Part shown: positions 1 through 64,000 of the stretch, in pieces
Layout of the letters: every line of letters begins with the position of its first letter
Position numbering within the stretch: position 1 is the first letter of the stretch
Assembly: GCA_965248055.1 (NCBI GenBank)
Contig: CBDFIJ010000004.1
Span: 1 to 64,000 of the forward strand
From: Candidatus Multivoradales bacterium
GTDB taxonomy: Bacteria > Acidobacteriota > Thermoanaerobaculia > Multivoradales > JAHEKO01
Reading direction: 5' to 3'
DNA length: 64,000 nucleotides
Position numbers and translations under genes: made by a program
Notes under the pieces: model-generated
The model's database searches: none
Seen by the model: only the letters and a program-made list of their open reading frames with translations
Told to the model about the DNA's origin: nothing

Positions 1-1366
1 TCCTCCCCCCCCCCCCTTCCCAAAGGAAAAAAAAAATGGTTAACTAGATGAATAGGCATCAATTTCTTTGTAGGCATATTCATGCTAAGTATATATTCAG
101 TAACAAACTCACATTTTCCATAAAATGCCTAAGATTATAGTGAAAAGTTATAATGCAAATTTATTGTATATTTAAAGAAAATTAATTCGGAAATAGATTG
201 AATGAATAGTGCATTGTGCAAGTATTATGCTACATAATTATCATAGAATAAATTGTGTTGTACTTTGAAATACTTTAAGTTTATGATATTAGTTAAACAT
301 TTCCCCCTGAACCAATTGTTTGATTTAAATGTTTTATTTGACAGTATATCTGTCAGCACCATGTTTATTAATAGTGCAATCTACAAATTTACTTTACAAT
401 GCAAATCTTACAATTTGCAGTACCTTTTGAAGTACAAATAACCCAAGACTGTAGACTTAATTACCCAATATTTGATATTGGAATGCTCAGAAATTATTTC
501 ATGTAGTAGCTCCATGGTAGTTGTATGCATGCACATGTACTCATGCATGCAACAAGTGATGGTTATAACATTGGACCCCATGCACGGAAACATTCCTTTG
601 GTACGCGCATGGGTGATTTGCCACTACAGTGGCTAATGTGCATAGATCTCAGCAACGTGGGCGCATGCATGCATGTGGTGCTCAATCTCATTACTCCAGC
701 TGGCCGATGAGGGGTTGCCGTGGGAGACGGGATGAGTCATCTCTCTCCATATGTTGGATGAGGATGCTGATGCTGATGTATTCCCCTTCACCTGCTTCAG
801 ATGCTAGCAGCTGCTGGTTGAATTCACAGTACATGTACATGACATGACACATGTGTTCACAAATTGTGAATATGTAGGCCTACTTAACCCATTGAGTACT
901 AGACCACATCAAAATGTGGTCTGGTGCAATAACTCTTGATTAGGTTTTCTAAAAAATTCTGAATTATACGGGTACCAAAAGAAAGAGAAAAATATACTGC
1001 AAAAAATGAGCCCTCATTTGTCACAGTTAAATGTTGCGATGGCTCATAGGAATTGTTTTAGGCGAAATAATCTGTGAATCCTCAAATTGGCAACATATAC
1101 AATGATTGAAGATCACTATTTTAGGTGCAAATTGGCAACTTTTTCGATTGGAAAGGATTGCCAAATGTTCATATTTATTTTGTCTACACAAAACATCAAG
1201 TTTTACTGATTTGAAATGAAAATAAAGAAATTTGTGTTGCCAATTTGATGATACAATAGAGGTTGATTTCCTCTTGGGAATAAATATTTGGGGTCTTCGT
1301 TCTGAATGGGTTAAAAAATACATACTGTTCAATGAAGTTTTAATACACATTCTGTATTTTAGATTT

Positions 1367-1404
<38 letters not shown>

Positions 1405-1768
1405 TCAAGATTTGTACACACCATGTAGGTGGATATGTGTACCTTTATTTGCCTCTGAAAGTAAAGAAAAAAAAAATCTGAGGCCTTTATTTTTTTTTAT
1501 GATGTCTGACTGCATAGAACCAAGAATTCAGAACCATGAAAACCCAATTGGGGGAACACTCCACCTCCCCATAAAAAAAGAAAGAAAAATATGAAGAAAA
1601 CTCAAGACTGCATTTCAGTCAAAATTAATTATTTATGTGGCTGTCTTGTGATGTGACTAATAGAGTTTACACTGTACTTTATACAATGTTACACTTTCTA
1701 GATTATAAATGTTTTAAAAATAAAATGATTTATCATGAGCCAGGGGGGTGGGGGTACTCACCCTGGAA

Positions 1769-2141
1769 CAGTGTTTCCACAACTCAAAATATAAATTTCC
1801 TGAAATGAACTGAAATTTCCTGGAATTTATCGCAATTCCCTGAAATTGAAAAGTTCACAATTTGCATATCATAAATGTCCTGGTAAGACAATTCATTTTT
1901 GTTCACAGCTTAGGAGTAGGGCCTTCGACTAAACAAAGACAAAATAGGTTTATGCAAGCGAGCGAGCTAAAAAAATTCATGCTTTTTCAAAGCACAAAAG
2001 TCATACTACATGTACATATTTATTCTCCATATTCTTGAATTTCCTGGAATTTCCTGGAATTATTTCATTTCCCGAAAATTACCTGGAAACAATCATGATT
2101 TCCATGGAATTCAGGAAATTTCCTTCAAAGTGGAAACACTG
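1769..2141. mobile_element. hAT-type MITE (non-autonomous DNA transposon)
   Basis: Perfect 12-bp TIR CAGTGTTTCCAC / GTGGAAACACTG; 8-bp TSD CCCTGGAA at 1761-1768 and 2142-2149; internal subterminal repeats (A)ATTTCCTG(G)AA. Confidence 0.85.
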
Positions 2142-3175
2142 CCCTGGAATCAGGTAGGGGTGTGCCGCTGGAGATTTTGAAATAGGACCCATCACTATAC
2201 CACTTTATATCCTGTTTTCGGCTATTCAAATTACAAAAAATATCTCTGAAATTTGACAGAAATATGTGTTTTGCAACCCATCAATGACTAAAAAACAACA
2301 ACAACAAAAAAAAAAACCTCCAAGATTTGCAATGAGAAATCCTGCAGAAGTTAAAAAACAGAAGTCATCCATAGTCTAAGAATGAAACTCAAAGTGACTT
2401 GTTACAAGGCTAATGCCTTCTTTCCCAAACTGTGTGCATACAGATTACAGGAAGTGCCTTGATTATAATTCATTGGCACTTGTTCAGTAATAAATGGTAA
2501 CAATAATGAAGCAGCTCCTTGCAATAATGAAGCATTATGTTCACACTGACCTTTATGTAACACCTTGGAATTAACCTCTAGGTGAAAACTATACTTGGGC
2601 TTTAATAGGCCTATATTTTTGTATCACTCTACATACATGCAATCAATTGGGCCTGTATTATAAGGTAGTATCATCGATTTGCTTAAGCCACATTATAGTT
2701 TTATTTATTACATAGTAAAATTTTCTAATGGTTTTTGTTCATAGAGTTTTATGAATTCTAAAATAAGCCTTGTGAAGTGAATGGAGTTATTTTGAAATTA
2801 AGTATCAATATTTCGAGAAATTTGAAGAAAAAAAAATAAGGGGGCCCCCAAGAATTTAAATACCAAATGTTTATGTACATAGCTCCCTCTAGTGATTGTT
2901 CATTGCTGACTCTTTATCTGCCTTATAAAGTGATTCTAAGGGGGTTTGCAGGTTGTTTTTCTGATGTCTAGAATAAGAATTGAGTCTGCACTTTTCAGGA
3001 GATTGAGAAAATTCATTCACCAATATTATTCTACCAATACTATTACATGTACATGGCTTTGAATTATGCCTACTGATATCAATCGTCAATAAAATGTTTG
3101 TGATATTATGAAGGTGTTTTGATTTTGATTTACAAACACAGAACACAGAATAAGACTTGTAAGTGTCTCATCTAA

Positions 3176-3637
3176 GGGCCCGTTCATATATATGTTCTCG
3201 GTACACGACCCCGGCAAAATGTTCTCGAAACAAGTTCTCCGTACACGAGCATTCAGATTGCGAGCACTGTGAAATGTTCTCGGTACCCCTTCGTTCAGAT
3301 TTAAAATCGACACACATCTCGGTCTGCGCAGTATGACTTATTGTGTATACACTGCGCAACGTGTGAGGTCATTTTAACGTGCACTCTCCGTGCTGATAGC
3401 GGTCTGCGTGCTAAGCCCCGCCCAGTTAGAACATGTTCTCGGTTTCACATCGTTCAGACTTCATTTCGGAGGCGTACTAATGGGGCGATTTGTTCCGAGA
3501 ACACGGGTCGACCGTGTTCCAGCTGGAACTGTTCTAGCAGGAACACGACTCTTTAGAACCCGTTCAGACTACAAGAAATGGTGTGTTCCGAGAACATGTT
3601 CCAGCTAGAAGCGTACCGAGAACATATGTGAATGCCC
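3176..3637. mobile_element. PIF/Harbinger-like MITE
   Basis: Imperfect TIR GGGCCCGTTCATATATATGTTCTCGGTAC ... GTACCGAGAACATATGTGAATGCCC; left flank TAA; internal repeats CGTTCAGA and TGTTCTCG. Confidence 0.6.
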
Positions 3638-3964
3638 AGAGAGTCTCCCCCCCCCCCCCCCCATGCCCATTCAGACTTGATAAAAGTACAGTCATAGGGC
3701 AGTAATTAGCGACTTCCGTCGTATGAGGAACACCACTGGTCATCATTTCATTTGTCCACTCTTTTCTTTGTGTGTGTTTCTAGGACAAAGATATACATAC
3801 GTGTATAAATCACTGATTCAAATTATACTGTTGTGTCATTGTTTCACAATCATTTGTGACTCGCTAAGCCAGAAATAAAATAGCCTACCTAAAAAATGTA
3901 CACAATGGTCATTCATGTCCTTGTGTGCAGGTGGGGAGATGTTATGGAATATTGATCTTATTTA

Positions 3965-4690
3965 GGGTGCGTTGATAGCAACATTTTCTGGCTAGAAACA
4001 TGGTTTTGAAACCGTGTTTTGTGGTTTACAAAATCTTATAAACGGTAGTCATAAATTTACTGTTTTGAAACACGGTTTTGAAACGCACAAAAAGGTGCGA
4101 TTCAATACCGTGTTTCTCTTAGACTAGAAACACAGTTTTGAAAATCTTATAAATGCAACAGCAATCTCAAACACGGTTTAAATGACATCACAGTTGCGTT
4201 GCATAAAATATATATACTTCCGGGTCGACCGAAAACGGCGCACCGCACGCACTGAAAGGTAAACATTTCAATTGTATGACATGGACACATACATGTTTTG
4301 TAGAGAACGCGATATTAATCCGGTCAGCATTTAGTTAGTTTAGATATTGATGAAAATGAGTTGCTGCACTGCCAAAGGCAGCAATTGGAGCGACCCAGAA
4401 CTCAGGACTTTGCTGACAATGTGGGCTCAGCCTGAAGTCCAAGCGGAAATTAACGGAATGACACGGAAAAAACCTGTGTTTCGAGAGTGATCGAGATCGA
4501 AAAGCGTGCGCCCTGTTTGACCTTTTGCCAAGGGACAAGCTGCGCAGAATGAGATGCACAATGGCACAGTCCGAGAGAGCCAGAAATACGCTCGGGAGAA
4601 AACTCTATAAATGCTCTTCTGTAAAACTGTGTTTCAAATCCGTGTTTCAAAACCGTGGTTCTCAGTACGCAAAATCTTATAATCGCAGCC
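3965..4690. mobile_element. PIF/Harbinger non-autonomous element
   Basis: TTA on both sides (3962-3964, 4691-4693); imperfect TIR GGGTGCGTTGATA ... TATAATCGCAGCC; subterminal GGTTTTGAAA / TTTCAAAACC repeats; internal Myb/SANT-like fragment. Confidence 0.7.
4356..4490 (+). pseudogene. Myb/SANT-like DNA-binding domain fragment (Harbinger ORF2 type)
   Basis: My translation: MSCCTAKGSNWSDPELRTLLTMWAQPEVQAEINGMTRKKPVFRE*, matching the W-S/T-x-x-E...L...W...I/V-Q pattern of Myb/SANT-like domains. Confidence 0.65.
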
Positions 4691-5620
4691 TTAGATAGAT
4701 TGTTTATCATCGATGATAACCTAGCATGGATGATGAAAATTTAATCTTGTAATAGTTGAAGTGTAAATTTCGAACCGAGCTTGAAAAACTCCAAAGAAAA
4801 CAGAAAGATTATTGTACTATTCATATGTTAACTTAAAGCCACAAGATAGTTTTAGTGAATTCAACAATTTTTTTCTTGATCTTCAGAAAGTGCAGGAAAT
4901 TATCAGAAAACATCATCAGACCTTCCTGCAATTGTTTTGAATGACATATTGTAATGCAATATTGCCCAATGGAAAATTATCATTATTTACATAACCAGTA
5001 TGGCAAAGTGTTCGGGGGGACTCCGAACATTTTTATGTTTGGGTTATTTACTGAAAATGGAAGCATTTCGGAGCGAACTGTTATTAACAGGGTATTAATA
5101 CATGTAGTTCATACAACTCTATAAAATTCTGCATTAACAAAAACAAAAAAATATTAATTTTCATTTTCACCATGAAGAACAAAAAACGAATGTGCATTCG
5201 GATACTGTCCAATTGAACACAAAACAGACAGACCATCCGACCACTCTTCATACAGTTACATTTACATGCAATATTCCGAAAGAGGCATCTTGCTGGTGTT
5301 GCTGCATAGCCATGCTTCAATCGTTTACCTTTCTAAATAAACAATAGCCTATTATTAAATATATTATCACAATATCTATTTCATACCACGTGCTTTTAAA
5401 TCACTACTTATTTCAAACCAGTTTTGAATCCTCTCATGTATGTTAGGCTATTAATAAAGATTTTTTGACAGCAATCCATCTCTGACTTTCTGATGCCGTG
5501 GTCCCCTATAATGCTTTAAAAAAGTGGTTCCATTCAAATATTAGGTAGGCTATGGGTCTCCTGAATAGTAAAGCACAAAAATGATTTCGCTTACATATGC
5601 TTGAATCGCAGGTCCTCGAG

Positions 5621-6307
5621 GCGGACCGGACGGCAACAAAGAACTGATCGCTGTTGAAGACGGTTACCGGGAGAGTGAGGCGTCATGGCTGGAGCTGTTG
5701 CGAGGCCTGGAAGCAAGAGGCCTTACATTCGAGCCTAAGATCGCAATCGGTGACGGCAATCTGGGTTTCTGGAAGGCTCTGGCTCAGGTGTGGGGAAATA
5801 CCAAGACCCAGCGCTGCTGGGTCCACAAGACGGCCAACGTCTTGAATAAGCTCCCCAAGGCGATCCAGCCCAAGGCCAAGCAGGCAATCCACCAAATCTG
5901 GATGGCGCAGACACGTCACGATGCCGAGAGGGCTTTTGATGCATTCCAGGCAATCTACCAAGCTAAATATCCGAAAGCAGTCCAGTGCTTGGTCAAAGAT
6001 CGCGTCCAGCTACTCGCTTTCTACGATTTCCCGGCTGAGCACTGGGTGCATTTGAGGACCACCAACCCAATCGAATCAACTTTTGCTACCGTACGCTTGA
6101 GAACCTCCAAAACCCGGGGCTGTCTGTCGCGAGAAACCATGCTCTCGATGGTCTTCAAGCTGTGCCAAAGCGCAGAAAAACGATGGCGGAGGCTACAGGG
6201 CTACAGGCGCATTGCCGAAGTCGTTGAAGGTCTCCAGTTCGTGGACGGAGAAAAACAAAAACAGATCGCCGCCTGATGGCTCAATACACAACTTTTGACA
6301 ATAACTC
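5621..6307 (+). mobile_element. IS256-family element, 5'-truncated copy (transposase C-terminal part ends at 6276)
   Basis: Matches the 3' half of the full copy at 62217-63585; QRCWVHK and LRTTNPIES motifs; right IR TACACAACTTTTGACAATAACTC ends at 6307. Confidence 0.95.
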
Positions 6308-7196
6308 AAATCCGTTCTACAGGGGCCTCATGCGCATCAAGACAACCGGAGAAATCTTTGACGGCATTCACGAGCCGTTAATCTCCACCGCACTATTTGA
6401 CCGTGTCCGAGAGGTAGCTTCTGGAAGGCTTCAGACGAGAGCCATTCAGCACAGGCACATGTTTCGTAGGTTATTTTCCTGCGTTCACTGCGGCAAGACG
6501 CTCATCGGTGAACTCCAGAAGGGGCACGTCTACTATCGATGCCATTCAAAGAGTTGCCCAACCAAGACCATCCGCGAAGAAGCAATCGATGAAACGATCG
6601 GGAGAGAGCTGTTTCGACTTGCGATTCCTCAAGATCACCAAGAGAAACTGTTCAGGACTCTCGATCTCTGCTTGAGGAATTCAACCGGAATCGAAGAACA
6701 CAGACTTGCCGTGCTCAGCGCCGAGCGAGAGCGAATCTCCGTTCGCATTGACCGACTTATGGAGACCTATCTCGATGGCTCCATCGACAAGGCCACATTT
6801 ACGGATCAGCACGGGCGTCTACTCAAGAAGCGCAAGACAGTGGAGGAAGGGCTAAACGGCGCCGATGGACGCATCGAACGAGATCTTGAAGAAACTCGCC
6901 GATACCTCGAACTCGCATTTGGGGCTTCGTTGACCTACGGCGTGGCTTCCAATGCGAAAAAACGTGAGTTCACCGAACTCTACACCTCGAACCGAACCGT
7001 CAATCGACGAAACGTGACCGTTGAGCTGCGTGAACCCTTCTCGACGCTAGTCTGCGCCGAGGGTTTCTCGGAATGTGAACAAACTCGGGAAGTACCTCGA
7101 ACTCGGATCGACGGTATTTCGGATTCAGTCATCAGAAGCACTCCAAAGTGGTGTGCACACATTATCGATGCCTTTCTCCGCTTTGCCAAGGGATAG
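6308..7196 (+). pseudogene. Large serine recombinase, C-terminal part (recombinase domain end, Zn ribbon, coiled coil), disrupted by IS256
   Basis: NPFYRG, HEPLIS..LFDRV, CVHCG...YYRC..C Zn ribbon, coiled coil; catalytic N-terminus absent. Confidence 0.85.
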
Positions 7197-7213
7197 GTGT
7201 TCCAGCCATTGTT

Positions 7214-10200
7214 TCACGGACTACAGAGCACCTCGAACGCAGCATTGAAGGTTTCATGCAGATACACGCTCGTACTAGCAAGAAGCTCAAGTTGGGGCTG
7301 GCTCACTTTACTCTTTGATAGCCCAGGTTGGGCGATCATGATTTTCAGTGATGGCTTCAAGAGTCTCGCCGAGTCTTCGAGTTCGTACAACTTTTGCGCA
7401 TGACCAATCTCGAACCCACTACGTCCTACACGCGCGTACCGTCGTTTCTCTCGCCTGATTAGATTCCGGAAAAATGAAGGCACACTTCGTCTGGCACGTA
7501 CTGACTTCTGCGCCTGGCCGCAAACGTCGTACAAGTCATCTATGCGCGCACCAGGAAAATCTCTGCTTGAATACTTGCAGTGCACTAGGCAGATCTTTAG
7601 CTCTCGTCCATCAACACGGATTGCTACGATGTCTGCTATCTCACCGGGACCATCGTCATCTACTACCACATCCCACGCAGCAATCGATCGGATGTGCTCA
7701 ATCGTCCGTCTTTGAATCGAGTCGGGTTTCTTGTCGGCACCCTGTGATTCCACCTGCAAATTAACCCCGGTCCAGTCAACCACAGTGAGTTCTTCAGGAT
7801 CGTAAGGGGGCAACTCTCGATTCGGCTTTAGCAACAAACCTGGCGGCACAACAACCGCGTCTTGCTCGAACAGGAGTGTCAACCCGCGATCCTGAAGAAA
7901 CTCGCTGAGTGGTGTGTTGCTGTCGGCCCTTTGGACAAGTACATCTGTTCCTGTTGGGATGTAACTGATTCTGTCACCAGGAAATGTCACGACGTACGGG
8001 GCACGCCATTGAGGTGTAACAACGTCAAAAGAAATTGGATCAGAGACCGAGAAGGAGGTCAGCTCAAGATCGGCGTCGATTAGGGGCCAGGTCGAGTTTT
8101 CATAATGAAGCTCCAACGACTCTGTGGGTCGGAGATGAATATTCCATGGCCACTCAATTCCCAGTGGCACCAGATTTGGCCGAGATTCAACCACTTCGGG
8201 TCGTATGAAATGCTCGAACACCGAGTCAATATCGATACTGTCATCAACTAGTTTTTGACCCGCCGCCCTACACCAATCTACCCACTCGCTGAGGTTTCCT
8301 GCGACCCGGTAACTCCAGATTCGGCCCTTGAGTGAAGCACCGAAACTGACCTTTATTCCGTTCTCGAAACCATAGGCGAAGATGTTGGTCTTCGTCTTGG
8401 TCTGGGCTTCTGCGACCGGAAAGCCCTCTGTCACATCAGCGCCCACGTGCATAGAAAATCGACGACTAGCGTTTCGAACATCCAAGACTCCAACATTGGT
8501 TGGAACCAATCGCTTCACTTCCGCCAACAACCGGTAGACTTTTTCACCGGTAATGCGGGTCGCACTCTCTCCACAGACGGCTTTTGCAAGCTTCTCATGA
8601 AGGCTCTTGGTGGTAGAGCTGTTTATGTACAGAATCTGTTGTTGATCGTCCCAATATAGGACGTATAGGTCATAAGAGAGTTCTTCCACAGTTCGCAGAT
8701 GGCCCCATCGAACTGGAGTGCGGTTTTCACTGACAAACCAAGCAACAGCCTCTGCTTGGTTGATAATAATCTCTTCAGTCAGCAGTCTCCCGAAGAGCTC
8801 ACGGGCTTTGTTTGGCTTCCAGTTAGTACACTCCGTCCGATAAGCAACTGCGCTCATCTTCGGAAGAAGATTCCTAATTGAGACCGTATCCGAAATCGCT
8901 TGAAAACCTTGCTCAAATTCGCTGAGCTTCTCTTGTTCCTCCACTGCTGACTCGGACAGGTCGCGAATCAGAAGGTTCCAATCTGCATCTTCAGCGTACA
9001 GTCCACTCAGATTCACATCGTAGGAGCCTTCCGGTCGCCCGACTACGACTGTTGCCTCACTCGCCGGACCCTCGGTCGGTCGAGCGAAGCGACCGATAAA
9101 TTGGAGAGTGACGCCTAGGCTCTTGTGCGGGTCGTGGATTGCAGCCACCTTCAAGGCAGGCAGGTCGAAACCCTCTCCGAGCATGTCAACGCAAAGAATT
9201 ATCCGGCTTGTCCGGTCGTCGATCACTCGTAGCGCCTCACGTCGTTCTGCAACGCGTAGGCCGCTATGAAGTACTACCGGATAAAACTCGGGGGCAATTT
9301 CTTCATAGAGGTGAAGAATCTCCCTGACGCGACCAATGCGTTTCGTGCGCGCCATCAGAAGGTGATCAAGTCCATTCCTGACGTCCCGACGGAGGTGCTT
9401 GACAGCTTCGAGCGCAATCGCTCGATCTGGGTCCAAGAAAGCAACTATGGAACGGTAGTTGATGGAAGCGAAGTACCCATCATTCTGTGCTTCGCGGAGG
9501 GGAAAGTTGTACGCGAGTCGCCCACCTAGGTGACGACCATCTTCTCTAAAAGGTGTCGCGGTGAACTGCACTATGGGTTTACCAACAAAGGTGTCGCATG
9601 TCTCTCGCCAGGTGCGCGCGGCGATGTGGTGCGCTTCATCGACGAATAGATGGCTACATTCTTTGAGCAGCGTCATCTTAGTCTCTGGTGTTGATGCGTT
9701 GAGTGCGTTGGGTGTCGTGATGATGACGTTGCATGACTTGGCGAAATGGGTAGCTTTCTCTTGGGAGAGAAAGGCATGCCGAATTTGGCCAACGGCTAAG
9801 TGATGCACTTGCGAGTTGAGGCAGCCTAAGTCTTTCAGGATCCCCCAAGTCTCAAACTTCTTTGCTATCTGTTCCCGAAGGGCGTTTGAAGGAACTAACA
9901 CCAAGAGTAAATCTGGCCGTACCGCTGCGGTCACCGCCAGCATGGTTTCCGTCTTACCCGTGCCAGTCGGCATGACTATCGTGATTGGCTCACTTGAGCC
10001 GGTAGTCCAATCGGCTAGAATCGCATGAACAGCTCCGACCTGAGGACGACGGAGTCCTCCGCGATCTCGATCCTCATTGGATTCAACCAATGAAAAGTTG
10101 TCAACGAGCGACGCAAGTACAGCTTCCCGACTATGAAAGACGGCTTGCTGACCGTCTCGAGCCGGGAACTGCTGCCGGACTGGATTACGGTCGACTGAGA

Positions 10201-10228
10201 GCCCCGCGGGGGCTTGGTTCTTATTCAC
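7214..10228 (-). CDS. SF2 (DEAD/DEAH, ResIII-like) helicase fused to a C-terminal PD-(D/E)XK-like nuclease; candidate anti-phage protein
   Basis: MPTGTGKT, DEAHH, TATPFREDG, DMLGEGFD, QFIGRFAR helicase motifs; C-terminal DDGPGEIADIV...LVHCKYS. Confidence 0.8.
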   Translation of the reverse strand: MNKNQAPAGLSVDRNPVRQQFPARDGQQAVFHSREAVLASLVDNFSLVESNEDRDRGGLRRPQVGAVHAILADWTTGSSEPITIVMPTGTGKTETMLAVTAAVRPDLLLVLVPSNALREQIAKKFETWGILKDLGCLNSQVHHLAVGQIRHAFLSQEKATHFAKSCNVIITTPNALNASTPETKMTLLKECSHLFVDEAHHIAARTWRETCDTFVGKPIVQFTATPFREDGRHLGGRLAYNFPLREAQNDGYFASINYRSIVAFLDPDRAIALEAVKHLRRDVRNGLDHLLMARTKRIGRVREILHLYEEIAPEFYPVVLHSGLRVAERREALRVIDDRTSRIILCVDMLGEGFDLPALKVAAIHDPHKSLGVTLQFIGRFARPTEGPASEATVVVGRPEGSYDVNLSGLYAEDADWNLLIRDLSESAVEEQEKLSEFEQGFQAISDTVSIRNLLPKMSAVAYRTECTNWKPNKARELFGRLLTEEIIINQAEAVAWFVSENRTPVRWGHLRTVEELSYDLYVLYWDDQQQILYINSSTTKSLHEKLAKAVCGESATRITGEKVYRLLAEVKRLVPTNVGVLDVRNASRRFSMHVGADVTEGFPVAEAQTKTKTNIFAYGFENGIKVSFGASLKGRIWSYRVAGNLSEWVDWCRAAGQKLVDDSIDIDSVFEHFIRPEVVESRPNLVPLGIEWPWNIHLRPTESLELHYENSTWPLIDADLELTSFSVSDPISFDVVTPQWRAPYVVTFPGDRISYIPTGTDVLVQRADSNTPLSEFLQDRGLTLLFEQDAVVVPPGLLLKPNRELPPYDPEELTVVDWTGVNLQVESQGADKKPDSIQRRTIEHIRSIAAWDVVVDDDGPGEIADIVAIRVDGRELKICLVHCKYSSRDFPGARIDDLYDVCGQAQKSVRARRSVPSFFRNLIRREKRRYARVGRSGFEIGHAQKLYELEDSARLLKPSLKIMIAQPGLSKSKVSQPQLELLASTSVYLHETFNAAFEVLCSP

Positions 10229-10370
10229 AATTCTATTGAATACTCAGTGTGTCTTATATCTCCTAAACTCGTCAAGTAAACTTTCGAGGTTTGGAAAACC
10301 TTGTAGCACTGAAGGTGAGTAAGGGCTGGGTGGTGGTGTTAGGGTTGAATTACAGTGATGGAATAAAGTC

Positions 10371-11211
10371 ATGGGCCGCCTGCTTAGGTTGATAGCCGAT
10401 TGGGCAGTAGACGATGGGTTTCTCGACTTTCAGAACCGTGTTGTCGCCGAGTTCTACGACGCGTTAGATCGAGGCTTCTCCAAAGGAGAAAACGAGGTGT
10501 CACTTGTGTCTCGCCTTGTTTCAGCGGCTGATGGTGAACGCTATGGTCCTATTCGGCTTCACGCCGCAATGCTCCACGGAACACGTTCGTACGTTGAGTT
10601 CAACTACCGAGACAAACCTGTCACGAAAGAGCTGGGTGACATGATTTTGGTCACACTTGTAACAGCGGGAAGAAAGCGAATTCTTCAAAGGCTCTCAATC
10701 GTTCAAAATAAGAAGAGTAGTGGGAAGTCGTGGCCCATTGATCAAGAGCAGCTATTTTTGCTCAAAAAACTTTCCACCGTTCATGGGTAGCAAGGGTATC
10801 TTTCGTGGGGTGAAGGATTTCGCGTTTCGAAACCGAAGTGGCTGCCTTGGTTCGTTTGGCTTCCTGTCGCCGCCGGGCGAGATGTTGTTCGTGGCAGTGC
10901 CCCTCGTATCTGAGATGCAGAAGGGTAGGAAGTCTCTGGCGCTAGCAAATATCTCGCATCCTACGAAGAATCACGGCCACAGTAGCTCAAGCAGCCTGTG
11001 GAGAACTACCGAGCCGTCTCTTCTTGGACTGCACCCGAAAGACTGGCACTGTTTTCTGCGAGAGTTCGACACAAGTGGGTTGACGGCTCCATTCTCTTTC
11101 GGCTCTCTATTTGGTTTCTTGGGTAATGTCCGTTTTGCCAGAGATCTTTACGACTTGACTCGGGCTTACACCCAACTAGGCATTGGAGAACTCACTCGTG
11201 TTGGGGATTAA
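10371..11211 (+). pseudogene. Frameshifted hypothetical gene, possible PD-(D/E)XK-fold nuclease
   Basis: Two overlapping ORFs join (LFLLK-NFPPF) if one A is removed from A6 at 10764-10769; ELGD...IVQNKK motif. Confidence 0.55.
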
Positions 11212-11516
11212 GTGATCAATTTCAGCGCTGATTCTTTTGCAAGCCTGGTAGTACAATCAGCTGGCTTCAGCGACCCACGAGGTAGGGGACAGCTTATTTT
11301 CTGAACGGACGGTTTCTGGCCAAATGGGAGTTTTCGTTGCCCATGTGGATATTGAAGGTCGAGAAAGCCAAATAGGGACACATTGAACCTGGCTAGGAAC
11401 TCTAGCTGTTCGGGCTAGACTATGACAAACAGCCCCACCGAATAAGCTCTAAGACGGTATAGTGATGAAGCTGTTTCAAGACTGCTCTTGCGATCTAGGA
11501 GACGAAGAGAGGTAAC

Positions 11517-12254
11517 ATGCGCCAACTTTTAGTCAGTGTGCGAGGTTCGAATGAGGCGATTGCGGCGGCAAAGGGCGGGGCGCACATCGCGGATGTCGAG
11601 TTCCCGGCCTCCGCTCTGGGAACGCCTTATCCGCTAAACATCAAAGCTGTACGCGAAGAGCTAGACCGCAGTGGTTTTGGCCAAGTACACATATCGACGA
11701 ATATTGGTGAAGAGCAGCCGGTTAGAAGCACAGCTTGCCAAGCTGCACTTGGTGTTGCCCTCGCAGGTGCCGACTACGTCAAATGCGGGCTTGCCGGATT
11801 GTCCCTTTCTGCCGCGTCATACTTGGGGCGGAACTTGGTTCGTACGGTCAGAGAGTGGTTTCCGGAAAAGAAGGTCTATCCAGCAGTTTTCGCAGACGAT
11901 GAACTTGCACACGTGTTCAACCCTCTAGTCGATGGCCCAGAGCTCGTGCGAGAAATCGACTGTGACGGTTTGTTGATTGATACCTTTGACAAGCACCTTG
12001 GAAAAGGGCTATTAGACTACTATTCAGTTTTGCAGATAGCCGACTTCGTGGCTAATCTCCACGAGCGCGGCAAGGAAGTCTGGCTGGCTGGCAGTGTGAC
12101 ACACAAGCAGCTGTTTGATCTTTGGACGACTGGCGTCGATGTGGTTTGTGTAAGGGGCGCAGCTTGTCTCCCGAGCGAAGCACCTAGATTCGGAAGGATC
12201 TCTTCAAAGACAGTCTCCGATCTCGTCGGGACCATGCCGACTGCGGAAACATGA
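11517..12254 (+). CDS. MfnB/DUF556-like TIM-barrel protein ((5-formylfuran-3-yl)methyl phosphate synthase homologue)
   Basis: LLVSV...EA..A..GGAHIADV, GADYVKCGL, AVFAD, LLIDTFDK, LAGS, DVVCVRGAAC match the family; GAGAGG RBS. Confidence 0.8.
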   Translation: MRQLLVSVRGSNEAIAAAKGGAHIADVEFPASALGTPYPLNIKAVREELDRSGFGQVHISTNIGEEQPVRSTACQAALGVALAGADYVKCGLAGLSLSAASYLGRNLVRTVREWFPEKKVYPAVFADDELAHVFNPLVDGPELVREIDCDGLLIDTFDKHLGKGLLDYYSVLQIADFVANLHERGKEVWLAGSVTHKQLFDLWTTGVDVVCVRGAACLPSEAPRFGRISSKTVSDLVGTMPTAET

Positions 12255-12298
12255 GGCTACCCCAAAGTAGTCCGCGATGACGGGGGCGATGACTGGCT

Positions 12299-15200
12299 AT
12301 GAAGAAGGGTCGTAGGAAGCGCCGCCCTCGAGGGCGGGCGGGTGGGCGAGCAGGTGGTGCCGGCTACGACTTTCAGGACGTTTACGTTGCGCGCCAGCTT
12401 GCGCGGCTGCTAGTTGATACAGGAGGGGATAGTCCAATCGAGGTCCTGTGGGAAAAGAAGGACATCGAGTGGGAGCCTGGTGAGGGTGTGGAGTCGGTCT
12501 TCGTGGATGATGTCGTAGTGCGCTTTCGCAGCGGCAAGACGATCTACACTCAAGTCAAGGAAACGAGTCCGTCAGGTAGGTGGACCGTCCGAGAGTTAGC
12601 GAGAAGTAAGATAGCTAGCGATTTCTGGCGGCAATGGAATGCCAGGGCTGCAGAAGAACGAAGCAAGACAGTCCTTCGACTTGCGAGTGTGTCAGATGTC
12701 AGTAACCTTAGGCATGTTGTTGACGTGGCGCAACGCGCGCGAACGCCAGCGGAGCTTCTAGGGGCCGATGCATCGGCAGAAACCGTCGAGGACATTAAGG
12801 CACTGAGCACTGCACTGGGTATTCAATCGACAAGTCCTGAACTTCTGTCGTTTCTCAAATCCCTTGATGGAGAGCAACTACCGCCAGCTGACGATCTCGA
12901 ACGGTGGGTGTCTATAGAACTTACTGCTTGTGGTGCCGAAGCGGCTGCCCTGGCACGCCATTTGATCAGGCTCGTTGCAAAGAGCAAGCACGTTGGATCC
13001 ACGGCTCGATCAGCCTACAGCAAAGACAGCCTTGCTAGCGAGTTGCGCGCTGAGGAGGTCCCTGACCATGTCCTGCTTAGCATCGGAGCTCTAGAGACTC
13101 CGTGTGTCACAGACGAGACAGTCTGGGATGAATATCGCGCGCAGGTCGTTAAGCAGCATCGGACACTTCCAGTCTATGGATTAGAGGATGATCGTCCACT
13201 GTTCGTCGATCTGGCGATGTTGTATGTTGCCCTGAAGCTCGCCCCGCTCACGACTGACCATACGGCCGGTAATTCTAATAAGGCCCCGAGGACGGACACA
13301 CGTTCAATCACTGAGAGGCTTCGCGACGAAGCTCGGTTGGAGGATTCTGAGGACCCAGGGGAGAGCCGTAACGATAGTATTTCCCTCGCGGAGGTGCTAC
13401 AGAAAAATCGGCGTGTTGCACTTGTTGGTGGGCCCGGAAGCGGCAAGACCTTGACACTTCGTTGGCTTGCTCTCATCTCGGCGTTGCCCAACGACGAGGG
13501 CAGAGCACTTCGTCTGAAGTGCGGCTTATCGTCAGAGCCGCTGGTGCCTGTATATGTGCGCTTCCGCCAGCTCGCAGACCACGCTTGGGAGCGGGGATTC
13601 GAAAGCGTCAACTGGAGAGCTGAGCTAGTTGTCGACTTTCTCGCGGCCCAACTTGAGACGAGCCTTGTTGTGTCTTCGCAGAGTCGGCAGCAGGCGGTCG
13701 CATTCGCTCGAGGATTGCTTGACTCAGAAAGAGCAATCTTCCTCCTCGACGGGCTTGATGAGGTCACCGACCAAGCAATACGCAATCGACTGCTCGATGC
13801 TGTATCCGACTTGATAACAACATCGGAGAAACCTAGATTTGTCTCATCTTGGCGGCCCTACGCTCTGCAGCGAGATCTTTCTGCCCTAGACCTGGCGCTA
13901 TTCGAGCCACTGCCCTTTGATCGATCGGACCGCGCCGCTTTTGCTCACCAGTGGTATGAAGCCGTTCGCTCTGCATCACCAAGGATGCGGGAACAGAATG
14001 CTATCGCTGAGCGGACTGATGATCTTGCAAAGGCGGCGGAGTCTCTACGAGACCTAGCACAGAACCCCCTTCTCTATTCGATCCTTGCTCTGGTCCATTT
14101 CCATGGTGGGAACGTGCCTTTGCAGAGAGCTGCTCTGTACGATCGGGCGACGCTCGCGATGCTCGGCCATTGGGATCGCGACAAAAGGGGTCGCAATCTC
14201 GGCGCAGAGGCAGGACCAGCCGACTTGGGGCAACCACTAGACGAAGATCTACTACGGCCTCTTGTAGAAGATCTGGCGCACCATGTTCAATGTACGGAAA
14301 GTGCCGTGGAGTTCCAGACCGGTACAGCGACCGAGGTTATCGAGGAAGGTCTCCAACGTGTTCTCGACACCGCAGAGCCGGCCAAGCCAGACCAGTCCAC
14401 AGTTCTCGTGAACTACCTAGTGGAGCGGTCAGGACTGCTTCAAGAACGACGGCCAGGAGTTCTTGCCTTCTCACACCTGAGTTTTCAGGAGTATCTTGCT
14501 GCTCGTTGGTTTGTCGGGCGAGACGAGGTCGCCACTGACGATCTCGCGTTTCTTGCCAAGGATGAAGGTCAGTCTGAAGTTGTCCGGTTTGCGATCGCGA
14601 TCCTAGGACGACGCAAGGGAACCCGATCGCGGCATGCAGCTCGTGCGCTCGTCGAGCAAGTCGCCTCTGAGAATTCTCTTCTTGCGGCGGCAAGTCTTGT
14701 GGAAACGCCAGACATGGAGATGTCGTCGCGAGTCGCAACTCAGCTAGCTCGCGATCTCTGGTACGACTCCACCGATCCAAGGCGCCATCACTCTATACAT
14801 CCGAGGGTATTTCGGAAGCTGTTCTGGCGGGTTCTCGCGGACGTGGAAAAGCCAGACCAGATTCTCTTGGAGGTGCTTGCATCTGGAGAATCTGAGGGAC
14901 GCCACCCGATGGAATCGGAACTTGGATTAGAACTGTTGGCGTTTCGCCCACCGTCTCCACTGTCTGAAGAATTAGCTTGGTTTCTTCGGCGGCTGGCATC
15001 GCTGGAGAAACGACGAGAGCACTACCCGGCGGGCGATCTGGCGAGTCTTATCACTGTTGAAGCAGGTGCCTCATCTGCGGCCGACCACTTGCCAGCTCTA
15101 GTACGACTTCTAAGTTGGCAAGACTGGCGCCGTGGGAGGCAGCGGGAGGCGCCAGCCCCCTCCAAGCGAGCAGAGGAACTCATCGGGGAAGTCCTTCTCG

Positions 15201-17617
15201 ACGAGCAGACGAGAGGCGCCTCGCTTTCTTCGCTCAGAACGTGTCTAGTCGACACCCAAACGAGAGGACGGTCAAGCAGGCACGTTGCACGTATGATGCT
15301 TAGCTTCGGTGAGCCTTTGACCGACACTATCGTCGATGTGCTCATCGAAGGTTATCTCTACTACCCAGATGAACACGAACACGGTCTGGCGGCGCTTGAA
15401 GAAGTCTCACAGACTCCGCACTCCCGGGCAGCAATCGAAGCGGGCGCGAAGCGGGGTCTAACCAACGAGGATCGAGATGTGCGGCTCGGGTGTTTTCGAC
15501 TTCTGCGCGAGCGCGCCGTTCCTTGGTCAAGTCAGCTTTCCGCCGTCGAAGATGAACGTGAAACGGTATCGCGATACGAAGATCTGCTTGAGGATCCTAA
15601 AACGGCGGCCGAAGCACTCGAGATGCTCGGCGATAAACTCTGGGAAGAAGATGATGAATTGTCTTGGCAAGCGGCTCGGGCGCTGATCGACTCGGGTAAC
15701 GAGGATGTTCCGGGCTTGACACACGCTTTGGTGAACGCTGGTCTTTGCTCCGGAGACCGACGACCAGTTGCTAACGCCGATTTGCAAAGGCTGCGCTCAG
15801 ATTCCAGCCTTGGCCTAGCTGTGCGCGCCAGTCTTCTAGCTGGCCTCCGAAGTGAGAGCGGAGCTGTGGCCACGGGGTCCGCAATTCTGCTTCTAGCCGC
15901 GAAAGACATCGCGAGCGAAACACGGATGATATCCATAGTTCGGGCGGCTCTCAAGGACCCGACACAGCTCCGTGATGCAATGCCATACTTAGAAGAACTG
16001 CTCGGTGATACGTCCAGCCGAACAGCGACTCAGAGTGCCCTAGGTCAGTACTTCGAGGCAAAGAACGCGAACGCCGAGACCACATCGGTTCTTGCGATCA
16101 AGCTGGCGGAACTGGGTTACCTGGACGCCCCAAGTCTTGCTCAAGGCTTGGTTTTCGGCGCTCTCTCCGATGCGCTACAACACGGGCGTGCGGTCGTCCT
16201 TCTGCGTCGCATGTTGGATGACCCGAGTCTAGTAACGGAAGTTCGTCGTGCGTTGGCTCGTGGGCTCGAGTCGGAAGATCGGGCAATAGCCTGGGGAGCC
16301 GCGCGGTGTCTGTGGAAGGCGGGGAGCCGTGCAGATCCTAAGCTACCATCAGCCCTTGTTCGCGTTGGACTGTCAGGTGAAACCACGAAAGAAGACGCTC
16401 GAGCTTGGCTACTAGAACTCCTCGCTCATAGTCGTACGGCCGAGAACGTTCGTACTGCTCTAGAACGAGAGTGTGAGACTTACCGTTACCAAGACGAATC
16501 GAAAAAGGACCACGATCTCGCATGGGAGATTGCATGTTGCTTTCGATTGGGTAAGCTCTTTCATCCTGAATATTTCCCGATGATGCTTGTGTGGGGTGGG
16601 GTAGCTCGGGAGGAACGGCACGCAGAGGCAATCGCCACTATCAAGGAGCTGTCTGAATCGGAGACGTGGCTCGCGGGGCAACTGGAGAGCGAGCTTCTGA
16701 AGGCATTAGCGTCGAGCAACAAAGAAATTGCCTCAGGAGCTGCGCGGACACTGTACGAGCTTAGGTCATCCGGGAGGAAGCAGCAGCTACCAGACCCAAT
16801 CTTGAATGAACAGGAACCAAAAGCCCTGGAGATAGCTGGTCGATTCATCCGCATTGTGCTTCGCGAACGTGAGCGGGAATCGTGGGCTGAGGGTTTCCTT
16901 GCAGATCTCGCTCACCAGGGTCCTGAGACTCTTGGCAGACGGGCTGTACTGAAGCTCCTGGAAGGCGGTAGTGTGACCAGTGCCTACAGGGCTGCACGAT
17001 TTCAGCTTGAGCTGAAGGCGTTGAACGAACCCGGCCTGAGTATGGCGATTGTCTCGGGAGGATTAGGGTCACCTGACTGTTTCGAGGAAGCGGCAGTGGC
17101 GCTAGACAGCCTTCGGAGCGAACCATCGACTGCGGCACTTGCCTCTCAAGCGCTCAACAGGGCTTTGTGGAGTGATAGTCATGCCGCCGCGCTGGGCGCG
17201 GCTGTTTATTTGACGGATCGAGGAGAAATCGACAATCCCGGTGTTGGGAGGGGGCTTGTTTTCGGTGGGTTCGAACACGGAGCTTGGCGCGATGCGCGCG
17301 CACGAAAGAGACTCCAAGTGTTGCTTGACGAGCCTGCTACTCGTGGCGCAGCAGTTGAAGCTCTACAGGTTGCAGTCCATCAAGGCCATCCCATTCAGCG
17401 CCTTGAACAATCCTCCCTTCTTATTCGTGTCGGAGAAATCCTCCTGTACCCGATGCTTGAATGTTTCGCAGAGATATCTCAATGGCATGCCGTCGGCCCC
17501 TTGGCCGTGCTAGCTAGAACAGGTCGCGCTGCGGAGGTTCGAAATGCCGCCGCCCAATTGGGACTCTCGCGACTCGTTGAGATCATAGGAGATGGGCCTT
17601 GTCCAGGCGAATCGTGA
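12299..17617 (+). CDS. NACHT (STAND) NTPase with N-terminal Cap4/restriction-like nuclease and C-terminal helical repeats (bacterial NLR/Avs-like)
   Basis: GYDFQD...DDVVV...YTQVKE nuclease motif; Walker A GGPGSGKT; Walker B LLDGLDE; NPLL; FSHLSFQEYLAARW; repeated helical units. Confidence 0.85.
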   Translation: MKKGRRKRRPRGRAGGRAGGAGYDFQDVYVARQLARLLVDTGGDSPIEVLWEKKDIEWEPGEGVESVFVDDVVVRFRSGKTIYTQVKETSPSGRWTVRELARSKIASDFWRQWNARAAEERSKTVLRLASVSDVSNLRHVVDVAQRARTPAELLGADASAETVEDIKALSTALGIQSTSPELLSFLKSLDGEQLPPADDLERWVSIELTACGAEAAALARHLIRLVAKSKHVGSTARSAYSKDSLASELRAEEVPDHVLLSIGALETPCVTDETVWDEYRAQVVKQHRTLPVYGLEDDRPLFVDLAMLYVALKLAPLTTDHTAGNSNKAPRTDTRSITERLRDEARLEDSEDPGESRNDSISLAEVLQKNRRVALVGGPGSGKTLTLRWLALISALPNDEGRALRLKCGLSSEPLVPVYVRFRQLADHAWERGFESVNWRAELVVDFLAAQLETSLVVSSQSRQQAVAFARGLLDSERAIFLLDGLDEVTDQAIRNRLLDAVSDLITTSEKPRFVSSWRPYALQRDLSALDLALFEPLPFDRSDRAAFAHQWYEAVRSASPRMREQNAIAERTDDLAKAAESLRDLAQNPLLYSILALVHFHGGNVPLQRAALYDRATLAMLGHWDRDKRGRNLGAEAGPADLGQPLDEDLLRPLVEDLAHHVQCTESAVEFQTGTATEVIEEGLQRVLDTAEPAKPDQSTVLVNYLVERSGLLQERRPGVLAFSHLSFQEYLAARWFVGRDEVATDDLAFLAKDEGQSEVVRFAIAILGRRKGTRSRHAARALVEQVASENSLLAAASLVETPDMEMSSRVATQLARDLWYDSTDPRRHHSIHPRVFRKLFWRVLADVEKPDQILLEVLASGESEGRHPMESELGLELLAFRPPSPLSEELAWFLRRLASLEKRREHYPAGDLASLITVEAGASSAADHLPALVRLLSWQDWRRGRQREAPAPSKRAEELIGEVLLDEQTRGASLSSLRTCLVDTQTRGRSSRHVARMMLSFGEPLTDTIVDVLIEGYLYYPDEHEHGLAALEEVSQTPHSRAAIEAGAKRGLTNEDRDVRLGCFRLLRERAVPWSSQLSAVEDERETVSRYEDLLEDPKTAAEALEMLGDKLWEEDDELSWQAARALIDSGNEDVPGLTHALVNAGLCSGDRRPVANADLQRLRSDSSLGLAVRASLLAGLRSESGAVATGSAILLLAAKDIASETRMISIVRAALKDPTQLRDAMPYLEELLGDTSSRTATQSALGQYFEAKNANAETTSVLAIKLAELGYLDAPSLAQGLVFGALSDALQHGRAVVLLRRMLDDPSLVTEVRRALARGLESEDRAIAWGAARCLWKAGSRADPKLPSALVRVGLSGETTKEDARAWLLELLAHSRTAENVRTALERECETYRYQDESKKDHDLAWEIACCFRLGKLFHPEYFPMMLVWGGVAREERHAEAIATIKELSESETWLAGQLESELLKALASSNKEIASGAARTLYELRSSGRKQQLPDPILNEQEPKALEIAGRFIRIVLRERERESWAEGFLADLAHQGPETLGRRAVLKLLEGGSVTSAYRAARFQLELKALNEPGLSMAIVSGGLGSPDCFEEAAVALDSLRSEPSTAALASQALNRALWSDSHAAALGAAVYLTDRGEIDNPGVGRGLVFGGFEHGAWRDARARKRLQVLLDEPATRGAAVEALQVAVHQGHPIQRLEQSSLLIRVGEILLYPMLECFAEISQWHAVGPLAVLARTGRAAEVRNAAAQLGLSRLVEIIGDGPCPGES

Positions 17618-17618
17618 G

Positions 17619-17656
17619 TCCGGTACGGCCCGGAATCGATTCCGGGCCGTACCGGA
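17619..17656. repeat. Perfect 38-bp palindrome
   Basis: TCCGGTACGGCCCGGAATC|GATTCCGGGCCGTACCGGA. Confidence 0.95.
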
Positions 17657-17787
17657 TCAGGCTGATCCTCCCCAATTTAGGACAAATTTCAAAATCAGTA
17701 ACTAGCTTCCAACGTGGACGGGCTGTGGGACTTCGCAATCCAACAGATCCAGCTTGCGCGATCTCCAAAATGGCATACACTGAAAAC

Positions 17788-17992
17788 GTGACAAGAACTG
17801 AGATAACCGAACAGGCACTTGCCCTGCCTGAGAGCGAACGAGTCGAGCCTCATGCCACCACTTCTCGATTGGCAGAAGGAAACTCTCGACGAAGCACTCG
17901 AAGAGTACAAGCGTCACCCGAATAGTGGCCGACCAGCCGACGAAGTCATTGCCGAGCTCCGCGCAGAACTTAGCGCTCGACGTAAGAACTAA
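17788..17992 (+). pseudogene. Addiction-module antitoxin (TIGR02574-like), frameshifted or internally deleted
   Basis: VTRTEITEQALALPESERVE then, in another frame, PLLDWQKETLDEALEEYKRHPNSGRPADEVIAELR*. Confidence 0.7.
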
Positions 17993-18004
17993 GACTAACT
18001 CTCC

Positions 18005-18294
18005 ATGGAGTTCACCGTTCACAAGTGGGCGCGTTTCGACTTGCGCTAGGCGGGCGATTAATACGACAACAGAGAAGCGCATCTCGGTCATCGGTTCCTA
18101 GACGAGTACGAGACAAAGCTGGCGTAACCTCAGCTGATTTGCTGAAGGTGCTCCTTTCGTCTACGGAGAGTACGACGACTCTCCATGCTGGTGTTCAACC
18201 ACGGTATCTTCTACATTATGCAGAACGAACAAACCATCCATATTCTTCGCGTCCTCCACGACTCGGTGAGCCCGAGCAGTGGCCGAGAGGGTAG
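18005..18294 (+). pseudogene. ParE/RelE-family toxin pseudogene
   Basis: MEFTVHKWARFDLR*AGD*YDNREAHLGHRFLDEY...RRLSMLVFNHGIFY...IHILRVLHDS; in-frame stops. Confidence 0.7.
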
Positions 18295-18303
18295 ATTTTC
18301 GTT

Positions 18304-19140
18304 CTAGTCGTTGGTCGCGGAGCGATTGAAAGAAGCCTTGAGCTCTTCCTTCGTACTAGGTCGATCCATGACGAACTGTCTCCACCAGCGGTTGATCCCG
18401 TGAAAGTTTAGGCCGAACCTACGAATCAGGCGAACTTTGGTGTATCGCTGTAATATGGGGTCCTTCAGCATGAACCGAAGACGAACAAAAACCTGTTCGT
18501 AAGCCATCAGGGTGGCGAGTAGAAAAAGGAAAGGTAGAAAGAAAACAGTGAGGATGAGAGGCAGGAGAAGTTCGACGAGCGTGTCCAGCTGGGCAAAGGC
18601 CCAAAAGTCTGTATAGATTTTGTGGGTCGCATAGATCAGAAGACCAAAGCCAAATGTCGCCATGAACCCGTTCAAGAACAAGCGGACAGGTTTGTATTCT
18701 TCATTCAACTCGGCCACCACCAGAAGGCAAGAAAGTACAGTGATGATAGGAACCAATATGAATTCGAGGAATAGGTTGAAAACGTAGAAGTTGACGATGA
18801 ACTCTAGGACTACACTGATGCGTGCACCATCGAGTATCGCCTTCCGAAAATAGTGTTCGTCGTCAGCAGACGTTACATTAAAGATCATTACAAGGGCGGC
18901 TGTTAGAAACCATAGCACCGCGACTTTTGCGTTAGCCCATCGCCAGACTCCAAGCTGGTGCAGGCACCCAACAATGAGTGCCATCCACGCGAACGCCGTG
19001 AGCACAGCAGTCACCAGCTTCCATGCAAGAGCTGCTCGAACGACTCCTGTCATGCCTTTGCGAATTGGTGCTGTCGACAACCCCCAAAGCAAACAGACCA
19101 TCAGCCAAACGAGGATCGCAATTTCGCGGTTGTTGAGCAT
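18304..19140 (-). CDS. Multi-pass membrane protein, hypothetical
   Basis: About 7 hydrophobic segments; start overlaps the integrase stop (TAATG). Confidence 0.75.
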   Translation of the reverse strand: MLNNREIAILVWLMVCLLWGLSTAPIRKGMTGVVRAALAWKLVTAVLTAFAWMALIVGCLHQLGVWRWANAKVAVLWFLTAALVMIFNVTSADDEHYFRKAILDGARISVVLEFIVNFYVFNLFLEFILVPIITVLSCLLVVAELNEEYKPVRLFLNGFMATFGFGLLIYATHKIYTDFWAFAQLDTLVELLLPLILTVFFLPFLFLLATLMAYEQVFVRLRFMLKDPILQRYTKVRLIRRFGLNFHGINRWWRQFVMDRPSTKEELKASFNRSATND

Positions 19141-20363
19141 TACTTCAAGGTACGCTTTTTTATTGCCTCCAGCATCACACTGGCTCGTTCGTTTGCTGCT
19201 CGCTTCAGTGCATTCGGTGCAAAGTGTGCGTAGATCTCGGTTGCTTGTCGTGAGCGGTGACCGACGTTCTTGCCTGCCATTTCGAGCGACGCACCACGGG
19301 AGACATCCCAGCTCACGACGTTATGTCGGAGGTCATGTAACCGCAGCGCACCGAGGCCGTCGAGATCGTCGAGGCCTGCAGCTTTTCTGATTTGCTTCCA
19401 CGTCTTCTTGATCGTGGTCAAGTGTCCTGTTGATCCCGTTCCAGGGAAGATGTATGGACATCCCGTGATTCGTTCTAGACCTCCAAGCACCCGCAGAGCC
19501 TCGCTAGGAACCTGACGGTATTCTTCTGCCGCAGCTTTGGTTCTGAGTAGTTTTGCGAGTCCAGTCTCAAAGCTAACGTTGCCGCATTCCAGGCCGAGCA
19601 CCTCACTGATCCGCCAGCCGGTCCAGAAGGTGAAACGGATCGCTGCGCAAGAGTACGGGTCACCGCCTTTCGTTTCGTGTTCGTCAACCGCCTGGAGAAG
19701 GGCGCCCATCTGGTGGGGAGTGAGCATCACATCTTTCTTCGCACCCCTCGATTCCTCCGGGTAGCGGTCGATGTGTACGATGGGGTTGGTGTGCTGCTTT
19801 CGCCAGCCCCACGCTTCAGCCTGATTGAATGACTGCTGCAAGACGGAGAGCATGCGGTTGGCCGTGTACGGAGTCTTGCGGAGGTTTTGGTGCAACCGCT
19901 CGATGTCCGCTCGTTTGACCTCATCAACACGTTTCTTTCCGAGCTTGGGAACGATGTGGCAACGGATGAGGCTTTCGTAGCCGCGAATCGTTGAGGCCGT
20001 GGGTGGCTTTTTCTTACTTGGGAGATAGCCCGTCAGAAAGCGCTCGGTCAGTTCAGCTACATTGTGGTGGCCCCCGCGTCTCCATTTCTCGGCCGGGTCT
20101 TTGCCTTTCTTAGCCTCAAGCAACAGAGTTGTTGCCAACTGGCGGGCCTGTTCTGCGGACATCGGGCCATGTTTCCCCAGCGTGATGCGGTGTGGTGCGG
20201 TTTTCCAATCATCTACTCGATTGCGGTATTGGAGCAGATATACCTTGCGACCCGTGGGCGTTATCTTGCAGCCAAAGCCAGAAACTTCTGTATCCCAAAT
20301 AAAGAGGTCACGCTCTCCAGGCTTGGTCTTGTCGACTACTGATTTGGTGATTCTGCGGCGCAT
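19140..20363 (-). CDS. Tyrosine recombinase/integrase with N-terminal arm-DNA-binding domain
   Basis: WDTEVSGFG arm domain; TGWRISE (R), HDLRH, GH, EIYAH (Y); next to a tRNA-derived att site. Confidence 0.92.
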   Translation of the reverse strand: MRRRITKSVVDKTKPGERDLFIWDTEVSGFGCKITPTGRKVYLLQYRNRVDDWKTAPHRITLGKHGPMSAEQARQLATTLLLEAKKGKDPAEKWRRGGHHNVAELTERFLTGYLPSKKKPPTASTIRGYESLIRCHIVPKLGKKRVDEVKRADIERLHQNLRKTPYTANRMLSVLQQSFNQAEAWGWRKQHTNPIVHIDRYPEESRGAKKDVMLTPHQMGALLQAVDEHETKGGDPYSCAAIRFTFWTGWRISEVLGLECGNVSFETGLAKLLRTKAAAEEYRQVPSEALRVLGGLERITGCPYIFPGTGSTGHLTTIKKTWKQIRKAAGLDDLDGLGALRLHDLRHNVVSWDVSRGASLEMAGKNVGHRSRQATEIYAHFAPNALKRAANERASVMLEAIKKRTLK

Positions 20364-20372
20364 CAAAACTTT

Positions 20373-20394
20373 CTAGCAATCAGCTAGCAATCAG
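20373..20394 (+). repeat. 11-bp tandem direct repeat, candidate integrase arm-type sites
   Basis: CTAGCAATCAG x2 between the integrase start and the att core. Confidence 0.5.
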
Positions 20395-20499
20395 GTTGAC
20401 TCAAATTCTCGCATAGAAGGCCAAACCGAATCAAGAGGTAAGTGCTGTATTTATTCAATTTATATGAATTCGCAAGCTTGGCGAAGAGTGCGGAAAAAA

Positions 20500-20546
20500 G
20501 ACTTGTAATCAGCAGGTCCTCGGTTCGAATCCGAGTGCCGGCTCCA
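20500..20546 (+). other. att site: 3' half of tRNA-Thr(TGT)
   Basis: GACTTGTAATCAGCAGGTCCTCGGTTCGAATCCGAGTGCCGGCTCCA has the anticodon loop, T arm and CCA; no D arm or 5' acceptor strand upstream. Confidence 0.85.
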
Positions 20547-20588
20547 TAGTTCAAGTTTCGAGATTGACGAACTGGGCTCTTCCAGGCA

Positions 20589-21839
20589 TGACCTAGATCA
20601 AACACCTGTGAGACAGAGTCGTTAGTCGCCGAGGCTGTGGGGGATGTGGGAATCTCGTGAGAGATTTTCAAGGGCTGTGGGAAGGCAAGCGTAGCTGGCT
20701 TTCCACCAGCCCATCATCATCCACAGCCTTGACAAGTAAAAAGGGGGCCAAGATCCTTCGGGTCTATCGAATAACCCAAAACGAAGGGAGGCCCCCAGAT
20801 GCAAATCGTCGCACTCGATCCAAGTTTCTACAAGTACTACCGTGAAGACATCGTTGTCTTAAGCTCTCAGGCTCGTGATCGGCTGCGCTTGGTTGCGAGC
20901 TTCGAGCAACTACGCGACAAGGGGATCTCGGGTGAAAAAGCAGCTCAGATCTTGGGCAAGAGTCGAGCTACCCTTTACCGCTGGCGCAAACGCCTTGAGC
21001 GTGGCCCCCGACATCTAGAACCGATATCAAGCCGACCCAAGCGGGTGCGTAAGGCTGACTGGTCACCTGAATTGGTACAGAGAGTCGAAAGTCTCCGTCG
21101 GGACTTTCCTGCCTGGGGCAAGGAAACCTAGCGCCGCTGATCCAGGGCGAGGGCTTTGAGGTATCAGAAGCCACTGTCGGGCGTATCTTGCGCAAATTGA
21201 TGGATCGAGGGGTAATCCACCGGGTACGCTACCGGCGCCAGAAGTACAAAAACTCCCGGCGTATGCGCCGGCTCCACGCTCAGCGACTGCCGAAATGGTG
21301 TCCCCGACCAACGCGCCCTGGCGAGCGACTGCAGATCGACACGCTGCATCTGGTCCCTGCTCCAGGCAAGTGGCTCAAACACTTTTCAGCCTCCTGTCCG
21401 GTCAGCCGGTGGACAGTGGGAGAGATCTATCAACGTGCCACTTCTCGCTGTGCAGCACGCTTTCTAGACAAAGTCATTGCCGAGTGTCCGTTTGACATCA
21501 CCTCGATCCAAGTGGACGGTGGTAGTGAATTTATGGATGAATTTGAGAAAGCCTGCCGAGATAGAGGCATCACCCTCTATGTGCTGCCGCCAAAGAGTCC
21601 GAAGCTCAACGGCACCGTCGAACGAATGCAGGAAACCTGGAGAGGAGAGTTTTATGAAATGTATGAGCTACCCGATACTGTCTCGGCTTTGAGACCTTAC
21701 ATCCAGAGATTCCAGGACCTCTACAACACCTACAGGCCGCACAAGAGCTTGAAAAGAAAACCCCCGGCAAGGTACCTTCTAAAGCTCGACCCAGGGGTCG
21801 TGCTCCCGCCAACTGTCTCAAAGGTACTGATCTAGGACA
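20589..21839 (+). mobile_element. IS481-like insertion sequence
   Basis: Imperfect IRs TGACCTAGATCAAACACCTGTGAGACAG / CTGTCTCAAAGGTACTGATCTAGGACA; 5-bp TSD AGGCA at 20584-20588 and 21840-21844. Confidence 0.85.
20799..21835 (+). pseudogene. IS481-like DDE (rve) transposase, frameshifted near 21128
   Basis: HTH (SRATLYRWRKR), LQIDT, QVDGGSEF, NGTVER, YNTYRPH; adding one C at ~21128 restores WGKETLAPLI. Confidence 0.8.
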
Positions 21840-21844
21840 AGGCA

Positions 21845-21874
21845 TTGACTCGGCGCCCTCGCTTGGCCTAGGGT
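21845..21874 (+). promoter_or_regulatory. Putative sigma70 promoter for tRNA-Tyr
   Basis: TTGACT-N18-TAGGGT about 20 bp upstream of the tRNA. Confidence 0.4.
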
Positions 21875-21893
21875 TCACGGCTGGCCCGCGTAT

Positions 21894-21980
21894 GGAGGTG
21901 TGGCCGAGCGGTCAAAGGCAACAGACTGTAAATCTGTCGGGCAACGCCCTACGGTGGTTCAAATCCATCCACCTCCACCA
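21894..21980 (+). tRNA. tRNA-Tyr(GTA)
   Basis: Cloverleaf with CTGTAAA anticodon loop, long variable arm, TTCAAAT T loop, CCA. Confidence 0.95.
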
Positions 21981-22149
21981 TTTACTCAACATTAAAATCG
22001 GATCGCCATGGATCGTGCGAGAAGTGGGTCGACGGATGGTCGCTCATCTGGCCATCATGGCGGTTAGTTGTGGGTGGAGAAATGAGGGCATGATATAAGT
22101 GCGGCTATAGGCAAGACTATGATTCGCATTGAATCAGGAGGAATGAGGA

Positions 22150-22761
22150 ATGACACAAGGAAAAACGAGTTGGTGGCAGCGCCTGATGGGCAACAAGGAT
22201 GCCGTTGTTGATACCACGGAGGAAGGTGCGGACGTGGTCGATGGTTTTTCCGAAGGGGTTACCGAAGGAGTTAAGAACGTAGCTTCAGGAGCGGTCGCCG
22301 CCGCCGGGAATCTCGCCAGCACCGCCGTAGACAAGGCGGGGGACGCGGTTGATGTGGTGGTCGACGTTGCCGAGACCGGTATCGACAAGGCCGGAGACGT
22401 GGTTGAGGGCGCGGTGGATCTGGCCAGTGATGCGGCGTCCGCTACTAAGGACGCCGTGGTCGGTGCTGCTAGTGCCGTCGCCGAGACAGCTGGCAATGTG
22501 AAGGATGCAGCTTTCGACGCTGTCTCGGGTGCCGCTGACGCAGTAGAAGATGTTACCGAGGCCGCAGTAGATACGGCAGGCGATGCGGTCGAAGCGACTG
22601 CGGAGTTCGCCGGGGATGTTGCTGAAGGCACTGTGGATGTGGCTGAAGATGTTGTGGATGCTGTGGTCGATACCGCGGTCGATGTCAAAGACGCAGCCGT
22701 GGATTTGGCCTCGGATGCAGCTGACGCAGTTCTCGGCGACGACGATACCGGCAACGCCTAG
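22150..22761 (+). CDS. Acidic Ala/Val/Asp-rich protein with 11-mer repeats and an N-terminal SWWQRLMG motif
   Basis: AGGAGG/GAGG RBS; repeats such as DKAGDAVDVVV, DKAGDVVEGAV, DTAGDAVEATA, DLASDAADAVL. Confidence 0.8.
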   Translation: MTQGKTSWWQRLMGNKDAVVDTTEEGADVVDGFSEGVTEGVKNVASGAVAAAGNLASTAVDKAGDAVDVVVDVAETGIDKAGDVVEGAVDLASDAASATKDAVVGAASAVAETAGNVKDAAFDAVSGAADAVEDVTEAAVDTAGDAVEATAEFAGDVAEGTVDVAEDVVDAVVDTAVDVKDAAVDLASDAADAVLGDDDTGNA

Positions 22762-22793
22762 TTGCATTCGAAGCTGGCGCAACTGCAACCGCA

Positions 22794-22822
22794 TTGACAG
22801 GGTGGTGCGGTTTGGCCAGAAT
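22794..22822 (+). promoter_or_regulatory. Putative sigma70 promoter for tRNA-Gly
   Basis: TTGACA-N17-CAGAAT. Confidence 0.55.
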
Positions 22823-22879
22823 CCATCGCTCTGATGGCTCATCTTTGCGGCGGGTCATTGTGGGGAGTAACAGATCCGG

Positions 22880-22954
22880 GCGGGAGTAACTCAGTGGTAG
22901 AGTCTCGGCCTTCCAAGCCGTTGGTCGCGGGTTCGATCCCCGTCTCCCGCTCCA
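22880..22954 (+). tRNA. tRNA-Gly(TCC)
   Basis: GCGGGAG acceptor stem, CTTCCAA anticodon loop, TTCGAT T loop, CCA. Confidence 0.95.
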
Positions 22955-23064
22955 TTTTCTGTTCGACTGTTGGCTTTGAAGGTGGTTTTTAGTAGTCCCT
23001 GACCCTGGATTTTCAGCTTGAGCGGGGCGTGCGGGTGCGGTGGTTGGGTGTGGAAATTGGGGGG

Positions 23065-23093
23065 TTTACAGGGTGAAGTTTCTTGCATAAGAT
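23065..23093 (+). promoter_or_regulatory. Putative sigma70 promoter for tRNA-Thr-tuf
   Basis: TTTACA-N17-TAAGAT. Confidence 0.55.
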
Positions 23094-23158
23094 AGATCGG
23101 TTTTCGAGTCGTCCTCCCTCCACGGTGGGCTGTGGAGAGATGACGGCTCAATAACGGT

Positions 23159-23233
23159 GCCCACGTGGCTCAGGGGTAGAGCACTTCCTTGGTAAGGAAG
23201 GGGTCACCGGTTCAAATCCGGTCGTGGGCCCCA
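23159..23233 (+). tRNA. tRNA-Thr(GGT)
   Basis: GCCCACG acceptor stem, TTGGTAA anticodon loop, TTCAAAT T loop, CCA. Confidence 0.95.
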
Positions 23234-23324
23234 CCGGATACGGCGAGACGGTTAGTTAGTTCATTTTGATTGGTGGCGGACGACCGCACTGGATGGCCAA
23301 GGCACACAAACGGGAGAGTCGGAG

Positions 23325-24515
<1,191 letters not shown>

Positions 24516-24574
24516 CAGTAGTTCGAGGAATTAGAAGCGCAACAAGATAAGGACGACGAAAGTCATAGACGAAT

Positions 24575-24651
24575 AGGCCAGTAGCTCGAACTGGTAGAGC
24601 GTCGGTCTCCAAAACCGAGGGTTGGGGGTTCGAATCCCTCCTGGCCTGCCA
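24575..24651 (+). tRNA. tRNA-Trp(CCA)
   Basis: AGGCCAG acceptor stem, CTCCAAA anticodon loop, TTCGAAT T loop, CCA; canonical position before secE. Confidence 0.95.
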
Positions 24652-24667
24652 GCGTAGCCATCGACAC

Positions 24668-24880
24668 ATGAACCGTATTGCATATTTTTTCACCACCTTT
24701 CTTCCTGAAGTTAGGGCAGAGCTGTCGAAAGTCACCTTTCCTGGACGTAGCGAGGTGATCTCAACCACCATCGTGGTGATTATTGCCAGTGCGGTCTTTG
24801 CTTTCTTTTTATGGGCCGCTGACATGGTGATTGTCAACGTGTATGAGTTGGCCTTGAGGTTATTCGGAGGTGGTGCTTGA
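24668..24880 (+). CDS. secE: Preprotein translocase subunit SecE
   Basis: ELSKVTFP motif plus one TM segment; synteny. Confidence 0.93.
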   Translation: MNRIAYFFTTFLPEVRAELSKVTFPGRSEVISTTIVVIIASAVFAFFLWAADMVIVNVYELALRLFGGGA

Positions 24881-25410
24881 GCGAGATGGACTGGTACATT
24901 GTCCACACCTATTCAGGTTTTGAGGAGCGCGTGAAGCAGACGCTCTTACAGCGAGCTGAGGCTCGTGGTTTGGATGGCCTATTTGGCGACATTCGAATCC
25001 CTAAAGAGACCATCGTTGAGTACAAGGACGGGAAAAAGCGCGAAGTTGAACGCAAGTTTTTTCCTGGCTATATCTTGGTTGAAATGGAAATGAACGATGA
25101 GGCTTGGCACGTCGTTAAAGACACGCCCAAGGTCACTGGCTTTGTTGGCAGTGGTAAGAAGCCGACGCCTTTGAGTCAAAAGGAGGTCGATCAGATCTTG
25201 GATCAGGTGGTTCTGGCGAAAGAGAAGCCAAAACCAAAGTACATTTTCGACAAGGGTGAGCCGGTCAAAATTATTGACGGCCCATTCAACAACTTCAGTG
25301 GTGTGGTCGAAGATGTCAACCTTGACCGCAACACCCTCAAGGTGATGGTAACGATTTTTGGACGTGCGACTCCGGTGGAGTTGGACTTCATTCAGGTTCA
25401 GAAGCTGTAG
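24877..25410 (+). CDS. nusG: Transcription factor NusG
   Basis: [22 protein letters not shown] domain. Confidence 0.98.
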
Positions 25411-25440
25411 TAGCGGGCGAGGACCGACGAGGCAAGTACA

Positions 25441-25866
25441 ATGGCGAAGAAAGTTATCGGGCAGATCAAGCTTCAGATCCCAGGCGCACAGGCCAATCCT
25501 GCGCCTCCGGTCGGTCCGGCTTTGGGGCAGGCAGGAGTCAATATTATGGACTTCTGCAAGGCGTTTAATGCCAAGACCCAGAGCGATCAGGGCACCATCA
25601 TTCCGGTGGTGATAACGGTTTTCGCTGACCGCAGTTTTAGCTTTATCACCAAGACGCCTCCGGCTGCGGTATTGCTTAAGCAGGCCGCTGGACTAGCCAA
25701 AGGGTCGGGAGAACCGAACCGCGAAAAGGTAGGCAAGGTGACCGACGCTCAACTCGAAGAGATCGCTAAGACCAAACAAGAGGATCTCAACGCGGCGAGC
25801 ATAGAAGCGGCGAAGAGGATTATTGCCGGCACGGCGCGCTCGATGGGAATCGAGATTCAAGGCTAG
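25441..25866 (+). CDS. rplK: 50S ribosomal protein L11
   Basis: [12 protein letters not shown]. Confidence 0.99.
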
Positions 25867-25877
25867 GAGTAAGGATC

Positions 25878-26585
25878 GTGGCAAAACACGGGAAAAAATT
25901 TCAACAAGCTCAGGAGGCCGTCGAGGCTCGGCCAATGTCGATGGATGAGGCGGTCCAGGTCGCCAAATCTGCGGCCTTCGCCAAGTTTGACGAGTCGATG
26001 GAGGTGGTTTTCCGCCTCGGCGTAGACCCGCGGCATGCGGACCAAATGGTGCGCGGAGCTGTGGTCTTGCCCCACGGAACAGGGAAAAGTCCACGGGTTG
26101 CGGTGTTTGCCACCGGTGAGAAAGTCAAAGAGGCTGAGGCTGCTGGAGCGGATGTTGCTGGTGGCGCAGAGTTAGCCGAGAAAGTGGCCGGTGGCTGGTT
26201 GGAGTTCGACGCCGTGGTCTCCACGCCCGACATGATGAAAGAAGTGGGGAAGCTGGGTCGGGTTCTCGGTCCTCGCGGACTGATGCCCAACCCTAAGGCT
26301 GGAACCGTGACCTTTGAAGTTGGCAAGGCGGTCGAGGAAATCAAGGCCGGTAAGGTTGAGTTTCGGGTCGACAAGACTGGCGCGCTGCAGGCTTCCTTCG
26401 GTCGCGTCTCTTTCGATGAAGCGCAGTTGAAGGAAAACTTAGTGAGCGTGGTTAGCGCGGTCGTCAAGGCCAAACCAGCGGCTGCCAAGGGTAAATATGT
26501 CAAGTCGATGAGCATTTCTTCGACCATGGGTCCCGGGATTCGACTGGATGAAGCCGCAGCGACCGCTGAAGCGATGGAGGCGTAA
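25878..26585 (+). CDS. rplA: 50S ribosomal protein L1
   Basis: [11 protein letters not shown]. Confidence 0.99.
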
Positions 26586-26593
26586 GGGCAACC

Positions 26594-27115
26594 ATGCCAT
26601 TGACACGACAACAGAAAGAAGACCTGGCGAGCGGATACGCCGAATCGCTCGGCAAGGCAACTCACGCGTTTGTCGTCGGGTATCGTGGGATCACCGTCCC
26701 CGAAGTGACCGAACTTCGCGACCGCGTGCGTTCTTCCGGCGGCGAGTACATCGTGGTGAAAAACCGGATTGCCCGCAGAGCGTTGGTCGGCGGTACCACC
26801 GAAGGGCTGTTGGAGCATCTGGAAGGGCCTACTGCGGTGGCTTATAGCAGCGACGACCCGGTTGCTTTGGCCAAGGCATTGTCTGACTTCGCGGCCGATG
26901 TACCGGCCTTCGAGTTCAAGGCTGCGATCGTCGAAGGTCGAGAGATCGGTCCTGAAGAAATTGCTACTCTGGCAAGTCTGCCAAGTCGAGAAGAGTTGCT
27001 GAGCAAGCTGGTCTTTTTGCTGCAGTCCCCTGTGACCCGTTTCGTGAGAACTATGAATGCAATTCCGCAGCAATTCGTCAACGTGCTGCATCAGATAGCC
27101 GAGAAAAAGGGATAG
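26594..27115 (+). CDS. rplJ: 50S ribosomal protein L10
   Basis: [18 protein letters not shown]; synteny. Confidence 0.97.
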
Positions 27116-27173
27116 CCCGGTCGGTTGCAAAATGAAAATTGGAACTAAACGCTAGCAAGCGAGGAGAATGACT

Positions 27174-27557
27174 ATGGCAGTTGCCACACAAGATTTCATC
27201 AAGCAGATCGACGAGATGTCGGTCCTGGAGCTCAATGAGCTGGTGAAGGAGTTGGAGGAGCACTATGGTGTTTCTGCCGCCGCCGCTGCAATGCCCGTGG
27301 CAGTTGCTGGTGGTGGTGCTGAAGCCGCAGGTGCTGCGGAAGAAAAAGACGAGTTCACGGTTATGTTGACCGAGATCGGTGACAAGAAGATCAACGTCAT
27401 TAAGGCGGTTCGTGAAGTCACCACTTTGGGTCTCAAGGAAGCCAAGGAACTGGTCGAGTCGGCTCCAGCAGCGATCAAGGAAGGCGTACCCAAAGACGAA
27501 GCAGAAGAGACAAAGGCGAAGTTCGAAGAAGCCGGAGCCAAGGTCGAGATTAAATAG
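27174..27557 (+). CDS. rplL: 50S ribosomal protein L7/L12
   Basis: [17 protein letters not shown]; start chosen by RBS spacing. Confidence 0.98.
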
Positions 27558-27741
27558 GCCGAATCACTGCGATTTGATCGTGGTCTTTAAAGACCCCTAC
27601 GAGATCGAGTGCGCTCGTTTGCCGTATGCGGCAATTCGAGAGGGGCTCGGTCTACGTGCTTGAACAAACGTACAACCTCTATGAGGTTTGATCCTCTGTG
27701 GAGCGGCACCCTGTCGCTCTGGAATGGCTAGGAAGGTGCAA

Positions 27742-30700
27742 GTGAGCGACAACGGAAGAACCCAATTGGCCGGTGGCAAGTCGGCAACCAACGGCGACAA
27801 CGGAAATGGTACAGGTGGTGGTAATCGCGTGGATTTTTCGCGGATTACTGCGAGTCTGCCGATCCCCAACCTGATCGACGTGCAGCGAGGCTCTTATGAG
27901 CGTTTTCTGCAGATGAACTTACTCCCGAGTGAGCGCGATAATACCGGCCTGCAGTCGGTACTGACCTCGATCTTTCCGTTTTCTGATTTCCGCGAGACCT
28001 GTTCGCTGGATTTCGTCAAGTACTCAATCGGTGACTGGGAGTGCCGTTGCGGCGATCTCAAGGGCCTTGAGTACCTGCGCATGAATTGTTCGAGCTGTGG
28101 TGCTCGGATGATGACAGGACATCCTCACGACGAGACCGTCGATTGTCCAGAGTGCGGCACGGCCAATCAAAACTTGGTCTCCAAGTGCGATCGGTGTGGC
28201 AACGCGGTTGAACTTCAGCTCAAGTATGCGTTGGGCGAGTGCCAAGAGCGGGGTATGACTTACGCGGTGCCACTCAAGGTTACCTTCCGACTGTTTGTTT
28301 ACGACAAGGACCCTGAAACCGGCAAGCGACTGATGCGCGACGCCAAAGAGGAAGAAGTCTACTTTGGCGAAATTCCTCTGATGTCGGATCACGGCACCTT
28401 CATCATTAACGGTACCGAGAGAGTCATCGTCAGCCAGTTGCACCGTAGCCCGGGTGTGTTTTTCACCAAACAAGGCCCGCGGGCATTTCTCGCCAAGGTG
28501 ATCCCCTATCGCGGTTCCTGGGTGGAGTTTGAGTACGACCAGAAAGAAGTCCTCAATGTGCGCATCGACCGCAAGCGTAAGTTCGCTGGCACTATCTTCT
28601 TGCGCGCGCTGGGGCTGGAGAGCAATGAAGCGATCCTGCGCCGGTTCTATACCTCGTTCCCCTTGACGGTTGGTGCACGCGGTGGTTTGACGCTAACCGT
28701 GGGTACCGAAGCGCTGGATCAAGAGAAGCTGCGCGACCGTTATACCCGCGGAACTCGTGAGACCTATCCGTTGTTCGCTGGTCTTTCGCTCTCTCGTCAG
28801 GCGATCGCCAAGCTGGAGTCCGGCGAAGCACACGAGATCACGGTCAAGCCAACCGAACTGGAGCGCGGTCGGTTTGTCGCCGACGTTGTGGACACCGAGG
28901 TGGGCGAAGTTCTGTTTGAGGCCAACGAGGAATTCCCCGACGACTTTGATGAGCAGATCAAAGGTCGCAAGATCTCTGATGTCGAGCTGTTTTTCCCCGA
29001 TTGGGATCCCAGTGGCGCGGTTCTGTCCCATACCCTGACCAAAGACCAGACGCGAGATTCCAAGGATGCGCTGCTCGAGATTTATCGGCGCATGCGCCCT
29101 GGCGATCCGCCAACCTTGGATAGTGCTCGTTCGCTGTTCTACGGCATGTTCTTTGACGCCAAGCGCTACGACTTTTCGCGGGTTGGGCGTTTTAAGTTCA
29201 ACATCAAGCTAGATTCCGAAGTTCCGGTGGATCAGAAGACTCTTTCGGCAGACGACTTTTACAAAGTCGTCGAGTACCTAATGCGTTTGCATCGAGACAT
29301 TGGCCGAGTTGATGACATCGACAACCTCGGTAACCGTCGTGTGCGTACCGTTGGTGAGTTGCTGGAGAACCAGTTCCGCATCGGCTTGGTGCGTATGGAG
29401 AGGGCGATCAAGGAAAAGATGGGCGTGCATCAGGATATCGATTCAGCGATGCCGCACGACCTGATCAACTCCAAACCGGTAATCGCGGCGATCAATGAGT
29501 TTTTTGGCTCGTCGCAGTTGTCGCAGTTTATGGACCAAACCAACCCGCTTTCTGAGGTCACTCACAAGCGCCGCCTCTCTGCTCTCGGGCCAGGCGGTCT
29601 GTCTCGTGAGCGTGCAGGCTTTGAAGTGCGCGATGTGCACGCCTCTCACTACGGTCGGATCTGTCCGATTGAGACCCCTGAAGGTCCCAATATTGGGCTC
29701 ATCTCATCGTTGGCCACCTATGCGCGGATTAACCAGTACGGGTTTATCGAAAGCCCCTACATGAAGGTTGAAGACGGGCGGGTGATCGATCACCGCAAGG
29801 TGATTCGAGTTGGTGACGGCGATGTTCGCCTAGGCCAAATCCTGACCGCCGAAGAGGTGGCGGCGATCAACGTCACGCTGCGCAAACAGAAGAAGCGTCA
29901 GGTCGAGACCGAAGCCCACGCTTGGTATTTGACCGCCTGGGAAGAAGAGAAATACATCATTGCGCAGGCTAACGCCAAGGTCGACGACAAAGGCTATCTG
30001 GTCGGTGACGAAGTGATCGCGCGTTCTGGCGGTGACTTCATTACCGTTACCCGCGCGCGCGTCGACTACATGGACATCAGCCCGAAACAGTTGGTTTCGG
30101 TGGCGGCTGCGTTGATCCCGTTCCTCGAGCACGATGATGCCAACCGCGCGCTGATGGGCTCCAACATGCAACGGCAGGCTGTGCCGTTGTTGCAGGCGCA
30201 GTCGCCGATCGTCGGCACCGGCCTGGAGGAAACGGTAGCTCGTGACTCGGGTGCTGTGGTGCTGTGTAAGCGTGGTGGTGTTATCGATACCGTCGACGCT
30301 GAACGCATCATTGTGCGGGTCGCTGGCGAAGACCTGGAAACCGGTGAGCAGAAAGAATTTGGCGCAGACATTTACCAGTTGGTGAAATTCCGCCGCTCGA
30401 ATCAAAACACTTGTATTACCCAGCGACCTTTGGTGCATGCCGGCCAGAGAGTCGAGCAGGGTCAAGTGTTAGCTGACGGGCCGAACACCTCGAAAGGGGA
30501 GCTGGCCTTGGGCCGCAATGTTCTGGTCGCGTTTATGCCTTGGAGAGGCTACAACTTTGAAGACGCCATCTTGGTTTCCGAGAAGTTGGTCAAGGAAGAT
30601 GCTTTCACCTCGATTCATATCGAGGAGAAGGAAATCGAGGCACGCGACACCAAGCTTGGTCCGGAAGAGATCACGCGGGATATTCCTAATGTTGCTGAAA

Positions 30701-32046
30701 ATGCGTTGGCAAGCCTCGACGAGGCCGGGATCATTCACATTGGTGCCAAGGTTGCACCAGGGGATATTCTGGTCGGCAAGGTGACGCCAAAGGGTGAGAC
30801 TCAACTAACTCCAGAAGAGAAATTGCTGCGGGCGATTTTTGGCGAAAAGGCCGGTGATGTCCGGGACGCAAGTCTGCGGGTTTCTCCGGGAATCGAAGGC
30901 ACCGTGGTGGACGTCAAGATCTTCTCCCGCAAGGGGGTGGAAAAGGACGCTCGCGCTCGCGATATCGAACAAGCCGAGGTCGCGCGGTTGGAAAAGAACA
31001 TGCGCGACGAAGTGCGGATTCTGACCGAGGAACGCAACAAGAAGATCACTGAAGCTTTGACCGGTCAGAAGGCTACCGCTGCAGTCTCTGGCAGTGATGG
31101 GTCGGCCTTGATCGCCAAGGGCACAGCGATTAGCTATCAAGCACTCTCTCACATGACCCGAGCGCAGATTCTCAAACTGCAGATCAAGGACAAGAACTTA
31201 CTCAAGGCGGTCGGCGATTTCTACAAGAAGACCGATTCGCACATTGAGGTCCTCCATCAGGTCAACCAGGAGAAAATCGAGAGTCTTGAGACTGGCGATG
31301 AATTGCCTCCAGGGGTGATCAAGATGGTCAAGGTCTATGTCGCTATGAAGCGTCAGCTTCAGGTGGGCGACAAGATGGCGGGTCGTCACGGCAATAAGGG
31401 TGTGCTGTCGCGCATCTTGCCGGAAGAGGACATGCCGTATCTGCCGGATGGAACTCCGGTTGAGATTGTTCTCAACCCGTTGGGCGTTCCTAGCCGAATG
31501 AATGTTGGTCAAATTCTCGAAACCCATTTGGGTTGGGCGGGAGCAGCCCTCGGTCTCAAGTTTGCGACCGCTGTTTTTGACGGCGCGACCGAAACCGAGA
31601 TGAAGGGCTATCTCAAACAGGCTGGTTTACCGCTCTCGGGTAAGACCGCCTTGTTCGACGGCATGACTGGAGACAAGTTTGAGCAACAGGTCACCGTTGG
31701 GCAGATCTACATGCTCAAGTTGTCGCATTTGGTTGACGACAAGATCCACGCCCGCTCGATTGGCCCCTACTCGTTGATTACCCAGCAACCCTTGGGAGGT
31801 AAGGCCCAGTTTGGTGGTCAGCGTTTCGGTGAGATGGAGGTCTGGGCTCTCGAGGCCTACGGCGCGGCTTACACGCTGCAGGAACTCTTGACGGTTAAGA
31901 GTGACGATGTCGAAGGGCGCAGTCGTGCCTACGAGGCAATCGTTAAGGGTGCAGTACCGGAGGAACCGGGTCTCCCTGAATCGTTCAACGTATTGGTGCG
32001 TGAGCTACAGAGCTTGTGCTTAGACATCGAACTTATTAAGACATAG
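27742..32046 (+). CDS. rpoB: RNA polymerase beta subunit
   Basis: [39 protein letters not shown]; start may be 27724 or 27742. Confidence 0.99.
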
Positions 32047-32060
32047 AGCGGAGGAATCAA

Positions 32061-36245
<4,185 letters not shown>

Positions 36246-36336
36246 CGCGCAGGCCTAGCCAGTTGCGCCAGAGAGGCGCTGCATAGCTGGGCAAAATACA
36301 ATTCATTGCGACGGCGAGTCGAGCGTCGAGCTGTGC

Positions 36337-36365
36337 TTGACGCGGGGCTCGTCCGTTGCTAACCT
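36337..36365 (+). promoter_or_regulatory. Putative sigma70 promoter of the str operon
   Basis: TTGACG-N17-TAACCT with extended -10 TG. Confidence 0.55.
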
Positions 36366-36527
36366 GCGGGAGTTTTCGCCCCAAAAAATGGTCTATTGAC
36401 CGTTGGGCGATTTACCCCTCTAAGTAGAGGAACTCTCAGTACAGCCGCGGATCTTTTAGGAAGATCTGTGGCTAGGGGGATTCGTCGCTTTGGTGAATGG
36501 AGAAGACACGAAAAGAACGAGAAAAAG

Positions 36528-36902
36528 ATGCCGACGATTCAACAACTAGTCCGTAAAGGGCGCAAGCGCATGGTGTCCAAAACCAAGAGCCCTGCGCTGC
36601 AGAGTTCACCGCAACGGCGGGGGGTCTGCGTGCGTGTCTATACCCAAACTCCCAAGAAGCCGAACTCGGCTTTGCGCAAGGTTGCGCGTGTCCGGTTGAC
36701 CAACGGTATTGAGGTCACCACCTACATTCCAGGAGTGGGGCATAACCTCCAGGAGCATTCGATTGTGCTCATTCGGGGTGGTCGCGTGAAGGACCTCCCA
36801 GGTGTGCGCTATCACGTAATCCGTGGTGCCCTGGATGCGATTGGCGTGCAGGATCGCCGTCAGCGCCGTTCGAAGTATGGAACCAAGAGGCCAAAGTCTT
36901 AA
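36528..36902 (+). CDS. rpsL: 30S ribosomal protein S12
   Basis: [26 protein letters not shown]. Confidence 0.99.
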
Positions 36903-36941
36903 TTGGCTGTGATTGAGATTCTAGGAGCACAAGAGAAAGCG

Positions 36942-37412
36942 ATGCCCAGACGGCGCGAAATTACGAAACGAGAGGTTCTTCCTGACCCGTTGTACAACTC
37001 TCAACTGGTGACCAAGTTTGTCAACTTGATCATGTTAGATGGTAAGAAGACGGTTGCAGAGCGAATTCTCTACGACGCCCTCATTTTGATAGAGGAGCGT
37101 ACTGAAACCGATCCAATGAAGGTGTTTACCCGTGCGGTAGATAACGTCAAGCCGACGGTCGAGGTGAAATCCCGTAGGGTCGGTGGCTCGACCTATCAGA
37201 TTCCGGTTGAAGTACGACCGAGCCGACGTCTTGCCTTGTCGTTTCGTTGGTTGTTGGCAAGTGCCCGCAGTCGAGGCGAGAAGACGATGCGTGAACGGTT
37301 GGCTGCGGAGCTTCTAGAAGCTTCGGAGAGCCGCGGTGGTGCAGTGAAGAAAAAGGAAGATACTCATCGGATGGCCGAAGCCAACAAGGCTTACGCTCAT
37401 TACCGATGGTAG
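36942..37412 (+). CDS. rpsG: 30S ribosomal protein S7
   Basis: [24 protein letters not shown]. Confidence 0.99.
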
Positions 37413-37472
37413 GAACTCGGAGGAGGCTGTCGTAACTCGTGGATTTCCGCAAGGCGCAACGGCAGTTTTATT

Positions 37473-39548
37473 ATGTCCCGCAAGGTCTCATTAGACAGAA
37501 CTCGCAACCTCGGCATCATGGCCCATATCGATGCTGGGAAGACCACGACCACCGAGCGTGTTCTGTTTTACACCGGAGTCAATTACAAGATCGGTGAGGT
37601 CCACGAAGGCACTGCCACCATGGACTGGATGGTCCAGGAGCAGGAGCGCGGCATCACCATCACCTCCGCAGCAACCACTTGTTTTTGGAAGGACTATCGA
37701 ATCAACATTATTGACACCCCGGGTCACGTTGACTTCACGGCTGAAGTGGAACGCTCCCTGCGGGTCTTGGACGGTGCGGTCGCGGTATTCGACGCCGTGG
37801 CCGGGGTAGAGCCTCAGTCTGAGACCGTCTGGCGTCAGGCCGACAAGTATCACGTGCCTCGGTTGGCCTTCGTCAATAAGATGGACCGCGTAGGTGCTGA
37901 TTTTGATCGCTGCGTCTCAATGATGAAGTCACGACTCGGCGCCTCTCCGGTGGTGGTGCAACTTCCTTGGGGCGCGGAAGACAAGCTGCGCGGCGTGATT
38001 GATCTTTTTGAAATGCGTGGTTTCGCCTATGACGACGAGACCATGGGTGCGGACTACACCGTCGAGGATATTCCCGCAGAGCTAGCGGAGGTCGCCGCAG
38101 CAACTCGCGAAGAGATGGTTGAGGTGATCGCCGAAACCAGCGACGACCTGACCGAAAAATATCTGGTCGGGGAAGAGATCGCCGTTGCAGAGCTCAAGAG
38201 CGCCTTGCGGCAGGCTACGATCCACAACAAGTTACAGCCGGTTTTGTGCGGCTCGGCATTCAAGAATAAGGGTGTACAGCCATTGCTGGATGCGGTGATT
38301 GATTTCTTACCTTCGCCGTTGGATCTCCCTCCGGTGGAGGGGCACGCGGTGGATGGCGACATGCCGATCACCCGCAAGCCTGAGGATAGTGAGCCCTTTT
38401 CGGCCTTGATTTTTAAGATCATGACCGATCCTTTTGTCGGACAACTGGCGTACTTTCGGGTCTACTCCGGTCGCGTTTCGTCCGGCGACTCGGTGCTCAA
38501 TGTCGGCAAGAGGAAGAGTGAGCGGATCGGCCGTATCTTGAAGATGCATGCCAACAAGCGTGAGGAAGTCTCGGAGATTGGCGCTGGCGATATCGCTGCG
38601 GCGGTTGGTCTCAAGGGTGTAACTACTGGAGACACCATCTGTTCTGCGGACGCACCGTTGTTGCTGGAATCAATGACCTTTCCTGAGCCGGTGATCGCGG
38701 TTTCGATTGAGCCCAACAGTAAGACGGACCAAGACAAATTGGCGACTTCTCTGGCTAAGTTGATGCAAGAGGATCCAACCTTTCGCGTCCACACCGAGCC
38801 GGATACTGGCCAGACTCTGATTTCGGGAATGGGTGAACTGCACTTGGAGATCATCACCGATCGTCTGATTCGCGAGTTCAGCGTTGGCGCCACCGTGGGT
38901 CGTCCCCAGGTTGCCTACAAGGAGACGATTCAGATCGAGTCCGACGGCGAAGGTCGCTTTGTCCGCCAGAGTGGAGGCCGTGGACAGTTCGGACACTGCA
39001 AGATCCGGGTGCGTCCGACTGCCGAAGAGGGGCTGGTGTTTAACAATCAGATCTCCGGTGGTTCGATTCCCCGTGAGTTTATTAAGCCGGTCCAGCAGGG
39101 GATCACTGAGGCGATGGAGACCGGTCCTTTGGCTGGCTACCCAATTTCTAGCCTCGAAGTGGATCTCTACGACGGTAGCTTTCATGATGTGGACTCTTCC
39201 GAGGTGGCGTTTAAGATCGCCGGTTCGATGGCACTGCAGGACGCTTTGAAGCGTGCCAATCCGGTGCTTCTGGAGCCGGTGATGAGTGTAGAAGTTGTAA
39301 CTCCCGAAGAGTACATGGGGGATGTCATCGGCGACATCACCTCGCGTCGCGGTCGGGTGCAGAAGATGGAAGGACGCGGCAACGCGCAGGTCATTTCCTG
39401 CCGCGTGCCGTTGTCAGAGATGTTTGGATACGCGACTGACTTGCGGTCTCAGACCCAGGGTCGGGCGAATTACACAATGCAGTTTGCTGCCTACGAGCAC
39501 GCTCCCAAGAGCGTTGCCGAAGAGGTTATTTCCAAGGCGGCTGGATAG
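37473..39548 (+). CDS. fusA: Elongation factor G
   Basis: [23 protein letters not shown]. Confidence 0.99.
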
Positions 39549-39559
39549 GAGAGTCGGAG

Positions 39560-40750
<1,191 letters not shown>

Positions 40751-40804
40751 CGGATATTTAAGGAAACGTCGACAACAACCTAGTTGCCACGGAAGGTTAA
40801 GAGT

Positions 40805-41122
<318 letters not shown>

Positions 41123-41149
41123 CGAGGACTGCGAAGGGTTTTAAGGACA

Positions 41150-41779
41150 ATGCAAGTAATACTAGGAACCAAACTGGGGATGACCCAGATTTTTGCTGAG
41201 GATGGCCGGGTAGAGCCGGTGACCGTGGTTAAGGCGGGTCCTTGCGTGGTTGTGCAACGCAAGACGGTTGACTCGGACGGCTACGAAGCAGTGCAGTTGG
41301 GTCTGGTTGATCAAATTGCCAAGCGCAAGGTTTCCAAGGCGATGCGCGGTCATTTCAAGGCCGCCGATGTTGCTCCTATGCGACGGCTGGTAGAAGTGCG
41401 GGTCGACGCCGAAGACAAGACCAAGGTTGGTGACGAGTTTGGCGCCACCGTTTTCGCAGCGAACGACTACGTCGATATTTGTGCGGTGAGTAAAGGAAAG
41501 GGTTTCCAGGGGGTCATCAAGCGGCACGGATTTGGTGGTGGTCGCGCGACCCATGGTTCGATGTTCCATCGTGCTCCCGGTTCGATTGGCCAGGCCTCCG
41601 ATCCGTCGCGCGTGTTTCCTGGGATCAAGCTGCCTGGGCGTATGGGTGGAAAGAAAATCACCACCAAAAACTTGCAGGTCGTCAAAGTAGACGAAGAGCG
41701 TGGACTGTTGTTTTTGCGCGGCGCGGTTCCGGGTCCGAGAACCGGGTTTGTCTCGATTGTTAAGGCTCGGCGTGGTTAA
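41150..41779 (+). CDS. rplC: 50S ribosomal protein L3
   Basis: KLGMTQIF, KGKGFQG. Confidence 0.99.
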   Translation: MQVILGTKLGMTQIFAEDGRVEPVTVVKAGPCVVVQRKTVDSDGYEAVQLGLVDQIAKRKVSKAMRGHFKAADVAPMRRLVEVRVDAEDKTKVGDEFGATVFAANDYVDICAVSKGKGFQGVIKRHGFGGGRATHGSMFHRAPGSIGQASDPSRVFPGIKLPGRMGGKKITTKNLQVVKVDEERGLLFLRGAVPGPRTGFVSIVKARRG

Positions 41780-41821
41780 GGGACTGGTTCATAGGGTTCC
41801 GTCAAAAAGGTTCAAGTGAAG

Positions 41822-42445
41822 ATGAAAGTTGAAATCAAGAGTCTGGCGAACAAGAAGGTAGGGACGGTCGAACTGTCCGAGGAGGTGTTCGGCCAGCCGT
41901 ACAAAGAGCACTTGATTCACACGGCGGTGGTCGCCTATTTGGCGGCGCAGCGCTCTGGAACGCACAAAGCTAAGGGGCGTTCTGAGGTGGATGGCAGTGG
42001 TCGCAAGCTTTACCGGCAAAAGGGCACAGGTCGTGCGCGCGCCGGATCGGCGAAGAGTCCTCTACGCCGCAAGGGCGGAGTCGTGCATGGTCCACAGCCA
42101 CGTAATTACACCAACAAGCTCAGCCGTCGTGAAAAACGAGGTGCATTGATTTCAGCGTTGTCTCAGAAGGTGCGTCAAGAAGAGCTATTAGTGGTTTCCA
42201 ACCTAGAGCTGGAAGGGCCCAAGACCGCCAAGTTCGCGAGTACGTTGCAGGGTCTGGGAGTGAGCGGCAAAGCTTTGCTGGTGGATCGTTTTGACAACCA
42301 GAATCTGACCTTGGCTGCGCGCAACAATCCGGCACTTAAGAATGTCGACGCCCTGGCGGTAAACGTCTACGACGTTGTGGATAGACAAATGTTGGTGATT
42401 TCTGAGGACGGACTCAACCGCCTCACGGAGATGTTGAGCTCATGA
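41822..42445 (+). CDS. rplD: 50S ribosomal protein L4
   Basis: RQKGTGRARAG. Confidence 0.98.
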   Translation: MKVEIKSLANKKVGTVELSEEVFGQPYKEHLIHTAVVAYLAAQRSGTHKAKGRSEVDGSGRKLYRQKGTGRARAGSAKSPLRRKGGVVHGPQPRNYTNKLSRREKRGALISALSQKVRQEELLVVSNLELEGPKTAKFASTLQGLGVSGKALLVDRFDNQNLTLAARNNPALKNVDALAVNVYDVVDRQMLVISEDGLNRLTEMLSS

Positions 42446-42732
42446 GACGCGAAGATATTTTGGTTCGTCCGCTGATCACCGAAAAATCAGCGCTACAGAA
42501 TGAAATGGGTCAAGCGGTCGCCTTTCAGGTACACCGGGACGCCAACAAGATTGAGATTCGCAAGGCGGTCGAGGCTCAGTTCAAGGTCAAAGTGGTAGAT
42601 GTGCGAGTGGCGCGGGTGCGCGGCAAATTGCGTCGGCAAGGTCGTCACGCGGGCTATAAGCCAAGTTGGAAGAAAGCATACGTACGATTGGCTGAGGGTG
42701 AGAAGCCGCTCGAATTTTTTGAGGGTGCGTAG
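42442..42732 (+). CDS. rplW: 50S ribosomal protein L23
   Basis: PLITEK, WKKAYV. Confidence 0.98.
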   Translation: MRREDILVRPLITEKSALQNEMGQAVAFQVHRDANKIEIRKAVEAQFKVKVVDVRVARVRGKLRRQGRHAGYKPSWKKAYVRLAEGEKPLEFFEGA

Positions 42733-42772
42733 GGCCGCAGCGTAGGGAATAGGGAATAGGAAAGGTTTAGTT

Positions 42773-43603
42773 ATGGGTATTCGTCAGTATCGACCGGTCA
42801 ATCCCTCGCGGCGTTTTCAGACTTCGTCGACTTTTGAGGAGGTCACGAGTTCGACTCCGCACAAGCCGCTTACCACCGGCAAGCGTCGGATCAGTGGTCG
42901 TGGCAACAAGGGGCGGGTGACGATTCGTTTTCGCGGAGGCGCTCATAAGCGCCGCTACCGGGAGATCGATTTCAAGCGCAACAAGCATGGAATTCCTGCG
43001 CGGGTTGCGACCATTGAGTACGACCCAAACCGTAGCGCTCGGATCGCTCTGTTGGTTTATGCCGACGGCGAAAAGCGCTACATCTTAGCGCCGCGCGGGC
43101 TGACCGTGGGTTCCACGCTGATATCTGGAGCTGATGCCACGCCGGACGTCGGCAATTCGCTGCCGATCAGTGCGATTCCCCAGGGAACGATGATCCACAA
43201 CGTGGAGTTGAAGATCGGCAAAGGCGGGCAATTGGCGCGTAGCGCCGGAGCCGGAGCTCAGTTGATGGCCAAGGAGGGCCGGTTGGCTCAGGTCAGGCTT
43301 CCTTCTGGGGAAGTTCGTCGGGTACACGTCAACTGCTACGCAACGATTGGTGAAGTTGGCAATGAAGAGCACGGCAATCTGTCCTTGGGCAAAGCCGGAC
43401 GCAAGCGCTGGTTAGGTCGTCGGCCACACAACCGTGGTGTAGTGATGAACCCGGTGGACCATCCGATGGGTGGTGGTGAAGGGCGTAGTTCGGGTGGTCG
43501 TCACCCTTGTACGCCGTGGGGTGTCCCAACTAAGGGCTACAAGACCCGTCGTAACAAGCGGACTAACTCGGCGATCGTTCGTCGTCGCAGCAAGCGTAGG
43601 TAA
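42773..43603 (+). CDS. rplB: 50S ribosomal protein L2
   Basis: [21 protein letters not shown]. Confidence 0.99.
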
Positions 43604-43615
43604 GGGGATTAAGAA

Positions 43616-43900
43616 ATGGCACGTTCGCTAAAAAAAGGCTTCTTCATCGACGATCACCTCTATCGCAAGGTGATGGCTCTGGACCCCAACTCTGGAGGCC
43701 AAGTGCTCAAAACTTGGTCCCGGCGCTCAACCATCATTCCGGAAATGGTGGGACACACGATTGCGGTTCACAACGGCACCAAGTTCATTCCGGTGTTTGT
43801 TTCGGAGAATTTGGTTGGACACAAACTGGGTGAATTCGCGATGACACGTACGTTTCGTGGTCACACCAGTGGCAAGAAGGAAAAGATGGCCCGCCGCTAA
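43616..43900 (+). CDS. rpsS: 30S ribosomal protein S19
   Basis: [15 protein letters not shown]. Confidence 0.99.
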
Positions 43901-43924
43901 GCGGGGCATTGGTAGGAGTCGAAA

Positions 43925-44272
43925 ATGGAATCGATCGCAAAACTTCGCTATTTGCAGGCCTCGCCGCAGAAGGTGCGCCTGGTAGCGGATTTGGTACGCG
44001 GGAAAGATGTCGAAGACGCTTCCGCGATCTTGAAGTTCAGTAAGAAATCCGCTGCACGCCCGCTCGGCAAACTGTTGCGCTCGGCGATCGCCAATGCCGA
44101 GAATCGCGACGATCAAATTGATTTGGATCGTCTGTTTGTCAAGGAAATTTTTGTCGACGGCGGGCCGACGCTGAAACGCTTTAAGGCTCAACCGATGGGA
44201 CGCGCATTTCGCATTCTCAAACGCCAGAGTCACGTCACCATCAAGCTCGCCACGCGCGACAACGAGGACTAA
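43925..44272 (+). CDS. rplV: 50S ribosomal protein L22
   Basis: SPQKVRLV, SAIANAE. Confidence 0.98.
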   Translation: MESIAKLRYLQASPQKVRLVADLVRGKDVEDASAILKFSKKSAARPLGKLLRSAIANAENRDDQIDLDRLFVKEIFVDGGPTLKRFKAQPMGRAFRILKRQSHVTIKLATRDNED

Positions 44273-44281
44273 GGAGCAACT

Positions 44282-44938
44282 GTGGGTCAGAAGACACATC
44301 CATACGGATTTCGGTTGGTATTCAACCGTAATTGGCGTTCCAAGTGGTATGCCGAGCGCGACTACGCAAAGACGCTGAAGGAGGACTTGCGGTTACGCAA
44401 TCACCTGAAACAACGGCTGTACCACGCGGGAATTAGTGAAATTCACATTGAGCGTGCCGCCGATACTCTGCGGGTTACCATTTTTACCGCCCGACCTGGG
44501 ATCATTATCGGTCGCAAGGGGGTTGAGGTGGACAAGCTGCGCGACGACCTAATGAAGATGGTCGGTCGCCCGGTTCACGTCAACATTCAAGAGATCCAGC
44601 GTCCCGAGCTGGACGCGCAACTGGTTGCTGAGAATATTGCCGGACAGCTGCTACGCAGGGTGATGTTTCGTCGGGCGATGAAGAAGGCGATGGAATCGGC
44701 GTTTCGCTTCGGTGCCAAGGGCGTCAAGGTGATGCTCTCCGGTCGTCTGGGCGGTCATGAAATCGCGCGTACCGAGTGGTATCAAGAGGGGCGCTTGCCT
44801 TTGCACACATTGAAGGCCGAAGTGGACTACGGCCTAGCCGAGGCGCAGACCACCTACGGAGTGATCGGAATCAAGGTTTGGATTTACAAGGGCGACCACC
44901 ATCAGGAAAAAGGTCGTCCGATGCAGGCAACGCTGTAG
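44282..44938 (+). CDS. rpsC: 30S ribosomal protein S3
   Basis: [25 protein letters not shown]. Confidence 0.99.
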
Positions 44939-44968
44939 GGATTCGGGCAAGTTAGAGGAGTTATTGCG

Positions 44969-45388
44969 ATGTTAATGCCCAAGAAGGTCAAGTACCGGAA
45001 GCGCCAAAGGGGTCGGCGTTCAGGCGGTGCCAAGAGAGGCACTCGGATTGCCTTTGGTGACTATGGAATTCAGACCTTGGACGCTGGTTGGATTACCGCT
45101 CGGCAGATCGAAGCCGGTCGTATTGCGATCACTCGTGCCATGAAGCGTGGCGGTAAAGTCTGGATCCGCATTTTCCCGGACAAGCCGATTAGCAAGAAGC
45201 CTTTGGAAACCAGAATGGGTAAGGGAAAAGGTAGTCCCGAAGAGTGGGTCGCGGTGGTCAAGCCGGGGCGCATCCTTTATGAAGTTGAGGGCGTGGATGA
45301 AGCAACGGCCAAAGAGGCGATCCGACTCGCTTCGCACAAGTTTGGCGTCAAGACGCGCTTTGTTTCGCGTCATGAAGAGTGGATCTAA
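44969..45388 (+). CDS. rplP: 50S ribosomal protein L16
   Basis: RMGKGKG. Confidence 0.99.
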
Positions 45389-45406
45389 GGATTTTAGAAG
45401 ACGATT

Positions 45407-45610
45407 ATGCTGGCACAAGAATTAAGAACGGATACCGCCGAGGGGCTGCGCGCGCGCGAAATAGAACTGGCTAACCAGTTGTTTGCTTTGCGCACCCAGA
45501 AAGTAACTGGCCAGATGGAAAATCCGGCGACGATTCGGCGGGTGAAACGGGATCTCGCTAGGGTTTTGACAGTGTTGCGGGAGAAGACCATGGAAGAGGA
45601 AAGCAAATGA
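45407..45610 (+). CDS. rpmC: 50S ribosomal protein L29
   Basis: ENPATIRRVKRDLARVLT; synteny. Confidence 0.95.
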   Translation: MLAQELRTDTAEGLRAREIELANQLFALRTQKVTGQMENPATIRRVKRDLARVLTVLREKTMEEESK

Positions 45611-45888
45611 CCGAGCAAGTGTCTGAACGGGGCCGGACCCCAACCCTGACGGGGACCGTGGTCGGTAGCCCGCAAGAGAAAACAGCGATAGTCGCGGTTC
45701 AGCGGACGGTCTTGCATCCGCTGTATCGACGTTATGTGAAAAAGACTCGGAAGTTCTATGCCCACGACGAGACCAACGACTGTCGCGCCGGCGACCGGGT
45801 GGTGATCGTGGCCAGTCGACCGATGTCGAAGCTCAAGCGTTGGAGAGTGCGAGAAGTCCTTGAACGGTCCGAGGAGCACTCACAATGA
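45607..45888 (+). CDS. rpsQ: 30S ribosomal protein S17
   Basis: [17 protein letters not shown]. Confidence 0.97.
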
Positions 45889-46253
45889 TTCAAATGGGAA
45901 GCGTCCTCGACGTTGCCGATAATTCGGGTGCTCGCAAGATCGCTTGTATTCGTCTTCGGGGTGGCTCAGCGGGGCAATACGGTGGCTTGGGCGACGTGAT
46001 TACGGCGTCGGTCAAAGAGGCATCCCCCGATGGCACGGTGAAGAAGGGTGCGGTGGTGCGCGCGGTGATCGTGCGGGTGCGCAAAGCTACCCGACGTTCG
46101 GATGGTAGCTACATTCGCTTTGACACCAACTCGGCAGTGATCATCGGTGATACCCAGGAGCCGGTGGGCACGCGTGTCTTCGGGCCGGTTGCTCGTGAGC
46201 TGCGAGAGAAGCGATTCATGAAGATCGTGTCTCTGGCACCGGAAGTGATCTAA
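45885..46253 (+). CDS. rplN: 50S ribosomal protein L14
   Basis: [15 protein letters not shown]. Confidence 0.99.
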
Positions 46254-46267
46254 GGGATTCTGAGGCC

Positions 46268-46609
46268 ATGGCAAAATTACAAACCAAACAGAAATTGAAG
46301 ATTAAAAAAGGGGACCAGGTTCTGATTCTTACCGGTCGTAGTAAGGGCCAGCGTGGCAAGGTTTTGCGCGTGACCCCGGCCAAGAGCACGGCGATCGTCG
46401 AAGGCGCCAATTTGATTCGCAAGCACGAGCGGCCCAATCCTTCCAAGCAGGTGAAGGGTGGAATCTTGGAGACTGAAGGACCGATCCACATCTCCAACTT
46501 GATGCTGATCGACCCGGAAGGTGGCAAACCAACTCGGGTTGGCCGCAAGAGACTTGAGGATGGAAGTGGCGTTCGCGTAGCTCGTAAATCTGGCGCCACC
46601 TTCGACTAG
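46268..46609 (+). CDS. rplX: 50S ribosomal protein L24
   Basis: KKGDQV, IHISNL. Confidence 0.98.
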   Translation: MAKLQTKQKLKIKKGDQVLILTGRSKGQRGKVLRVTPAKSTAIVEGANLIRKHERPNPSKQVKGGILETEGPIHISNLMLIDPEGGKPTRVGRKRLEDGSGVRVARKSGATFD

Positions 46610-46645
46610 GTAGTTCGACTGAGTATTTAAGAGAGAACAAGAGAA

Positions 46646-47275
46646 ATGGCTAAGAAAGATAACAATGGGACTGCTTCCGCTTTGGCGGGCATACCGCGGT
46701 TGAAAGAAAGGTACCGCGAGCAGGTGGTGCCTAAGTTGATGGCGGAGTTCGAGTTGGACAACATCATGGCAGTGCCGACCATCCGCAAGGTGGTCCTCAA
46801 TATGGGGGTTGGTGCCGCGACGCAGAACATTAAGGTGCTCGAGACCGCCAGTGAAGAGTTGGCGCAGATTGCCGGTCAACGGCCGGTGATCACGCGAGCT
46901 AAGAAATCGATTGCTGCGTTCAAGGTTCGCGAAGGAATGCCGATCGGTTGTCGGGTGACCCTGCGCGGCCCCAAAATGTGGGAATTCTTGGATCGCTTGA
47001 TTTCTACTGCGCTGCCCAGGGTTCGTGATTTCCGGGGTATTCCAGAGACCGCGTTTGACGGCCGAGGAAACTACACCCTGGGAATTGCCGATCACTTGGT
47101 CTTCCCTGATCTTGACTACGACCGAGTGGACACCCCCAAGGGATTGAATGTAACGTTGGTAACCACCGCTGACAACAACGAGCAGGCAGCGTTTCTGCTG
47201 CGCGAAATCGGCATGCCGTTTCGTCGTGGCCAGGCCGCAGAACAGCAAGACGACGCTGAGGGAGCAGAAGCATGA
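46646..47275 (+). CDS. rplE: 50S ribosomal protein L5
   Basis: LPRVRDFRG, FDGRGNY. Confidence 0.99.
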   Translation: MAKKDNNGTASALAGIPRLKERYREQVVPKLMAEFELDNIMAVPTIRKVVLNMGVGAATQNIKVLETASEELAQIAGQRPVITRAKKSIAAFKVREGMPIGCRVTLRGPKMWEFLDRLISTALPRVRDFRGIPETAFDGRGNYTLGIADHLVFPDLDYDRVDTPKGLNVTLVTTADNNEQAAFLLREIGMPFRRGQAAEQQDDAEGAEA

Positions 47276-47670
47276 CCATGACCGATCCGATTGCGGATCT
47301 ACTGACCCGGATACGCAACGCGCACCAGGTCAAGCATGACCGACTGATTGCGCCGGGTTCCAAGATCAAGGAAGAAATTTGTCGAATCCTGCAGGAAAAT
47401 CATTTTATCCACGGGTTTGAGGTTCGCAAAGCGGGCCCTGGAACCGAGATCGAAATCGAGCTCGCTTATACCGCTGATGGGGATCCGGCAATTCGTCGCT
47501 TGCGTCGAGTGAGTCGCTCCGGACGCAAGGTCTATAGCGGTACTGCCGCGCTCAAGCCGGTGCTAGCTGGACTGGGAATGAATATTGTTTCGACTTCACA
47601 AGGACTGATGACCGACAACGAAGCGCGTGATCGCGGCGTCGGCGGTGAAGTCCTTTGCGAGATTTGGTAG
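47272..47670 (+). CDS. rpsH: 30S ribosomal protein S8
   Basis: DPIADLLTRIRN, GGEVLC. Confidence 0.99.
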   Translation: MTMTDPIADLLTRIRNAHQVKHDRLIAPGSKIKEEICRILQENHFIHGFEVRKAGPGTEIEIELAYTADGDPAIRRLRRVSRSGRKVYSGTAALKPVLAGLGMNIVSTSQGLMTDNEARDRGVGGEVLCEIW

Positions 47671-47684
47671 GGAGTTAAGAGCGC

Positions 47685-48227
47685 ATGTCGAGAATTGGAA
47701 AACAGCCGATCGAGATTCCAGCCGCAGCCAAGGTCAAGTTTGACCAAGGGGTGCTGACCGCAGAAGGACCGAAAGGCAAAGTGGAGCAGGTGGTCAAAGG
47801 CGTCGATCTGGTGATCGAGGACGGCACCATTCGGGTTCAGGCGCTTGGCGAAAGCGGTAACGACCGAGCCATGCACGGTCTGATGCGTTCGCTGGTGGCC
47901 AACGCCGTGGCAGGGGTTAGCGAGGGTTTTGAAAAGGTTCTCGAGATTCACGGGGTTGGATATCGTGGCGAGGTTCAGGGCAGCAATTTGACCTTGTCTC
48001 TGGGCTACTCGCATCCGGTGGTGTTTGCCATTCCGGAAGGGATCGACGTTGAGATCGACAAGCAGAATCGGATCACCGTACGCGGAGCGGACCGGCAGAA
48101 AGTGGGGCAAGTGGCTGCAGAACTGAGAAATCTGAGAAAGCCTGATCCCTACAAGGCCAAGGGTATCCGGTACTCCGGTGAGGTTATCCGCCGTAAGGTT
48201 GGTAAGTCTGGCGTCGGCGCCGCTTAG
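47685..48227 (+). CDS. rplF: 50S ribosomal protein L6
   Basis: MSRIGK, PDPYKAKGI. Confidence 0.99.
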   Translation: MSRIGKQPIEIPAAAKVKFDQGVLTAEGPKGKVEQVVKGVDLVIEDGTIRVQALGESGNDRAMHGLMRSLVANAVAGVSEGFEKVLEIHGVGYRGEVQGSNLTLSLGYSHPVVFAIPEGIDVEIDKQNRITVRGADRQKVGQVAAELRNLRKPDPYKAKGIRYSGEVIRRKVGKSGVGAA

Positions 48228-48268
48228 GATATTGAACGGTAAGAGTCACGAGAAGTAGGTAGACAACT

Positions 48269-48643
48269 ATGAACATCACGCAAAGAAAATCCAAACGCAG
48301 GATTCAAGCGCACTACAGAGTTCGGGCTCGAGTCGCTGGTACATCGAAACGCCCTCGGCTGGCGGTCTACAAGAGCGGACGCTTCATCTATGCGCAATTG
48401 ATTGATGATCGTGAAGGTGAGACTTTGGCGCAGGCAAACTCGCGAGAAGAGGCTGTCCAGACCGGTCTTGAGTCGAACGGTCCGAGCAGTAAGGCTGCGG
48501 CCAAGCTGGTGGGACACAACATCGCCGAGCGAGCCGCCGCAAAAGGTATTTCCATATGTGTCTTTGATCGCGGTGGGTATCGATACCACGGTCGAGTCAA
48601 GGAACTAGCCGAAGCAGCGCGCAACAACGGACTTGCCTTCTAG
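48269..48643 (+). CDS. rplR: 50S ribosomal protein L18
   Basis: RPRLAV, FDRGGYRYHGRV. Confidence 0.98.
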   Translation: MNITQRKSKRRIQAHYRVRARVAGTSKRPRLAVYKSGRFIYAQLIDDREGETLAQANSREEAVQTGLESNGPSSKAAAKLVGHNIAERAAAKGISICVFDRGGYRYHGRVKELAEAARNNGLAF

Positions 48644-48805
48644 GGGTTTGTTGAGAAAATCTCATGAGTTGCGCGACACGGTCTTTCGGTTCAGATTCAA
48701 GGCGCGAGGAGGAGTCGATGCCGGCTATCGCTGACGACGAGCAACGCAGAAGATGCGCCGCAACCTATGAGATTTTTCAGCAAGCCCCTCGGGCGGAGGA
48801 ACGAC

Positions 48806-49501
48806 GTGAATAGTCAGTTTGAGAGACAATCAGAATTCTACGAGAACGTAGTGAGTATCAACCGGGTCACCAAGGTGGTCAAGGGTGGTAAGAACTTCGC
48901 ATTCACCGCATTGGTTGTGGTTGGCGACGGCAATGGTCGTGTTGGCTACGCTCTAGGGCGCGCCAAAGAAGTACCTGTGGCTATCCGTAAGGGCATGGAA
49001 GTGGCGCGCAAACAATTGGTGTCGGTTGCGCTTTCCGGAACCACCATTCCCCACGAGGTGGTTGGCAAATACGTATCCAGTCGAGTGCTGTTGAAGCCGG
49101 CGTCGGACGGTACCGGTGTTATCGCTGGTGGACCGGTTCGTGCGGTACTTGAGAGCGTGGGGATTCAGAATATTCTGACCAAATCTCTGGGATCAAAAAA
49201 CCCCATCAACGTGGTAAAAGCGACGATTGAGGCACTTATGCAATTGCGCACCGAACGGATCCTTCCGGCGGGGGTGTATGTTGATGGGACCAATGGAAAC
49301 GGTACCGCGGATGCAGAAACAACGATGGTTGAGGAAGTTGCTGAAGCGATTTCGCAAGCCGCCGCCGAGGTGAGCGAGGCGGCTGAGACGGCTGGTGACA
49401 GCGTCTCCGAAGCCAGTACTGCTGGAGCCAGTACTGCCAAAGACACTGCTGCCAAAGACACGGTTTCCAAGGATGCTGCACCGACAACCGACGAGAGCTA
49501 G
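48806..49501 (+). CDS. rpsE: 30S ribosomal protein S5 with long C-terminal extension
   Basis: [19 protein letters not shown]; GGAGG RBS before GTG at 48806. Confidence 0.97.
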
Positions 49502-49511
49502 GGATTGATCA

Positions 49512-49712
49512 ATGACTGCCAAGAAAAAAGTTAGCACCGTCCGTGTGCGCCAAATGAAGAGCCTGATCGGTGGCAAGAAACAGCACCGCGACGCAATGAG
49601 CGGTCTGGGACTGCGTCGCATTCGGCACGAAGTGGAACGCGAAGATACCGCAGCTACCCGAGGTCTGATCCACAAGGTTAGACATCTGGTGGCAGTGGTC
49701 GAGGACTCATAA
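49512..49712 (+). CDS. rpmD: 50S ribosomal protein L30
   Basis: KSLIG, LGLRRI, KVRHLV. Confidence 0.96.
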   Translation: MTAKKKVSTVRVRQMKSLIGGKKQHRDAMSGLGLRRIRHEVEREDTAATRGLIHKVRHLVAVVEDS

Positions 49713-50150
49713 ATGAAACTGCAAGATCTTTCTCCCAATCCAGGAAGTCGCCCGACCAAGAAGCGGGTGGGACGAGGGCCTGGTTCGGGTACTGGTAAGA
49801 CCGCTGGCCGAGGTCATAACGGGCAGCGATCCCGTTCTGGTTTTAGTCGTCGCTACGGCTTCGAAGGTGGCCAGATGCCGTTGGTTCGGCGGGTTCCCAA
49901 GCGGGGGTTCTTTAACCGTTTTCGGGTCGAGTACACAGTGCTGAACGTGGGCCAAATTGGCGAAGACATCACCGAACTGAATCCAGAGATGCTGCGTGCG
50001 CGCGGTTGGTTGGGCAAGACCGAGTTGTTCAAAGTGTTGGGACAGGGAGACTTAGAGCACGCAGTGACCGTCAAGGCACATGGGTTCAGTGAGTCTGCCC
50101 GGACCAAGATCGAGAAGGCTGGTGGCAGCTGTGAGGTAATTGAATCGTGA
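49713..50150 (+). CDS. rplO: 50S ribosomal protein L15
   Basis: GRGPGSG, FEGGQMPL. Confidence 0.99.
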   Translation: MKLQDLSPNPGSRPTKKRVGRGPGSGTGKTAGRGHNGQRSRSGFSRRYGFEGGQMPLVRRVPKRGFFNRFRVEYTVLNVGQIGEDITELNPEMLRARGWLGKTELFKVLGQGDLEHAVTVKAHGFSESARTKIEKAGGSCEVIES

Positions 50151-51529
50151 TTGAGAGTTTCCGCAATATCTTCGCGATTAAGGACTTACGTAGACGACTG
50201 CTGTTTACCTTCGGCATGTTGGCGGTGTATCGGATCGGTTCTAACATCCCGATTCCGGGCGTCGACCCGATCGCACTGCTTGAGTTCATGGAGTCGGTTG
50301 CCAATACCTTCTTAGGATTCGTCAACACCTTTACCGGTGGCGCACTGGCGCGAGCGGCGGTTTTCGCCCTCGGCATCATGCCCTACATTACCGCGTCGAT
50401 CATTTTGCAGTTGATGACGGTGGTGGTTCCGCGACTGGAAAAACTCTCCAAAGAAGGAGAGATGGGGCGCAAGAAGATCACCCAGTACACCCGCTACGGA
50501 ACGATCCTGATTTCGGTCGTTCAGTCGATCGGCATCTCGATCTTCCTGGAGAGCGTGAGCACGCCGGGTGGCGCACCCTTGGTGCCCAATCCTGGTTGGG
50601 GTTTTCGTTTGATGACCATTCTCACCTTGACCACTGGCTGTGCGTTTGTCATGTGGCTGGGTGAGCAAATTACCGAGCGCGGCGTGGGCAATGGAATTTC
50701 TTTGATCATTTTCGCCGGGATCGTCATTGGGCTGCCGAGTGCCATCACTGGCACCATCGGCAAGCTGCAGAATGGGTCGCTCAACCTGATCACGGTGCTG
50801 TTGCTGATCGCCTTCATGCTTGCGGTTGTCGGCTTCGTGGTCTACATGGAGCGGGCGCAAAGACGGGTTCCGGTGCAGTACGCGAAACGGGTGGTTGGCC
50901 GTCGGGTTTATGGCGGGCAAAACACCTACTTGCCGCTGCGCCTGAATACTGCCGGAGTTATCCCGGTCATTTTTGCCAGTTCGGTGATCATGATCCCAAC
51001 CACCATTGCTGGCATGGTACCCAACGACTGGATTCAAAGAATGGCGGACTACGTCGCCTTTGGTCAGCCGATTTACTACTTGCTCTACATCGTGGCGATT
51101 ATCTTCTTCTGCTACTTCTACGTCTCGATCATTTTCAATCCGGTGGATACCGCTGAGAACATGCGTAAGTACGGAGGATTTGTTCCCGGGATTCGTTCGG
51201 GTAAGCGGACCTCTGAGTATCTGGATCGCATCTTGACCCGCTTGACCTTTGTCGGTGCGCTCTATCTGGCCGCAGTTTCGGTTCTGCCGGAATTGTTGCT
51301 GCGTGGCATTAAGCTCGGTGGTCTGCCGATTATTGGTCCCAAGCTAGAGGCGATGGTGCCGACGGCCATTACCAACGGGTTGGGGATTGAGTTCTTCTTC
51401 GGCGGTACCTCGCTGTTGATTGTGGTCGGCGTGGCGATGGACTTTGTACAACAGGTTGAATCACAGCTGGTGATGCGCAACTACGACGGCTTTTTGAAGT
51501 CCGGGAGGATCCGTGGTCGACGCGGGTAG
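50147..51529 (+). CDS. secY: Preprotein translocase subunit SecY
   Basis: ALGIMPYITASII, GNGISLIIF, GGTSLLI. Confidence 0.99.
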   Translation: MIESFRNIFAIKDLRRRLLFTFGMLAVYRIGSNIPIPGVDPIALLEFMESVANTFLGFVNTFTGGALARAAVFALGIMPYITASIILQLMTVVVPRLEKLSKEGEMGRKKITQYTRYGTILISVVQSIGISIFLESVSTPGGAPLVPNPGWGFRLMTILTLTTGCAFVMWLGEQITERGVGNGISLIIFAGIVIGLPSAITGTIGKLQNGSLNLITVLLLIAFMLAVVGFVVYMERAQRRVPVQYAKRVVGRRVYGGQNTYLPLRLNTAGVIPVIFASSVIMIPTTIAGMVPNDWIQRMADYVAFGQPIYYLLYIVAIIFFCYFYVSIIFNPVDTAENMRKYGGFVPGIRSGKRTSEYLDRILTRLTFVGALYLAAVSVLPELLLRGIKLGGLPIIGPKLEAMVPTAITNGLGIEFFFGGTSLLIVVGVAMDFVQQVESQLVMRNYDGFLKSGRIRGRRG

Positions 51530-52094
51530 CCGACCCTGGCGACTGCTGATCGTGGGTGCTCCTGGTTCCGGCAAAGGAACTCAGGCGGCGCGCTTGTGCG
51601 ATCGGTTGGGAATCCCGGCGATTTCCACCGGCGAGATGCTGCGCGATGCCATGGCATCCGAGAGTGAGCTGGGCAAGCATGTGGAATCGATTGTTCAGTC
51701 GGGGGCCTTGGTCAGCGACGAAGTGATGGAAGAGGTTCTGGCCGAGCGTTTGGCAGAGAGCGACGCTCGGCGAGGATTCTTGCTCGACGGCTATCCCCGC
51801 ACTGAAGCGCAAGTGGCGGCTTTGGACCGTATCTTGGAAGCTCAGGACACCGCGGTCGATTTGGTGATCTATCTCGATGTTGCGGAAGAAGAGTTGATGG
51901 GAAGAGCCCTGGGAAGGGGTCGCGCAGACGACACCGAAGAAGTCATCCGTCACCGGATTCAGGTCTACCGCGCCCAAACCGAGCCGATCATGGCGATCTA
52001 TCGGGAGCGTGGACTGTTGAGCGCAGTGGACGGACGCCAAGACATCGATGCGGTGGCTGAGGCCGCTTGGTCGGCGCTCGAGGAAGCAACCTAG
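51513..52094 (+). CDS. adk: Adenylate kinase (short-LID type)
   Basis: GAPGSGKGT, STGEMLR, LDGYPR, GRADD. Confidence 0.97.
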   Translation: MVDAGSRPWRLLIVGAPGSGKGTQAARLCDRLGIPAISTGEMLRDAMASESELGKHVESIVQSGALVSDEVMEEVLAERLAESDARRGFLLDGYPRTEAQVAALDRILEAQDTAVDLVIYLDVAEEELMGRALGRGRADDTEEVIRHRIQVYRAQTEPIMAIYRERGLLSAVDGRQDIDAVAEAAWSALEEAT

Positions 52095-52850
52095 ATGGTC
52101 TTAAAGACTGCCCCTGAAATTGAACTGATGGACGTTGCCAACCGCATCGTGCATCAAGTCTTGGCCGGGATCGCCGAACGCGTTGCACCGGGTGTCACCA
52201 CGCTGGAGTTGGATGAGTTTGCCGAACAGACGATTCGCGACGCCGGTGGAGTTCCGGCGTTTTTGAACTACAAGGGATTCCCGGCAACGCTATGCACTTC
52301 GGTCAACGACGTCATCGTTCACGGCATCCCCAATCGAGTGGCTCTGGAAGAGGGCGACATCATTGGGGTCGACTGCGGAGTGCTTTATCAGGGATACTAT
52401 GGGGACGCGGCGCGGACCTTTTCGGTTGGTGCCGTCGATGGTGAAACACAACGGCTGCTGGACGCGACTCGGGAGGCACTCGACATCGCAGTGCAGCGTG
52501 CCCAAGTGGGTGCTCGCCTTTCGGATATCGGTCACGCGGTAGAACACCGGGTGACTCAAGAAGGCTTCACAGTGGTGCGGGATTTTGTCGGTCATGGGAT
52601 CGGTGTCTCGCTGCACGAAGAGCCGCAGGTTCCCAACTACGGGCCGAGCGGTATGGGGCCAACGCTCCGACCTGGCTTGGTTCTTGCGATTGAACCGATG
52701 GTGAATGCCGGTAGTGCTGGTGTGAAGACAGACGCGGACGGTTGGACCGCCCGCACAGATGATGGTTCGCGTTCGGCGCATTTTGAATATTCAGTGGCGA
52801 TCACAGAGGATGGCCCACGAATTCTTGGCGTTGATCAGGTCGCAGCGTAG
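52095..52850 (+). CDS. map: Methionine aminopeptidase type I
   Basis: HGIP, GHGIG, HEEP, AIEPM. Confidence 0.98.
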
Positions 52851-52870
52851 GCGGTCAAGAGAGGTTTAGT

Positions 52871-53092
52871 TTGGCGAAAGAAGAAGCAATAGAAGTCACG
52901 GCAACTGTGGTCGAGCCCTTACCCAACGCGATGTTTCGTGTTGAGTTGGAGAACGGGCACAAAATCCTGGCACATATTTCCGGCAAGATGCGCAAGCATT
53001 TCATCCGTATTTTGCCCGGTGACCAGGTCAAAGTTGAGTTGTCGCCGTACGATCTGGAGCGCGGTCGCATTGTCTACCGCCTGAGGAATTAG
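52871..53092 (+). CDS. infA: Translation initiation factor IF-1
   Basis: [16 protein letters not shown]. Confidence 0.99.
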
Positions 53093-53094
53093 CG

Positions 53095-53208
53095 ATGAAG
53101 GTTCGAACGTCAGTCAAAAGAATGTGTCCAAAGTGCAAAGTGGTTCGTCGCAAGGGCGTAGTACGCGTGATTTGCGAAAACCCGAAGCACAAGCAGAGAC
53201 AGGGATAG
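53095..53208 (+). CDS. rpmJ: 50S ribosomal protein L36 (Zn-binding form)
   Basis: My translation: [37 protein letters not shown] (too short for the ORF track). Confidence 0.98.
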
Positions 53209-53220
53209 GAGTAGCAAAGA

Positions 53221-53601
53221 ATGGCGCGTATTGCCGGGATCGATCTTCCACCTCAGAAACAGGTCTGGGTCGGTCTCACTTATATTCACGGTATCGGTCG
53301 GACTCGTGCTTACCAGGTCCTCGAGACCGCAGGGGTTGACCCCACGACCGCGGTCAAGGATCTGACCGAAGAACAGGCACTGGGTATCCGACAAGCGATT
53401 CAAGAAAGTATTCGGGTAGAGGGCGATCTTCGTAAAGAGGTCACTCAGAACATCAAGAGGCTGATGGAAATTGGCTCTTATCGCGGGGTCCGGCATAGTC
53501 GCGGACTACCGGTTCGTGGTCAACGAACGTCCACCAATGCTCGTTCACGCAAGGGACCGCGTCGGATGGCGGTCGCGGGCAAGAAGAAGGTCACCAAGTA
53601 G
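53221..53601 (+). CDS. rpsM: 30S ribosomal protein S13
   Basis: [14 protein letters not shown]. Confidence 0.99.
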
Positions 53602-53619
53602 GCCGCGGAGTAATACGAT

Positions 53620-54018
53620 ATGGCAAAGCAGGGTAAGGACGGAAAAGCGCGTAAGCGCAAAGAAAAGCGCATCGTTCCGCACGGAGTGGTGAGCATCCAC
53701 GCAACCTTTAACAACACGGTGGTTTCGATCTCCGATCCTGAAGGAAATGTGGTGACTTGGTCATCGGCCGGTCGCAGCGGCTTCAAAGGTTCGCGTAAGG
53801 GAACACCGTTTGCTGCGCAGGTGGCAGCGCGACAGGCTGGTCAACAAGCGATGAGTTTGGGCATGCACACCGTTGATGTCAAGGTGAAAGGTCCTGGAGC
53901 TGGTAGAGAAGGGGCGGTACGGGCGCTTTCGGCGGCCGGGTTGACCGTCAAATCGATCAGAGACATCACTCCGATTCCGCACAATGGTTGTCGACCACGT
54001 AAGCGTCGTCGGGTATAG
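53620..54018 (+). CDS. rpsK: 30S ribosomal protein S11
   Basis: [15 protein letters not shown]. Confidence 0.99.
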
Positions 54019-54071
54019 AGAGAAAACGATCGCCCGTTTAACGCGGGCAAGAAATACGAAGGAGTCTGGCA

Positions 54072-55043
54072 ATGTATTGGAAGGGATTTCAACGCCCCAA
54101 TGTTTTGGAGGTAGACGGCGAAACGCTGACGCCAACATACGGGCAGTTCACCGCGCAGCCTTTTGAGCGCGGCTTTGCAACCACTGTTGGTAACGCACTC
54201 CGGCGTTGCTTGCTGTCGTCGATCGAAGGCGCAGCGGTGACCGCGGTAGAGATCGAGGGCGCTCTGCACGAGTTCTCTTCGGTGCCGGGTGTTTTGGAAG
54301 ACGTCACCCACTTGATCTTGAACCTCAAACGGGTGCCTTTGGTGCTGCACGGCGACGAGGCGAGAGTGGTCGAGGTTAAGGCTAAGGGCCCAGGAGTGGT
54401 GACCGCCGCAGCTTTGGCGATCGACTCCCAGATTGAGGTAGTGGATCCCGATGTCGAGATCGCCCACTTGAACGCCGACGGTGAGCTCAACATGCGGGTT
54501 CGTATTGCCAATGGTCGCGGATACGTCAGCGCCGAGAGCAACATGGACGAGAGCATGGGGATCGGTTGGATTCCTGTGGACTCGCTGCATAGTCCGGTGC
54601 ATAAGGTGAATTACCACGTTGAGGACGCCCGTCTAGGTCGTTCGACCGATTACGAGCGGCTGCTGATGGACGTTTGGACCAACGGTGCGATCGAGCCGCG
54701 CGAAGCGGTTTCGTTGGCTTCGAACCTTCTGCAGGCGCATTTGGCAATCTTTATTGAGTCCGAAGTCCAAGTGGGCGAGCCGGAGGAAGAGGTGTCTACT
54801 GCGGGGTCGGATCTGTCGGACCTTCTTTCCCGAAGTGTCGACGATTTGGATTTGTCCTCTCGTTCGGCGAACTCTCTGAAGAACGCCGACATCAAGACTT
54901 TGAGTGATCTGGTCTCTCGCTCTGAGCGCCAGATGCTGGAGACCAAGAACTTCGGTCAGAAGTCCTTGGAAGAGGTCCAAGAAGTGTTGGGCCGTCTCGG
55001 CTTGTCGTTTGGCATGGCCAGTGGCGATCAGGCAGCGGTCTAG
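54072..55043 (+). CDS. rpoA: RNA polymerase alpha subunit
   Basis: PFERGF.TT.GNALRR, NFGQKSL. Confidence 0.99.
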   Translation: MYWKGFQRPNVLEVDGETLTPTYGQFTAQPFERGFATTVGNALRRCLLSSIEGAAVTAVEIEGALHEFSSVPGVLEDVTHLILNLKRVPLVLHGDEARVVEVKAKGPGVVTAAALAIDSQIEVVDPDVEIAHLNADGELNMRVRIANGRGYVSAESNMDESMGIGWIPVDSLHSPVHKVNYHVEDARLGRSTDYERLLMDVWTNGAIEPREAVSLASNLLQAHLAIFIESEVQVGEPEEEVSTAGSDLSDLLSRSVDDLDLSSRSANSLKNADIKTLSDLVSRSERQMLETKNFGQKSLEEVQEVLGRLGLSFGMASGDQAAV

Positions 55044-55081
55044 AAAACGGCAGAGGCTTTCGAAGGTAGAGGACAGCAAAG

Positions 55082-55462
55082 ATGCGACACAACAAAAAAG
55101 GCCGGAAGCTAGGGCGCACTACCGCGCACCGCACGGCTATGTTCCGCAACCAATTGGCTTCGCTGGTCGAACACGGCCGGATCGTGACCACGATTTCTAA
55201 GGCCAAAGAGATGCGCTCGGTTGCCGAACGGGTGATTACTCGGGGTCGTCAAGACACCGTCCCGGCGCGCCGTTGGGTACGCCGTTGGCTGCCCAATCGC
55301 GATCACGTGAGCAAGGTGTTCGACGAGATCTCACCGCGCTACGCCAATCGCCCAGGTGGATACACACGGGTGACCAAGCTTGGCCCGCGCAAGGGCGACG
55401 GAGCCGAGATGGCGGTTTTGGAGTTCGTCGATGGTGAGGCAGAGAGTGACGAGTCGGCATAA
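55082..55462 (+). CDS. rplQ: 50S ribosomal protein L17
   Basis: MRH, RPGGYTR, GDGAEMA. Confidence 0.99.
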   Translation: MRHNKKGRKLGRTTAHRTAMFRNQLASLVEHGRIVTTISKAKEMRSVAERVITRGRQDTVPARRWVRRWLPNRDHVSKVFDEISPRYANRPGGYTRVTKLGPRKGDGAEMAVLEFVDGEAESDESA

Positions 55463-55485
55463 AGTCTGCTACCGGTAAGAAAACC

Positions 55486-55520
55486 AGCCCACCGCGGATG
55501 CGTTCCCGGTGGGCTTTTTT
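55486..55520 (+). terminator. Rho-independent terminator after rplQ
   Basis: AGCCCACCG ... CGGTGGGCT stem followed by a T tract. Confidence 0.85.
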
Positions 55521-55832
55521 CTGGACACTGCTTTCTAGAGGACGGTTTCTAGAAAACAGTTTCTAAACGCGGGTCTCTGGGCGCCAGATTCTGGGAGCCA
55601 ACTCTGACAGCCAGTTCTGGAGAGGAGGAATTTCTTGGCGACGTTACCTCGGTAGATATGCGCGCTCTGGGGTCGTCTTGAGACCAGCAAAGCTGCGCAT
55701 AGCCCCACGACAGCCGACGGGGCTCTGCTCGGCCGAATGGCGAGCGTAGCATTATACCAACTGAGTCTCTGGGATCGACTAGGTCTCTAACTCGACGATA
55801 CGTAAAAAAACTGTATTTGGAGCGACCGGGAC

Positions 55833-57917
55833 CTACTCGTCCTCGTCGGGCTTTTTCGAGGCAGCGATGATCTTGTCGCGAATCATCTTGGGCACTTCTT
55901 CGTAGTGTGAGTACTCCATGTGGAAGCTCGCACGACCTTGGGTCATCGCTCGCAACGCCGAGGCATAGTTAAGCATCTCAGACATCGGCACTGTCGCTTT
56001 GACAATCTGACGGCTGCCCTGAGTCTCCATCCCGTGCGGTCGTCCTCGCCGCTGCGAAAGATCGCCGATGATGTCGCCCATGGCTTCTTCGGTGGTGGTG
56101 ATATCAACCTCCATCACCGGCTCGATCAAAGTGATCCCAGCTTTGGTAATGGCGTCTTTGAGCGCCAGCGACCCGGCGATCTTAAAAGCCATCTCAGAGG
56201 AGTCGACGTCATGGTACTGGCCATCGAGCAAGCGAACGCGGATGTCGACCAACGGGTACCCGGCTAGGAATCCCTTCTGGCGCACCTCTTGAATCCCTTT
56301 CTCGACCGCCGGTCTGAATCCCTGAGGGATCGATCCGCCAAAAATCTGATCGACGAATTCGAAGTCCCCACCTCTGGGAAGTGGTTCAATCTCGATCTTA
56401 CAATCGGCAAACTGACCGCGACCGCCACTCTGCTTTTTGTGACGTCCATGCCCCGGAGCTTTGCGGCTGATGGTCTCCCGATAGGGGACCTTGGGTGGAT
56501 GGACCACCACTTCGACGCCGAAGCGCGACTTGAGCTTGGCGACGGTAATGTCGATGTGTAAATGCCCCGCGCCAGAGAGCAAGTGCTCGTGGGTTTCCGC
56601 GTCTCGGGTCTCGCTCAGGGTTGGGTCTTCCTCCATCAACCGATGCAGGGCTTCGCCGATTTTCTCCTCGTCACCCTTGGACTTGGGTTCAATCGCGAAT
56701 GACATCGCGGGCTCGGGGATCGGTACCCAGCCCAGTTTGAGAGGGCTCTGCTGATGGCAAAAGGTGTGGCCGGTCTCCGCAGTTTTCAACTTGGCGACGC
56801 CGCCAATATCTCCGGCGATCAAAGATGGCGTGGCAGTGCCTTGCTTGCCCTGCATCTGGAGCAGAGATCCCATGCGGTCAGATTGCTCGGCTGAGGCGTT
56901 CCAAACCTGCGAGTCCGACTCTGCGGTGCCGCGTACCACCCGGAAAAGCGACAGTTTGCCACTGTAGGGGTCGTTCAACGTCTTGAAGACCAGGAGCGCC
57001 ATTGAGCCGTCGGGGCTGGTCTCCACCTCAATCCCTTCCTCGCCACCAATATCGGTCGCCGGGAACGGGCGCTCATTGGGTGCGGGCGCCATGTCAACCA
57101 GCAAGTCCATCAGGCCCTCGGTTCCCAACATATGAACCGGGGCACCCACGGTGACCGGGAAGATCTTGCGCTTGCGCACTGCGGAATGGAGACCCGCTAC
57201 CAATCGTTCGTCGTCGAGAGTCCCTGAGTCAAAATACTCTTCCATCAAGGCGTCAGAGGTTTCCGCCACCGCTTCGATCAATTGGGCGCGCGCTGCCTTG
57301 GCTGCGTCCGCCAGCTCCTCAGGAATCTCGATCTCCGATGCCTTGCCGGTTCCGTCGAGTTGGTATTCGTAGGCCTTCTTGTGCAACAGGTCCACCGAGC
57401 CGCAAAAATCATGTTCTGCGCCCAGCGGCAGTTGGGTGGCCACCACCGCGCGCCCGAACCGTTCCCGCAACTCTTCCATCCTGGCGCCGTAATCAGCCCG
57501 CTCCCGATCCATCATCGTCAGATGAAACGCCAGCGGGATGTCGTTCCTGCGGGCGAAGTTCCAAACCTTGTCGGTGTTGACCTCGATCCCAGCCACCGCG
57601 TTGACACACAACAGAGTCAGATCGGTTACCCGCATCGCGGCTGAGGTGTCGGTAAAGAAAATTCCGTACCCTGGGCAATCCAGCAAGTTGATCTTGTATT
57701 TACGCCAGGGAATGAAACAGGGAGCCACGCCGATCGAAATCTTGCGTTCGATCTCTTCAGGATCGAAGTCGGTCACCGTGTTGCCGTCGTCCACCTTGGT
57801 CAACCGGTTGACCGCTCCAGAGGTGTAGAGCATGGCACTCACCAGCGACGTTTTGCCGGTGTCGCTGTGGCCGACAACCGCAATGTTACGGATCTGTTCG
57901 GGGGATTCGACCTTCAT
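55833..57917 (-). CDS. Elongation factor G-like protein (EF-G2 paralogue)
   Basis: [36 protein letters not shown]; full EF-G length. Confidence 0.93.
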   Translation of the reverse strand: MKVESPEQIRNIAVVGHSDTGKTSLVSAMLYTSGAVNRLTKVDDGNTVTDFDPEEIERKISIGVAPCFIPWRKYKINLLDCPGYGIFFTDTSAAMRVTDLTLLCVNAVAGIEVNTDKVWNFARRNDIPLAFHLTMMDRERADYGARMEELRERFGRAVVATQLPLGAEHDFCGSVDLLHKKAYEYQLDGTGKASEIEIPEELADAAKAARAQLIEAVAETSDALMEEYFDSGTLDDERLVAGLHSAVRKRKIFPVTVGAPVHMLGTEGLMDLLVDMAPAPNERPFPATDIGGEEGIEVETSPDGSMALLVFKTLNDPYSGKLSLFRVVRGTAESDSQVWNASAEQSDRMGSLLQMQGKQGTATPSLIAGDIGGVAKLKTAETGHTFCHQQSPLKLGWVPIPEPAMSFAIEPKSKGDEEKIGEALHRLMEEDPTLSETRDAETHEHLLSGAGHLHIDITVAKLKSRFGVEVVVHPPKVPYRETISRKAPGHGRHKKQSGGRGQFADCKIEIEPLPRGGDFEFVDQIFGGSIPQGFRPAVEKGIQEVRQKGFLAGYPLVDIRVRLLDGQYHDVDSSEMAFKIAGSLALKDAITKAGITLIEPVMEVDITTTEEAMGDIIGDLSQRRGRPHGMETQGSRQIVKATVPMSEMLNYASALRAMTQGRASFHMEYSHYEEVPKMIRDKIIAASKKPDEDE

Positions 57918-58189
57918 CCATACCTCCATGCGTGCTGGCCGGAGATCACAGGACGAGTCCGAAGAAGGCCTTGATTTGGGCCTACTTTACCGGCCAAAAG
58001 GGTCGCCAATATAACACAGCGGAAATGGCTGATTTCAGCTGTTTAGTCGATCGCTGCCTAGCGGCCACTATTTGCTTCTCGCTATGCTTGGGCGACTATT
58101 CAACATCGGCCGATGTTACTGAATTCGAACGTTACTGGCGTCCACACTCGAGAGAGACTGCTAATGTATGGAGGTGTTTTAGTCATTGG

Positions 58190-58295
58190 CGCAGCAGGGC
58201 CAACAGCCGTCGGATCAAGAAGGCCTTGACTCCACTGCTGGGCAGGGAACAACTATCCAAAAGCGCTGTGTCTGGGGTGGTATCTCGGCTGAAAG
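58190..58295 (+). pseudogene. IS256-type transposase fragment (different element)
   Basis: RRIKKALTPLLGREQLSKSAVSGVVSRL resembles the IS256 HTH region. Confidence 0.5.
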
Positions 58296-58340
58296 TGAAG
58301 CGGCTCCGTTTTGAGGCATTGCCATCAAGTCGAGTTTTGA

Positions 58341-58364
58341 GGCCCTTCGACTACGCTCAGGGCC
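58341..58364. repeat. REP-like hairpin
   Basis: GGCCCT TCGACTACGCTC AGGGCC; resembles the CCCTTCGACTACGCTCAGGG short repeat class. Confidence 0.5.
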
Positions 58365-58525
58365 GCCTGCGGCCGGATGAGTGACCCGCACCCTACTAGC
58401 AAGCTAGGAGGGCGATGTCCCAGAATTTAGTTGGGTGCCCACACGCCTTTGGCGCGATGGTGCCCCCAAGCGGTACGAACCCCTTGCACGTTGAGGTGGA
58501 TCCCGGCGAGCGGGTCTAAGGCCGC

Positions 58526-58768
58526 CTAACAGCGGTTGGCTAAAGTCTCGTTGTAGGCAAGGGCGCCAACGTCGCGCGCAAGATCCTCCAGGTCGACCCA
58601 GGCGTCCAGAAGCCAGCCCTCCGCGCTTACGCGGTAGAACCATCCGGTGCCCCGACCGAAGCTCCGAGCCTTTCGTAAGCGTTCACCCTTGGGCCGCAGT
58701 TTTCGATTGACGCGCTTTATCAGCGCCCATTCCGAAACGTAGTTTGTGGTGATTTGTTTTCCTGACAC
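58526..58768 (-). CDS. Small basic hypothetical protein (phage-like)
   Basis: AGGAGG RBS upstream of GTG; 80 aa. Confidence 0.6.
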   Translation of the reverse strand: MSGKQITTNYVSEWALIKRVNRKLRPKGERLRKARSFGRGTGWFYRVSAEGWLLDAWVDLEDLARDVGALAYNETLANRC

Positions 58769-59069
58769 TTTGACCTCCTAGTGACGCGTTCGCGCCGGTT
58801 GAAAGGTCCGGGAGTGCCAATCCGTGTCAGGTTGAGGAAGCCGTTTCCGCACCCGGCTGCGGGCTACCTCGTAGTCCAGATGGTATCACAACGACGATCC
58901 CCGCCCCTCCCAACCAACTCACCAACCAAGCGCGTCCCGCATCGCCTCCAGTGTTCAATCAACAGGCTAGCAGGGTGTCTGTGGTGGTCGCTGTAAACTT
59001 GCTGTAATCGACCTCCGTTCAGAATGGACGCCTAAGCGACGATCTCAAACCGTCTATGGCAGGTCGTCC

Positions 59070-59420
59070 CTATTTCCATGGACGGCGCAGTTTTCCGATT
59101 CCGACAAAGCCAGCGATGGGGTCGTCGGGCGCGTCATCTTGTTGCTCCGACTGCGCGCGCTTCTTGTCCGAGTCGAAGACCCCGTCTGGAAGATCGAAGT
59201 AGTCGATGATTTGTTTCAAATAAACCTTTTTCACTTCACTTTTTTTGCCGTTTGGGAGCGGTACTGGGTAGGAAATGTCACCCTCCGTCGTATCGTAGCG
59301 AACGAGGCTCCAATGGGAACCACCACGCCTATGCGATTCGAAGTCAAAGACTCCATGGCCCTTTAGGGCCTTTAGGATTTTCTTGGCGGCAAGCTGTCTA
59401 GGAAGTCGCTGCTGCGCCAT
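59070..59420 (-). CDS. HicA-like toxin
   Basis: KILKALK..G...GGSHW...YPVP...EVKKVYLKQI HicA-like pattern; overlaps the upstream antitoxin. Confidence 0.65.
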   Translation of the reverse strand: MAQQRLPRQLAAKKILKALKGHGVFDFESHRRGGSHWSLVRYDTTEGDISYPVPLPNGKKSEVKKVYLKQIIDYFDLPDGVFDSDKKRAQSEQQDDAPDDPIAGFVGIGKLRRPWK

Positions 59421-59769
59421 ACGAAGTTAAGCAGTCGACGGAGATGGACCTAATTGCCATCTCTTCCGAGGAATCGACAACCGTAGCCTTATGGGCCGCT
59501 TGGAGTTGCTGCAACACGCTCGCTTGCTTTACGGCTCTCCATTGCTCCCACCTCTCATTTGAAGCTTGACGCCAGATGGTGTCTAGGTTTCCCCTTGACT
59601 GAGCGAACGACAATTGAGATTCGATCGCTTCAATCAGTTCAACTGCAGCGGCATCGGCTGTGGTTCCAGTTCCGATTACGTTCAGCTCAAGCGCAAGCGC
59701 TACCCACATTCCGTCTTCTCGATAGAGAAGAACCTCGAAATCCAGTCCACTAGTTGTTTTGGGTGACAT
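59398..59769 (-). CDS. HicB-like antitoxin
   Basis: EVLLYREDGMWVALALELNVIGTGTTADAAAVELIEAIE, HicB RNase-H-like N-terminal pattern. Confidence 0.7.
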   Translation of the reverse strand: MSPKTTSGLDFEVLLYREDGMWVALALELNVIGTGTTADAAAVELIEAIESQLSFAQSRGNLDTIWRQASNERWEQWRAVKQASVLQQLQAAHKATVVDSSEEMAIRSISVDCLTSYGAAATS

Positions 59770-60162
59770 ATTGCTTGCCCTTCTGCGCGCTACGATGGTA
59801 GCACCCTCTCATCCTCTAGCTCCCATGACTACGCAAGAACCCTACCAAAAGATGACACATTTTGTTGCATATTTGGCACACATGTTTCACCGAACGCCCA
59901 AAGAAAGCCTGCTACTGTCTACGTAATTGAGGTCAAATTTCAACTCACACTGAAACCCAAATAGGCACTGTTTCGCGGCCACCTTGGTGACCACACCAGC
60001 ATGGTTCACCACCCGTACTCATCCCGCCGGTCAATGTAAGGCCAATCCGTCTGATTCAGCTCTTCCTCTACCTCTTTGGCCTTATCGTCCGCCAACTCAC
60101 CCACTGCCTCGATCATCTCAACCCGCAACCGTCGCCACTCGATCTTGTCCATCTCAGGGTGA

Positions 60163-60408
60163 CGGACTAGGCGAAATGTTTCCAAGGGGCAGCAGGCTAT
60201 GGCAGTAGCGAAGCTGTTCCCAGATGGAGGAAGGAGTATATCGAATATACCTGGAGCCGAAATTTCAAAGCAGTACATCAGTCAAGCCCGCACCGTTCTA
60301 CGTGAAGCGGTCGATCTAGCGGATGCTGTTTCTGTTGGTACTTCGACGCTAAGCTCAGCCTACAAAACGGTTCAAGACCGCAAGCGAGTGCTCCTTCAAC
60401 AACCGTAG
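60163..60408 (+). pseudogene. Fragment of a phage ParB-associated HTH-like protein
   Basis: RRNVSKGQQAMAVA...ISQARTVLREAVDLADAV..G...L..AY; in-frame TGA just upstream. Confidence 0.4.
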
Positions 60409-60505
60409 TGGTTGCTCGGTCTCGGCATTTCACCGTCACCACTCCGTCGGACCGCCTACGACCAAGCAAGCGGCGGCAATCAGGACAACGGACATCTTCA
60501 ATCAT
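60278..60505 (-). CDS. Com-like zinc-ribbon protein
   Basis: DVRCPDCRRLLG...VKCR. Confidence 0.5.
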   Translation of the reverse strand: MIEDVRCPDCRRLLGRRRSDGVVTVKCRDRATTTVVEGALACGLEPFCRLSLASKYQQKQHPLDRPLHVERCGLD

Positions 60506-60567
60506 CGCTAGTTGGCAGGTTGCACCGAGGTACTACGACGCCTGCCGTCGCCGGACGGAGGCACGCC

Positions 60568-61077
60568 TCAACTCTGGGCGAGCGAGCGCTCTGCCTTTTC
60601 TTCCTCTTTCTTGAGCTGACGCTCAGCCTCGGAAATCTGAGGTCCGAGGAAGCAAAGTGGCCTCGCTCGCGGCGCAACGGGGCCGAGTTCCGCCTCAAGC
60701 TCGGCTGGCATTCGTGGGGCGACCACCGAAGAGATGTGGCTTGGCCAACCCGATTCGATCCATTCCAAGGACAGCTCGATTCCGCTGTAGTCGTGGCCGG
60801 TTGCAGACGGTAGGCGCTTCGTCAGCACCTTTTTTGCGGCCAAAAGAGCGCTCTCCGTTTCGCGCAGGGGCACTAGCTCAAATTGAGCTCGTTCCAAGGC
60901 TTGGAGCGTACTCCCCACCGAGCCACTAACGGCCCGCAATAAGAAAAGCTCCTCTGTCAGCTCGCGGCGCTTTCTTGGGATCGGTTCGTCGTCGATCACA
61001 TCGGGCAAAGCGGCGATTCTTTCCCTGCTGCGGGTGTACAAAACACGCAGCTGTTCTGATAATGATCCGGCACTCAT
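60568..61077 (-). CDS. Hypothetical helical protein (prophage remnant)
   Basis: 169-aa ORF coupled to the upstream ORF (ATGA overlap). Confidence 0.55.
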   Translation of the reverse strand: MSAGSLSEQLRVLYTRSRERIAALPDVIDDEPIPRKRRELTEELFLLRAVSGSVGSTLQALERAQFELVPLRETESALLAAKKVLTKRLPSATGHDYSGIELSLEWIESGWPSHISSVVAPRMPAELEAELGPVAPRARPLCFLGPQISEAERQLKKEEEKAERSLAQS

Positions 61078-61421
61078 GCGAATAACCCATAGGTGTCTGG
61101 GGCTTGCCCTGGAGCCGTTCTTGCCTTTTTGCCCAGCTGTTTCTTCTCGTCGGTTTTTCCGTGCAAGTTGTAAGTGTCTAGCGACGGGGCAACCTCAGCC
61201 TTTGCTGCAGTGGTAGTCCGCTGCTTGCCGATGCAGGTCGGCCCGACGTTTAAGCCCCACGGGTCTAACGGCGCGACTGCCGGTCGCAAGGCCCGTGACT
61301 GCTTTGCATCGGACCGCCCCAAGGCGGCCAGCAGACTAAGGAACAGCGTTTGTTCGCGCTCCAATACTTTGATTCGCGCCGCGTGTGGGCACGGTGATTT
61401 TGAATGTTCACTTCTTGGCAT
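61074..61421 (-). CDS. Hypothetical protein (prophage remnant)
   Basis: GGAGG RBS; 115 aa; same strand as neighbours. Confidence 0.5.
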   Translation of the reverse strand: MPRSEHSKSPCPHAARIKVLEREQTLFLSLLAALGRSDAKQSRALRPAVAPLDPWGLNVGPTCIGKQRTTTAAKAEVAPSLDTYNLHGKTDEKKQLGKKARTAPGQAPDTYGLFA

Positions 61422-61450
61422 CTGATATTCCTCCGTCGATTTCTGTTGGC

Positions 61451-61828
61451 TCAGTGAGGTAAATAATCCCCACCAAGATTGTCAATAATTTGACTTGCGA
61501 AAGCTCGTCGCGATCGCATGATTTCGCTTTGTCGTTCTGGACTGAGACCAGGATTTTCCATCCGGACTGGCGGACTAAGGTTGCTACTACCCCAAGTTCC
61601 TGCAATTCGTTCAGGCTCCCGCCCGGCAAGCGTCAGCGCGCCAGCCATTGCCACCGCGCGGTCATCGTGGCCACCTGGCCGGTGATCGACCCGATCTCGT
61701 CCCTGACTTCCGCGCCTTCGCTCCAAGCCCCGAAGCTCTCGCAGGAGTGCTGCGTGGTCCAGGATCAAAGCTGCACCAGCGTTCACAAGCGGCAACAATT
61801 CCAAGTACGTTGCGCTAGTCGTGAGCTT
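61451..61828 (-). pseudogene. Phage terminase large subunit, C-terminal nuclease fragment, truncated by IS3
   Basis: YLELLPLVNAG...LLRELRGLERR...DRVDHRPGGHDDRAVAMAGA (terminase HDD motif). Confidence 0.65.
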
Positions 61829-62216
61829 TGCACGGAACCTGTCAACAACTTTGAGACAGTTGGCAGAATTAATTAGTGAATCGGGACAACCTCCTTGGTG
61901 CGCTGATGTTTGGGTGGGTTGATCCAGACGGCCCTCGGTAATAGCTGAATGGTCGGTTTTCCTCGGACAAAACGCTGCGGGTTGTTTCGCCAGGCTTCAT
62001 CGAGGGCCAGTTGACGGATCTTGAGCTTGTGGTCGGCCTTGCCGTAGTGGACATCTTCGGGTGTCAGCATGGCGATGCCGGCGTGACGGTGCTGGGTGTT
62101 GTACCAGATAAAGAACGACCTGCAGAAGGCGATAGCGTCCTCGATCGAGCCAAACCGATCGGGAAAGCTCGGGTGATACTTGAGGGTCTTGAATTGGGCT
62201 TCGGAGAAGGGATTAT

Positions 62217-63585
62217 GAGTTATTGTCAAAAGTTGTGTATTGAGCCATCAGGCGGCGATCTGTTTTTGTTTTTCTCCGTCCACGAACTGGAGACCTTCAA
62301 CGACTTCGGCAATGCGCCTGTAGCCCTGTAGCCTCCGCCATCGTTTTTCTGCGCTTTGGCACAGCTTGAAGACCATCGAGAGCATGGTTTCTCGCGACAG
62401 ACAGCCCCGGGTTTTGGAGGTTCTCAAGCGTACGGTAGCAAAAGTTGATTCGATTGGGTTGGTGGTCCTCAAATGCACCCAGTGCTCAGCCGGGAAATCG
62501 TAGAAAGCGAGTAGCTGGACGCGATCTTTGACCAAGCACTGGACTGCTTTCGGATATTTAGCTTGGTAGATTGCCTGGAATGCATCAAAAGCCCTCTCGG
62601 CATCGTGACGTGTCTGCGCCATCCAGATTTGGTGGATTGCCTGCTTGGCCTTGGGCTGGATCGCCTTGGGGAGCTTATTCAAGACGTTGGCCGTCTTGTG
62701 GACCCAGCAGCGCTGGGTCTTGGTATTTCCCCACACCTGAGCCAGAGCCTTCCAGAAACCCAGATTGCCGTCACCGATTGCGATCTTAGGCTCGAATGTA
62801 AGGCCTCTTGCTTCCAGGCCTCGCAACAGCTCCAGCCATGACGCCTCACTCTCCCGGTAACCGTCTTCAACAGCGATCAGTTCTTTGTTGCCGTCCGCAG
62901 TGGCACCAATTAACACCAGCAAGCAGAGCTTGGCGTTATCCAGGCGAGCCTTGCAGTAAATGCCGTCAGCCCATACATAGACGTAGCGCTTGGACGAAAG
63001 ATCGCGCTGCCGCCATTCGCTGTACTCCTGGCCCCAGACGCGTTTGAGGCGGCTCACCGTCGAAGACGAAAGACCTGGCGCTTCAGGGCCCACCAAAGCT
63101 TCCAGAGCTCGTGAGAAGTCCCCGGTAGAAATCCCCCGTAAGTATAGCCAGGGCAAGAGATCCGCGATGCTCTTGGACCGGCGCAGATACGGTGGCACTA
63201 GATTGGAGCGAAAATGAAGCTCACCCTGGCGATCCCGCACCCGTGGCACTTTGACCGAAATGCCGCCGATTCCGGTCTGGATCTCCCGCTCTGGCATGTA
63301 GCCGTTTCTCACCAACCGCCGGTGACCGACCGCCGTACGTTGATCTTGGTACTCAACCAAAAAACTCTCCACCTCTGCCTCGATTGCTTCGCAAAGAAGC
63401 AACCGTGAACCTCGGCGCAAGACCTCGGTCAGAGCGTCCTCAGGACGCTCTACTTGATCGATTGAAACTACATTACTCTTGCTCAACGGCGTGTCCTCCT
63501 TTTGGGATGATTGAACCCAGCTTTGAAAACCGGGCTCAGGATACGCCGCCTTCAAACTCTCATACACAACTTTCGGTTATATCTC
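62217..63585 (-). mobile_element. IS256-family element, complete
   Basis: IRs GAGATATAACCGAAAGTTGTGTA / TACACAACTTTTGACAATAACTC; 9-bp TSD AGGGATTAT at 62208-62216 and 63586-63594. Confidence 0.95.
62248..63486 (-). CDS. IS256-family (Mutator-type) transposase
   Basis: RNGY, YVYVWADG, QRCWVHK, RTTNPIES; AGGAGG RBS before TTG at 63486. Confidence 0.95.
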   Translation of the reverse strand: MSKSNVVSIDQVERPEDALTEVLRRGSRLLLCEAIEAEVESFLVEYQDQRTAVGHRRLVRNGYMPEREIQTGIGGISVKVPRVRDRQGELHFRSNLVPPYLRRSKSIADLLPWLYLRGISTGDFSRALEALVGPEAPGLSSSTVSRLKRVWGQEYSEWRQRDLSSKRYVYVWADGIYCKARLDNAKLCLLVLIGATADGNKELIAVEDGYRESEASWLELLRGLEARGLTFEPKIAIGDGNLGFWKALAQVWGNTKTQRCWVHKTANVLNKLPKAIQPKAKQAIHQIWMAQTRHDAERAFDAFQAIYQAKYPKAVQCLVKDRVQLLAFYDFPAEHWVHLRTTNPIESTFATVRLRTSKTRGCLSRETMLSMVFKLCQSAEKRWRRLQGYRRIAEVVEGLQFVDGEKQKQIAA

Positions 63586-64000
63586 AGGGATTATCGTTGG
63601 AGATGCGAGGCCGCGAGAATGACTGAGAGATACCAAGCCTTACGAGGAGTCGTCCGGTGTCCTTGGCGGTCATCGGCGAGCCCCGATCACTGTGTAGGGT
63701 TAGCTGATTCTTGGGAATGCCTTGCTTGGTTGAGGTCTCCTCGAGAAGCCTTTGGGCTAAGGCCTCGCGTTCGTGCTCGGCGAGCATCCAGCCGACCACA
63801 TAGCGGCTGAAGATATCGAGGACAACGTAGAGATAGAACCACCATCCCGGCTGAGGCCCTCTCAGCCGGGTGATATCCCAGCTCCAGACTTGGTTTGCCG
63901 CTGTGGCGAGTAGCTCTGGCTTGGTATAGACCGGATGGCGGCGTTGGCGCCGTCTCTCTTGCAGCGTCTTCTCAGCTGCCAGGAGTCGGTACATGGTGCG

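Follow-up and report, generated by a model that had tools for sequence, protein, structure and literature searches.

The two adjoining genes described here are best explained as two separable modules of a defence island that now share one transcription unit, i.e., an autonomous NACHT nuclease and an independent TIM-barrel enzyme. The probability of this reading is put at roughly 0.55. The genes are located in a stretch of 64,000 nucleotides from Candidatus Multivoradales bacterium, which is referred to as the window. The barrel is the interesting part of the pair, as it is an altered MfnB-type enzyme that is encoded beside many defence systems in uncultured bacteria and that we did not find described in print. 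The NACHT protein is one more Avs-like sensor and is ordinary by itself. The relevant features are the following.

7214 to 10228, minus strand: ResIII/DEAD helicase of 1004 aa (Pfam), divergent from the pair
11517 to 12254, plus strand: MfnB-fold TIM barrel of the E-type subfamily, 245 aa (PF04476; AlphaFold pLDDT 92)
12255 to 12298, plus strand: spacer of 44 bp between the barrel gene and the NACHT gene, with a G-run 11-15 nt 5′ of the ATG of the NACHT gene
12299 to 17617, plus strand: single-chain STAND protein of 1772 aa, with a predicted Cap4-type nuclease, a NACHT NTPase and a HEAT-like repeat sensor
12365 to 13198, plus strand: predicted Cap4/DUF4297-type PD-(D/E)xK nuclease domain, about residues 23-300 (model and alignment)
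13409 to 13960, plus strand: NACHT NTPase module covering residues 371-554; its Walker A lies around K383, its NACHT-type Walker B at D484-E488
15383 to 15802, plus strand: best-scoring stretch of HEAT/alphaRep-like repeats, residues 1029-1168 (profile against PDB)
17619 to 17656, no strand assigned: perfect 38-nt palindrome directly 3′ of the stop codon of the NACHT gene
19140 to 20366, minus strand: tyrosine integrase of the island (Phage_integrase and Arm-DNA-bind_3, Pfam)
20501 to 20547, plus strand: 47-bp 3′ fragment of tRNA-Thr(UGU), an att remnant that marks the island's right end, with identical 47-mers in a genome of the same genus (G314)

The arrangement that was first noticed in the preliminary description, an MfnB/DUF556-like gene 44 bp upstream of a 1772-aa protein on the same strand, is borne out by the ORFs and by the PF04476 match alike. 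The scan called neither a promoter-like nor a terminator-like site within the spacer. The perfect palindrome behind the pair is also present at its full 38 nt. It occurs only once in the 3.4-Mb genome and folds into a 17-bp hairpin (z -5.7). The palindrome is not followed by a T-run and is absent from the terminator-scan list, and is likely a transcript-end hairpin without a U-tract. The short gap, the shared strand and the lone hairpin after the second gene fit a single operon, which gives the pair the look of a true two-gene system. The barrel gene and the NACHT gene are presumably co-transcribed.

The pair resides in a mobile anti-phage island. The integrase abuts the tRNA-Thr(UGU) fragment, and the sole complete tRNA-Thr(tgt) of the genome is found elsewhere (C4:329687). 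The same-genus genome carries a different island of about 10 kb at the same site, flanked by a 100% identical 47-mer and with an integrase that shows a 71% DNA match to the one in the window. The claim of a tRNA-integrated island therefore stands as far as the integrase, the tRNA-Thr remnant and the occupied site in the related genome are concerned, while the left end lies outside the window. The C-terminal 400 residues of the helicase had no match in a PDB sequence search, and the ORFs at 17702-18091 and 18304-19140, which had been read as a nuclease-like gene and a TA pair, had no match in Pfam, PADLOC or NCBIfam. Two small ORFs in the interval between the helicase and the barrel gene (10371-10790 and 10720-11211) match no family and have no relative in any of the barrel loci or elsewhere in the genome; it is doubtful whether they are genes. 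The idea that together they represent a frameshifted glycosidase-like gene was rejected, as the HMM of the corresponding neighbour cluster (C5, see below) finds nothing there.

The 1772-aa protein is a single-chain sensor of the Avs/bNACHT build, and all three parts of the proposed nuclease-NACHT-solenoid architecture are recovered, the first of them from a predicted structure. An AlphaFold model of residues 1-340 (pLDDT 75.8) was compared to PDB by Foldseek, which retrieved Avs3, Cap4, HamA, LmuA and DUF4297 structures (E 6.7e-8 to 1e-4), with Avs3 as top fold match (8dgc_A, E 6.7e-8) and Cap4 at E 1.4e-6 (7yia). An alignment of 23 orthologues contains a conserved D...QxK motif in this domain, with D70/D71, Q85 and K87 invariant or nearly so. 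There is no Pfam call for the nuclease on the protein itself, Pfam Cap4_nuclease is found in just two of the 23 orthologues (best E 0.031), and an Atlas score of 0.84 for a Cap4-type nuclease serves as a lead only. Altogether, the modelled fold supports a Cap4-type nuclease at the N-terminus, for which the sequence-level support is weak. The NACHT module is called directly (PF05729, E 1.8e-7, 31.6 bits versus a cut-off of 26.7) and is present in all 23 orthologues (best E 8.7e-11), with G380, G382, K383, T384, D484, D487 and E488 being invariant in the alignment. The repeat region spans from about residue 760 to the C-terminus; the orthologue profile matches alphaRep proteins in PDB over residues 1029-1168 (E 5.7e-7 to 4e-3), and HEAT_2 is found in 2 of the 23 orthologues.

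The protein has no close relative among named proteins. Its 54 near full-length orthologues (P0122-P0175) are 40-51% identical, all come from metagenomes or MAGs and are scattered in their distribution. Among 401 genomes of the phylum, the genome of the window is the only one with an orthologue, the same-genus genome lacking it. Plasmids contain no orthologue, only matches to the NACHT module at 26-31% identity, and viral contigs contain no relative of either the NACHT protein or the barrel. A search of PADLOC-DB v2.0.0 with the protein returned no family at E <= 0.01.

The barrel clearly has the MfnB fold. It matches PF04476 (4HFCP_synth) over residues 4-236 with E 1.8e-40 and MJ1099 with E 7.5e-29, shares 35% identity with the MfnB structure, and its AlphaFold model superimposes on PDB entry 4rc1 with a TM-score of 0.89 and an rmsd of 2.1 Å. 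The protein nevertheless falls short of the NCBIfam MfnB equivalogs, with 129 bits versus 341 for NF002573 and 119.9 versus 304 for NF002575. In MfnB, Lys27 is described as forming a Schiff base (PMC6604932). The residue of the barrel that aligns with this lysine of MJ1099 is Glu28, and glutamate occupies the position in 86 of 86 sequences of the subfamily, compared to lysine in nine of ten canonical PF04476 genes of the same phylum. As the Schiff-base lysine is replaced, synthesis of 4-HFC-P by the known mechanism is impossible. The other essential residues of MJ1099, i.e., D25, K85 and D151, are retained as D26, K89 and D155 (each in 86/86), and K159 is retained in the barrel as well. The gene is intact, and every invariant column of a 24-sequence alignment is kept. 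Members of this E-type subfamily are 55-73% identical across phyla and comprise at least 120 cluster representatives at 66-73% identity. No fusions were found within the subfamily, the three weak matches (35-37% identity) lying outside it, and relatives on plasmids, in Streptomyces and Streptantibioticus, are only 31-34% identical.

The genome, which is 97.7% complete, contains a single PF04476 copy, and a profile search of it found neither MCH nor FTR_C, models that do score in methanogen controls. The earlier remark that no other methanofuran or C1 genes are present in the window can thus be extended to the whole genome. These data support the conclusion that the barrel is not a methanofuran enzyme in this genome.

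To describe the neighbourhood of the barrel family, 91 loci were collected (90 besides the window), 79 of which are non-redundant and 73 of which have a flanking ORF; the metagenome loci among them are the best 80 of 181 found and not a random sample, and the neighbouring genes are crude ORF calls, not curated ones. Septu, CBASS or Shedu genes are located within three ORFs of the barrel in 37 of the 73 non-redundant loci (Septu in 30, CBASS in 6 and Shedu in 2), and the remaining loci include DUF6119, Qat-like or helicase genes. The Septu neighbours match PADLOC models for PtuA (E 3.9e-59) and PtuB (E 9.2e-44), and in one locus (L069) the barrel gene lies between complete CBASS and Shedu systems. 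A same-strand neighbour is found at 60 bp or less in 51/73 loci. Overlaps of 1-4 bases between the barrel gene and an adjoining gene are seen in many loci, the adjoining genes coming from different families, and they point to an integrated accessory more than to a bystander. In the 71.6 kb examined around canonical K-type genes, there are no Septu, CBASS or Shedu neighbours. A link between the barrel family and defence is therefore strongly supported, the barrel being a member of a family that resides in defence islands. In the literature searched, no description of the barrel in defence and no pairing of MfnB with phage defense was found, although supplementary tables of defence-gene surveys may list the family.

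Several genes accompany the barrel elsewhere. A DNPH1-like N-glycosidase gene (cluster C5) is near the barrel in 11 of the 91 loci, and in one genome (G364) a glycosidase-like gene of this cluster adjoins an E-type barrel that is 28% identical. Searched with the HMM of this cluster, the window gives nothing significant (the best match, at 41792-42061, has E 0.0029), and the genome as a whole is negative too. DUF3326 and AdoMet_dc-like genes, which are other companions of the barrel, are missing from the genome as well, and neither DUF3326 nor the glycosidase-like protein had a match in PDB sequence searches. HMMs made from the neighbour clusters detect no PtuA or PtuB in the window and no PtuB in the genome. 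A housekeeping role of the barrel at a hotspot of insertion, as the polyamine-type AdoMet_dc-like gene and DUF3326 might suggest, was considered and rejected as the main reading: the block order is constant beside PtuAB, the flanks differ and the orientation of the barrel gene flips.

The barrel exchanges its neighbours freely. The barrel tree requires a minimum of 36 switches between types of neighbour, and the copy of the window nests within a mostly Septu-linked clade. There is no co-evolution between the barrel and PtuA, its most frequent neighbour: the Mantel correlation is 0.18 for barrel and PtuA and 0.06 for barrel and PtuB, versus 0.64 for PtuA and PtuB. The mean pairwise distance is 0.37 for the barrel versus 0.64-0.70 for PtuA/PtuB.

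In the preliminary description, the pair was proposed to be a specific two-gene system, in which the barrel would be a bound partner, a guarded host-like protein or a decoy that is monitored by the repeats of the NACHT protein. Besides the operon-like layout, there are precedents for such monitoring: bNACHT25 is described as sensing phage via the host protein DnaJ (PMC12169576), and Avs7 is described together with EF-Tu (10.64898/2026.01.04.697583). Close homologues of the barrel do adjoin defence genes, as had been anticipated, but in the other loci collected none of them adjoins this NACHT family. When every ORF of these 90 loci was searched with phmmer, the NACHT protein recovered only itself and no relative, and a tblastn search of L002-L011 was negative as well. 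In L005, which holds the sister copy of the barrel, the gene behind the barrel encodes a P-loop protein whose Walker B is of the NACHT type; hhalign indicates no relationship of this protein to the NACHT protein (probability 1.6%). The two families also differ in extent, with the at least 120 cluster representatives of the barrel subfamily set against 54 NACHT orthologues. A complex prediction that combined the barrel with only the C-terminal 755 residues of the NACHT protein (1018-1772) gave a score of 0.01, the mark being 0.32, and counts neither for nor against an interaction. Because relatives of the NACHT protein are missing from the other loci, neighbours are swapped and co-evolution is lacking, a conserved two-gene system is not supported, and this reading is considered highly improbable.

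Three further explanations have to be weighed. The barrel could be a generic accessory, making or removing a small molecule that tunes any adjoining NTPase-based defence (Septu, CBASS, Qat-like, helicases or NACHT), thereby cooperating with its partners without binding them. The tight or overlapping junctions with many partner families speak for such a role, as do the very high conservation of the barrel, which fits a universal small-molecule substrate, and the solved homologue 4rc1, which was crystallised with PRPP bound according to its entry title. However, neither a chemistry nor a fold is common to the partners, complete known systems often flank the barrel on both sides, as CBASS and Shedu do in L069, and Pfam searches on the orthologues revealed no evident signal-receiver domain in the NACHT protein. 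This explanation is rather unlikely, though less so than the other rivals. It is also conceivable, although quite improbable, that the true partner of the barrel within the island is the divergent helicase instead of the NACHT gene. L041, L048/L049 and L084 each have a homologous helicase of about 985 aa (cluster C11) directly beside the barrel gene and in the same orientation, and L035 has one four ORFs off; these barrel copies fall in different clades of the barrel tree. The helicase of the window, by comparison, is on the opposite strand at a distance of 1.3 kb and has just 26-29% full-length identity to the other helicases, and helicase-linked loci account for only 4 of the 73, window included. 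Least probable of all is that the barrel is a passenger without a role in defence, either as the remnant of an earlier module with Septu or as an unrelated metabolic gene. Its position within a Septu-linked clade and the absence from the genome of PtuB and of the three other companions mentioned above would agree with a leftover. Such a relic is unlikely because it would decay, while the barrel gene is intact and has kept its invariant columns. An unrelated metabolic gene is hard to reconcile with the consistent defence neighbourhood of the family, and canonical K-type genes do not share this neighbourhood in the 71.6 kb examined.

According to the preferred reading, that of two separable modules in one transcription unit, each protein would act by its own mechanism. 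By analogy with Avs3 and Avs7, the HEAT-like repeats might keep the NACHT protein closed until a phage protein is bound. The NACHT module would then oligomerise and the Cap4-type nuclease domains would assemble, cut DNA and abort infection. Cap4-STAND-repeat proteins are described as working alone, tetramerising on a phage protein (10.64898/2026.01.04.697583). The barrel retains the rest of the phosphate-sugar pocket and could be an enzyme whose substrate is present in all hosts, either a small phosphorylated sugar or a metabolite derived from nucleotides. It would add its own defence or defence-supporting activity, whichever sensor adjoins.

A tentative and rather unlikely extension is that the E-type barrel serves as a portable metabolic arm of immunity, turning a sugar phosphate of nucleotide origin into a product with a toxic, depleting or signalling effect, thereby potentiating or completing the NACHT response. 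Such a defence component would represent a new enzymatic class, having arisen from a cofactor-biosynthesis aldolase that lost its Schiff-base lysine. The barrel might act on (deoxy)ribose 5-phosphate or PRPP, supplied by the DNPH1-like glycosidase where this is present, or by nuclease or NTPase action. In the barrel, a cofactor-synthesis fold with a re-tooled active site crosses phyla and adjoins Septu, CBASS, Shedu, Qat-like, helicase and NACHT genes. Should it indeed have a role in defence, this would point to a metabolite-level layer of immunity that is common to unrelated systems, with a simple and testable enzyme of 245 aa and a high-confidence model as a way in. If there is no such role, the distribution of the barrel still calls for an explanation.

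Compared to known systems, Septu (PtuA/PtuB) is the commonest neighbour of the barrel family (30/73 non-redundant loci) and is not present in the window; to our knowledge, no published Septu system includes a barrel gene. The NACHT protein resembles Avs3 and Avs7 in combining, within a single chain, a predicted Cap4-type PD-(D/E)xK nuclease at the N-terminus with a STAND NTPase in the middle and a long helical-repeat sensor at the C-terminus. It differs from them in that its NTPase belongs to the NACHT clade (Pfam), its sensor is HEAT/alphaRep-like instead of TPR and it matches no PADLOC model. With bNACHT proteins it shares the NACHT module, the N-terminal effector, the C-terminal sensor and a sporadic, island-borne distribution, but it has no close named relative, and its 54 orthologues all come from metagenomes or MAGs. 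The barrel, finally, differs from MfnB (MJ1099; PDB 4rc1 and 4u9p) by the glutamate in place of Lys27, by scores below the equivalog cut-offs, by a genome without a methanofuran/H4MPT pathway and by its defence-island setting, whereas it has the same fold and three of the four essential residues in common with this enzyme.

The preliminary description had placed an MfnB-like gene 44 bp upstream of the gene for a 1772-aa NACHT protein, with a palindrome behind the pair, and the ORFs, Pfam matches and palindrome all bear this out. The features concerned, and the mobile elements on either side of them, are:

5698-6276: Mutator-family transposase fragment, after a low-GC stretch
6276-7196: serine-recombinase fragment, after the Mutator fragment
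11517-12254, + strand: barrel gene, 245 aa, PF04476 (4-HFC-P synthase), E 1.8e-40
12299-17617, + strand: NACHT-protein gene, 1772 aa, NACHT PF05729, 31.6 bits against a cut-off of 26.7
17619-17656: perfect 38-nt palindrome after the NACHT gene, single copy in the 3.4-Mb genome
19140-20366, - strand: tyrosine integrase (Pfam), adjoining the tRNA-Thr(UGU) 3′ fragment
20501-20547: 47-bp stretch reading as the 3′ part of tRNA-Thr(UGU), att fragment
20799-21835: broken IS481-family transposase, whose ORFs of 110 and 215 aa separate the att fragment from tRNA-Tyr

The palindrome forms a 17-bp hairpin (z -5.7 relative to shuffled sequences), but lacks a T-run and is absent from the output of the terminator scan. 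GC3 is 0.545 in the barrel gene and 0.538 in the NACHT gene, lower than in tuf (0.69) and rpoB (0.66).

The barrel is the only PF04476 protein of the genome and reaches 129 bits with the NCBIfam MfnB equivalog model, whose cut-off is 341 bits. Its AlphaFold model (pLDDT 92) superimposes on the characterised MfnB MJ1099 with a TM of 0.89 and an rmsd of 2.1 Å. In a passage of a review, two lysines and two aspartates are named as essential for MfnB, with Lys27 forming the Schiff base (PMC6604932). With residue numbers taken from the chain numbering as printed, D26, K89 and D155 of the barrel align with Asp25, Lys85 and Asp151 of MJ1099; the fold and these three residues are thus kept, whereas Lys27 is lost and aligns with Glu28. 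D26, E28, K89, D155 and K159 are present in 86 of 86 subfamily sequences, while Lys occupies the first lysine position in 9 of 10 canonical genes of PF04476 in same-phylum genomes. Since glutamate replaces the Schiff-base lysine throughout, the subfamily cannot use the known MfnB mechanism. Neither MCH nor FTR_C was found in the genome with models that were positive in methanogen controls, in line with the earlier remark that no other methanofuran or C1 genes are seen in the window. A conventional MfnB was rejected on the sub-cut-off score, this substitution and the lack of both genes.

The barrel subfamily is large, conserved and mobile. At least 120 cluster representatives, 66-73% identical, came up in a protein search; a 24-sequence alignment has a mean column identity of 73%. 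By record title, close relatives in species-representative genomes belong to Neomarinimicrobiota, Multivoradales, Ignavibacteriaceae, Bacteroidetes, Phycisphaerae and Planctomycetota; one Multivoradales MAG carries two copies. Within the phylum of the window, PF04476 occurs in 16 of 401 sampled genomes, none of them from the same order, and nearly all these other genes are canonical by score and residue. Viral contigs held no relative, and fused forms were not found.

To describe the neighbours of the barrel, 10 loci from genomes were combined with 80 from metagenomes, the best among 181. ORFs were called crudely (at least 80 aa, the longest kept at overlaps) and clustered by BLASTP, and cluster representatives were annotated. 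L004 (no intact barrel ORF), L010 (a 98-aa fragment) and L011 (30% identical, with the canonical lysine) were dropped and near-duplicates merged, giving 79 non-redundant loci including the window, 73 of them with at least one flanking ORF. Within three ORFs of the barrel, Septu, CBASS or Shedu was present in 37 of these 73 loci (Septu in 30, CBASS in 6, Shedu in 2), DUF6119 in 9, a 395-aa family of unknown function in 7, a DNPH1-like (N-glycosidase-like) gene in 6 and a ~985-aa ResIII helicase related to that of the window in 4, the window being one. The labels rest on PADLOC matches to PtuA (E 3.9e-59) and PtuB (E 9.2e-44) for Septu, to cyclase, E2 and SAVED-HNH effector for CBASS, and to SduA for Shedu. 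Single loci contained QatC-like, ZorB-like (with a 1465-aa TPR protein), NOV_C helicase and DUF499 neighbours. As a small control, 71.6 kb flanking 16 PF04476 genes of canonical or distant type contained no Septu, CBASS or Shedu cluster. Two of the checks proposed in the preliminary description, on adjacency and on defence models, were answered in part: defence genes do lie near barrel homologues, but phmmer against every ORF of the other 90 loci gave no NACHT-protein homologue, nor did tblastn in the first ten loci; no model of PADLOC-DB v2.0.0 matches the barrel or the NACHT protein. The literature searched, which stops short of supplementary tables and subscription journals, holds no account of the barrel in defence. 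The DUF6119 family often lies 5′ of the barrel elsewhere; in the window's own genome a homologue, apparently split over two frames, lies far from the island (C4:2635306-2636969).

A recurrent block consists of the barrel, PtuA, PtuB, an AdoMet_dc-like gene (~128 aa, PF02675; 16 loci) and a DUF3326 gene (~460 aa; 21 loci). It is found at L002:8734-13556 and also in L013, L018, L020, L035, L038, L055 and L089; in L077, L090 and L091 the barrel is inverted relative to the rest. In some loci the block is followed by a ~275-aa DNPH1-like gene, whose product matches Nuc_deoxyrib_tr weakly (E 1.8e-5); this gene occurs in 11 loci in total, a minority of those sampled. Another genome, G364 (L112:1411-3155), has this gene, 52% identical to metagenome copies, directly after a 28%-identical barrel with Glu at the Schiff-base position; the pairing is therefore old, spanning very divergent barrels. 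A PLP Orn/Arg-decarboxylase-like gene adjoins the block in L003, L016 and L023. The block may represent either a variant of Septu equipped with a set of enzymes or an operon of polyamine type into which insertions are drawn. The glycosidase-like, DUF3326, AdoMet_dc-like and PtuB genes are all absent from the window and the whole genome.

On an 86-sequence barrel tree, neighbour type switches at least 36 times, between the minimum possible of 8 and the shuffled mean of 50.6; there is therefore some clustering, with many switches. The window's barrel is sister to the L005 copy (SH-aLRT 85) within a mostly Septu-linked clade. L005 has a complete CBASS operon upstream of the barrel and, downstream, a 520-aa P-loop protein (L005:10750-12312) with a NACHT-type Walker B, which hhalign does not relate to the NACHT family of the window (probability 1.6%). 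Distance matrices correlate for PtuA and PtuB (r 0.64; 0 of 2000 permutations as high), far less for barrel and PtuA (r 0.18; 22 of 2000) or barrel and PtuB (r 0.06; 413 of 2000), and the mean distance is 0.37 for the barrel against 0.64 and 0.70 for PtuA and PtuB. Judged from these comparisons, the barrel is a module that evolves slowly and is exchanged on its own, even beside Septu, its commonest neighbour. Such a pattern fits an enzyme whose substrate is a small molecule found universally, and fits poorly with a protein docking onto fast-evolving sensors.

The NACHT protein has about 54 near full-length orthologues (P0122-P0175), nearly all of metagenome or MAG origin, with 40-51% identity across the first 700 residues. 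Among 23 aligned orthologues, Walker A (G380, G382, K383, T384), the NACHT-type Walker B (D484, D487, E488) and an N-terminal D71...Q85-x-K87 motif are invariant; Pfam finds NACHT in 23 of 23, Cap4_nuclease in 2 (best E 0.031) and HEAT_2 in 2. The alignment profile matches alphaRep/HEAT-like repeat proteins over residues 1029-1168 (E 5.7e-7). Residues 1-340, modelled by AlphaFold from the orthologue alignment (pLDDT 75.8, pTM 0.69), match Avs3 (8dgc_A; E 6.7e-8, TM 0.51), and also Cap4 (7yia, 6vm5), Hachiman HamA, Lamassu LmuA and DUF4297-HerA; an Atlas feature search points to the same Cap4-type nuclease, with a score of 0.84 that is below the reliable range. The protein therefore has a Cap4-type nuclease, a NACHT domain and HEAT-like repeats, in line with the nuclease-NACHT-repeat build first proposed for it. 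Its family is sporadic: among the 401 sampled genomes that of the window alone has an orthologue, and NACHT-only matches occur in two more.

The pair lies in a tRNA-integrated island, as had been claimed, with the integrase beside the tRNA-Thr(UGU) fragment; tRNA-Tyr, tRNA-Gly, tRNA-Thr(GGT) and tuf follow 3′ of the IS481 ORFs. In G314, a genome of the same genus, two identical copies of the 47-mer lie ~10 kb apart next to tRNA-Tyr, with a 71% identical integrase; the integration site is thus recurrent, and in G314 another island occupies it. Neither the barrel gene nor the NACHT gene has a DNA match in G314, which also lacks a NACHT orthologue. G314 also has IS481 copies related to that of the window (80% identity) at several places. 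As the sole complete tRNA-Thr(tgt) of the genome is at C4:329687, a rearrangement probably separated it from the island site. Long matches to the 47-bp fragment (30-mers and longer) lie at C4:321853 and C4:329687, about 8 kb apart. These matches suggest that the complete tRNA gene carries a second island and that the sites once rearranged with each other. The left end of the island is not within the window, whose first 6000 nt, at the contig start, have a GC of 35-40% against 56% for the genome and few ORFs of at least 80 aa. Two further ORFs, both lacking family matches, resemble a small addiction-module antitoxin by eye only (17819-17992, 57 aa) and, by appearance, a multi-pass membrane protein (18304-19140, 278 aa), leaving the TA pair of the preliminary description a putative one.

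We favour, with a probability of roughly 0.55, an autonomous Avs-like NACHT nuclease and a promiscuous, undescribed defence-island enzyme that are united in one island and probably in one transcript. That the barrel is instead a generic accessory is rather unlikely, and is favoured by its tight or overlapping junctions: 51 of the 73 loci have a same-strand neighbour within 60 bp, and partners from several different families overlap the barrel gene by 1-4 bases. That the barrel is linked to the divergent helicase (7214-10228, - strand) in place of the NACHT protein is improbable; 4 of the 73 loci, the window included, have such a neighbour. In L035:347-4917, upstream of a complete barrel-Septu block, a 969-aa member of this helicase family has a partial second barrel ORF (165 aa) as its neighbour. 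A specific, bound pair of barrel and NACHT protein would suit their 44-bp spacing and is slightly less probable still, given 90 other barrel loci lacking a NACHT-protein homologue and the frequent changes of the barrel's neighbours. Least probable of all is a passenger gene, since the barrel gene is intact and retains all invariant positions of the 24-sequence alignment.

For the favoured autonomous nuclease, a mechanism can be proposed by analogy. In work on proteins of this Avs type, contacts between nuclease, NTPase and sensor keep the protein auto-inhibited, and binding of a phage protein to the repeats leads to tetramerisation and assembly of the nuclease domains (10.64898/2026.01.04.697583). 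By the same scheme, the window's NACHT protein would be held inactive by contacts between its nuclease, NTPase and sensor, its repeats would bind a phage protein as the trigger, and it would then tetramerise, bringing its nuclease domains together. The single-chain plan of nuclease, NTPase and repeats is what it has in common with Avs and bNACHT proteins.
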